In this document: piece by piece, positions 1 to 64,000 of the stretch
Layout: the number at the start of each line of letters is the position of its first letter
Numbering within the stretch: position 1 is the stretch's first letter
From: Lingula anatina
Lineage: Eukaryota > Animalia > Brachiopoda
Assembly: GCA_051362555.1 (NCBI GenBank)
Contig: CM120641.1
Span: 31,688,401-31,752,400 of the forward strand
DNA: 64,000 nt
Direction: 5' to 3'
The notes under the pieces: generated by a model
The model's input: only the letters and a program-made list of their open reading frames with translations
Told to the model about the DNA's origin: nothing
The model's database searches: none
Program-made: the position numbers and the translations under genes

Positions 1-678
1 GATTCTCAACATAGAGATTGATTGAATCTGGCAAACTGCAATATGAGTTTATTTCCATTTTTGACACTTTATTAGCCAATCGGTTTTCCTCGAAATGTGT
101 TATCAGTGCTGCATATATGCTGAAAAAAAAAAGTGAAAATCCTTCGGTTTGGGAGATATTTAGCATTTAATTCACAAAAAATTTGATAAGGGTGCATGTG
201 ACAAGCTTCACACCTAGGCACCAACAGAGATCAAATTCCCGGGGGATCAAGTTGAGCTATGTGACCCAATTCCAAGAGATGGGGACACATGTCCTTGTAG
301 TCTAGGAGTAGATGTAGTAACAATGACCTATATCCACTGACAGAACACGAAGCCTATGGAACTGGTCGAGACGAGTCGAGACTAAAACCATGAGTACTGC
401 TACCCTCTACCAGGGGCGACAGATTGATTTTTCACAAGATATTCACATTTATATGTCTGTAGACAAATAGACAGTCATTTGGTTCTCTGGCACCCTGTGA
501 TGAAATCTCAAGGCTGATTGCATGTCTGGTAATTGTTTGGATAACTGCTCAGGCACTGCCACTTAACATGCCCCAGTCAAGTCCCCTTGACAGCAGTCCC
601 TTATGAATAGCTTGTTACTTAAGATTGAAGTTAACTGAGGAATCTCCTGTAGTAGCTTCCCACAGAGCGGGTACAATA

Positions 679-845
679 CAGGGGCGGATCCAGGGTTATT
701 TTCTGACAGTCTTCCAATTTATCTTTCTTGGTCCATCCTCCATTTTGACCGTCTTCCGACAAAAAGAATTAGATACCCGTCAATGTAAACTTGAAAATCT
801 GACCGTCTTCCGGAAGACCCAGAAGACGCCCTAAATCCGCCCCTG
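679..845. mobile_element. MITE with CAGGGGCGGAT TIRs (copy 1 of 3)
   Basis: TIR caggggcggat/atccgcccctg; flanking caata duplication; homologous to 27151-27320 and 36288-36443. Confidence 0.8.
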
Positions 846-962
846 CAATATAACGCCATCTACACGCATGCAGATTTAATTGCTTCCATCTGGCCAAAAG
901 TCACAGGGCTTTTCCAAGATTTTAGTATTTATGGTAGTGAACATTCTACTATCTAGTCCCTT

Positions 963-2141
963 TTTATGCACAGACACAGATGTTGATCTGTTAAGTTTTA
1001 ATGAAGTTACACCCTTTTGTGTATAAGTGGTTTTTCTTCAGATTTAATTCTTGGGCATTAGCAGTCTCATTTTCAAACTAATTATATACTTGAAAGTGTT
1101 CTTTTTACATTTTCCGCATCTTAACAATATTGTTTGTATTGTGTAATAAAGTGTCAAAAATGGAAATAAACTCATAAAGTTTGTTCTAGATTCAATCATT
1201 CACTATGTTCATAATCTCAGAATGGAGCAAATTGGACATCAAAAAATTTTCTATTGATATTTTTCCTATGTCAACAATTTTCTTAGTTGATCATATAAAA
1301 ATGACAGTAAATTGATTTTTTTTGTTTTATGTAAAAATGTGTTGAAAATGGAAATAATCTCATTTCAGTAAAGTTATCTCTTGTTTACATTTTGGCATTT
1401 TCAAGGTGTGGCTTTGAACTTCCTTGGGCTTGAAGAGCTTTGCTAGTAACATTTTCTGAACATCCGTGAAACTTTTCTTTTATTATTAAAATTGATGGTA
1501 ATTATGCTGTTAAACATGTAATATTGCATCAAAATTGAGAAAAGAAAAACAATGTCACTTACTCTTCTCAAACTTTCAGAGAGATAACATAGACTTAAAT
1601 GCAGCCTGTTGGAAAAGAGTTTTTTGTCTGTTGTTCATTTTTGCAAAATTTTAATCTTTCACATATTGGCATTTTCAATGTGGTCCTTAGAACTCCACGG
1701 GCATGAAGCCCAGTGGTAATCAAATTTTCTAAATGTAATATTGCATCAAAGTTGACAAAAAACCCACTTCGTGCACAGCCACCACAAACGTTATGGAAAG
1801 AAAACTGTTACTTATTATTTTTTTTAACTTACAAGAATGATTCTTAGGATTGACACACAGCTCAAATTACAAAACCAGCTCTATTGGATTTTTTATTGAA
1901 TTTTTGCAATTTTTTGTAAAATTTTCACTTTTCTCATTCTGGCAATTTTTGAGTGTGAACTTGAACTCTCATGGGCCTGAGTCCCTATGCTTTTACTTTC
2001 ATAGATATTACCTGTTGTGCATAATTAAAATTTGATGTTGTCTTTGCAGTTAAGCATAATGTATTATTGACAGGATCCTATTTTGTGCATTAGTATTTTC
2101 TGCTTTTTTGTCTGTACATTTGACTGCTTTGCTGCCTAGTT
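963..2141 (+). mobile_element. Decayed Helentron-type HINE, family B, opposite orientation to most copies
   Basis: Reverse complement of the family B body; ends gtctgtacatttgactgctttgctgcctagtt. Confidence 0.65.
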
Positions 2142-2940
2142 TAGTTTGAGAATTTTGTTTTCTTTCAAATAACCAGACCAGTCCACAACTACATGCCCAC
2201 TGGTATTATGAGTTTGACTGTTTAATTTTTTGTCTCTTGTCATGTCACTATGTTATAAATGTGACAACATACAAAGTTGTTTATGATTGTTGTTCCAGTA
2301 CAGGATTAACATGTGAGAAGTCTAGAACTTAGAAGTGATATGAAAATAATTACACCTAGCTGATTAAGCATTCAACAAACTACATGTAAAAGCTGGGGTC
2401 TCCATGCGGAATGCATTTCAGATTTGTAAACATTATGTTCACTGACTGATTGAGGTAACAGCTGAACCGACAAATTTACTACACAGGTAAGCAAAGACAG
2501 GTTATGCAATAAGCTACCTTATTATTCCAATAGCACATCCTTGCTATGCTGAGCTACTGCAGCATGGACACAATGTCCTTTGCACGTATGCAGAATCAAT
2601 TGCTTCCAAATGGTCAAAAGAGACAAGGGTATTGAGAAAAGCGCACATTTTAAGTCTGCAGCCCAGGCAGAATGTATGCAAGTATGCTATTTTTAGAAGT
2701 CTTCTGCAGCACCACTCTCAGCATAATTAACCAAGCTTCGCATTTCTTAGCAAACTTCACTGCTATCACAAGTTGAATGAGACAGGGGCGGGGTGGAGTC
2801 CTGATGCTACCTAATGATTTATATATTGTATTCAGTCCTGTTGAGTCGGACAAAATGTAATCCATCTTCAATGAGAATTCTCTTATGTGAGAGCTCTGTT
2901 CCATGGTACCTTTGGTGTACCTCATGTGCTGAAGAAGCCC

Positions 2941-3138
2941 TCACACCTGCTCTTGGCTGTCCAAGTCTTCACTTATGTAGAAATCACTGAGTATACTGAT
3001 AAGTACCTCCAGTGCTGAACTGCATTCATCCATGTCCTGTATGATCAAAGTCTCAAAGTCTGGATTCTCTTGGTCCATACGGGAGGCAGCCAAGTGCTTG
3101 AGGAATTCCTCTCTGTAAGGAGCCGCTTTGGCCGCAAG
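2941..3138 (-). CDS. PLEKHA8: Canonical terminal coding exon (LAAKAAPYREEF...DLDSQEQV*)
   Basis: Phase-0 acceptor catttcatttcag; resembles the FAPP2 C-terminus (ALRAAPSYEDF...LESDEVV); TGA at 2941-2943. Confidence 0.93.
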   Translation of the reverse strand, partial: LAAKAAPYREEFLKHLAASRMDQENPDFETLIIQDMDECSSALEVLISILSDFYISEDLDSQEQV

Positions 3139-6100
3139 CTGAAATGAAATGTACAAAATACAGTATAAAATCCTAAATTTAATGGTTGTTTGGTAAGTTC
3201 AACATTTGAATACAATCCCTCTTATTTGATGGCTGTTCTGTTAGTTCAACATTTGAATACAATCCCTCTTATTTGATGGCTGTTCTGTTAGTTCAACATT
3301 TGAATACAATCCCTCTTAAGTCTTTGTACAATCATCATGCTGAAATAACAGTAAATGAAAGTATGTGATTATTGAGTCAAAATTTGATACTTAATTAAAA
3401 GCTGAAATTCTAGATGTTCACATTTATATGTATAACACAAAAACCACATGCTCCCTTCTCAATTATATTTTGATTTTCACAAAAAAAAAAAAAAAAAAAA
3501 AAAAACTTGCTTAAAATGTCAGAATTGGAGAAGACGTTAGCCGGTAAAATGAATATATATATATATATAGTTCACAAAAGAGTTGATGTCAACTTTGATA
3601 AAGGAATATTAAAAGGCATTACTAGTGCGTTTTTGTGTGCCACAAATGCGTGTGGTGCCATACTGCAATGAGAGCCGATACTGAGAGTAAAAAATTTAAA
3701 TTATCATCCCAAAAATCTTGCATATTTTAGCAAGTAGCAGGAATCTATGCATAAAGTATATAGCAATGTTGATGTCATCTTTATTTAAAGGGTGCATAAA
3801 AAAAAACAGCCTAAAAGAAATGTCAGCGAGCCTAAGAAATCAGAGAGAAATTGCATCATTTTAATTCAAGACACGATTGAAGGTTTCATTATTGCCGCAT
3901 CTCAGGCTAATTTCTCACAGAGAGAAAATTTTGACACTATCATATTGACACGGATCATAGCTAAAAACAAGTATACTACACAACAATTGTACAATTCTGA
4001 ATGCTCATTTTACAGCAACAAACAAGATTGCCTTTACCTTTAGGGCATTTTGAATTCCTCCATGAACAAACATATCAAATTCTCACATAGCTTCCAAATT
4101 GATAGAACAAATTGTACTCATACTTAATCTCTATTAGTCTACTGTCTCATCCACCTGAAGGATTGACTCTCGTTATCGCAAACTATCTGCCCAAATGACA
4201 TACAAAGTCAGCGACAACTGCGATATGCTCGCTACCTGTACGGGAGGTCACGTGATCCGAACGCTCATGGTTTAGCGAAGAGCTCACGTTAAGCCGATTA
4301 TCCTTTGATCTAGCCCCGCGTTTCATGTCCTTCTCTTATTATGTCCAAGCATAAACATAGCTCACAAGATCATTTTTAAGTTTTTTTTATCATCCACATA
4401 CCAAAATTGAGGTTTGCCCTGCATCTAATTATTCAATAATGACTATCTAATTATTCATTAATGACTATCTTTGTGCTGATTTAAAACAATAAAAATCCCC
4501 TTGAAAATAAAAAACCTCGGTGTTTATATATTTTTTGATATAATGTATAAGCATAGGCCACTCAAAGCTGGTATTGTCAATTTAACTCCTTTCTATTTGG
4601 AGATGAGAAACCAATGGGTATGGGGCATAACTTCATCCCTGAACAATATTTTATCACGAAAATTGCCATTGTTGACCACAAGTCAATGGGCTACAATCGC
4701 AAGCTGTCATTTTGATTTAAGTATTTTTGTTATGGAGTTATGAGCCCTTAACTACAGATTTTCATTAAACAAACTTAAAGGCATTATTATTTTCAGCAAT
4801 AAAATCTGAACTAAGGCTTTAAAGAAAAATCGCTGGCAGGTTTTGGAGTACTAAATGGCACAATTAAATTGGTGTTAAATGGTGCTCATGGGTGCTCAGG
4901 TAAAGGAGACGTGAGAAACCAATTTTTCAATTTTTACCTCAAAATTGCAATTATTACATCACCCGTAAGATTACATGTTTGTAAACGTTAATTAATTAAT
5001 TCACAGAACAATGAAGATTTATCTGTTAACAAAAGGAATGTACATGTATGTAAGGCAGCGAATAAGGAGTTTTTGGCAAAGGCTAACAGTATCCTTAATA
5101 ACACAATGAAATTAAAAGAAAAAGTGTTCTCACTGATGGTTGCAAAACTTAATTTTGTATTAAAGTAATTTGTTTCTAGAACTGTCAGTGGCAGTATCTT
5201 TAACCGGTACATGTTTATAATGATTGTTTATTGTGGGAGATAAATCAACAAAGCCACATTTCTCAAGAGAGAGGAATGTTTAGGTGCTGTTGAGGATGCA
5301 ACAGAAATCAAAGAAGACAAAAACACAAATAAATGAAATAAGTAAAAAATTTAATCAAACATTAAATAAAATATAAAAATCAATAAAGACCAATGACTGA
5401 AGGCCTAGTACAGCTGCCAGGAGGGTTGTTGACTGAAGACTGCTGCTACAACTGCCAGAGTGTCTAGTTAGACTTAAATATTGTCTGCTTAAAATACTTG
5501 CTAAGACAAACTTAAGGAAAACTAAAATCACTCCGCATTGGAAAACATATTTGTAGAAAGGGGGAACTTTCACTGGAATACCTCAATGAGACAACTTGGC
5601 TTCTGGCCAAATTAGTTTCCCATGGATTGTTTGCACTTTACACGGAAAATGCCAGCACTATTAGATATTATTTTCACAGAAAATTCAAAATATATCCCGT
5701 TTGATCTTCCAATATTGGTCACAGGTTAAATCCAAGATCATATGTGAAATATCCATGTTTTTTTCTTTTTCTGTATGGACACATCATAACCATACATAAA
5801 GCCATCACCTGCATCTGTGGTCTTCATCCCCCATGCACTTTCAGTGATTATACAATAACTGGAAAAACGTTTGGCCTATTTTCTTCAAACCTCCAATATT
5901 GACGGATATTCAGAAAACACAGGTAGAGATTGAAAATCGGCTTAATCAAGCCAATTTTCCAAAAGTTATATCATTTATTTTCTTTTTCTAGCACATATGC
6001 AATACAATATTTCGAGGAAAATAGATAAGCCAAAAGGAGTAATCAATATTTAAGTGACTTCAAAAATCAGCCTGATTGGTCCATATTCCCAAATGTGATA

Positions 6101-9100
6101 CCTTTTTTCTTTCTGTCTCTTTCAGCATATTTTGAAAATTAAATGCTAAATATCTCCAAAATAGAAGGAATTATGGGAAAAATTACCAAATCTGACAAAA
6201 GGTGATAAGTGGAGATTTTGAGTATGACATTTGATTTTACCTACAGCTTTTATTTCGAGGTCAAATGGGCCAAAATTTTGTAAAAAATTTAATTTTCTGT
6301 GGAAAAATATTTGTTTATGCTGATTTGCTTTGATATTATCAGGAGAAATTACACTGGAGTCTTCTTTCATCATCCTGAGTTTGAGGTCAATCGCTGGATT
6401 TTCAAAGGAGAAGCAGCCATTAGATGCCGAAACTGAAAAGACTCTGTAATTCAGGAACCCTAAAAGCTAGAGACAGCTTGTTTGTTGCAATCTGTAGAGC
6501 TTGATAAGTGCAACACTGAACATGGTGTCATTTTTTTTTGCTGTTTGTTTAACATATGGTTTATTAATTGCATAACTTTAATGTAATGCTGAATGATGAA
6601 ATTTTTTCCACATGTGAAATATTCCAAAACCATACCCATAGTTGTAATTGAACTTGCATAGCAGTTATATACTGGCAATCTTAATGTGACCTTGAACTCG
6701 ACCTTTGACCTGTTTTAGACCATGAACTGTACTTTGCAAATTTTATGGCCCTAGTATCTCCAAAACAAGAAGAGATACGCCCGTTCTTATTAATGAACTT
6801 GAATAGGAACTCATATATTGGCAATCTTAATATGACCTTGGATTTGACCTTTAACCTACTTTTCACCACGCGTATATCTCCGATACTGGCAGAGATACAC
6901 GTACACCCATAGTTACTATTGAACTTGAAAAGGAAAAATATAATGGACATCTAAATATGACCCTGAATATGATATTGGACCTACTGTATTTTTCTACATA
7001 AAATGCACTTTGCATATTTATTAACCTATTTTTCAATACAACTAAAATAGATTCAGATTCGGAAGTTCAGAGCCATACCTTGAAAATGTAAATTTAGACA
7101 AGATAAATGGTTCAATAAAGCTGATTTTTAACTCTACCTGTATATCATGAATATTTATCAGTTTTGCAAGTTTGAAGACAATAGGTAAAATGGTTTTCCA
7201 TTTTTCATGTTATCTCTGAAAGTGCGCGGGAACAGCTATGACAGTGACAGTGATGACAAATGCAGATAACAGCTATATGTACAGACAATTCTGTGTATGT
7301 ACATACATAAAGCCATGTTAACCTGGGTTTTTTCTTCAACAGTAAAATTGCAAGCTTAACAGCTCCTCTATATTGTGCACAGAATTGGTTATTCATTAAC
7401 ACTAATGCCTTCACTTTCATAAAACTCATTAATTCTACTTATGATGAAATATATATCATTCGATTTCTCTTCAAAGTCCTTGAGCAACTGAGACTTGTAA
7501 CCAGGATTATGGAAGTCCTCCTCACTTAGGGCAAAACTCTGGGTGAAGGACAAGGTATCTGAGGCTACAACTGATAAAGCAACCTGGAAAATGAAATGGA
7601 GGGTGAAAAGAGATGAAAGAAAAAAAATGCACAGGTTGCCACCAATGTCACATCTGTGTTTTTTTTTCTGTAAAACAAAGCAGCAAAGCTGTGAAATGCA
7701 TCAATAAAAGGCAGTAAATAAAAAAGGCTACCTATTATTTATCAATTCTGATGCAATATTACATAATGTTTATCGATGAAATCACACCAATTTTTTAGTA
7801 TGTAGAGCAGGTTACATGTGCAATAAGAGTACATATTTAGCATATAGCAAAGGTTTTTATTGCTGTATTTTAATCAATTTGACCAAAATGACGTTTCTTC
7901 AGAATGAATTAATTAATCTTGGTCAAACTGTTTGGCACATTACCATATCTCTGAAAGTGCATGGCGACAGAGGCAGATGCAGGTGATGACTCTATGTACA
8001 GACATGATGAGTCTTTACATAAAAACAGCATAACTTTGAGAAAATTAATCCAGTCTGGGATTAATCATTCTAAAGAATCACTAATTTTGACCACAAGCAA
8101 ACGCAGCCATGGATTACTAGTTGAATGGCTAAAACATCCCCCTGCTAACATGAAGCCTTTGCAATTGCAACACAATATTTGCATAGATGGAAATACAATT
8201 ATAGCTTCAAACTCTTCTAACATGGGATTGCTGCATAAAGTGAAGACGACATTATAAACTACACATAATGTATTTTATTCATCATATATCTAATCAAGAG
8301 ATTATTTTAATTAATAGAAATATCAAACTTACAAATACTGATTTTTTTAATGGTTTGACACCAAAAAAATATCAAAAGAATATTATTTGTTATCTATTCA
8401 TTTGTTAGATATTTTATCATTACAACATCACACCATTCAATATGCAAAGCATGTTATTATGGACTGATACTATTACTGATACATTGGTGAGCAGACACTG
8501 ATGAGGAAGGTCACGGTGTGACCAAATGATATGTGAGGTTTAGCTTCCATTTTAATTTTGTGCAGAAAGTGATAAGTTTAAACTTATGATTATTATCAAT
8601 AGACTACAAAGAAGAATTTTCATCAGAAAATATCAATTAATATATGTAATATTAACCCCTTAAGGACCATTACTTCACTGGTGTGGTAGATTTTCCAAAT
8701 ACTGCAAAGGCCCAATACCGCACTGGTGCATATCTTAGAAAGATTGGCTTCTTTTGTATTGTGAGTCACGAAATGATATATAGTTTAACATCCGGGTGTG
8801 TTTCTTGTCTCTCATTGTTGCCATTTTTAAAGGACGATAGAAATATATATGAATGAGAAAAGGCGATTTTCTAGATATAGTTGGAGAAAGTAAAAGCAAG
8901 ATGGCAGTGCCTTGCTATGGTAGGGGCCTGCAAATGGATTTAATGTTATTGAAATGATTGAAAACTCAGACTTTGGTAAGTAGTTATCGAGTGAAAGTGA
9001 CATAGACAGTGACGATGATATTCCTTTAACAACTTTATGCAATATTCTGAAACAAATGGCGTTGAAATTTGATTTTATAAGTCAGTAATGTGCTCTGGCC

Positions 9101-9573
9101 AACAATGTTCAGGTGAGCTGAAAAGCTGGCTCAAGTATACCTGATAGCAAAATGAGCAAAACTTGAAAACTAATGGAGGTAACTTGCTGAAATTTCCTGG
9201 ATTGAAAGTTAACATAATTGGTATCATCCCTGTGAATTTTCAGGCAAATGTATGGAGTATTAAAAAATGTGAATAAGATAAATCAACTTTTTTTTTTGCC
9301 CCTTACCAAATAAGAATCTAGTTTTAACCGGCCATAACTCTTGATACTGCATGTAAAATTTTAAATGTAATTCCATTTTCATTTAGCTTGAAGTCTTGGC
9401 TTTTTAAAAATGTATACTTTGTATGGGTAATAAAGACACACAAATAAATTATGGCCAATTTACTGAGGTGACTCCACTTTTCAAAGCTAGCTCACAGAAT
9501 TAATTTGGCCCAGCATAAGTTTATGGTTCAGTATTAACAGGTACCTATGGGGTAAAATTTTGAAGTTTTTATG

Positions 9574-9621
<48 letters not shown>

Positions 9622-12600
9622 TGAAAAATTTCAGTACAAGAATGTACATATACCTAAGTATGGTAAATGCAGACTCACTCTCTCTCTTACACACACACTC
9701 TCTCTCTCTCTCTCTCCCTCTCTCTCACACACACACAAATATAAGTTTATAATCTCATGAACAATAGGTGTAAAAAAAAAATAAATAAAAATAATAATAA
9801 TAATAATAATAATAATACTAAAGATCGATACCACAATGTATTCAACCAAAACTACAATAGATTATTAAACAAGAAAAAAGTGCAATATATTATTTTGCTG
9901 AAGCTAATTAAATTCAAACATGTCTGACCAATTTTCCCATTTTTTTCAAAGTTTGTTAAATTTAGCTTTTTTTAATGCATTGAATCTTTATATTATAAAT
10001 TGATCCTTTATGTAATTTATGAGTGAAGAAAGACGCATACATTCTTTCCTTTTGAAACTTTTGTAAATATAAAATTTCGTACAAAGAATAACAAAACTAG
10101 AGGATCAGAGAGGCGATACCGCCTCCGAATATTGTACCACCAGCTGGAGCAAGCGCATTCATATAGACCCCCACATATACAAAATAAGGAACACAGCCAC
10201 CAGTCTTGTGCTTGACAAGCTGTAAAAATGCAATCAACAAGAATTTTCAAAATATGCAAAAAATATATATATTACTAAAAATGGTACAATCAAAGTTAAG
10301 TTCATCGCAAGGTAGGTCAAAGGTCAATTCCAAGGTCACAGTAAATTGCCAGTATATGACTTCCTATTCAACTTCAATAGTAACTATGGGCCTATCTCTG
10401 CCAGGTTTGGAGTTAAAAGAGAAAGAAATTAGCAGAGTTCAGTTCATGATAATAAGTAGGTCAAAGGTCAATTTCAAGGTCACACTTAGATTGCCAGTAT
10501 ATGACTTCCTATTCACGTTCAATAGTAACTATGGACCTATCTCTGCCAGTTTTGGAGATAAAGGGGAAGCAAACTATGCAAAGTTCAGTTCATGGTGAAA
10601 AGTAGGTCAAAGGTCAATTTTAAGGTCACATTTAGATTGCCAGTATATGACTTCCTATTCAACTTCAATAGTAACTATGGACCTATCTCTGCCAGTTTTG
10701 GAGATAAAAGGGAAGCAAAATTTGCAAAGTTCAGTTCATGGTGAAAAGTAGGTCAAAGGTAAATTTTAAGGTCACATTTAGATTGCCAGTATATGACTTC
10801 CTATTCAAGTTCAATAGAAACTATGGACCTTTCTCTGCCAGTTTTGGAGATAAAAGGAAGCAAAATTTGCAAAGTTCAGTTCATGGTGAAAAGTAGGTCA
10901 AAGGTCAATTTTAAGGTCACATTTAGATTGCCAGTATATGACTTCCTATTCAAGTTCAATAGTAACTATGGACCTATCTCTGCCAGTTTTGGAGATAAAA
11001 GGGAAGCAAAATTTGCAAAGTTCAGTTCATGGTGAAAAGTAGGTCAAAGGTCAATTTTAAGGTCACATTTAGATTGCCAGTATATGACTTCCTATTCAAC
11101 TTCAATAGTAACTATGGGCCTATCTCTGCCAGTTTTGGAGATAAAAGGGAAGCAAAATTTGCAAAGTTCAGTTCATGGTGAAAAGTAGGTCAAAGGTCAA
11201 TTTTAAGGTCACATTTAGATTGCCAGTATATGACTTCCTATTCAAGTTCAATAGAAACTTTGGACCTATCTCTGCCAGTTTTGGAGATAAAAAGGAAGCA
11301 AAATTTGCAAAGTTCAGTTCATGGTGAAAAGTAGGTCAAAGGTCAATTTTAAGGTCACATTTAGATTGCCAGTGTATGACTTCCTATTCAAGTTCAATAG
11401 TAACTATGGACCTATCTCTGCCAGTTTTGGAGATATAAGGGACTAAATGTTATAATTTTGGAGTTACCATAATGTGCCATAAATTTCCTACAAAAAAAAT
11501 TAATTAAAATAAAGAAAATGTCATTTTGGTCAAAATTCTTGAAATGGGAGGTGTTCTGAAGTTCCAGATGTTCAAATTTGATGAAATAATGTCATTTTTG
11601 ACCACAAGTTGTCTGCTTTGCCAAGCCTTATGTTTTATTTTTCCGGAGTTCAAAATTTATTATCCATTACCGTACTGCACATTTTGCTTTCACCACCAAT
11701 TTGTACTTTTTGATACAGCGTAACTCGAAAACCGTATGGAATACAAAAAAATGGAGACCACCTCCAGTGTTTGGCTTTACATGCTCTACAAAATGCAAAA
11801 AAGAATGGGTGTCTAGCATTAACGGTTCCCGAATTAGAGACAGTTTTCAGTTTCGATATCTTATGGCCGCTACTCCCGTGAAAATGCACCGATTGACCCC
11901 AAATTCACGGAGATGAAAGATGACCTGAAGGGTAACACTTTCCATTAATATTATTAGTTAAGTCTGTGTGGTGTCTGAATAAGACCGCAAATAATTTTTT
12001 TTTCGGCAAAAATTTTGTTTTTTTGAAAATTTTGGCCCGTTTGACCTTAAAATAAAGGTCAAAGGTCAAATCCAAGGGCATATTTGAAATCTACACATAT
12101 GACTTTTGGAAAGCTGTCTGTAGAAATTTTTCCCATAATTCCTTCTGTAGGGGAGATAATTAGCATTTAATTTTGCCATTTTTGGACAAGGGTGCATTGC
12201 AATGAGTGCCACACCTAGACCCCAATACCGACAAAGCCCAAATTTTACGTGGAACGAGTTGAGATTATAGGTGACCTAAATCCAAGAGATGGGTATGGGG
12301 GCCCTTACCGTCTAGGAGGAGAAGCGGTAACGGTGACTTGGCGGCGGAGCCGCAGGAGCCGCAGGAGCCGGCGGAGCCGGCGGAGCCGCAGGAGCCGGCG
12401 GAACATACGGGTCGGGACTAAAACCATGTGTACCGCCAGCGCCTACGCTGGTGGTACAATTAATTGGGCTGTTTGGGTTTGCTGGATAGCCGAAAAGGAT
12501 GCATTTTTCATTAAAGGTAATGTTTTTATTCGTTCTGTTAAAGATGTAAGCTTTCAGTTCTTCCCAAATTTTCTTACTATACGCGCATTGGAAGAAATGT

Positions 12601-15600
12601 CTTCTCTGGCAATGCCACAAAGAGAACAGACGTCATCGTTCTCAATCCCTATAGTTTTTAAATATGACTTAACAGGCAGGAGCCTATGTATTATGCCACT
12701 GCAGTTTGGTGTTCTTTGTTGTTTCGAAACAGTTCTTATAGACATCTTTCCAGTGTACATCAAAATTTGACTTTGCGTTCCATTTTTTTTCATTTGTCAT
12801 TCGTGTAGCTGGCTTGTAGAGAGTTTGATAAAAGTCTCTACAGCCTTTACTATGTTTGATAAGAAGCTCTATTGCTTGAGGCAAAAATGGGTGAGAGGTG
12901 ATCTCAAGAACATCCTTTTGTGTTTTATTCATAAGCCTGTGCTTAATAGAATTTCGTACACTGTAAAACGTAAGCGCACCACAGTTTTGTAAGCTAAATT
13001 TTTGTTCAAATTCTTCCTTTGTTAAAATTCTGTTATTTTCAAGAAAATTGCCAACAATTTTGATGCCTTTGTTAAACCATTTTCTTATAAACACAGGCTT
13101 GCCTCCAATCTTAAAATTATCATTATACCAAATCGGCTCCACAGATATTATACTTTTTCTTTCTAGTAAGCGTGTTATCACTTCTTTCCAGGAAACCAGA
13201 ACATCTTTCCAAAAACAGTTACTACAGTCCTTAATAAGCTTGTCTAAATACGCATTCCCAAAAGCAAATATATAACTTATTACATCTCGATCAAAAATAG
13301 CTTGGAGAAGTGGAGCATATATGTTGTCTGTCTGATAAATTCTTCTAATCCAAGTACATTTAAGCAGGCCCGTAGCCAGGGGGGTTCGGGGGGTTAGAAA
13401 GAACCGCCCCTTTTGCTGGGAAAAGGTCCACTCTGGGTAAAATTTGATCTAGGTACATGATATTTTTTTGGAAAAAGGTCCACTTTTTCAGAAAACGAAC
13501 CCCCCTTTTGAAATTGCTGGCTACGGGCCTGTTTAAGAGAAGCAATTAAGTCAAATAAATAACATCTTAAGACTACCTTGTTCACAATTACCAGTTATTA
13601 CACTCCTTTTCACTTTTTCCTTCTTTTTGCCCCATATAAATTGAAAGAACATTGTGTTTAATGTTTTCATGTATGTTTCATCTGGATTGGGAAGGGAAAT
13701 GAATAGGTGGTTTAACATGGGTACAACAAGGGTTTTCAGTACAGTGATTTTGCCAATGGGTGTCAAAGGTCTCCTTTCCCATTGTTGCAACATTCTTTTA
13801 ATTTTACGATGTACTGTTCAAAATTAATTTTTATCATATCCTGCAAATTCAATGTAAAATTTTTATGAATAATCAAACATGACTTGATTAAGTTGTTCAT
13901 CAGTGTAATTTTACCTCAGTTTGCTACAGGTGACACCTTTTGGAACCAGCATGCATAATTGGGGGTGTTTGGTAAAATTGCTTTGTCATTCAACATTATT
14001 CTAAGAGATCAGGACACAGATCCCTGCAGTCAAGGAGAAGCAGTAATGGTGACTTGTATCAGATGCCATAACGCATGGATGGATCTGGCCTTAAAATATG
14101 GATAATGATACTAATAACCCTTAGCAAAGTGAAACATTTGCAGCAATATTGCAGTGCTACTCAACTAGTTAGCAGGAGTTTGCAAGAAAATTTTGTATTG
14201 GTGCTAATTTGCAGCAAATTTGCAAGAACATCTCAAATTAGCAGTAGGTTTGTAATGAAGTCTATGTTCTAGCAAATTTGCAAGGAAGTATTCATACTTC
14301 TGCATATTGGCAGCAAATTTGCTGCCAATTTGTGGCAAATAAGCAGCAAATTTGTGGGAAATTTGCAAGATTCTGAACTTCTTGCAAATTAGCAGCAAAT
14401 TTAAAGTGAATTTGAAAGAGTTTGCAGCAGGTCTGATTTTTTGCTAAGGGGATATATTGGATTTACAAGGCAGCAAATCTATCAAGTGTACAAACAAAAA
14501 AAGAAATAAATAATAGTACACAAAATAGGTTATTTTGTTAATTTTGATGCAATAATATATTATACTGAACAGCAAAATCTGTTAGTTATGCACAATAGAC
14601 AACATTTATATATTGGGAATATAACTAGGATGAGGCTTTAGGCTCATGGGAGTTCACATTCACACATTGGAAATGCCAGAAAGAGAAAAATAAAAATTTC
14701 ATGAAAAATTGCATAAATTCTGCATGACAATCCTATGAATCATGGCTGAAACTTAATAAAAAAAAAAACAAAAAAACAAAAAAACAAACAATGAGTAACA
14801 CAGTTATCTTTTTAAGGCAATTGTGGTGGCATTGCACCACCAATTTCAAATTATGTACTAAATGTAATAAGGATTTTCAAAAAACGTAACTACCATGTGG
14901 CTCTTCACATTGAAAGTGAAAGTGAAAAATGAAAATTTCGCAAAAAGACTTCCAGTGATCAATATTTCCTAATATTGATCACTCCTGTGATTCTCTAGAC
15001 AATAGGCCTATTGGTTTTCCTTGAAATGTGTTGTCAGTGTTGCATATATGCTGACAAAAGACAAAACCTAGGAGAAACACTGGGCATATCTCTGCTAGTT
15101 TTGAAGATATAAGGGGCAAAAAATAAACAAAGCTTAGTTCATGGTGAAAAAGTAGGTCAAAGGTCAATTTCAATGTCACAGTATATGACTTCCAATTCAA
15201 GTTCAATAGTAACCATGGGCATTTTTTTTGCCAATTTTGTAGATTTAAAGGCCAGAAAACATGCAAAAAGCATTTCATCATAAAAAGTAGGTTAAAGATC
15301 AATTTCAAGGTCACAGTTAGATAGCCAGTGTATGACTTCCTATTCAAGTTCAACAGCAACTTTGGGTGTATCTCTGCTGGTTTTTGAGATATAAAAAATA
15401 GAAAATTTGCAAAGATCAGTTCATGGTGAAAATTAGGTCAAAGGTTAATTTCAGGGTCACAGTTAGATTGCCAATATATGGGCGCATTCCCATAGATTTT
15501 ATATCTATCCCCGTGGAGAGTCTCACTAGATTACTGTCAGATAATCCAGCTTAAGTGTCTGTCCTGACTACTACAAGCTATAAGGGGGTAATTAACTTTT

Positions 15601-18600
15601 GTGCCTGCTCGGCTGACAGCTATTTAATGTGAACCCACAGGGTGTTAGGTCGATCTAGTTGGATCAATCTAATCTCTGGGAATGGGGTCTATGACTTTGT
15701 ATTCATGTTCAATAGTAACTATGGGTGTATCTTTGCCAGTTTTTGAGATATAAAGATCAGAAAATTTGTAAAGTGCAGTTTATCATGAAAAAAGGTCAAA
15801 GGTCAAGTTCAAGGTCACAGTAAGATTACCAGCATATGACTTCCTATTCAACTTCAATAGTAATCATGGACCTATCTCTGCCAGTTTTGGAGATAAAAAG
15901 GGAAGGAAAATTTGTAAAGTTCAGTTCATGGTGAAAAAGTAGGTCAAAGGTCAATTTCAGTGTCACAGTATATGACTTCAAGTTCAATAGCAGCCATGGG
16001 CATTTCTTTGCCAATTTTGGAGAGTTAAATGCCAGGAAACATACAAAAGGCAGTTCATCATTAAAAGTAGGTTAAAGGTCAATTTCAAAGTCACAGTTAG
16101 TTAGCCAGTGTATGACTTACTATTCAAGTTCAACAGCAACTTTGGGTGTATCTCTGCCGGTTTTTCAGATATAAGGGATAGAAAATTTGCAAAGATCAGT
16201 TCATGGTGAAAATAAGGCCAAAGGTCAACTTAAGGGTCACAGATTGCCAGTATATGACTTTGTATTCATGTTCAATAGTAACTATGGGTGTATCTTTGCC
16301 AGTTTTTGAGATATAAAGATCAGAAAATTTGCAAAGTGCAATTTATCATGAAAAAAAGGTCAAAGGTCAAGTTCAAAGTCACAGTAAGATTACTAGTATA
16401 TGACTTCCTATTCAACTTCAATAGTAACTATGGGCCTATCTCTGCAAGTTTTGAAGATAAAAAGGATGGATTTGCAAAGTTCAGTTCATGATAAAAAGTA
16501 GGTCAAAGGTTAATTTTAAGGTCACGCTTAGATAGCCAGCATATGACTTCCTATTCAAGTTAAATAGTAACTATGGGCATATCTCTGCCAGTTTTGGAGA
16601 TAAAATGGAACAAAAATTTGCAAAATTCAATTCATGATAAAAAGTAGATCAAAGGTCAATTTAAAGGTCACGAAAAATAAAAGGGAACAAAAATTTGCAA
16701 AGTTCAGTTTATGGTGAAAAGTAGGTCAAAGGATGGATTTAAGGTCACAGTTAGATTACCAGTATATAACTTCCTATTCAAGTTAAATAGTAACTATGGG
16801 CGTTTCTTTGCCAGTTTTGGATATAAGGGACTTAAATGTTGCAAAGTTCAGTTCATGGTGAAAAGTAGGTCAAAGGTCAATTTCAAGGTCACATTTAAAT
16901 TGCTAGTATATGACTTCCTATTCAACTTCAATAGTAACTATGGACTTATCTCTGCCAGTTTTGGAGATATAAGGGACTAAATGTTACAATTTTGGAGTTA
17001 CAATACTGTGCCATAAGTATCCTACAAAAGAAACTATAGGATCAGAGAGGCGATACCGCCTCCGAATATTGTACCACCAGCTGGGGTAAGTGCGATCGTA
17101 TAGACCCCCACACACACAAAAAAGGGACACCACCACCAGTCTTGTGCTTGACAAGCTGTGAAAAATGCAATCAACAAGAATTCCCAAAATATGCAAAAAA
17201 AATATATAACTAAAAATGGTACAATCAAAGTTCAGTTCATAGTAAGGTAGGTCAAAGGTCAATTTCAAGGTCACAGTAAATTTCCAGTATATGACTTCCT
17301 ATTCAAGTTCAATAGCAACTATGGACCTATCTCTGCCAGTTTTGGAGATAAAAGGGAACCAAAATTTGTAAACTTCAATTCATGATGAAAAGTATGCCAC
17401 AGGTCAATTTCAAGGTCACACTTAGATTGCCTCTAATGACTTCGATTCAATTTCAATAGTTAATATAGGCGTATTTTTGCCAGTTTTGGAGATAAAAGGG
17501 AACCAAAATTTGCAATGTTAAGTTCATGGTTAAAAGTAGGTCAAAGGTCAATTTTAAGGTCACAGTAAATTGCCTCGTATGACTTTCTATTCAAATTCAA
17601 TAGTAACTATGGGCCAATCTCCTCCAGTTTTGAAATTAAAAGCATTAAAAAGTTGCAAAGTTCAGTTTATGGTGTAAAGTAGGTCAAAGGTCAATTTCAA
17701 GGTCACATTTAGATTGCCAGTATATCACTTCCTATTCAAGTTCAATTGTAACCATAGACCTATCTCTGCCAGTTTTGGAGATATAAGGGACTAAATGTTA
17801 TAATTTTGGAGTTACAATAATGTGCCATAAATTTCGTGCAGAAAAATTAATTAAAATAAAGAAAAGGTCATTTTGGTCAAAATTCTTGAAATGGGAGGTG
17901 CGCTGAAGTTCCAGATGTTCAAATTTGCTGAAATAATGTCAATTTTGACCACAAGTTGTCTGCCTCGCCAAGCCTTATGTTTTATTTTTCCGGAGTTCAA
18001 AATTTATTATCCATTACCGTACTGCACATTTTGCTTTCACCACCAATATGTACTTTTTGATACAGCGTAACTCGAAAACCGTATGGAATACAAAAAAACC
18101 GAGACCACCCCCAGTGTTGGGCTTTACATGCTCTACAAAATGCAAAAAAGAATGGGTCTCTAGCATTAACGGTTCCCGAATTAGAGACAGTTTTCAGTTT
18201 CGGTATCTTATGGCCGCTACTCCCATGAAAATGCACCGATTGACCCCAAATTCACGGAGATGAAAGATGACCCGAAGGGTAACACTTTCCAATAATATTA
18301 TTGGTTAAGTCTGTGTGATGTCTGAATAACAGGGCAAATAATTTTTTTTCATAAAAAAATGTTTTTTTGAAAACTTTGGCCCGTTTGACCTTGAAATAAA
18401 GGTCAAAGGTCAAATCCAAGGGCATATTTGAAATCTACACATATGACTTTTGGAAAGCCATCTGTAGAAATTTTTCCCATAATTCCTTCCATAGGGTAGA
18501 TAATTAGCATTTAATTTTGCCATTTTTAGACAAGGGTGCACTGCAATGAGTGCCACACCTAGACCCCAATACCGACAAAGCCCAAATTTTACGTAGAACG

Positions 18601-21600
18601 AGTTAAGATTATAGGTGACCTAAATCCAAGAGATGGGTACAGAGGCCCTTACCGTCTAGGAGGAGAAGCGGTAACGGTAGCCGTCGGGTGGAGCCGCAGG
18701 AGCTAACGCTGGTGGTACAATTAATTGAAATAAGCTAATACTGATGATAAGAAAATGAAACTAGTATAAGGCTTCAGGCACATGAGAGTTCAAGTGCACA
18801 CTTTGACAATGCCAGAATGAGAAAAAATGAAAAAATTCACAAAAAGATTGGTTTTCCAACTCAAGCTGTATTTCAGTCCTATGTTTCTATTCTGTAAGTT
18901 TGAAAATAGTAAGTGACATGGTTTTCCTTTTCCTCATTATGACGGCAGTACAGACATTTTTCAGACCATTGAAAATACTTGTAATATGTGCCCTATATCC
19001 TTTTTTTTTTTTTTTTCAGAAGAACACAGCAAGGACTAAAGCTGCCAAATAAAAAAGGATATTTAGCAAACAGATAACATTAAGCAGTATGACTAAAAGC
19101 AAACACCTGACTTCAGTATTTTATCTTACTTGGTCATGCATCAATTTGATACAAATATTCTCATTATTTAGAAATAATAGGTACATGATATGAAAACATT
19201 GCAGTCAATTTGTTTTGAAATATATGCTGATATAAAATATAACAAGGCAGCAAAGCTGTCAAATGTATAGCCAAAAAGCAGAAAATAAAGATGCATAAAA
19301 TAGGTCATTTTGTCAATTTTCATGCAATAATAAATAATGCTTATATCTGCACAGTCAATCAACACTGAATTTTAATCATGCATAACAGGAAACATGGCCA
19401 ATAAGATTACAGTTTCAGAACCATGAGAGTTCAAATTCACATGAAGAAAATCCCTATGTGTGAAAAATGATGACAGTGCATAAAATACCTTTACATAATG
19501 TTTTAAGACATAAACACCAATAGTATTGCTTATTTGGAAATACAGAAAATGTATATCAGGTAGATGGGAGTAAAAAATCATCTTGAAAATGCCAGTGTTT
19601 GAAAAAAAAAAAAAAACATAACAAAAAATATTCTGATAAAGCTGTCATTCAAACTTTTAATCTAGCTGTATTAAGACGATATGAATAACCCCATTGAGTT
19701 TGAGGATAATGAGGCATTGTTATTCATCTATAGCATTAATGTTAACATTGCACAAAATAATTTTTTTTTTGTAAACTTATTTGCAATATTAAACAACATT
19801 CACCTGGATTAAAGGTCAATTTCAAGGTCACATTTAGATTGCCAGTATATCACTTCCTATTCAAGTTCAATAGTAACCATAGACCTATCTCTGCCAGTTT
19901 TGGAGATATAAGGGACTAAATGTTATAATTTTGGAGTTACAATAATCTGCCATAAATTTCGTGCAAAAAAATTATTTAAAATAAAGAAAAGGTCATTTTG
20001 GTCAAAATTCTTGAAATGGGAGGTGCTCAGAAGTTCCAGATGTTCAAATTTCATGAAATAATGTCATTTTTGACCAGAAATTGTCTGTCTCACCAAGCCT
20101 TATGTTTTATTTTCCAGAGGTTCAAAATTTATTACATATTACCGTATTGCACATTTTGCTTTCACCACCATCATGTACTTTTTGATACAGCATAACTCGT
20201 AAACCGTATAGAAATAAAAAAACGGAGACCACTTCCAGTATTGGGCTTGCCATGGTCTACATAATGCAAAAATAGCATTAACGGTTTCTGAATTAGAGAC
20301 AGTTTTCAGTTGCGGTATCTAATGGCCAATGCTCCCGTGAAAATGCACTGATTGACCCCAAACTCACGGAGATGAAAGATGACCCGAAGGGTAACACCTG
20401 CCAATAATATTATAGGTTAGGTCTGTGTAGTTGTTGAATATCAGCATTTTAAAAAAAATTTTGGGCCGTTTCTCCTTGAAATAAAGGTCAAAGGTCAAAT
20501 CCAAGGTTATATTTGAAATCTCCACATATGACTTTCAGTCAGCCGTCTGTAGAACTTTTTCCCATAATTCCTTCAGTATGGTAGCTATATAGCATTTAAT
20601 TTTGCCAATTTTAGACAAGGGTGCATTGCTACCAGCGCCACACCTAGAACCCAGCACTGACGAAGCCCAAATTTTACGTGGAACGAGTTGAGATTATACG
20701 TGACCTAAATCCAAGAGATGGGTATGCAGTGCCTACGCTGGTGGTACAACAAGGCAGAGCAAATCTGTCAACTGTACAGACCAAAAGCCGAAAATAATAA
20801 TGCACACAAGAGGCTACTGTTAATTCTGAAATACATTATGCTTAACTGCAAAGTCAACATCAGAGAGGGCCCATGAGAGCTCAAGATGGCACCTTGAAAA
20901 TGCCAGAATGAGAAGATGTAAATTTCACAAACAACTGCATAAATTCAATATAAAAAAAAAAAAAAAAATCCAATAGAGCTGGTTTTCTAATGTGAGTTGT
21001 GTGTCAATCCTAAGAATCATTCTGGTAAGGTAAAAAAAAAGTAACAGTTTTCTTTTCACATTTGTTGTGGCAGTGCACAAAGTAGGTTTTTGTGTCAATT
21101 TTGATACATTATTACGCCTCTGGTCGAATGAAGCCAAGATTTAATTACTGTGCCCCTGCAGAGATGACACTTTGGGAGGCATTTGAGAGGCGGAGAGACT
21201 ATTACAGCATTAAGCGGTCTTCCTTTCATGTAGGATCCACCATTTTTGATCCTTGGACCAGTTGATACTCGGATATTCTATTCTGAATGGCTTAAAATAT
21301 GACAGACCCTACATGGAAGGAAAGCCAACTAATCCGCTGATGGTCTCCCCGCCTCTACACATGCCGTCCTTGCAACAGTCTAGCAATTAAACCTCATAGA
21401 TGTGATTTAATCTGTTTAATGGTGCGTGTGGAGGTGCTGAGACCATCAGCAGATACTCTTTTTTCAAGTAGGGTCAGCCATATTTGATCCATGGATCAGA
21501 AGATCCTTAGATCTATTCTGAATGGGCTCAAAACTGAATTTTGAGCCAATTTGTTAATTTTTATGTGCTAGATTATCCTAAAAGGAATTACTTACAGAGA

Positions 21601-23209
21601 AAACACCTCTCACCACCCAGCCATGATAGGGTTTGAGGCTACGTTCATATGCTTTGGTTGCTGCCTTGGTAAGGTCTTGTTCTCCAGAGACAAGTTCTCC
21701 GAGAAACTCCTTGATAAAATGAAGAGCCCTGAAACAGAAGAAAAAGGAAAGGGCTTAACATAATGCCACACATTGCTACATTGTGCTATATATTACAATC
21801 TGAGACCTAGCATTAAAGCTGACAAACATGAAAACACAAAATAATAATAATAAAATTTAAAATATAATAGAATAAATAAAAACACAGACATAAAGCTGAA
21901 AATAATGATGCACAAAATAGGTTTTGTCAATTTTGAAGCAATATTACAGTATAACATTACAGTAGCAATGTTTAACAGTATAATCACCACTGACATAAAT
22001 TATGTAGTAATACAGATGTACACAAGGCAACAAAGCTGTCAAATGTACAGATAAGAAGAAAATAATGATGCACAAAATAGGCTACTGTCAATCCTAATGC
22101 AATATTACATTATGCTTAAAAGCAAAGTCAACAACAAATTTTAATTATGCACAACAGCTAATACTGATGATAAGAAAATGAAACTAGTATAAGGCTTCAG
22201 GCACATGAGAGTTCAAGTGCACACTTTGACAATGCCAGAATGAGAAAAAATGAAAAAATTCACAAAAAGATTGGTTTTCCAACTCAAGCTGTATTTCAGT
22301 CCTATGTTTCTATTCTGTAAGTTTGAAAATAGTAAGTGACATGGTTTTCCTTTTCCTCATTATGACGGCAGTACAGACATTTTTCAGACCATTGAAAATA
22401 CTTGTAATATGTGCCCTATATCCTTTTTTTTTTTTTTTTTTCAGAAGAACACAGCAAGGACTCAAGCTGCCAAATAAAAAAAGGATATTTAGCAAACAGA
22501 TAACATTAAGCAGTATGACTAAAAGCAAACACCTGACTTCAGTATTTTATCTTACTTGGTCATGCATCAATTTGATACAAATATTCTCATTATTTAGAAA
22601 TAATAGGTACATGATATGAAAACATTGCAGTCAATTTGTTTTGAAATATATGCTGATATAAAATATAATAAGGCAGCAAAGCTGTCAAATGTACAGCCAA
22701 AAAGCAGAAAATAAAGATGCATAAAATAGGTCATTTTGTCAATTTTCATGCAATAATAAATAATGCTTATATCTGCACAGTCAATCAACACTGAATTTTA
22801 ATCATGCATAACAGGAAACATGGCCAATAAGATTACAGTTTCAGAACCATGAGAGTTCAAATTCACATGAAAAAAATCCCTATGTGTGAAAAATGATGAC
22901 AGTGCATAAAATACTTTTACATAATGTTTTAAGACATAAACACCAATAGTACTGCTTATGTGGAAATACAGAAAATGTATATCAGGTAGATGGGAGTAAA
23001 AAATCATCTTGAAAATGCCAGTGTTTGAAAAAAAAAAACATAACAAACTAGAGGATCAGAGAGGCGATACCGCCTCTGGATATTGTACCACCAGCTGGAG
23101 TAAGCGCATTCGTATGCCCCCCCCCCCACCAAAAAAAAATTGGACACCACCACCAGTCTTGTGCTTGACAAGCTCTATAAAATGCAATAAACAAGAGTTC
23201 TCAAAATAT

Positions 23210-23244
<35 letters not shown>

Positions 23245-26200
23245 AAAAAACATAACATAATGGTCCAATCAAGGAGATGTTCAAATTGACCTGTATTTTC
23301 CTAACACTGATCACTCCTGTGATTTTCTAGACAATAGGCCTATTGGTTTTCCTTGAAATGCATTATCAGTATTGCATATACCGGTATGCTGACAAAAGAG
23401 AAAACCTAGGGACAACACTGGGCAGATCTCTGCTAGTTTTGAAGATATGAAGGGCAAGAAAATATGAAGAGTTCAGTTTGTGGTAAAAAGTAGGTCAAAG
23501 GTCAATTTCAAGGTCACAGTATATGACTTCCTATATAAGTTCAATAGTAGCTATGGGCATTTCTTTGCCAATGTTGGAGATATGAAGGCCAGGAAACAAG
23601 CAAAGTGCAGTTCATCATAAATAGTAGGTCAAAGGTCAATTTCAAGGTCACAGTAAGATTGCCAGTATATGACTTCCTATTCAAGTTCAATAGTAACTTT
23701 GGATCTAACTCTGCCAGTTTTCGAGATATAAGGGATAAAAAAATTTGCAAAGTTCAGCTTATGTTGAAAAGTAGGTCAAAGGTCAATTTCAAGGTCACAA
23801 TAAGAATGCCAGTATATGACTTCCTATTCAAGTTTAACAGTAACTATGGGTGTATCTCTGCCAGTTTTGGAGATATAAGGGATGGAAAATTTGCAAAGTT
23901 CAGTTCATGGTGAAAAGTAGGTCAAAGGTCAATTTAAAGGTCACAGTTAGATTACCAGTATATAACTTCCTATTCAAGTTCAATAGTAACTATGGGCGTA
24001 TCTTTGCCAGTTTTGGAGATATAAAGATCAGAAAACTTCAAAGTGCAGTTCATCATGAAAAGTAGGTCAAAGGTCAATTTCAAGGTCACAGTTAGATTAC
24101 CAGTATATGACTTCCTATTCAAGTTCAATAGTAACTATGGGCATATCTCTGGTAATTTTGGAATATTTAACATTTTCCCCACTAAATATTGCGATGTTGT
24201 AATTTTTGATATAGCGCAATGCCTAAACCATATCTAAAACAAAAAAATGGACACCACCTCCAGTATTGCACTTGACAAGTTTTACAAAATGCAATGAACA
24301 AAAGGTCTCTGGCATTTACCATTCCAGAATAAAAGCAAGTTTTCAGTTTCGGTATCTAATGGCTGCTTCTCCCGTGAAAATGCACCGATTGACCCCAAAC
24401 TCCCAAAGATGAAAGGAGTCCCCAATTGTAACCCCTCACTATAACAGGAGAGCTTAGATCTGTGTAGTTTCCAAAAAATAGCACAAACAAATATTTTTTT
24501 GCAGAAAATTCCCATTTTTAGAAAATTTTGGCTTGTTTGACCTTGAAAAAAAGGTCAAAAGTCAAATCCAAGGGCATATTTGGAATCTCCACATATGACT
24601 TTCGGTCAGGCTTCTGTGGTAATTTTTCCCATAATTCCTTTGGTTTGGGAGATATTTTGACAAGGGTGCGTTTCAACAAGTGTCATGCCCAGGCCAATGC
24701 ACCGACAGAGACAAAAAAACCAGGGTGTTCAAGTTGAGATCATATGTGACCTAAATCCAAGAGATGGGGACACAGGTCCTGGCGGTATAGGAGGAGAAGC
24801 GGTAACGGTGACTTGTTTCCGGCGCCCGACTGCGGAGCCGCAGGAGCCGGCGGAGCTGTACGAGACGGGTCGGGACTAAAACCATGAGTACCGCCAGCGT
24901 ATACGCTGGTGGTACTAAAAATATTCTGATCTAGCTGTATTAACAAGATATGAATAACCCCATTGAGTTTGAGGATAATGAAGCATTGTTATTCATCTAT
25001 AGCATTAATGTTAACATTACACAAAATAATTTTTTTTTGTAAACTTATTTGCAATATTAAACAACATTCACCTGGATTATGATCACTGATTCCTTATTAT
25101 GTGACACTGTTTATTTAGACTTTTATAAAATGTATCTGGTAAAAAGCTTAAGATATGGGAGTTTACAGGGAAATCTCAACATGTGTGTTTTATGTAATCT
25201 CATTTAATGGCCACTTGAAACTTAATTAGGCAAGTGACTTAATAGCTCTGAACTTAGCTAGTGATTACCCAAGGGACAATTACAAGGGACTGACCACATG
25301 ATTGAATCTGACGAAGTGATACAGTGATATGACATACAGTGATATGAGTTTATTTCCATTTTTGACACTTTATTACACAATACAAGATAACAGGTTTACC
25401 ATCATTTTTATATAATCAACAAACAATATTGTAATGACGCAGAAAAATGCCAAAAGAACACTTTCACATATCTAATTAGTTCAATAATGAGACTGTTAAC
25501 ATGCCTAAGAATCAAATCTGATGCAAAACCAGTTATATATATATATATATATAAAGCCTAACTTATATATATATATATATATATAAAGCCTAACATGCCT
25601 AAGAATCAAATCTGATGCAAAACCACTTATATATATATATATATATAAAGCCTAACTTCATCAAAACTGGACTGATCAAGCTGACTTTCAAACTCAATCT
25701 GTATTTTAGTAAGATTGATCACTCCAGAGGTTTTCAAGACAAAAGCCCAATTTGTTAATTTAGAAACTTGTTATCAGTTTTTAATATATGGTGAAAAAAG
25801 CAAAAGAACAGCATAACTTTTGTACAAGTGGTCTGATCAAGCTGATTTTCAAACTCGGCCTGTATTTTAGTGAGATTGATCACTCCTGTGAATTCCAAGA
25901 CAATACCCAGCAGGCATAGTTGCGTTGGATCAACGTTGAAAACAGGTTGATATGTTGAATTGCCAACAACATAATTTGCCCGCTGGGTAGGTCAATCGTT
26001 TTTCCTTCAAATGTGTTATCAGTGTTGCATATATGCTGAAAAAAGAGAAAACACAGCATAACTTTGAAAAAATGGCCCGACTGTGCTGATTTTTTAACTT
26101 GACCTATGTTTTATGCATATTTATTAGTTATGTAAATTTCAAGCCAAAAGGTAAAATGGTTTTCCACTTATCATGTTATCGGTGCTGCATATATGCTGAA

Positions 26201-29200
26201 AAAAGTGAAAAAACAGCATAACTTCCATAAAATTGGTCGTGTTATCGGTGAAAGTGCACGGTGACGGCAACAATGACAAAGGCAGTGATGGCTATATGTA
26301 CAGACACATCTGTGTCTGTGCATATATATAATAAGATATGTGCATATCAGATAACATACATGTAAAAATTGCACATGACAATTCACAGCCTTGCAGGAAT
26401 TCTTTTCCCTTGACCCTCTTTGCTAAATTGATGCAGCATACATTTCAAAACAAGAGTTCCACTTCCGGTAGACTGTTTCGAGACTACAGTGAGTAACGAG
26501 AGAACTAACGACCGAAATTTACGACTAAACTTAGCGATGAGTTAACGGCTGCTTCATGAAACACCTCTCGAAAATTGCTAAATTTGCTCGTTAGTGAGGT
26601 AGTTCAGTTGTTCTAACTAACTACTGCTTTGTGAAACCGGCCCCTGCTTTGCCAGCAGTTTGTTCTTTTCATTGCAAAGTTTCATTTAGAAGGATATCAA
26701 TGTGACTTGCCACTTTTTTGTCCTACTATCTTCTATTTACTATCTACTGTTTCAATTCCATTGCAATGACCATGGAACTATCTCATGGGTTATAGTCACA
26801 TATTTTTGCTTGGCTAATACTTGCCTCTGTTCAATAATGGGGCCTTAACACACACTTAAGGTTCTTTTGTTATCAGCTCTCTTTTGTTATGAGCTCTCTA
26901 TAGACCTTTTATATCTTTTCTGGAAATGGAAATTGCATTGTGGGTAGGGGAGTCCTGCTATGTCGAAACACTTACAGCGGTGTAAATGCATAACCTGCAT
27001 GCAACCAGATAAATAAACTAACATGCCTCCTCCTGGTGTTGAGTACAATACAGTGAAAATGTTGATTATACTAGTGTGTTGGAAACAAAAGGGTGCATAT
27101 TAATCTGCTGGCATTCAGCAAGAATCCCCATGGAGTTACTACACACAAAACAGGGGCAGATTTAGGCTGTTTTCTGGGTCTTCCGGAAGATGGTCAGATT
27201 TTCAAGTTTACATTGACGGGTATCTAATTTTTTCTGTTGGAAGACGGTCAAAAAATTGGAGGGTGGATAAAAAATTTTAATATGGAAGACTGTCAGAAAA
27301 TATTTCTGGATCCGCCCCTGCAAAAGCTAGGCACCCTAACTAATTCTGAATGTCCCTTTATATTGTCTTGATTACACTTACTTACCTTTTTAGCCACAGA
27401 AGTGCTTGTGTAGCAGAATTTGAAAGCTGGCTTTGTCCCACACTTTTCTCATATAGAACTATAGCTTGGAGAGTGCTGAATGCTGTAGGGTTTGTTTTAT
27501 ATTTCTCATTTATTTTCTGAAAACATAACAAAAAAGTTGTCTCTACTTAATATAATTTTTGTTGCCCTTACTACTTATCATACAGTTGACAGATTTAATT
27601 TGAAGACAACGCACTGCTAACACGTTAAGTGATCAGAAAAATCATCTAATACCTAACTACGCCCCCTTTTAATGAATGATCGCCGTGGGAAGAAGACAAT
27701 GCAACCATAAGTAACTAGAGGATCAGAGAGGCGATACCGCCTCCGAATATTGTACCACCAACTGGAGTAAGCGCATTCGTATAGACCCCCCCACAAAAAA
27801 AAGGACACCACCACCAGTCTTGTGCTTGACAAGCTGTAAAAAATGCAATCAACAAGAATTCTCAAAATATGCAAAAATATATATAACTAAAAATGGTACA
27901 ATCAAAGTTCAGTTCATCGTAAGGTAGGTCAAAGGTCAATTTCAAAGTCACACTTAGATTGCCAGTATATGACTTCCTATTCAAATTCAAAAGTAACTAT
28001 GGGCGTATCTTTGCCAGTTTTGGAGATAAAAGGGAACCAAAATTTGCAAAGTTAAGTTCATGGTGAAAAGTAGATCAAAGGTCAATTTTAAGGTCACATT
28101 AAGATTGCCAGTATATGACTTCCTATTCAAGTTAAATAGTAACTATGGACCTAAATTTGCAAAGTTAAGTTCATGGTGAAAAGTAGATCAAAGGTCAATT
28201 TTAAGGTCACATTAAGATTGCCAGTATATGACTTCCTATTCAAGTTAAATAGTAACTATGAAACTCTTCCAGTTTTGGAGATAAAAGGGAATGAAAATTT
28301 GCAAAGTTCAATTCATAATGAAAAGTAGGTCAAAGGTCAATTTCAAGGTCACATTAAGATTGCCAGTATATGACTTCCTATTCAACTTCAATAGTAACTA
28401 TGGACCTATCTCTGCCAGTTTTGGAGATAAAAGGGAACCAAAATTTGCAAAGTTCAATTCATGATAAAAAGTAGGTCAAAGGTCAATTTCAAGGTCACAT
28501 TTAGATTGTATATGACTTCCTATTCAACTTCAATAGTAACTATGGACTTATCTCTGCCAGTTTTGGAGATATAAGGGACTAAATGTTATAATTTTGGAGT
28601 TACAATAATGTGCTATAAATTCCCTACAGAAAAAATTAATTAAAATAAAGAAAAGGTCATTTTGGTTGAAATTCTTGAAATGAGAGGTGCTCAGAAGTTC
28701 CAGATGTTCAAATTTCATGAAATAATGTCATTTTTGACCAGAAGTTGTCTGCCTCTCCAAGCCTTATGTTTTATTTTCCCGGGGTTCAAAATTTTATCCA
28801 TTATCCATTACCGTACTGCACATTTTGCTTTCACCACCAATATGTATGTGAAAACCCTATGGAATACAAAAAAATGGAGACCACCTGCAGTGTTGGGCTG
28901 TATATGCTCTACAAAATGCAAAAAAGAATGGGTCTCTAGCATTAAGGGTTCCCAAATTAGAGACAGTTTTCAGTTTCGGTATCTTATGGCTGCTACTCCC
29001 GTGAAAATGCACCGATTGACCCCAAATTCACAGAGATGAAAGATGACCCGAAGGGTAACACTTTCCAATAATATTATTGGTTAAGTCTGTGTAGTGTCTG
29101 AATAACAGCGCAAATAATTTTTTTTCGTAAAAAATTTCATTTTTTTTGAAAATTTTGGCCCATCTGACCTTGAAATAAAGGTCAAAGGTCAAATCCAAGG

Positions 29201-32200
29201 GCATATTTGAAATCTACACATATGGCTTTTGGAAAGCCATCTGTAGAAATTTTTCCCATAATTCCTTCCGTAGGGTAGATAATTAGCATTAAATTTTGCC
29301 ATTTTTGGACAAGGGTGCATTGCAATGAGTGCCACACCTAGACCCCAATACCGACAAAGCCCAAATTTTACGTGGAACGAGTTGAGATTATAGGTGACCT
29401 AAATCCAAGAGATGGGTACGGAGGCCCTTACCATCTAGGAGGAGAAGCGGTAACAGTAACATGGTGGCGGAGCTGACAGAGCCGGCGGAACGATCCGGAC
29501 GGGACTAAAACTATGTGTACCCCCAGCGCCAACGATGGTGGTACAATTAATGCATTGGCATCAAGGTGAAACAATGATGTTTTTTCTCAAGCCAGCACGT
29601 AGCACGAGCCTTGTCAAAATAAGCTGTTGAAGCCGTAGCAGGATGCCAACACCACTTTATCTTTGGCTGTTATGTAATCCGGTAAAGGGCGCATGGCTCA
29701 TTGAATCAGCTAATAAGATCGCTTCAGTTAATTATAAATAAGCTTGTGGATCTTGAACATCGTTTCAGGCCACCATTCACAGTAAATTTATTTCCAAAAC
29801 AACAAGCATTTAACTCAAGACATACGCAATGCGATCCTCAGGCCACTATTGTTCTAACTCACAAAGGCCGGTATTTTCACCCCGTTTATCAGGTTCATCA
29901 TCCTGTTTATTTAAATGAATGTACGGGAGTACTTTTCTATTGATGATGATGTCCTGCTCACAGTTTGTGGCTAAAAGTGAGCTGAATTAGGCTGAGTAAG
30001 AGTAGTATTTATCTCTACTGGGTCCCAACGGCTTAAGTTTTAATCCCCTATAATTAACGCACCGATAATAGCCATAAGAATAATAATAACTAGAGGATCA
30101 GAGAGGCGATACCGCCTCCGAATATTGTACCACCAGCTGGAGCAAGCGCATTGGTATAGACCCCCACATACACAAAATAAGGGACACAGCCACCAGTCTT
30201 ATGCTTGACAAGCTATAAAAATGCAATCAACAAGAATTTTCAAAATACGCAAAAAATATATATAACTTAAAATGGTACAATCAAAGTTAAGTTCATCGTA
30301 AGGTAGGTCAAAGGTCAATTTCAAGGTCACAGTAAATTGCCAGTATATGACTTCCTGTTCAACTTCAATAGTAACTATGGACCTATCTCTGCCAGGTTTG
30401 GAGTTAAAAGAGAAAGAAATTAGCAGAGTTCAGTTCATGATTATAAGTAGGTCAAAGGTCAATTTCAAGATCACACTTAGATTGCCAGTATATGACTTCC
30501 TATTCAACTTCAATAGTAACTATGGACCTATCTCGCTAGTTTTGGAAATAAAAGGGAACCAAAATTTGCAAAGTTCAATTCATGATAAAAAGTAGGTCAA
30601 AGGTCAATTTCAAGGTCACATTTAGATTGCCAGTATATGACTTCCTATTCAACTTCAAAAGTAACTATGGACCTATCTCTGCCAGTTTTGGAGATAAAAG
30701 GGAACCAAAATTTGCAAAGTTCAATTTATGGTGAAAAGTAGGTCAAAGGTCAATTTCAAGGTCACAGTAAGGTTGCCAGTATATGACGTCCTATTCAACT
30801 TCAATAGTAACTATGGACCTATCTCTGCCAGTTTTGGAGATATAAGGGACTAAGGCTTCGTTCACATGGAATGTCTATTTTCTAAAAATCTATTTTCTAT
30901 TCGCGCTATCTTATGATCACAGTCTATGCCCTGAATATCCCGCAGCGTAATTACTGGCAGCGCGAGCCAGTTACTTAAAGTAACACATGCCGCGAATAGA
31001 AAATAGAATTTAGAAAATAGACATTGCATGTGAACGAAGCCTAAATGTTATAATTTTGGAGTTACCATAATGTGCCATAAATTTCCTACAGAAAAAATTA
31101 ATTAAAATAAAGAAAAGGTCATTTTGGTCAAAATTCTTGAAATGGGAGGTGCTCTGAAGTTCCAGATGTTCAAATTTGATGAAATAATGTCATTTTTGAC
31201 CACAAGTTGCCTGCTTTGCCAAGCCTTATGTTTTATTTTTCCGGAGCTCAAAATTTATTATCCATTACCGTACTGCACATTTTGCTTTAACCACCAAAAT
31301 GTACTTTTTGATACAGCATAACTTTGGAGATAAAAGGGAAGCAAAATTTGCAAAGTTCAGTTCATGATGAAAAGTAGGTCAAAGGTCAATTTCAAGGTCA
31401 CAGTAAGATTGCCAGTATATGACTTCCTATTCAAGTTCAATAGTAACTATGGACCTATCTCTGCCAGTTTTGGAGATAAAAGGGAACCAAAATTTGCAAA
31501 GTTCAATTCATGATAAAAAGTAGGTCAAAGGTCAATTTCAAGGTTACATTTAGATTGCCAGTATATGACTTCCTATTCAACTTCAATAGTAACTATGGAC
31601 CTATCTCTGCCAGGTTTGGAGTTAAAAGAGAAAGAAATTAGCAGAGTTCAGTTCATGGTGAAAAGTAAGTCAAAGGTCAATTTTAAGGTCACATTTAGAT
31701 TGCCAGTATATGACTTCCTATTCAACTTCAATAGTAACTATGGACCTATCTCTGCTAGTTTTGGAGAAAAAAGGGAAGCAAAATTTCCAAAGTTCAGTTC
31801 ATGGTGAAAAGTAGGTCAAAGGTCAATTTTAGAGTCACATTTAGATTGCCAGTATATGACTTCATATTCAAGTTCAATAGAAACTATGGACCTATCTCTG
31901 CCAGTTTGGGAGATAAAAGGGAGGCAAAATTTGCAAAGTTCAGTTCATGGTGAAAAGTAGGTCAAAGGTCAATTTTAAGGTCACATTTAGATTGCCAGTA
32001 TATGACTTCCTATTCAACTTCAATAGTAACTATGGACCTATCTCTGCCAGTTTTGGAGATAAAAGGGAAGCAAAATTTGCAAAGTTCAATTTATGGTGAA
32101 AAGTAGGTCAAAGGTCAATTTCAAGGTCACAGTAAGATTGCCAGTATATGACTTCCTATTCAACTTCAATAGTAACTATGGACCTATCTCTGCCAGTTTT

Positions 32201-35200
32201 GGAGATATATGGGACTAAATGTTATAATTTCGGAGTTACCTTAATGTGCCATAAATTTCCTACAGAAAAAATTAATTTAAATAAAGAAAAGGTCATTTTG
32301 GTCAAAATTCTTGAAATGGGAGGTGCTCTGAAGTTTCAGAAGTTCAAATTTGATGAAATAATGTCATTTTTGACCACAAGTTGTCTGCTTTGCCAAGCCT
32401 TATGTTTTATTTTTCCAGAGTTCAAAATTTATTATCCATTACCGTACTGCACATTTTGCTTTCACCACCAATATGTACTTTTTGATACAGCGTAACTCGA
32501 AAACCGTATGGAATACAAAAAAACGAAGACCACCTCCAGTGTTGGGCTTTACATGCTCTACAAAATGCAAAAAAGAATGGGTCTCTAGCATTAACGGTTC
32601 CCGAATTAGAGACAGTTTTCAGTTTCGGTATCTTATGGCCGCTACACCCGTGAAAATGCACCGATTGACCCCAAATTCACACAGATGAAAGATGACCTGA
32701 AGGGTAACATTTTCCAATAATATTATTGGTTAAGTCTGTGTGGTGTCTGAATAACAGCACAAATAAATTTTTTTTCGTAAAAAAATTCATTTTTTTGAAA
32801 ATTTTGGCCCGTTTGACCTTGAAATAAAGGTCAAAGGTCAAATCCAAGGGCATATTTGAAATCTACACATATGACTTTTGGAAAGCCGTCTGTAGAAATT
32901 TTTCCCATAATTCCTTCCGTAGGGTAGATAATTAGCATTTAATTTTGCCATTTTTGGACAAGGGTGCATTGCAATGAGTGCCACACCTAGACCCCAATAC
33001 CGACAAAGCCCAAATTTTACGTGGAACGAGTTGAGATTATAGGTGACCTAAATCCAAGAGATGGGTATGGGGGCCCTTACCGTCTAGGAGGAGAAGCGGT
33101 AACGGTAACATGGCGGCGGAGCCGGCGGAGCCGGCGGAGCCGGCGGAGCCGCAGGAGCCGGCGGAACGGACCGGACGGGACTAAAACCATGTGTACCGCC
33201 AGCGCTAACGCTGGTGGTACAATAATATGTATTTATTTGCAACTTCAAAGTTGGATTTTACAAATAATGAGTCTAAACTCCATATTAATATGTTCGTTAC
33301 GACTCCACAAATATGTACACACAAACAACAAGTAGACACAGTGTACCCGATCTCGCCTCCCTGGGGAGGATACAGCCCCGCTGCCGTCTGAGGCGCTGAG
33401 TGCTATCAAACTGACAATATCGTTCTCTGCCTGACCAGGACCCTGCTTCAACCCCTTAGTGCTGAGTGCCAAGCAGGGAGACAGCAGGTACCGTTTATAA
33501 AGGACTGGTATGTCCCCGGACGGGTTTTGAACCCACGTCCTCCCACTCCGGAGGCGGACACTCTAACCACAGGGCCATCCGGTCGGTTATAAGACAAGCA
33601 TAAGCATTATAAACCAAGGCTATTAAAGTGTCTTTGGATTTAATCCTGTAACTGTAAGCCATGTTTCTACAATGCAACCTAAAAAGGATTTGTTCTTCCT
33701 AATGCCATTTTTGAGTTCCATTCAATATATTCCACAAAAGCACCCTTGATAATTATTCTGAAGCAAGGTATTAAAGGAAACATAACTCATCATTTTGGAG
33801 GGTAAACAATGGCTTTCTCATACTTTCCAATATCAATGGTTCATGCATATGTTCCAAAATTCAAAGTCAGTTGATTGTTGCATTGCCTGTAACTTAAACT
33901 GCTTACAATTCACAAAACTTAGGATATGCATGGCCGACTGCAAATGTATATATTTTTATTGAGGGGTTTTATTTCCTCCTCAATCAGGAAAATAGTAAAT
34001 AGTTTAAAGTATTTTGCAAGGTATTTTGGGGATAATTAACCCTGCCTTTATCTTTAAATTACTTAATGAACAATTTCTAAATTACAGGAAAGTACAGCAC
34101 CTGTAAAAAAGGTGAATACTCACACGTATATTACCACTTATGTCCATCTTTACTGGTGCAAATGCTGTGGAACTAAGTTTATCTGAAAATAATTATAAAA
34201 ACAAAAATTATTTAAACCATGCTTCAACTACATTTCAAAGCTGTGTACAATAACTAGAGGATCTAAGAGGCAATACTGCTTCATGGGTGTGTAGCACCAT
34301 CTGCACAGTTATAAACTAATAATTTACAAACAAACCAAAATCATAGCCTCCTTTATGGAGGTGATGATAATAAGAAAATTAATAATAATAATAATGTCTT
34401 TTGCTGTTGTGAATGTTATTTATTTTGACACCAATATTTTCTTTCATCTTGTATTATTTCTTTTTTCAGACAATCTCAAATGACCTGTAACATTATCTGT
34501 CAAATTCCTCAACTAAAACAATCCATTTTGCCCAGCCCTTTGCCAAAAATTAAATATATGGCAGACATCAGTAAGGATTCAAGGTTATTAACCATATATA
34601 CAAACCATGGAAAGATCTATCGGAGTCCAGAAAGACCTGTACCTCTGCTTCATTGATTACTCAAAAGCGTTCGACAAAGTATGACACTCTGACTTGTTTA
34701 ATATTCTGGCAGGGCTATACATCGATGGGAAAGATCTTCGATCCCTCAGAAACACAGGAAGCAGCCATTAGAGTCAACAATGACATCAAGCAATATAGAC
34801 CAATCTGCAGGGGTGTGAGGCAGGGCTGCGTGTTCTTACCCGATTTACTTAACGTATATAGTGACATAATTCTACGAAATATTGAGAACCATGAGGGAAT
34901 TAGTGTAGGTGGCCACAACATCAACAACCTGAGATATGCAGATGCCACAGTCCTTATCGCCGACTCTGAAGAAAAACTGCAAAAGATTCTAACAACAGTA
35001 ACAGACGAAAGCGAAAAGAAAGGATTACAGCTCAATGCAAAGAAGACAGAATGCATAGTGATCTCAAAAAAAGCTGTTATACCACAATGCAACATAGCCT
35101 GTAAAGGAGACAGAATCAGACAATAAAACACCTTTAAATACATTGCTTGTACTATCACCCCAGATGGCAAGTGTGACACAGAAATCAAGAAGAGAATCGG

Positions 35201-38200
35201 ACAATCTAAGGCAACTTTTAAAAACATGAAATGCATTTTTACCAACAATAAGATAAGTCTCAAGACAAAGATCCATGTTATGAGAGCCTACGTGTGGTCC
35301 ATTCTTCTATACGGATGTGAATGCTGGACCCTAACTAAGGACACAGAACAGCAATTAGAAGCAGTGGAGATATGGTTCATCTGGAGAATCATGAAAGTCT
35401 CATGGACAGAAAGAAAAACAAATGCAGAAGTAATGGACATGGCTAGATACAAGAGATCCTTTCTTAACAACATCAGAGAAAGACAGCTCAAAATTTTCAG
35501 CCATATAATCAGGGCTGGCGGACTACAGAAACTGATATGGAGTGGCAAAATATGTGGAAAAAAGAGCAGAGGAACACGACGCACAAAATTCACAGACAGC
35601 TTAAACAAATTTGCAACGAATAAAGAGGGCACCAACAATGAGCTCATGAGGAAGACCAAGAATGGGGAAGAATGGAGAGCCATGATCGTCGATGTCTGCA
35701 AGACCAGACTGGACACTTGAAGAGAGAGAGAGATACAAACCAATGGCAACAATTGTCCATTTTTTTTTATTCTGTTGTGCGCATGAAAGTTGCTATAATA
35801 TGACAGTGACATTTCACAAGTTGGAGACATCACAAAAGACTTAAGGCTCATTCCTAATAGAATTATTATTCTACCTAAATCAATCTAACTCCATTGATGC
35901 TAGTGATCGGTCCTTCATATCTGTGAACCAAACTGTACCTTAGGCAAAACTCCAACTGTAGTATAGTAAGCAACTTCTAAAACTAGAGAATCAGAGAGGC
36001 GATACCGCCTCTGGGTATTGTACCACCACATTCAGTCACTATGCTGTTTTGCTGACCTCAGCCAAATTAAGTCAATTATCGATAATACTGTTTTTAAAGC
36101 AGCAGCAAATAGCAAGCAAAATTAAACAAGGCAGCAAAGCTGTCAAATGAACAGACAAAAACAGAAAATAAAAATGCAGAAAATGGTTCATTTTGTCAAT
36201 TTTGATGCAATAATAAATCATGCCTACAATAGCACTGTCAATCAACACTGAATTTTAATCATGCACAACAGGTGACATCGTCAATAACAGGAGCGGATCC
36301 AGAGATATTTTCTGACAGTATTCCAAATTATCTTTGTTGATCCATCCTACATTTTTGATGGTCTTCCAACAGAAAAAACAGATACCCATCAATGTGAACT
36401 TTAAAATCTGAAAGATCCAGAAGACGGCCTCAATCCGCCCCTGCAATAAGATTATAGTTTCAGGACCAAATTCACATAATGAAAATCCCAATATTTGAAT
36501 AATGATGACAGTGCATAAAATAATATTACATAATGTTTAAAGACATAAAAACCAATGCAACTGCTTATGTGGAAATACAGAAAATGTGAAGAGCTTCAGG
36601 TGGATGGGAGCTGAAAATGCCAGTGTTTGAAAAATAAATTAAAAAGAAAGCACAACAAAAATATCCCATTAAAGCTGCTATTCAAATTTTAATCTTGCTG
36701 TAATAACATGATATGAATAACCCCAATGTGTTTGAGGATAATAAGGCACTGTTATTCAAATATTTTTTTTCTTTTGTTAACTTATTTGCAATATTAAACA
36801 ACATTTACCTGCATAATTATCACAGATTCCTAATTATGTAACACATTTCAGAGAGATTAACCTATGGGACTTTACTGGGAAATCTCAACGTGTGTTTTAT
36901 GTAATCTTATTTAATGGGCACTTGGAAATTAATAAGGCAAATGATTTTATAGCTCTGAATTTAGCTTGTGACTACCCCAAGGGACAATTACCACCATCCA
37001 TAAACAGTAGCCCCATACAGCACTCTATAGAGCTGCATTGCTTCCAAAACAGAAAACAATCACACTGATTTTCCAACACAAACTGCACGTCAGTCTTACG
37101 AAACTTTTCAGTAAGTTTTAGTATCATAAGGAACATGGTTTTTCCTTAATGGTCATTCTGGCAGCCATTTCCAAAATAGGGTTTTCTTCAACTTTTATGC
37201 AATATAACATAATGACCATCAATTTTTAATAATAAAATAAAAGTATCATGGATATACAGAAAAAGTTCAGAGTCACACTTTCAAAATGCCAAAATGTATA
37301 CAAGAGATAACTGTATTGAATTGATTTTCTTTCCATTTTCAACACCTTTTTTTTCATATAAGGCCACACTTTTTTATTTTTATGGATGACATCCTCTGGG
37401 GACCCCAAAATCGGTGCGAGCGGGCGAAAAAAAAAAACAGTCCAAAAAAAAAATGCTTAAGAAAAGTTATGTTTTCAGTACACAGTTTTCAGAAACACTA
37501 ATTTACCACAGAAACACGTATCAAACTAACAACATGTCTTTATCCATGCTCTCAAAATATTAAAGCATTGTGAATAGGGCCTACTTCGTAGAAAGGTAAA
37601 AAGTCATGAATATATATATGCTGCATTTTACCAAATCTATTTAAGGTTATTTCATGCATTCTGTTGGTATAGCAATCAATAAAACAAATATCAAATAAAC
37701 AGAGTGTCTTTATTTGCACTCTCAGAAAATTTAAGCATTGTGAACACTTCACAGAATTGTTAAAAAATGAAGCAAAGATAGGCCTATGCTTCCTACTACC
37801 AAATCTAAAAAAGGTAATTTCGGTCGATGCCATTTTGTCTACTTCGACTCACACGTAGCAGCCAACTATTGGGTGGCCTGTCCGACCTTCAGTCCACCAA
37901 ATACCACGACGCTCTTGTCGACCCTTTTTTCGCTACAAAAAAAACCTTGGTAAGCCTATGTGCTGCTTTGGACAGAATGTCACTGAAATTTTCCGGGCGA
38001 TGATCGCTGGCCGCGGCCAGCCTTTCGTATAATTGTAAAAAGGTGATATCTCCATGTCCAATATCAATGGCAAACCAATCCAAAACGACGGCCCCCGTTC
38101 TCTTTATGACTTTAATTGTCGTGTATTTTGAAATTAATGCTAGAGATGAATTTGATGGCCAAGCGGCCATATTTCCACGTGGTGATAATACACATGCGCA

Positions 38201-41109
38201 GAAAGCTCATTTTCCGCACTCGAAACTACTCGGATGTCTCCGCAGTCGACAATGACAGCATGGAGCTTGCGGAATTAGCCGAGGATTGCCGATTGCATTT
38301 TCCGGCAAATTCAATAACGACGTTTGCGACAACCGACTTCCTTGGAGGGGGGGGGGAGTAGGGGGAATTTTTTTTTTTTTTTTTTGAGAACGGACGAAAA
38401 TCGGTGCGCGCGCAGGATGTCATCCATAAAATTTAAAAAGTGTGGCCTAACAAAATAATCAATTTACTGTCATTTTTAAATGAACAACTAAGAAAATTGT
38501 TGACATAAGAAAAATATCAATAGAATAATTTTAAAAGTCCAGTTTGCTCCATTCTGAGATTCTGAACATGGTGAATGATTGAATCTGACAAACTGTGAAG
38601 ATATAAGTTTTTTTTTTCTATTTTTTGACACTTTATTACACAATAACAGGTTTAGAATCTTTTTATATAATCAACTAACAATATTGTTAAGATGCAGAAA
38701 ATGTCAAAAGAACACCTTTACACATTTAATTAGTTCACAGATGAGATTGTTAACATGCCTAAGAATTAAATCAAAGGAAAAAAACACTTATATACAAAAA
38801 AGGCATAACTTCACCAAAACTGAACCAATTGAGCTTATTTTCTAACTTCATCTGTATTTCAGTAAGACTGATCACCCCTGTAAATTTCAAGACAATTGGC
38901 CTCTTGATTTTCCTTGAAATGCGTTATCGGTATTGAATACATGCTGAAAAAAGTGAAAAAACAGCATAACTTCCACAAAATTGGTCCAATCACGCTGATT
39001 TTCAAACTTGACCTGTGTATTATGAATATTCATCAGTTCTGTAAGTTTCAAGCCAAAAGGTAAAACAGTTTTTCACTTATCCCGTTATCAGTGTTGCATA
39101 TATGCTTTAAAAAAATTTAAAAATAGCATAACTTCCATGAAAATGGCCCGATCATGCTGATTTTCGAACTTGACCTGTGTATTATGAATATTCATTAGTT
39201 CCATAAGTTTCAAGCCAAAAGGTAAAACAGTTTTTCACTTATCGTGTTATCGGTGTTGCATACATGCTGAAAAAAAGTGAAAAAACAGCATAACTTCCAT
39301 ATAGATGGCCTGATCATGCTGATATTCGAACTTGACCTGGGTATTATGAAAGTTCATCAGTTCTGTAAGTTTCAAGCCAAAAGGTAAAACGGTTTTTCAC
39401 TTATCGTGTTATCGGTGGTCAAAGTGCACGACGGGGACAACAGACGCAGGTGATGGCTATATGTACAGACACATCTGTGTCTGTACATAAAAAGAACAAA
39501 AATTTCCATTACTTAAAGTTAGGCAGCCAATATTACTATTTCAACAATATGTCATGCATGAATGCACACACCTACCGAATATGGAAACCACGGCTTTGCA
39601 AGACTGTAGGAATGTTTGCACTGGTATACCACCATTTGCTGCTAGTTTGATGTCCTGAAAGCTGGAATATTAGGGTGATAATCAGGTTCCATGGATATAC
39701 TTAACTGACAACTCAGCAAAGCTATCAAATGTACAGACCAAAAGCAGAAAAAAACATGAAAGAAAAACCGCCTAATCTTTTAATAGTCTCTCCGCCTCTC
39801 ACACGCCTACCCACACGTCGTCCCTACTGGGTACAGTCATAAAATCTTGGCTCCGTTCGCCATCTGGAAGCTACCTGTGAAAAAGAAATGAATTGGCCCG
39901 TAGAGCAGCTATGAATCGGGATCAAAATCGTGAAAACACCCCCCTCCCCCTTTCAGTTTGATCAGGCGTAGGGAACAAGGCAAACATCAGCATCAGAATG
40001 AACTGCACCCTCTGACGAGACTGCATACGCAAAAATTCTGCCCTCCTCCTCCTCCGTCTACTGGGGCTGGGTATCTCCGTGAATATCTCAGTGAATATCT
40101 CTGGTTACATTTTCTCCGTAGATAGCCGATTCATTGCTGCTCTATGGGCCAATTCATTTCTTTTTCGTCTCTGTTTTGAAAGATAATAGAACAGAAGAGC
40201 TTTTTTCCTTCGATCGCCTCCAGCCGCCATGCTTTCTTCACCTCGAGTTTAATTGATGAGCATGCGCACTTAATATTTCTCAGGTAGCTTCTGCATGGCG
40301 AATGGAGCCGAGATTTAATGACTGTACCCCGCAGGGATGAGGTGTGAGAGGCAGAGAGACTATTAAAAAGATTAGGCGGTTTTTCTTTTATGTACATCCG
40401 CCATATTTAGTTCCAGGATTTGTAAAGCCTGGCTCAACTCGTTGTGAATGCGATCTTATATTGCCCGTATATGACTTCCTATTCAAGTTCAATAGTAACT
40501 ATGGGTGTATCTCTGCTACTTATGGAGTATTTCACATTTTATTTTCATCACTGAATATTGCTTAGTTGTGCTTTTTGACATAGCATCCCAGCAGGCACAG
40601 TGACACTCAACAACAATGAAAACAGGTTGGGACAGGTTGAATCGTCGTTGATCTACCTAAATTCAATGTCAAATCAATGTTGATCCAGCCATGTCAAAAC
40701 ACCGTCATAATGTGACGTTGACTCAACGTTGTATTTTGGTCGTTGACTCAACGTTCTTGTTAGGTCGTCATGATGCAAGACGTGGATCGTAATTTAAAAT
40801 ATTAATTATTGCAAATGTGATACTATGTTTATCAATACTGTAAAGAACTTTCTCAAAATATTAAAAACGGTGCTTTAAAGTAAAAGTAACAGTCGTTTTG
40901 TGTTGTTAGTGAACTAGTGAATTTTCTTAACTTGTTATTTAGAAATACATTCCAATAAACTCCCTCGCAAGATCAGCTAACACAAAGATGAATAACTCGC
41001 TGTAAATGTAACAAAGTGATGTTAATGATGTTGACAGTTCACTGTACCCTGTTAGGCCACACTTTTTTATTTTTATGGATGACATCCTCCTGAGACCCCA
41101 AAATCAGGG

Positions 41110-41142
<33 letters not shown>

Positions 41143-44100
41143 AGTCCAGAAAAAAAAAAATACTTTAGTAAGGGAAAGCTGTCAGTACACAGCTGGAAAC
41201 ACAAATTTACCACAGAAACACGTATCAAACTAACAATATCTCTTTATCCATGCTCTCAAATAATTAAAGCATTGTGAAAGGTAACAAGGCAGCAAAGCTG
41301 TCAAATGTACAGACAAAAAGCAGGAAATAACTATGCACAAAATAGGCTACTGTCAATTCTGATGCAAAAGTACATTATGTTAAACTGCAAATTCAACATC
41401 AAATTTTAATTATGCTCAACAGTTAATACCAATGTAAGTAAAATGTGAAACAAGCATAAGGCTTCAGGCCCATGGGAGTTCAAGTTCACACTTCGAAAAT
41501 GTATAACTTCCAGAAAATGAAGCCAATTAGACTGCTTTTCCGACTCAGGCTGCATTTTAGTCCTGTTTTTCTTTTTTGAAAGTTTGGCAATCATAAGTAA
41601 CATGGTTTTCCCATAATGGTCATCATGGCAGCAGCACCCAAAATTGTGTTTTCTTCTATTCCTATGCAAAATAACATAATGGTTAACAGCATAATGACCG
41701 CCAATTTTTAATAATAAAATATACGTATCATGGATTTTCAGAAAATATGACTAGCATGGGTCTTCAAGCCAGTGGAACTTCAAAGTCACACCTTGAAAAT
41801 GCCAATATGTGAAAAATTAAATTTTCAGCGACAGCGACAGTGATGACAGCGACGACAGATGCAGGTGATGGCAATATGTACAGACACATCTATATATATT
41901 TACTGTACTGTTTGAGAACAGTAAGTGACATGGTTTTTCTTAAATGGTCATCATGGGAGCAGTGCCCAAAATAGGTTTTTTTTCAAATTTTGATGTAATA
42001 TTACATAATGTTTAACAGCATAATGACCATCAATCTTTAATAATAAAATATTAGTATCATGGACATTCAGAAAATGTGACTAGCAAAGGTCTTCAGGCCC
42101 ATGGAACTTCAAAGTCACACCTTGAAAATGCCAAAATGTAAACAAGACAGCACTGTTCTGAAATGGTTTTTTTTCCATTTTTAACAATTTTTTTGAACAT
42201 AAAACAAAATTAAAAGTTTACTGCCATTTTTATATAATCAACCAATAAAATTGATGAGATGGGAAAAATATCACTACAACAGTGTTAAATGTCCAATTTC
42301 CATTCTGAGATTCTGAACATAGTGAATGATTGAATATAACAAACTGCAATGATATTTAGAAATGTATTTCTAGAAATGCTAAGACAGTGTTTAACAGCTT
42401 TTAAAGGTGCTCTTAAATTATTGAGATAATCTGGTAACATAAAGTGATCTTTGTCATTAAAAAAATTTGCAATAATGTTGCGAATAACTTCCTTATTTTG
42501 CGATGTAGCAACAAAACTGATGTTGACAGTTGTGTGTAAGACTCAAGTGCAAGATATCAAACGGCCCCAGTGACTTCAAGTAGCCCCAGTGCAGGCTGGT
42601 GCAGATTTTCTCTAGTCAATAGAATCATAAAAAAACCCTTTTTTACACTACATATACCTGTATACCTGAGAAAGTGAGGATTCTTAGCATTAGTCCAGTA
42701 AATGAATGACATGGGTTGGAAAAAAATGTTAACAAAGGTGTTTCAACTGAATCCATTCCAGTTCTGGGCCAAATTAACCCAGATAATTCTTTACAGGAAA
42801 CCACCCATGGCAAAGTGCCAAAATTCCAAAATGGCTGCCAATGCATAGGGGAGGGTGTCTTATGTGGGCATATCACAGAAACTGTGTCACATAGAAACTT
42901 GTGAGAGGTATCATTTCAATTGTTCAAAGGCATGACCATTCATTTGAAAAAAGTTTAAAAGTTTATACAGTGTAGTAAATTCTTCAGAAACAATAGCCCG
43001 ACCACAGGGCAGGCACATCTAAGAAGTTACCCAGCGGGCAAATCATTGAAACAACGTTGAACCATAACATTGATAAGACGTTGGATAAACGTTGGACTGA
43101 AAAGTTGCATCAACGTCAGATAACAATGTTGTATCAATGTTAGACAACAACATTCCCAGCGGGCAAATTATGTTGTTTTAACATTAATTTTTATTATTGA
43201 AACAACGTTGAACCATAACGTTGATAATACGTTGGATTAACATTGGATTTGAAAGTTGACTCAATGTCAGATAACAACTTTGTTTCAACATTCTTGTTAG
43301 ACAACATTCTTGCATGAAAAGACATTAAAATGACCTGAAATGTTTTTTTGTTTTTGGTACAAAACACAGGTACACAATTATAACTTACACTGTAAAAAAA
43401 ATCCAAGTGCCTGCTTTGTCTGATTTTTTCAACGCATTTAACTCCTAAGCATGTTTTGCACCTAAGCATGGTACACCTTTTTAGCCTGGATGTTTTAAGC
43501 AGTAGGACATTTTTGATGGCTAAATATATGTAGGGTATATATGTATGGCCTTTAAGTTAAAATTTCCAAGGTTTTCAATTAATATATATATTTATTTTCT
43601 TATATATATAACAAAGTCACAGTCACCTCAACCTATCTATAACAGGGTACCGAGAACTGTCAACTTTATTAACTTCACTCTATCACATTTACAGCAACTT
43701 ATTCATCCTAGTGTTAGCTGACCTTGCAAGGAAGTTTATTGGAATATATTTCTGAATAACAAGTTAAGAAAATTCGCAAGTTCACTAAAGACACAAAACA
43801 ACTGTCCATTTTACTTTAAAACACTGTTTTTAATATTTTGATATAGTTACAGTATTGATAAACAAAGTATCATGTTTTCAATAATTAATATTTTAAATTA
43901 CGATCCATGTCTTGCATCACGACGACCAAACAACAACGTTGAGTCAATGACCAAAATACAACGTTGAGTCAACGTCACATTATGACGGCGTTTTGACGTG
44001 GCTGGATCAACATTGATTTGACATTGAATTCAGGTAGATCAACAGCGATTCAACATCTCAACCTGTTTTCAACGTTGATCCAATGTCACTATGTCTGCTG

Positions 44101-47100
44101 GGTACTAGCCCTCCCCGAAATCAGCCTGCCCTACTTTATTCTGCCTAATTTAATATATGAATCAAACATTAATTCTAATTTAAAATTATTTTTAGAAGAA
44201 TGTGTGAATACTATGAAGTTCCAAATAATTGTACCATCCAAATAATTGTACTGTGTGGAAAAATCTTAGGAAATTAGTAATTATACTACCCAAATAATTG
44301 TACTGTGTGGAAAATGTTTGAAAATTAATAATTGTTCCTTGCAGAATAATTGTACTGCATGGAAAAAGGTTAGTAATTCCCATGTCTATTGTGAAAAAAG
44401 CCATTGCTTTGAAAAGAAATTTATTTTTCAAAAACTTTGCATTCAGTTTGAACCTGAAAATAATTGAGCAGTGATCTAAGCTGTGAGAAGCGCATCTTAC
44501 ATACATCTAATTAGCATAAGATTTAGCAATCAACTACGGTAATGTGCTTAACAGTTCGACTGGTGCAATCAATCCGACCAAAGAAATTATTTTTTAAAAT
44601 TATATTTTCTGGGCTCAAACATTTAGACCAATCATCAAAATCATGCGGCAGAATTTTTTTTCTTGTTCCGACTGTTCAACCATATTGTTGGCAAGACTTG
44701 GTAAACTTTCAAACCAGTGAAATATTGTCAATTGTTGTGCTTTCAATAGCTCTCGACAATAAGGAAGAAACAATTAACTGAAAATCTTATCTGGAAGCGT
44801 GATGTGCCTGTCATTTCTTTTGTGCCGGATGACAATAATAATGCTTATCGACATAAAGTTTTTGCTAATTTAGCAGACTTGCCTCCGCTGACTGATTCGT
44901 CGGGCATGTAACTGGTGAGAAGGGGGGGCATTTTGAAGAATAAAAAAATTTGCTCAAGATTAAACCAAATATCGACAGTGGGTTAGATATGTCGTAGAAC
45001 ACCTTCACATAGACCCTATAGCGTTTGCTAGCAATAAAAAGTTCGAGAAGAATAAGTAATTTATTTTCAAGTTGGACTGAAATATATATGCAGATGGGGA
45101 TACGTGCTTGAAGTCAAATACCGCAAGATCCTACATTTACTACAGTCAACCGAAAGATCAGCAGGATTGACCGCCCAGACTTCTTGGTGCCAAATACCAT
45201 GCACTGTCAAATTCTGACAAATACATGTGAGCTTTTCACCGACATGGAAAATAGATTTGTGAACAATAAAAATGACATCTACCCCTTCTACTTTTAAGAA
45301 AATACAGTTACTTATATGGCAGTAAAAGGGGCATTAAACGTTGATATTATTGAGAGTAATCCATGAAGAACACCATTCCTATGACCCCTCCACCAAAATA
45401 GAACCGTCTTCATTAACATGTGGTCTGTGCTAGATATGCTGGAGCAGACCAGATCAGACCAGTCTCTCATTTTTGCACTTGATTGATTTTAACTTTAAAT
45501 TATAAATGCACCTGTTTTGTGAAAATTATGGCCAATAAATGATTATTTTATGTTCGGATTGTATCAGTGGGGTTTTAAATATGCACCGGGACTTATGCAC
45601 AGCTAGTGTATAAAAATAAGAAAATCAGAAGTCCTAACAACATATGTCTATCAGCTCAGGTAGGCCCCCGTAGATTGCCTTTTCTCAATGTTTAATATGA
45701 CATGATTTTTAAATCATGTAAATGGTTTGAATCCACTAAAGCTACTGGTTTCAAATATAAGAGAACGGGCATTGTTTACAACACCCGTCTCGGGGGAAAA
45801 AAAGAGTCCCTTTTGTGTAATGAATAGTGAAGAGTGTCATGAAATAAATAGATGGAAATTACAAACTTTTGTCTATTTTAATCTCACGTAATGTTAGCAA
45901 ATATTGTACACAGCAAAAATGAGATTTAAATAGGAGGTTAAAATGTGCCTGAAACACATGATAAGCGAAAATTTAAAAAATTAAACGAGACTTACCTTGG
46001 TTAAGTCGAAGTTTGATTTCAATTCTTTGAGTAAAGAATTGAGGGAGGGCTTAACTGAGATCCGGTTGCGCGCGCAGGGCACTTTTCAAAGTGTTTGTCA
46101 CATTAACCACATGGAATTAATTACATTAATTCCCCACAGCTCTCTTCCTCTATAATACAAGCAATGAGCTGTAACCCAAAGTTGGGTGGGAGGGTGGCAG
46201 TTAAGCCCTCCCTCAATTCTTTACTCAAAGAATTGAAATCAAACTTCGACTTAACCAAGGTAAGTCTCGTTTAATTTTTTAAATTCTTTTTCGTAAGAAG
46301 AATTTCGTTGGTCTTAACTGAGACTTTAAAGCTTGATGTGACAAACATTTCATTCATTTCAAAAGATTCTTTATTTACCCAGAACTCCATCCTGGAATCT
46401 GTCTTGATTACTTACAATGCGCTTGTCATAGAACTTCGCAAAAGTACTTTTCTTAGACCAACCAGCTTTGTCAATAATGACTGATATAGGTACTGCAGAG
46501 GCTTTTGCCTTAGAGGTAGCTGCAGCTCTAACACTGTGAGAGCTAAATGTATAAGTGTCTATACCAGCTCTACTCATAACAGTTTTTATCCATCTTGCTA
46601 CTGTGTCTCTTGCGACATTATGATGTGGTTTCATGTAACTTATTTACAAACGTGCACAGTTCTTGTCATTTCTCATGACTTTCGTGCGAAACAAATATTC
46701 CTTCAATACAGTATACACACAAAGCCTCCTGTCTGGAGGGTAGGCCTTAAAAGATACTGAAACAACATTATAACCTGGCCTATTTTGTTTTAAAGAACCA
46801 TCTAACTTGAACAAAAACTCAGTTCTCAATTTTTTATAACCTTGAAAACTTAACAACTGCAAGTTTGTGTACGTGCAGCTTGAGTCAGAGCCATGAGCAT
46901 CACTAGCTTTAATGTCAAATCTTTGAGAGTTATATGCTTAACAGGAGAAAGTTTCCTCAAATATGTCAATACTCTTTCCATATCCCACACCTCTGTGTAT
47001 CTGGGTTGTGATGGTCTGGCTGCAAACACACCCTTCATGTATCTGATAATTAATGGGTGATTTCCAATTCTGAATCCATCAAAGTTTATTCCTAAAGCTG

Positions 47101-50100
47101 AGAGAGCTCCACGTGCAGTGTTCAAACTCTCATAACCCAAACCTTTATTAAATTGTTCAGTTAAAAACTCGATTACTGCTTCCAAAGTTGGCGAAAGTGG
47201 AGTAATCGTCCTTTTACTACAGTACTGAAACCACCTGTTAATGTGTGTGTTATATTGTTTTTGTGTCCCTGTTTTCCAAGACAACATAAGTATTTTGGTA
47301 GAGTCCTCTGAAAATCCTCGTTCTCTGAAACTATTCCTGACACTTTGCAAGCAATCAGTCTTAATTTCCCTTCCAAAGGGTGTTTCAACTGCAGGTGAGG
47401 AAGTCTTAAAAGATTCTTCTTTTTCTGTATTATGACTGGTTTCTCCACCAACAATTCCATCAGTATCGGAAACCATGCTTGTGTGGGCCACATTGGTGCT
47501 ACAATGATACCTTTGGCTCTGTCCTGTCTGACTTTCTGCACACAGTTTCCCAGTAAGCTAAAAGGTGGAAACAAATAAACTGAGTTAAAAGTTTCCCAGT
47601 CAATGGTAAAAGCATCAACAAAAGAGCAGTTTGGATCAGGCTTCCATGAACAATATGTTTCTACTTGAGCATTTATTCTAGATGCAAAGCAGTCTATATC
47701 TGGGATTCCCCCAAAATTACATATCTTATGAAAAATCTTGCTGTCTAATTTCCATTCAAGATCATCCTTGAATTCTCTGGAAGCCTTATCTGCTGCCTCA
47801 TTATTTTTGCCAGCTATACGTGTACATGTTAACCAGACATCATGTGATATACACCAAATCCATATGTCACATGCTACTTTATTACAGTTTTCAGAAACTG
47901 TGCCTCCCATGTTGTTAATGTATGACACTGCCGTAGTGTTATCTGACATCACCTTAATATGCTTTGACTTAAGATCACGTTTGAGGGACTTGAGTGCATT
48001 CAAAATGGCCATTAATTCTAATACATTAATAGGCAATTTACCCTCTACATCCGTCCATCTACCTCCAATATTATTGTTTTTATAACTTGCACCCCAACCT
48101 AGAGTGGATGCGTCTGTATGTAAAGTCTCTGAGGGGTTTGGTCTAGCAATAACCCTATGCTGGGATTTCAAGTTGACAATCCACCAAATTAAATCTGACC
48201 TCATACTGTTTGATATTATCATGGGTGCATCATAGTTACCCTTCGATTCTTGTAAAGCCTTAATCTTTGCTCTTTCTAACTTCCTATAGTACAGTTTGCC
48301 ATAATCCACAGCTGAAAAACTTGCTACTAACAACCCAATGACTCTCGCCACTTGTCTAATAGGTGCCTTTGAAACATTATACAACTCTTCGCATGCAGAA
48401 ATTATTTTCTCCTGCCTGTCAAGTGGCAGTGTTACTATCATTTTGTCAGAATCAATAACATTTCCCAAAAATTTTAACTTGCTGGTTGGTCTCAAAACTG
48501 ATTTGTCTTCATTTATGATGAAACCCAATTTGGACAGAAGTGTAACTGTTGCATTTAAGTTCTCCGTACATTCTAAATCATCACTGCCAATTATTAAACT
48601 GTCATCAATGTACCCTGAACTAACATAACCTAAACTTCTCAGTTTCCCAAAAACTGGTTTAAGAAGTTTTGTAAACAATCGCGGGCCTTCACTGACCCCA
48701 TTGGGTAAGCAGGTATATTGGTAGATTTTATCCCTCCACTAGAATCTAAAAAATTTTTGCTGTTCATCTGCAAGTTTAATTGAATAATAAGCATGACGGA
48801 TATCGACAGACCCCATTTTTACATTTTTGGTTATCAATGGTAGGGTTTTCTCAAAGGTTTCCATCTTAAAATGCTGATATGGAATGAACCGATTTAATTT
48901 CTTTAGATTCAGAATTAATCTGTATTCACCATTTTCTTTTTGTCTCAAAAAAAATCGGTGATAAAATTTGGCCTGCTTCACTATTCACAGGAATAATCAC
49001 TTTCATGTCCAATAGTTTTTAAATTTCTATGTCAATAATGGACATTTCTAACCTATTAAACTTGCAATTTGATTTCACAATGGCGGGAATCCCACCGTTG
49101 AAATCTAGATTAATATGACAATGCTTTACAATGTCAAGAATAAATAGGTCACTTGTAATCAGTTTCCATTGATCAATAAAGTCAGCCAATCTACCTGCTT
49201 CAAAATAATTATTTACCTCATTTATTGCTTGGGCAGATTCCTCTGTCCCCTGCGTACATAGTTTTTTGCAAAAGAAGGCCCTGCTCCAGGATCATCCTGC
49301 CACACTCTGGGTCTTCCCCCTCCAGTAGGTCGATTAACACCTCTGTACACAGATCCACGGCCTCTGGCACCACGTCCTCTACGTCCTCTGAGAGATCTGT
49401 CAAACAATTTATGTTCGATTTTTGAGCAATCCTCTATATCCCTTGCCATTTTGGGAAGATCGTCTCCAAATAAAAATTTCTGGCTGTAAGTCAGCTCATG
49501 ACTGCAGAGGTGAGCATATTCTCCGCTCAATTGCGGTTTCAAAAAATCTTTCCTTGTCATATTTATCTGCCTGTTCATATGTCCCATGAGTGCTAGGACA
49601 TCGTTGCAGTTTTCGATCATGCTGCCAAAATGATCACTCGTGTCCTTTTCTGGATTCCTTTCGTATAAGGCCACCTGGTTTACAGTTTTAACTAAAATGT
49701 TTGCACCTTTAACCAAAGTATGTGCTATGTTTTGCATTTTCCTATCGTTTGCTTTGGTCCAACCTGGGACCTGGTCCCATATCAACTGGTTGGTTTTCAT
49801 GACTTGCAGGTAATCACAGTTACCTGGCCTGTGGTTCTGTTTTATCAACTCGTTTAAATGTTGTTCGTCCAGGCCATTCATAAAAAGATCGTTCACAGTT
49901 TTGGCCAGCACATCATCCACGTTGTCGGCCATTTCCTCCGACATGTTAAACTTCTTGGCCATGTGCTTAAAAAGGTTGTCTTCCGTGTCGGGAAGATACG
50001 AGTCCAACTTCCTTTTTTCACCCGTTGTGCCTGCCTCCTCCGGCTCAACACATTCATTATCGACGTAAACTTCGTCGTCATACTGAGAATATTGCGCCTC

Positions 50101-53100
50101 CATATTATCAATACGGCTGACGATGTTCTCTAACCTGCCGTCCTGAGCGTCCACAGAGGCTTTTAAAGATACAAGTAATGACATAATATTATCCTCTGAC
50201 GAGGATTTCTCCACAGACTTAGGGTTTTTGGAACCCGACTTCCCTTTACCCTTCCTGCCATCACTCACGTGTTCAGGTCCATTTTTAGTAATGGTACTAC
50301 ATGTAGTTTCGTCCGCCATGACACCACGTGTCCAGAAGCAGACGACGAAACCTGACTGAAATTGCGCCAAATACCGTTGCAAACGGCAAGACCACTGTCT
50401 ATAACGATATAGCATGCACCACGTGCACAATAAAAATCACCCAAAACCACGTTTCGGTGAAAAAAAATCAGCGCCACTAGACAAATTCGCCCTTCAACCA
50501 AGGAGTATTGCACCAAGACTCCTTGCTTCAACCTAAAGTGCCCTGCGCGCGCAACCGGATCTCAGTTAAGACCAACGAAATTCTTCTTACGAAAAAGAAT
50601 TGCACTTCGGGTAAGATGGACGTTTCAACAGATGCCCCAAACAATCTGACATTTTCAAAGGTTTTTATTTTTATATTTTGATCAATTCGACCAAAATGAC
50701 GTCTCTGTGAAATTAATTAATTAATCTTGGTCGAATTGTTTGGCATATTACTGTACATAACATTACTAAAATGAGTTGGCATATCTATTGATGAATTTAT
50801 CCATTGATTATTTGAAATTAGTATATAGCTGCAGGACTCAACATTTATTTTAAATTTTTGGTCAGGCTTACTGCTACAAGTTTTATCTTTCCCCAGCTAA
50901 TTTCCACTCCCCCCCCTCCCCACATCTAACTATAAATTTCACAGAAATAAAATCACTTATCAAGCAATTTGGTAAAAAGGCTATCATTCCACTTTCATGA
51001 AATAAATGTTAAGAAAATAAGTGTTAATGTCAAATTGGCATCAGGGTCTTCAGGGTTTATTTGGTTATGGATGTGATTATGACCCCATTCCCATAGACAT
51101 TTAGATCGATCTATCCCCCTGGGGAGTCACACTAGCTGTAAGGGGATAATTAACTATGGTGCGCCCTCGGCTAACAGCAATTTAGTGTGAACCCCCAGGG
51201 AGTTAGGTTGATCCAGATGGATTGATCTAAATCTCTGGGCATGCAGTCTATGACATCATCAATGATGCAAATACCCTGGATGTATCTATTCTACTTATGG
51301 AGTTACAAGGTTAGAAATGTCAAAGAAAACTCAAATTTTTGTCACACATTGTACCATCATTTGTGAAAGAGGTAGCAATAATTGTATTCTATAATCAAAC
51401 TCATTCACAATCACAATATCTTTAATAATAGAAAACCACCTTTGAATTACCTAGGTTTCATGTTAGAGAAGAAGGTATGCACCATCCTACTTTGGACAGC
51501 CTCATCCCCCTCGCCTTCTGGCATTCTGCCATTGGTCTCCTCTTTAGCCTGCTTGTAGAGTGGATTCCATTCATGTGTTTTGATGGCAGAGGTATTTGGA
51601 TGGTCTGTGGGAGAGTTTGAGCTGGTCCCAGAGGAAGATATGCTTTGCTGCTTTGTATAGGTTGTCATGCTGGCCAGGCTATCAAGGTTATGACGATGCT
51701 GGTGACTTTTCTGACCCCTGGGGGAGTGTCTAGATAATAGAAGCAAATATTTTAAAAACATAATTAGAATTTATAAAAGTTGATACATAATTATAGGATA
51801 TTGAAGCATTATAAAGCTAAAACTGTCACCTGTAGACCCTCTCCTGTCTGACACGTTAAACATTTGATCTCATCAGTCACTTAACTAAACATGACCATGT
51901 GCTAAGTATGGAACTGTGATTTCCAGAGCTTCGTTAACTCTTATCAAAATATGGAACTGTGATTTCCAGAGCTTCGTTAACTCTTATCAAAATGAAGGCC
52001 CTGCACTTAATTTTTCTAGCAATCTTTTATTTTATTTTTTTTTTTGATGTGAGGGATCTTATTCCAACCTTATACTGTAATGTTCATCTTTTTTGTTTAG
52101 TAGAAAAGACCTACACCATGCTGAACTACCTTTTGATGCTTCAGAACTCTCTTATCTTTTCCATCCAGGCAGACAACCAATCAGAATATTTAAACAAGGC
52201 AGCAAAGCTGTCAAATGTACAGACAAAAATCAGAAAATAACAATTCACAAAATAGGCTACTGTCAATTCTGGTGCAAAAGTACATTATACTTAGCTGCAA
52301 ATTCAACGTCAAATTTTAATTATGCTCAACAGGTAATACTGACGTAAGTAAAATGTGTTACAAGCATAAGGCTTCAGGCCCATGGGAGTTCAAGTTCACA
52401 CTTTCAAAATGGCAGAATGAGAAAAATGAAAATTTCATACAAAATTGCATAAATTCAATAATAAATGATAACCCAATAGAGCTGGCTTTCTAATTTGAAC
52501 TGCATGCCATTCCTAAAAATCATACTTGTAAGTTAAAAATAATAATAAGTAACACAGTTTTTCTTTTCATAATGTTTGTAGTAGCAGTGCAAAAATATTT
52601 TTGTTAATTTTAATGTAACACTACATAATAAATAACAGAATAATTATCACCAATTTTTGATTATTGACTATAAATAGACGGACATGTAGAAAATTTAATT
52701 ACCATTCGGCTTCATGTCCATGGGAGCTCCAAATCCCACAATGAATATCCCAAAACGATAAAAATGAATATTTCACTAAAATGTATAACTTCCAGAAAAA
52801 GAAGCCAATTAGACTGCTTTTCCAACTCGGGATACATTTTAGTCCTGTGCTTCTCTTTTGAAAGTTTGACAGTAATAAGTAACAGGGTTTTCTCATAATG
52901 GTCATCATGGCAGCAGCACCAAAAATTGTGTTTTCTTCTATTTTGATGCAACATTACATAATGCTTAACAGCATAATGACCATCAATTTTTAATAATAAA
53001 ATAAATGTATCATGGATTTTCAGAAAATGTGACTAGCTTGGGTCTTCAAGCCCGTGGAGGTTCTAAGTGAAAATGCCAAAATGTGAAAAATTAAATTTTC

Positions 53101-56100
53101 ACAAAAAAACTGTTTAATTGCCAGAAAAATTTACCAAACAGACTGCATTGCCTACTGAAGCTGTGTTTTAGTCCCATGTTTCTTTCCTGAAAGTTTGAGA
53201 ACGGTAAGTGACATGGTTTTCCATAAATGGTCATCATGGGAGCGATGCCCAAATAGGGGTTTCTTCAAATTTTGGTGCAACATTACATGTTTAACAGCAT
53301 AATGACCATCAATTTTTAATAATAAAATATTAGTAACATGGACATTCAGAAAACGTGACTAGCAAGGTCTTCAGGCCCATGGAACTTCAAAGTCACACCT
53401 TGAAAATGCCAATATGTGAAAAATTAAATTTTCACAAAAAACTGTAAGATTGCAAGAAAAAAAATTAGCAAACAGACTGCATTGCCTACTGAAGCTGTAT
53501 TTTAGTCCCATGTTTCTTTCCTGTAAGTTTGAGAACAGTAAGTGACATGATTTTCCTTAAATGGTCATCATGGGAGCAGTGCCCAAAATAGGGGTTTCTT
53601 CAAATTTTGATGCAACATTACATAATGTTTTACAGCATAATGACCATCAATTGTTAATTATAAAATATTAGTATCATGGTTATTCAGAAAATGTAACTAG
53701 CAAAAGTCTTCAGGCCCATGGAACTTCAAAGTCACATATTGAAAATGCCAAAATGTAAACAAGACAGCACTGTTCTGAAATGGGTTTATTTCCATTTTTA
53801 ACACTTTTTTAACATAAAACAAAATAAACAGTTTACTGCCATTTTTATATGACCAATGAAGAAAATTGATGAGATGGGAAAAGTATCAATAGAACAGTGT
53901 TAAATGTCCAACTTCCTCCATTCTGAGATTCTGAACATAGTGGATGAATGCATCTGACAAACTGTAATGATATGAGTTTATTTCCATTTTTGATAGTTTA
54001 TTACACAATACATGATAACAAGTTTACCATCATTTTTACAAAATCAACTAACAATGTTGTAAAGATGCAGGAAATGTCAAACAAACACTTTTACGTATCT
54101 TATTAGTTCAATAATGAGACTGTTAACATGCCTAAGAATTGAATGTGAGGAAATGTGAAAAAACAGCATAACTTCTAAAATAATGGACTGATTATGCTGA
54201 TTTTCAAACTCAACCTGCGTTTTAGTAAGATTGGCCCCTCCTGTGAGTATAATGACAATTGGCCAATCTGTTTTTCTTATATTGTGTTATCAGTGTTGCA
54301 TATATACTGAAAAAAGTGAAAAAACAGCATAAATTCCCTATAAGTGACCCGATCGTGCTGATTTTCGAACTCGACCTGCGTATTATGAATATTTATCAGT
54401 TCTGTAAGTTTCAAGCCAAAAGGTAAAATGGTTTTCCACTTATCGTGTTATCGGTGCTGCATATATGCTGAAAAAAGAGAAAAAATAGCCTAAATTCACT
54501 GAAAATGACCCAATCACGCTGATTTTCGAACTTGACCTGCGTATTATGTATATTCATCAGTTCTGTAAGTTTCAAGCCAAAAGGTAAAATGGTTTTCCAC
54601 TTATCGTGTTATCGGTGCTGCATATATGCTGAAAAAAGTGAAAAAACAGCATAAATTCCCTATAAGTGACCCGATCATGCTGATTTTCGAACTCGACCTG
54701 CGTATTATGAATATTCATCAGTTCTGTAAGTTTCAAACAAAAAGAAAAAACAGTTTTCCACTTATTGTGTTATCGGTAAAAGTGCACGGCGACGGCGACG
54801 ACGGCAACGACGGCGACGACAGACGCAGATGACGGCTATATGTACAGACACATCTGTGTCTGTACATAACAAACAATACATTTTTAGCTTTTATGGGTCC
54901 AGAAGATTTTTCAGTTTCTGCATTTTTATGGTCGTTCCTCTGGTGAACATGCACTGATTGACCCCAAACTCAAAGGTGAAAGGAGACTCCAAGTGTAACT
55001 CCTCTCGATAATATAAAAGCATAAGTCTCTGTAGTTTCTGAAAATCAGCACAAACAGTTTTTCACAGAAAAAATTAATGTTTATAAAATTTTGTCCCATT
55101 TGACCTTGAAATAGAGGTGAATAATCCACAGGCACATTTGAAATCTTCACATATGACTTGCGTTCGAACTTCTATTGTAACTTTCCCCATAATTCCTGTA
55201 GTTTGAGAGATATATAGCATTAAATGTCCAAAAATGTGACAAAGGCACATTGCGAGACACATCATACACAGGCAAATGGATTGAAAGAGCTGAAAATCTA
55301 GTGGGATCAAGTTGAGATTGTAACAAGGAGCCATTATTCCTTTTTGAATTCATATGCATACAGTTTTTCTTAGACCAAGCTTTAAAACAACACCCTACCT
55401 CTGTATACATAAAGAATACTGCAAAGCTCAGGAAAGATTAACAGCCTATTTTCCCAATGATGGACAGGTTTAAACACTTTGGTTAAAATTTGTGATTTTC
55501 CTAAATAATTTAAACACCATGTCTGAAACCTTAATTTTAGTTCTGAAACACTATTAATGTTTATCAAAATGTACAATACAACCTATTAAGCATACTTGTA
55601 AGTAGGCAGCATAAATTCCTTTGCTTCATCTAGTTCTAGGTTCTTGTTCCTTGCTGGATGTACCAGTACCACAAATAACACGAAAAATACCACTGTGATC
55701 ACCAGTGGTGCCACCACCATCTTCAGCTTCTTCAACTCCACAGTCATATCACCTTGTCTAGTGCTGCCCTGGCCAATGACGCCACTCTCACCACCACTGT
55801 TTTTTTCCACAGAAGGGGAAGCTTCTCCCTCTGTTGTCTCAGCAGCTGACTACTGATAACAGTCTCAGTTATCTTAGTTTGAAAAGGCTGTAAACTGGAA
55901 GATTCTACTATTGTCAGTATAGCCTATCAGGCCTATCTAACTGGTCTAACTGCATATGCCAACATATAAAACCAGAAGTGAGGACTGCAGATCTCACATC
56001 AAAGCAACAACAAAGAGGTCAGATGTATACATCATTCCCCTTTCTTTGACTAAATAATCAGCACGAAGCACTCCTATTTTGCTTTTTACATTTACTTTAG

Positions 56101-57392
56101 TATTAATGTAAGCATAAAAAGACATGAATTGGAGTGGCAGCTGAGGGTGGACTCCTCTCACAACTGGCTGTGCTTGGTGTCAGTGCCGCTTCCAGCCACT
56201 GAGAAGTAGCAGGTCACATGTTGTGCTAACTGTCAGGCTGCATGTAGCCTCAGTAGACGTGTGTAATGCACTAGTTTGGATTGAGGTCATGAACTGACTG
56301 TTTATGTCAAAAACAGCTGCATCAGCTGTGGTGGTGCTGCTTCCCCCCATTCAATTCAATGCTTTCTCAGTGCTGGGCCACTACTTAACCGACTACCACT
56401 ATTATTATACTAGCACTACATGAACAATACACTCTCATATACAAGAATAGGTGCAACTCATCTGTGAAAAAAGGAGTGTATGGCAGAGTTTTTTCAGTGT
56501 TGACAAATATGGTAATGTACCTTGGATTTTGTACAGAAGTAATAGATTAAAATAAGGGAAAAATCGTTTTAGTCGAAATTCATGAAATGGGAAGAGCTTA
56601 GAACTTCCAGTGGTTTGAATTTCATGCAAAAGAAGTTGTCTCTTTGTCGCTAGGCTTTCTGTTACTTTTCCGGACGAATTTTGTGCTAGTTACTATATTG
56701 CATAAATGGTGAATGTTGGTAATTGTGAACCAAGAAAAAAAGGATTTTTACTCAAGCACTATATTTGGGCCCAATGTGCGAGATTATGATCAGTAAAGTG
56801 GCCCTGGTACCCTCTACCAGGGCTGCAGTTTTTATTATGTGGACATCTTCATAATAATGGTAATAATAATTGGATTGCACAAGTGCAGAGAAATTAATGT
56901 GGAGATCAGTCAGATTGTAGTTGATTTCTAGAAACGTAACATGGCCTTATAATTTTAGAATCATTAAAAAAATTTTGTATAGTATTAGTGGTTCTTTTAC
57001 CATATAGAATTGATATAAAACATAGCCTGCTTCTCAGTTTGTTGCCAACACTCAATAAGAATGTTCAAATTTCAAGAATTTAAGATTAAAAAAATACAGT
57101 ATCTATAAAATTCACAATTTTCCTCCATTGAAAAGATTGAGTTATTACTGTAAGCACATCCCTATTATGAACCCATTTATAGCCATCTACCTGAGCAACT
57201 GCTCATGCAGAAAAATTATTCTTCTCCCTCATGATTTCACTGAACCTTAGAATTTGAACTACATCAGACTTCTCTACCTGTGGACTTTGGACTTAGGTAA
57301 CTGAAGGAGTTTACAACTGTTGTGACTGGAAACGAAAGCTGTAACTCCTTGGTTAACTTTTACCTAGGATACTGCACACTATCCAAACAAGT

Positions 57393-57426
<34 letters not shown>

Positions 57427-60400
57427 TGTGACCTGATGATTAAGTTCTAGAACAGTTCCTTATTTGTCCCAGAACTAACTGTTTGTCCCAGAGCTACGAA
57501 AGTTGGGTGCGGAGCTCTATTCCAGCACGACAATATGCGACCCCATGTTGCCCGTGTGTGCACCAACTTCCTGGAAGAGAAGGACGTCCATATCCTGCCT
57601 TGGCCAGCCATCAGTCCGGACTTAAATCCCATTGAAAATGTCTGGGATCTGCTCAGTTTGCATGTCCGCCGACGTGAACATCCTCCCGAAACTCAGCAGC
57701 AGCTGAGGGTGGCACTGGTGGAAGAATCGTCTACGTTTCCACAGGATTAACTCCGATCCATGAGGGGATGAATAACCGCTGTCCAGGATACCATCAGGGG
57801 TCACGTGAACTATTGACAGTAAGATGCAATTCCTGTCACTTTTGGTTTGGGGGGTGCTCTATTGTTTGGTTGTGTTATTGGACTCAAAAATGTGTAAATG
57901 CCAAAAAAAATTGGTCTGAGGATTAGAAATGGATGTAGGTTTCATATAAAACTGGCAAAATTTAATTCTTTATAAAGTCTACAGGTGGCAAGCTTCAAAA
58001 GTTTTTTTGTTTATTCCTTAAATCTACAACTGTTTCACACCCAAAGTCAGCAATAAGGTCCAAATGTCAACAAAGAAAAAATTATTTTTGGACTTCTTTG
58101 TATAGTGTTTATGTGATAACAAATTGAATTCTCAGATTCTCATTGTTTTGTAAACAAATTATTATCTATTAGTAAACTATTCTCTGCATTTTTAAATTAT
58201 AAAGAATTTTAAAATGTTGCCAATTAGTGTTCGTTATTTTGATTAATACATACATGGTTTGAAAAGTCTGTCTCAAGGACAAATCATTTCTATTTGAAAC
58301 AATGGCAGCCAGTAAATACGTTGCACTACATAGAGCTAACAATTAAAGAGTAATTTCATTAGTTTTGCGCCTATTTCCCGCTAGTTGGTACCAAATGTAT
58401 CGATCACGTACATGTAGGCATCTTCTGGTATCTTAATGATCAAGAAAATCTACAGGATTGCAGATTAAATAATATATAACCTTGAAAACAGAGGACCTTG
58501 TATCATTGCTTGTGGGCGCTGATATTTCTTTAATGCGTCTAACACCCCATTTCCATAGATTAGATCGATCTACTTTAGATCGACCTAACTCCCTGGGGGT
58601 TCACGCTAAATAGCTGTCAGCCGGGCGGACACGAAAGTTAATTACCCCGTTACAGCTTGTAGTAGGCGGGACAGACGTTTAAGTCGGATTATCTGAAAGT
58701 AATCCAGTGATACTCCCCGCGGGGATAGATAGATCTAAAATCTATGGGAATAGAGCCTAATAATCCAAAAACAAAATGACTGAAAAAGATGATGCCCAGC
58801 TGATTTCCGATTTAAGAACATAACCGGTGTTAAAATTTTTGTCAGTACATTATGCCACTGCTGCACTGGCTTAAAAGTAACACTGAGCACAGTTTGTAAT
58901 GTGATTTCATGCATATTTTCAACAGATTTCTGATACATAACTTTTGTGATTTTTTTTCAATTATTTTTGTATATAGTGACAGATACATACTTAGCTCATG
59001 ATAATGGATAAAAAAAGTAGCAAGTAAGTTGAGGGAAATTGGGCAAAAACAACACACTTATGAGGCACACCTAAAATGTGACCTACTTTTTCTAAGAAAT
59101 CAAGTAGCATTAAGGTCATTTTCCTGATAAATTAATGTGGTTTTACATGTTTATCTTCAAGGCACTTTTTCAGAGAATAAATAATATGTTTAATGAAAGA
59201 TCAAGCGACAACAGGAAATATTTGAGAAAAAAGGCTCAGAGTCTATATGTCAAGGCACATTTTGGCAAAGGGTCATATCCTTAATTTTCTTCACTAAATC
59301 CTGAGGTGTTATTTTTTCCCTGTGAGCACTCGGAACTACTCGGATGTCTCCGCACTCGACAATGACCTCGGATGTGATACGGAGGCATCCATATTGATTG
59401 TTGATTGTTGGGAAGGAAGTACTTTCAACCTTTTACCATAGCCCGTCGGTAAAAAAGCCAAAGTATCATGTCCATAGTACAAATATTTTAACGTCTGTAT
59501 CTGTTTATCCTTTAAATCAAAGTCAATCTAATTACATTGTTTGGCAAACTGTAAAGCATCATAAAAATCAGAGGTATTGACAGCCCTCTTTATGAGCGGA
59601 ATAATCGATTGAGTGAGAAGGCATTTCCGGCAAACAAAATGCATGGATTTGGTGCATATTTCTCCGCCTATCACATCTGAGGTTAGTATGGAGCTTGCGG
59701 AATCGGCCTAGGATTGCCAATTGCCCTGTGAGGGGGCCAAGATATGAGCAAACCAATCTGAGTACTCTTGACTAGTGACACAAAGCCATCTGTATCACTC
59801 AGACTGATGAAGATGCCCAATGGCACAGCAAAATATTTCACAAGTGATGCAAGTTTTTTACTAAGGCCGCATTCACATCGAGAAGAGCCGAGGCTCAACA
59901 AAGCCAAGACCTAAATATGGTGGACGTACATGAAAGGAAAACCGCCTAATATTTTAATAGTCTCTCCGCCTCTCACACACCTCCCCACGCGTCGTCCTTG
60001 TGGGGGTACATTCATCAAATCTCGGCTCCATTCGCCAGGAAGCTACCTGAGAAAAATTAAGTGCGAATGCTCTTTGGTCAGCTGACATTATCTCTGTAGA
60101 TAGCCGATTCATTGCTGGTCTACATGCCAATTCATTCCTTTTTCGTCTCTGTTTTGAAAGATAATAGAACAGAAGAGCTTTTTCCTTCGATCGCCTCCAG
60201 TCGCCATGCTTTCTTCACCTCGAGTTTAATTGATGAGCATGCGCACTTAATATTTCTCAGTTAGCTTCCAGGCGAATGGAGCCAAGATTTAAAGACTGTA
60301 CCCCAGCAGGGACGATGCGTGGGGAGGCGTGTGAGAGGCAGAGAGACTATTAAAAGATTAGGCGATTTTCCTTTCATGTACGTCCGCCATATTTAGGTCT

Positions 60401-62884
60401 TGGCTCTTCTCGATGTGAATGCGGCCTAAGTTTGTGACAAAAGAGCTTTTGATCTCTGCTATCTACTAAACTGATGAAACTCTTAAAAAATATCACTGAT
60501 TACAGGGAGGGAAATGGGCGGTCGCCAGTTGCCAAATGCGACCGCTTAAATGAATTGGCAAGTGCCAATCTCAGTAACTGGTCCAAACGCGCGACTGCTC
60601 TATAAGCAGCGGCAACATGAGAAGTATACGGGGTTTTTACTTGTCCTTAGATATTTTTCCTTTTTTTTAAAAATCCGCTCCCAATTTTGTCTGCATTGAA
60701 GACTACGCGAGTTTCAGATGTGTTGACCTACTTTAATGATGCTTCCACGTCAGACGTTATTTGCATGCCACCTGACCTCTTGCATCAGACTGTCAATTTT
60801 GACCAATCAGATTTTACCACAGCATTCGCGCCGTATGAAGTAGCAGAGCCTCGAGGATTGAAAAGCTACGTACGCAACAAACCTTTTTCGGTAAAAATAC
60901 TAATTTACTTGAGTGCTGTTTTGTAGTTTTGAAGGGTAAATATAATTCTTTAAATGGTTTCTGGTCTTTTTGGATGTCAATAGCTTATAGTTACATTCAA
61001 GATTTTACAAGAAACGTTACTTTTCCTGTTGGGACCATTAGCATGCTGCCGAAATATTTTATTGGAAATTAAATCAAAACTACATTTAGTGTGTGAATTG
61101 AATTAGTTCAACTTATCTTACAGTTTTATAGCGATGTGGAGGTTTTTGCCTGGTGTGGCAAAGCCGCCAGAGCCTCTAAAAAGAAAAACACCGACAAATG
61201 ACGAAAGCGAACAACCTAGCAATAAATGTAAAAAAAAAAAAGAGAGCGCGGGTACCTTCCTTTATAACAGCTACGGATTTTTGAGGAAAATAAAAAGGCG
61301 AGGATTTTTTGTTCCGTTTTATGGTTATATTTCAACTTTTGGGACTTTGAAGTCACTTCCTATTTTGTGTTAATACAATGGGTGTTAACCCATTGTTCTA
61401 ATTCCAAACCTTGTTTGGGTAAACACAGTTTACCAGAGATTAATAACTCCTTTATATTTTTTAACCTAATAGTTAAAATACTTGATTCCTAATGTGGCGT
61501 CATTTCCTTAAACCATAAAAGGTGGGGAGAAAAAGCTGTTTAGTTTTTAAAATGTGAATAAATGTTGATGGGAGTTATTTGGTTGATTTCATTTCTTTTA
61601 AATAAGTTCAAAATAAAAACATGAAAATTAAACTTCATTTGCTTTATTTTATTGGCACATCTTAATAATAATTAAAAAAAAAAAAAAACGAAGTTGCACA
61701 GTATGTTTAAACCATCCACCCCTTTTCGATTCTGTCATAATTGGACCAGTGCCCCAAGGCCTGGGACCACTACCTCCAGAGTCAACTGGTCCAAGTGGAC
61801 CAGTGCTGAAAAATTCCCATTTCCCTCCCTGACTGAAATCTCTTGAGGATTAGAAAATATAAGAACCATTTATTTTGCAGTGTGCATTTCAGGCTGGGAG
61901 AGAGGTCAAAGGTTAAATTTAGTGTCATGTTTAGAGTCCCAATGTATGGTTTACTATTAAAAGGTCAAATTTAAGGTTGACTCCTATCCTATCCTACTTT
62001 TAAAGTAACTATGGGTGTGTCTTTGCTAGTTTTGTGAATATTTTACAGTTGAATTTTTAAAACTTTGACCCTTGTGCATTGCAACACTGTACTATTGGAA
62101 ATGATGCAACTCCTTATTAATTATGATACCATCCCTGGCGCATATGATCTGTTTCAGCCAAATTATGCCCTAGACATTAGTCTATACAAATCCTTTTTAA
62201 GTTCAGTATCATATTGAGATCATCAGACTGTTTGTGGCCCTCATGGACTCATTAAATTCTATCGAAAATCATGTATATATTCCAATGGACACTTTGGTTT
62301 TTCATTTTTCGCATGCAGGGATTCATTTAGTATATTGATTAGGAAATGTGAAGAAAATGCATGATGGAAATATAATTTTGCAATTTTGTCAAGGTGAAAC
62401 TATATATTGCCTGGACTGATGTGCTGCACACTTTTTGTTTTGCCATGGTATTATATAACAGACATGCTGAAACTGTCGGACCGATCGGTCATGACTGGGA
62501 AAATTTGTCTGGACCGGTAGAAAATTGGACTTGGTCAGTTCAAAGGACCGACAAGAGTTTTAAGAACCCCAATTTTTAATTTACAGTCATCTTTCGACAT
62601 ACTTCACTAATAAAATTATATAAAACCCAAAGCATTTTTTCCCTTCCATTTCAAAACTGTCACATTCACAAAGTAAGCTACCTAATCGTACTGGTAGTCT
62701 CAAACGAATAGAGTGATTTTCGGTCCGACAAAAATTCATTCGGTCTGGCAAATTTTTCATTACTGCCGGTCCAAATGTCCGGCTATTCTGAAAAGTTTTC
62801 AGCATATCTGATATAATTATGTTTGCTAACATAAAAATGAAGTAAAACTTACTTGTCTATTGACCCAGACCGATGTGTTCTTGG
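2941..62884 (-). CDS. PLEKHA8: PLEKHA8/FAPP2-like glycolipid transfer protein gene, 3' portion (multi-exon; 5' exons beyond the window)
   Basis: Exons 62853-62884, 51451-51729, 39576-39661, 34124-34182, 27386-27516, 21596-21728, 2941-3138 join in frame with GT-AG introns. The protein reads ...HTFFSNMKPSFQDIKLAANGGIPVQTFLQSCKAVVSIFDKLSSTAFAPVKMDISGNIRKINEKY...SATQALLWLKRALHFIKEFL...AYERSLKPYHGWVVRGVFSLAAKAAPYREEF...DFYISEDLDSQEQV*. This is a GLTP domain with the D-xxx-N-xx-K, LLWLKR and HGW motifs; the long linker points to FAPP2 rather than stand-alone GLTP. Confidence 0.9.
3196..3318. repeat. 47-bp tandem repeat, ~2.6 copies
   Basis: ttcaacatttgaatacaatccctcttatttgatggctgttctgttag repeated exactly. 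Confidence 0.9.
5780..7300. mobile_element. Old fragmented HINE A/B remnants in mixed orientation
   Basis: Degenerate reverse-complement copies of the 146-bp unit and core (6140-7010) and family B ends (5790-5820, 7200-7300). Confidence 0.55.
7389..7583 (-). CDS. Putative alternative (duplicated) terminal coding exon, 64 aa
   Basis: Strong polypyrimidine tract plus CAG, phase 0, open frame VALSVVASDTLSFTQSFALSEEDFHNPGYKSQLLKDFEEKSNDIYFIISRINEFYESEGISVNE*; aligns with the canonical last exon. Confidence 0.75.
   Translation of the reverse strand, partial: VALSVVASDTLSFTQSFALSEEDFHNPGYKSQLLKDFEEKSNDIYFIISRINEFYESEGISVNE
8656..9100 (+). mobile_element. Possible piggyBac-like transposon left end remnant
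   Basis: TTAA followed by CCCCTT; downstream decayed acidic frame ESDIDSDDDIPLTTL; no right end found. Confidence 0.3.
10095..12460 (-). mobile_element. Helentron-type non-autonomous element (HINE/DINE-like), family A, full length
   Basis: Subterminal inverted repeats ttgtaccaccagc/gctggtggtacaa, terminal hairpins (gaggcgataccgcctc; gtaccgccagcg..cgctggtggtac), (ggagccggc)n microsatellite, ~8 x 146-bp units, CTAGTT end on the minus strand, no TSD. Confidence 0.88.
10300..11440. repeat. 146-bp satellite-like tandem array within HINE-A
   Basis: agtaggtcaaaggtca recurs at 10455, 10601, 10747, 10892, 11038, 11184, 11330. Confidence 0.95.
13365..13531. mobile_element. MITE with CAGGCCCGTAGCCAG TIRs, 6-bp TSD
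   Basis: 15-bp perfect TIR; tttaag on both sides; interrupts the LINE. Confidence 0.88.
14118..14450. mobile_element. MITE with CCCTTAGCAAA TIRs and internal gcagcaaattt repeats (CMC/EnSpm-like)
   Basis: cccttagcaaa ... tttgctaaggg termini; many short subterminal repeats in both orientations. Confidence 0.7.
14978..17031 (-). mobile_element. Older HINE-A array (~12 diverged 146-bp units), truncated
   Basis: Degenerate units plus the start of the core; interrupted by a MITE and by a younger HINE-A at 17032. Confidence 0.8.
15482..15688. mobile_element. MITE with ccattcccatagat-type TIRs (copy 1 of 3)
   Basis: Inserted in a 146-bp unit; homologous to 51083-51246 and 58544-58757. Confidence 0.7.
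17032..18720 (-). mobile_element. HINE-A full copy (~4 units) nested in the older HINE-A
   Basis: Both termini present; host sequence resumes (ttaattgaaataa) after 18720. Confidence 0.85.
18733..19811. repeat. Near-identical ~1.1-kb local duplication of 22156-23045 plus 24916-25079
   Basis: Matching sequence and matching spurious ORFs (19168/22594, 19372/22798). Confidence 0.9.
19811..20749 (-). mobile_element. HINE-A partial copy (one unit, core and one terminus)
   Basis: Core homologous to 11400-12300; ends gcctacgctggtggtacaa. Confidence 0.8.
21596..21728 (-). CDS. PLEKHA8: Exon (R)ALHFIKEFLGELVSGEQDLTKAATKAYERSLKPYHGWVVRGVFS
   Basis: tttcag acceptor, gtaagt donor, phase 2 to 0, GLTP HGW motif. 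Confidence 0.95.
23046..24916 (-). mobile_element. HINE-A variant subfamily, full length (~5 units)
   Basis: Both termini present; different core; the empty site is visible in the duplicate at ~19620. Confidence 0.85.
25906..25987. mobile_element. 82-bp internally deleted CCCAGC-TIR element, TA flanks
   Basis: ta-cccagcaggca ... tgcccgctggg-ta; same family as 43030-44102. Confidence 0.75.
27151..27320. mobile_element. CAGGGGCGGAT MITE (copy 2, inverted relative to copy 1)
   Basis: TIRs; caaaa flanking duplication; lies 65 bp from an exon donor. Confidence 0.8.
27386..27516 (-). CDS. PLEKHA8: Exon KINEKYKTNPTAFSTLQAIVLYEKSVGQSQLSNSATQALLWLK(R)
   Basis: tttcag acceptor, gtaagt donor, phase 0 to 2, SATxALLWLKR motif. 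Confidence 0.95.
27713..29547 (-). mobile_element. HINE-A full copy (~5 units)
   Basis: Both termini, array, core and short microsatellite. Confidence 0.87.
30088..33222 (-). mobile_element. HINE-A full copy with internal duplication (two arrays) and a nested MITE
   Basis: Both termini present; the core breaks at ~31322 and returns to the array. Confidence 0.87.
30854..31041. mobile_element. PIF/Harbinger-type MITE
   Basis: ~50-bp TIR ggcttcgttcacatg...; TAA TSD; sibling HINE copies show the empty site gggactaaatgtta. Confidence 0.9.
33225..33587 (-). mobile_element. tRNA-derived SINE with Meta-like core
   Basis: A box tggccctgtgg, B box gggttcaaaaccc, core ctgcttggcactcagcactaaggg, AT-rich tail with aataaa. 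Confidence 0.8.
34124..34182 (-). CDS. PLEKHA8: Exon (D)KLSSTAFAPVKMDISGNIR
   Basis: tttcag acceptor, gtgagt donor, phase 1 to 0, FAPVKMDxxGNI motif. Confidence 0.95.
34608..35732 (+). mobile_element. 5'-truncated RTE-clade LINE (decayed RT)
   Basis: FIDYSKAFDKV, GVRQGC, INNLRYADATVLIA, LLYGCECWTL motifs with stops and frameshifts; (GA)n tail; 10-bp TSD atacaaacca (34598-34607, 35733-35742). Confidence 0.9.
36288..36443. mobile_element. CAGGGGCGGAT MITE (copy 3)
   Basis: TIRs; caataa TSD. Confidence 0.8.
37362..38447. mobile_element. Non-autonomous PIF/Harbinger-type element
   Basis: ~35-bp TIR ggccacactttt...ttatggatgacatcct; TAA TSD; partial second copy at 41055-41280. Confidence 0.85.
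38217..38295. mobile_element. 79-bp mini-transposon with 9-bp TSD (Mutator-like)
   Basis: cattttccg duplicated on both sides; ends homologous to 59327-59723. Confidence 0.8.
39576..39661 (-). CDS. PLEKHA8: Exon (S)FQDIKLAANGGIPVQTFLQSCKAVVSIF
   Basis: ttccag acceptor, gtaggt donor, phase 2 to 1, start of the GLTP fold. Confidence 0.93.
39755..40452. mobile_element. Diverged copy of the long-TIR Harbinger MITE family (see 59865-60426)
   Basis: Shared TIR and internal blocks; further remnant at ~21115-21370. Confidence 0.75.
40587..41054. mobile_element. Truncated CCCAGC-TIR element, inverted relative to 43640-44102
   Basis: ~470-bp diverged inverted homology. Confidence 0.75.
43030..44102. 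mobile_element. Non-autonomous DNA transposon with CCCAGC(A/G)GGCA TIRs, TA flanks and caacgttg subterminal repeats (CMC/EnSpm-like)
   Basis: ta-cccagcgggca ... tgtctgctggg-ta; left end tandemly duplicated at ~43154. Confidence 0.75.
46371..47491 (-). pseudogene. DIRS tyrosine recombinase, frameshifted, overlapping pol
   Basis: AAR, HSVR, GW and FY catalytic motifs spread over three ORF pieces (46850-47491, 46644-46862, 46371-46634). Confidence 0.9.
47173..49220 (-). pseudogene. DIRS pol: reverse transcriptase, RNase H and N6-adenine methylase-like domain
   Basis: GRLADFIDQW, YRLILNLKKLN, YIDD, TDAS/LEL/SDN RNase H, DCFAS...YLFPPF; stops near 49019 and 48739 and a frameshift in a T-run near 48950. 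Confidence 0.9.
49222..50319 (-). CDS. DIRS Gag-like ORF1 (open)
   Basis: Long open frame, likely ATG at MADETT; LFGDDL motif and RG-rich tail typical of DIRS Gag. Confidence 0.8.
   Translation of the reverse strand: MADETTCSTITKNGPEHVSDGRKGKGKSGSKNPKSVEKSSSEDNIMSLLVSLKASVDAQDGRLENIVSRIDNMEAQYSQYDDEVYVDNECVEPEEAGTTGEKRKLDSYLPDTEDNLFKHMAKKFNMSEEMADNVDDVLAKTVNDLFMNGLDEQHLNELIKQNHRPGNCDYLQVMKTNQLIWDQVPGWTKANDRKMQNIAHTLVKGANILVKTVNQVALYERNPEKDTSDHFGSMIENCNDVLALMGHMNRQINMTRKDFLKPQLSGEYAHLCSHELTYSQKFLFGDDLPKMARDIEDCSKIEHKLFDRSLRGRRGRGARGRGSVYRGVNRPTGGGRPRVWQDDPGAGPSFAKNYVRRGQRNLPKQ
51083..51246. mobile_element. ccattcccatagat MITE (copy 2)
   Basis: Homologous to 15482-15688, with an internal deletion. 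Confidence 0.65.
51451..51729 (-). CDS. PLEKHA8: Linker exon HSPRGQKSHQ...MVHTFFSNMKP
   Basis: tctag acceptor, gtaatt donor, phase 2 to 2; ends in the TFFS motif that precedes the FAPP2 GLTP domain. Confidence 0.88.
51907..51992. repeat. ~43-bp perfect tandem duplication
   Basis: tatggaactgtgatttccagagcttcgttaactcttatcaaaa x2. Confidence 0.9.
52193..54869 (-). mobile_element. HINE family B, best preserved full copy
   Basis: Hairpin plus subTIR atgtacagac at 52193-52223; ~335-bp and ~161-bp internal repeats; (gacggc)n microsatellite; terminal hairpin atgtacagacacatctgtgtctgtacat. Confidence 0.82.
57490..58250 (+). mobile_element. Tc1 (DD34E) transposase 3' fragment
   Basis: FQHDNMRPH...WPAISPDLNPIENVW motif; in-frame stops downstream. 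Confidence 0.88.
58544..58757. mobile_element. ccattcccatagat MITE (copy 3, inverted)
   Basis: TIR attt/cccatagat; homologous to 15482-15688. Confidence 0.7.
59327..59723. mobile_element. 397-bp non-autonomous element with 9-bp TSD (Mutator-like)
   Basis: ccctgtgag at 59318-59326 and 59724-59732; imperfect TIRs. Confidence 0.8.
59865..60426. mobile_element. PIF/Harbinger-type long-TIR MITE
   Basis: ggccgcattcacatcgagaagagcc termini; inverted homology extends ~170 bp; TAA TSD. Confidence 0.9.
60503..61831 (+). mobile_element. Non-autonomous hAT-like element
   Basis: 16-bp perfect TIR cagggagggaaatggg; partial TSD actga; remnant N-terminal frame MWRFLPGVAK...KRK. Confidence 0.75.
62459..62810. 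mobile_element. MITE with CAGACATGCTGAAA TIRs, 6-bp TSD
   Basis: atataa on both sides; ggacc subterminal motifs. Confidence 0.8.
62853..62884 (-). CDS. PLEKHA8: Probable 32-nt linker micro-exon PRTHRSGSID(K)
   Basis: ttttactttatag acceptor, perfect gtaagt donor; the phase-2 end (AA) joins the first A of the next exon to give Lys. Confidence 0.65.
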
Positions 62885-63157
62885 CTATAAAGTAAAACAA
62901 AATATATGAGTAAACAGACTGAAAATAATAAATGAGGCACACACTGATTGTCTGATATAAATATCACACCATTCAGCAAAATTAAAAATATTACTGACAT
63001 AAAGAGAGACTACAAGGAAACAAATTTACCAACCATACTGATATTTTTCAAACCAGTTAAAAGTTATGACAAATTCATTATCTGAAATTCTGGTATAAAA
63101 TTTAAATGCCAGCAACAAGAGCAACCAGAAATGTTAATGTTGAAATAAAAAACAGTA

Positions 63158-64000
63158 AACAAGGCAGCAAAGCTGTAAAATATACAGACAAAAAGCAGAA
63201 AATAAAGATGCTAAAAAAAGGTCATTTGTCAATTTTGATGCAATAATAAATAATGCTTATAACAGCACAGTCAACGCCAAATTTTAATCACCTGGCAAAA
63301 GAGGTAACATGGACAATAAGAAATTAGCTTCAGGACCATGAGAGTTCAAATTCACATACTTAAAACCCAAATATGTGAACCAGGAAGCAAAATGATTCAC
63401 AAAATAGGCCACTGTCGCTTCTGATGCAATAATACATTGTGCTTAACAGCAAAGTCAACATCAAATTTTAATAATGCACAACAGGCAATGCACATATAAG
63501 TAAAATATTTAACTAGCAATATGCTTCAGAGAGTTCAAGTTCACACTTTGAAAATGCCAGAATGAGAAAAATGAAAATTTCACAAAAAACTGCATAAATT
63601 CCAGAAAACATGATAATTCAATCAAGCTGGTTTTCCAATTTTAAGCTTCATTTCAATCCTAAGAATCATCAAGTTAAAAAATAATAAGTAACAGTTTCCT
63701 TTTCATAACGTTTGTGGTGGCAATGCACAAAGTAGTTTTTTTTATCAATATTGATGCAATATTCCATAATGATTAATGGCATAATAACCACCAATTTTTC
63801 ATTGTTTACAATACATAACTAAAATGAACATTTAGAAAATTTGATTACCATTTGGCATCAAGCCTGTAGGAGTTCTTAGTCCTACATTGAAAATGCCAAT
63901 ATGTAAAAAAATGAAAATTTTATAGAGAATTGTACTTCTTTAAGAAGAGAATGCAATCAGACTGGTTTTCCAACTGCACACCTATGAATCTTTCTGTAAG
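63158..64000 (-). mobile_element. HINE family B, runs off the window
   Basis: aacaaggcagcaaagctg start and family B body. Confidence 0.7.

What the first reader, a model, noticed from the sequence alone, without database searches (positions are those of the whole stretch)
7389..7583. Hidden duplicated terminal exon could give FAPP2 two alternative GLTP-domain C-termini
Seen: 4.2 kb upstream (gene sense) of the canonical last exon is a 195-nt phase-0 exon with a long pyrimidine tract and an intact frame, in an intron that is otherwise decayed repeats. It aligns almost without gaps to the canonical exon (A.S..D..NP........D..E.S.....IS....FY.SE), and both acceptors share catttcattt. Known: this segment forms the last helices of the GLTP fold, and the C-terminal residues (GLTP Y207/V209) contact the lipid head group. 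The copy lacks the AP motif and the terminal Val. Inference: old exon duplication with alternative last-exon splicing, producing an isoform of altered lipid specificity or membrane docking while keeping the D/N/K/W/H recognition residues. I know of no such isoform for PLEKHA8 but cannot search.
Basis: partly seen in the sequence, partly recalled or inferred. Interest (0 to 1): 0.8.

Follow-up and report, generated by a model that had tools for sequence, protein, structure and literature searches.

The report
Second tail exon in brachiopod FAPP2
In the brachiopod Lingula, the lipid-transfer gene FAPP2 (PLEKHA8) carries a diverged second copy of its last exon that RNA reads show is spliced in, so the gene likely makes a second protein whose lipid-carrying domain ends two residues short and is predicted to handle lipids differently.

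Summary
Confirmed. The window is Lingula anatina PLEKHA8/FAPP2. Exon B (7583-7389, minus strand) is a diverged copy of last exon A (31% identity; 0 of 10,000 shuffles score as high). It is spliced: 30 reads in three RNA runs join 7583 to the upstream exon at 21596, and depth is zero in the intron. Its depth share is 6-59% across four runs, on few reads. A Lingula-lineage paralog without a PH domain (XP_013389650-2) ends in a B-type tail (44% identity, same length, tree support 100/99). Its model folds as a full GLTP domain (Z 26 to human FAPP2). B keeps the hydrophobic core and all shared recognition residues. It loses the Pro found in 65 of 65 FAPP2 tails, the helix-6 Lys, and the last two residues; in human GLTP that end holds the ceramide-binding His in place. 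Altered lipid handling is inferred, not shown. The poly(A) site and conservation outside Lingula are untested. The mechanism is a known class (77 human C-terminal cases; this scan noted it in other genes), but I found no such report for a GLTP-family gene. New member of a known kind.

The parts
7389..7583 (-). Exon B coding part: alternative last exon, 64 aa plus TAA; predicted to supply the end of helix 6, helices 7 and 8 and a C-end two residues shorter than in A
   Evidence: homology; spliced; depth 0 beyond 7583; helix positions from models of the paralog and of isoform A
7584..7625 (-). Exon B splice acceptor: pyrimidine tract, CATTTCATTT (7598-7589) and CAG
   Evidence: junction at 7583
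7312..7388 (-). Read-covered start of the exon B 3' untranslated region; its end is not resolved
   Evidence: depth continues to the edge of the stretch in X7, X8 and X9, with no loose end (donor) listed between 7312 and 7583
7017..7022 (-). First AATAAA downstream of the B stop; candidate poly(A) signal (untested)
   Evidence: 7120-7305 is a dispersed repeat that swamps the reads
2941..3138 (-). Exon A: canonical last coding exon (residues 483-547 of XP_013381773.1)
   Evidence: read depth
3139..3180 (-). Exon A acceptor with the same CATTTCATTT (3151-3142)
21596..21728 (-). Shared penultimate exon (carries H473 and the first half of helix 6); its donor at 21596 is joined to B
   Evidence: (PF08718, E 1.4e-12); the loose ends match 21596-21625 at 28 of 30 letters, next best site 18 of 30
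27385..27519 (-). Shared GLTP-domain exon (K395 to W435/R438); boundaries approximate
34124..34183 (-). Shared GLTP-domain exon (D388, N392); boundaries approximate
39575..39663 (-). Shared GLTP-domain exon (residues about 346-375); boundaries approximate
51453..51730 (-). Linker exon and start of the GLTP domain; boundaries approximate. The PH-domain exons lie outside the window.

Best explanation
Exon B is a spliced, diverged duplicate of the last exon of Lingula FAPP2, likely used as an alternative terminal exon, that would give a second FAPP2 with the same PH domain and lipid-recognition residues but a predicted complete GLTP fold with a reshaped helix-6 end and a C-end two residues short, likely retuning rather than abolishing sphingolipid transfer. 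Shown: homology; splicing from the shared donor at 21596; reads on the sense strand; reads running at least 77 nt past the stop; a Lingula-lineage paralog that ends only in a B-type tail. Inferred steps: (1) tandem duplication of the last exon, then rapid divergence of B; (2) a later duplication of the 3' part of the gene, in which the PH-less copy kept B and the parent kept A and B (the PGM1/PGM5 pattern); (3) B is chosen through its own poly(A) site, which pre-empts the downstream exon A; (4) without the terminal Val that props the ceramide-binding His in human GLTP, and without the helix-6 Lys, B binds or releases lipid with different affinity, selectivity or membrane docking.
For: Junction reads: 8 of 19 laid (X7), 12 of 22 (X8) and 10 of 24 (X9), agreement 1.0. 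X2: 6 reads, all with the first mate on +, depth ending at 7583. The loose letters match the upstream exon at 28 of 30, both differences synonymous. Depth share B/(A+B): 0.18, 0.06, 0.59, 0.49 in X1, X4, X7, X9. The only GLTP hit among 3 hits in 1.84 billion representatives is the Lingula paralog (E 3e-7). B and the paralog tail are both 64 aa with 28 of 64 identical, and both have 9 residues after the FY motif against 11 in 63 of 65 homologs. Tail tree: B plus paralog 100/99 starred; A+B rejected (p-AU 0.022), A+paralog rejected (0.0003). Core tree: the paralog is sister to Lingula PLEKHA8, 97/86 starred. B keeps a large hydrophobic residue at 11 of 13 family core columns (hypergeometric p 9e-5 on a fitted alignment). 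Paralog model: mean pLDDT 84.9, tail blocks 83-98 (final one-residue block 57); Z 26.2, rmsd 2.0 A over 208 residues to 5KDI, with model 60-271 matching 309-517. The fast-evolving paralog keeps 6 of 6 recognition residues. In X7-X9 animals, fixed changes in B are 2 synonymous and 1 Val-to-Ala, with no stop or indel. PMC3606038 sections 27-28: the C-end fixes His140 and is suggested to contribute to functional diversity of GLTP folds.
Against: There are no protein-level data and no lipid assay. The poly(A) site was not seen, and two GT sites (7137, 7078) lie in the unresolved repeat zone; the joint list was cut (114 rows not shown). In human GLTP a one-residue shift of the C-end nearly abolishes transfer (PMC3606038), so B could be transfer-dead. 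The polymorphism test is weak: P=0.10 for at least 2 synonymous of 3; Fisher 0.04 for non-synonymous against UTR changes; one minor Asn-to-Ile allele. Keeping 6 of 6 recognition residues at 67% core identity has a chance of about 0.09. B scores far below A on the family profile (22.6 against 83.5) and has polar residues at 2 of 13 core columns. Isoform B itself was not modelled; the paralog is a stand-in. The tail tree has only 65 columns and long branches. A+B+paralog monophyly is not rejected (p-AU 0.32) but is not recovered either. Shares in X1 and X4 rest on about 1 read of B each.
Confidence: 0.6

Rival explanations
1. B makes a folded but transfer-dead FAPP2 that still docks on PI4P/ARF1 membranes through its PH domain, acting as a tether or a brake on isoform A.
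For: B loses the terminal Val/Ile (60 of 65 homologs), the invariant Pro (65 of 65) and the helix-6 Lys/Arg (62 of 65). In human GLTP, deleting Tyr207 or the ten C-end residues nearly abolishes transfer (PMC3606038, section 27).
Against: The paralog has a B-type tail, no PH domain (Pfam: GLTP only) and all six recognition residues despite a 0.82 substitutions/site branch, which suggests B-type domains still bind lipid. Fungal and algal GLTP folds use their C-end differently (PMC3606038, section 28).
Confidence: 0.2
2. B is an unproductive or regulatory exon: a cassette with a premature stop (spliced on to A and degraded), or a decaying duplicate still spliced out of habit.
For: No poly(A) site was observed. 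GT sites lie downstream at 7137 and 7078. B is strongly diverged from the family. RefSeq has only the A form for this locus (cluster of 1). No ortholog outside Lingula was found.
Against: B depth equals or exceeds A depth in X7 and X9, which is hard to square with decay or with B running on into A. Frame, length and hydrophobic register are shared with the paralog tail across 56% amino-acid divergence. B's branch since that split is short (0.16 against 1.51).
Confidence: 0.12
3. On origin only: the B tail evolved in the paralog and was later copied into the PLEKHA8 intron (exon shuffling or gene conversion), not by tandem duplication.
For: B is closer to the paralog tail (44%) than to exon A (27%), and an A+B clade is rejected.
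Against: The A and B acceptors share a 10-mer found nowhere else in the window. The paralog's tail-to-core branch ratio is 1.8 if B arose before the paralog (1.51/0.82), like orthologs in the same trees, but 5.3 under this rival (my arithmetic; branch lengths uncertain).
Confidence: 0.2

Closest known systems
Tandem duplicated exon substitutions that swap homologous C-termini through alternative poly(A) use (human catalogue: PMC8373072, PMC9741552; for example GNAO1, PRKCB)
   Same: Two homologous last coding exons behind one shared donor. C-terminal swaps are 77 of 236 human events.
   Different: PLEKHA8 and GLTP are not named in the main text or the one supplement of PMC8373072. The swap here covers buried helices of a globular domain, whereas most terminal swaps are solvent-exposed tails (PMC9741552 passages). 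It appears limited to the Lingula lineage among the proteins sampled.
PGM1/PGM5 asymmetric retention after gene duplication (PMC9741552, section 12)
   Same: One gene keeps both duplicated exons and its paralog keeps one.
   Different: Here the paralog also lacks the PH domain, and one predicted isoform has an N-terminal hydrophobic segment. The order of events is inferred, and the paralog's DNA was not seen.
FAPP2/PLEKHA8 GLTP domain (human structure 5KDI) and human GLTP C-end mutants (PMC3606038)
   Same: Shared exons carry the DxxxNxxK...WxxR...H motif (PMC8953657 passage). A natural B-tailed protein is predicted to adopt the fold (Z 26.2).
   Different: B ends two residues before the position of human Val519, lacks the Pro after helix 6 and the helix-6 Lys, and has a 1-residue insertion.
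Database-predicted PLEKHA8 isoforms with non-homologous or truncated C-termini (Antechinus X2, Crassostrea X2, Rousettus X4-X6, Apostichopus X2/X3)
   Same: Alternative endings of the same gene, one of them (Antechinus X2) at the same junction.
   Different: Their alternative parts are short or unrelated to the GLTP tail (for example scores 17-20 against A or B for the Crassostrea form) and break the fold; B is a full homologous replacement.

Membership tests
Tandem duplicated exon substitution (C-terminal) | Two homologous coding exons in tandem in one gene | tested here: met
   B is the only duplicate among the six GLTP-region segments scanned
Tandem duplicated exon substitution (C-terminal) | The alternative exon is spliced to the shared upstream exon in frame | tested here: met
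   30 junction reads in 3 of 4 runs. The A junction comes from the RefSeq model and exon depth; its loose ends were not displayed.
Tandem duplicated exon substitution (C-terminal) | Each exon is terminal, with its own poly(A) site | tested here: inconclusive
   Reads run at least 77 nt past the stop with no donor listed; AATAAA at 7022; further downstream masked by repeats
Tandem duplicated exon substitution (C-terminal) | Origin by tandem duplication | tested here: inconclusive
   Shared acceptor 10-mer; A+B+paralog clade neither recovered nor rejected (p-AU 0.32)
Tandem duplicated exon substitution (C-terminal) | Cross-species conservation of both exons | tested here: inconclusive
   No B-type tail outside Lingula among the 120 listed homologs, cluster members or 1.84 billion representatives. 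No other brachiopod is named among the hits, and a B isoform could hide in an A-led cluster.
GLTP-fold glycolipid transfer domain (isoform B) | Recognition motif DxxxNxxK...WxxR...H | tested here: met
   All in shared exons; invariant in 61 of 61 aligned proteins including the paralog
GLTP-fold glycolipid transfer domain (isoform B) | Complete two-layer all-helical fold | tested here: inconclusive
   Met for the natural B-tailed paralog model; isoform B itself was not modelled
GLTP-fold glycolipid transfer domain (isoform B) | FAPP2/GLTP-type C-end (fixed register, terminal Val/Ile supporting the His) | tested here: not met
   9 residues after FY against 11 in 63 of 65; ends in Glu
GLTP-fold glycolipid transfer domain (isoform B) | Glycolipid transfer activity | not testable with these tools
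   Needs an assay

The most novel reading that the evidence does not exclude
Exon B and the PH-less paralog define a brachiopod-lineage GLTP subtype in which the C-end latch is removed and the pocket serves a different sphingolipid class. A regulated last-exon choice would then switch the lipid cargo of a Golgi-anchored FAPP2: the first splicing-controlled specificity switch in the GLTP superfamily, and a natural test of the idea that the C-end diversifies GLTP function.
Probability: 0.25. Interest if true: 0.7.

Novelty: new member of a known kind. Interest (0 to 1): 0.45.

Why it matters
It adds an RNA-supported isoform that is missing from the protein databases searched. It is also a natural experiment on a part of the GLTP fold known so far from engineered mutants: A, B and the paralog share recognition residues, and A and B share the whole core, differing only in the last 64-65 residues. 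Three recombinant domains would directly test whether the C-end and the helix-6 end set lipid selectivity. The splicing mechanism itself is ordinary, and the feature is so far seen in one brachiopod species.

Tried and rejected
No whole genome is held, so the paralog's DNA and other loci could not be read, and no dN/dS between B and the paralog was computed. Pfam misses both last exons alone. A word-indexed search with B against longer proteins found 0 of 18 candidates (weak). The B peptide and its 103-aa stop-to-stop frame are not in the collection by exact match. Two of the three phmmer hits (P0174, P0176) are bacterial-type DUF7507 repeat proteins and were dropped as chance. Run search: no RNA holder listed; 6 of the 9 listed runs were laid (X1, X2, X4, X7, X8, X9), each read at about 6-30%. 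The wide lay was swamped by repeats, so its joints and loose ends were uninformative. The idea that Lineus carries an orthologous B exon (similar start of the tail) was rejected: all three Lineus isoforms share one tail that keeps the Pro. No hidden copies of the other GLTP exons were found. Rows dropped from the tail profile: 9 of 121 (2 Lingula, 7 short or non-homologous), then reduction to 65 at 85% identity. Literature: none of 10 searches listed a paper on this isoform; supplements of PMC8373072, PMC13121700 and PMC4595640 have 0 hits. Most subscription papers on FAPP2 structure are outside the library.

Full report
Identity of the locus. Exon A (3138-2941, minus) matches two Lingula anatina records at 100%: XP_013381773.1 (547 aa, PH plus GLTP; P0002) and a 161-aa fragment on another scaffold. 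P0002 maps to seven minus-strand exons in the window, the penultimate at 21728-21596. Each record is alone in its cluster, so no B isoform is among them, and the B peptide is not in the 15-billion collection by exact match.

B (7583-7389) is 64 codons plus TAA after a pyrimidine tract and CAG. It aligns to A at 16 of 52 identities, score 80; 0 of 10,000 shuffles reach this. A profile from 65 non-Lingula tails gives B 22.6 bits and A 83.5, with the best shuffle at 8.2; B is the only other significant segment among 1,603. No other GLTP exon has a hidden copy. CATTTCATTT occurs twice in the window, once before each acceptor.

B is spliced. Nine same-species RNA runs were listed and six were laid. 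On 7312-7668, depth falls to zero right of 7583 in all four runs. Loose ends at 7583 occur in 8 of 19 reads (X7), 12 of 22 (X8) and 10 of 24 (X9). X2 has 6 reads, all with the first mate on + (sense for a minus-strand RNA in the usual stranded protocol); 2 were partly laid, below the listing threshold. The loose consensus matches 21596-21625 at 28 of 30 letters (next best site 18), and both differences are synonymous. Mean depth for B against A was 0.7/3.3 (X1), 0.4/5.9 (X4), 9.0/6.3 (X7) and 9.5/9.9 (X9), with 0 in the intron bin beside A. That gives shares of 0.18, 0.06, 0.59 and 0.49. X1 and X4 rest on about one B read each, and 3' bias may favour B, so regulation is suggested, not shown. 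Reads continue at least 77 nt past the stop with no donor listed. Beyond that a dispersed repeat hides the end; an AATAAA lies at 7022.

Evidence of selection. The X7-X9 animals differ from the window in B at three fixed sites (2 synonymous, 1 Val-to-Ala) and two minor ones (1 synonymous, 1 Asn-to-Ile). In 77 nt of UTR they differ at 4 fixed sites, 1 minor site and a 1-nt deletion. This is weak on its own (P 0.04-0.10). Stronger: phmmer with B over 1.84 billion representatives gave 3 hits, of which one is a GLTP protein, XP_013389651/2, a second Lingula gene on another contig with a GLTP domain and no PH domain. Its tail has the same 64-aa length as B, 28 identities without gaps, the same loss of the Pro and the same early end. 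In the core tree it is sister to Lingula PLEKHA8 (97/86; branches 0.82 against 0.007). In the tail tree it groups with B (100/99; branches 1.51 against 0.16; stem 2.81); A+B and A+paralog are rejected, and A+B+paralog is not (65 columns, long branches). B keeps a large hydrophobic residue at 11 of 13 core columns. The simplest history (inferred) is exon duplication, divergence of B, then a partial gene duplication whose copy kept B.

What changes in the protein. In the model of isoform A, helix 6 spans 475-486 and the exon boundary is at 482/483, so the last exon supplies the end of helix 6, helices 7 and 8, and the C-end. Helix 6 is the main membrane-docking element of the fold (PMC8953657, passages). 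D388, N392, K395, W435, R438 and H473 lie in shared exons and are invariant, in the paralog too. B replaces K486 (Lys/Arg in 62 of 65) with Ser, loses P489 (65 of 65), inserts one residue, and has 9 residues after the FY motif against 11 in 63 of 65. The paralog model, a natural B-type protein, folds fully and aligns to human FAPP2 5KDI with Z 26.2 and rmsd 2.0 A, ending at residue 517, two short of the 519-residue end. In human GLTP the terminal Val209 supports His140; deleting Tyr207 or the last ten residues nearly abolishes transfer, while Y207L keeps about half; the authors suggest the C-end contributes to diversity among GLTP folds (PMC3606038, sections 27 and 28 read). So B should differ from A in lipid handling. 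Whether it is retuned (my best reading, because a PH-less B-type paralog keeps its recognition centre) or dead cannot be decided here.

Comparison with what is known. Homologous C-terminal swaps from duplicated last exons make up 77 of 236 human events (PMC8373072 and PMC9741552, passages), and retention of one exon by a paralog is described for PGM1/PGM5 (PMC9741552 section 12). PLEKHA8 and GLTP are not named in PMC8373072's main text or its one supplement. Predicted PLEKHA8 isoforms in other animals have unrelated or truncated ends. Ten literature searches listed no report of this isoform. PMC2262070 was seen as passages; the two Lingula genome papers were seen as listings and supplement searches only. 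Subscription papers and newer gene annotations were not visible and may already hold the isoform. Earlier notes of this scan show the same kind of feature in other genes, with none for PLEKHA8/FAPP2.

Verdict. The feature is real and expressed, and probably functional (about 0.85). It is a new member of a known kind. Changed lipid handling is a well-motivated inference. Interest 0.45.

Noticed in passing
P0177 (XP_013389650.1), residues 11-29; not in the window: The longest predicted isoform of the Lingula paralog starts with a strongly hydrophobic 19-residue segment (mean hydropathy 2.55), a possible signal or membrane anchor in place of the PH domain. Vertebrate GLTPD2 has a similar N-terminus (recalled, not checked).
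   Followed up: partly
window 27519-27385: The window encodes Thr where both RefSeq proteins have Ser (residue 405 of P0002), so the window is another haplotype or assembly. The 161-aa 'PLEKHA8-like' record is probably a redundant allelic scaffold.
   Followed up: no
window 46371-50436 (minus): Largely intact DIRS-like retroelement in a PLEKHA8 intron: gag-like (404 aa), RT/RNase H-like (521 aa) and tyrosine-recombinase-like frames (identified by eye from motifs).
   Followed up: no
window 34575-35720 (plus); 12684-13448 (minus); 57451-57750 (plus): Two LINE reverse-transcriptase fragments and a Tc1/mariner-like transposase fragment in introns (by eye).
   Followed up: no
window 10291-11442, 15690-17790, 23517-24166, 6600-6990: A 146-nt tandem repeat family that is very abundant in polyA RNA, with a strong strand bias in stranded runs (depth up to 1,390 against 15 in X1).
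   Followed up: no
P0012, P0122, P0123 (Lineus longissimus): Three predicted isoforms differ only at the very C-end, and none ends in Val; another lophotrochozoan lineage varies the FAPP2 C-end.
   Followed up: partly
window 3177-3318: Three 47-nt tandem copies immediately upstream of the exon A acceptor; they could affect A usage.
   Followed up: no
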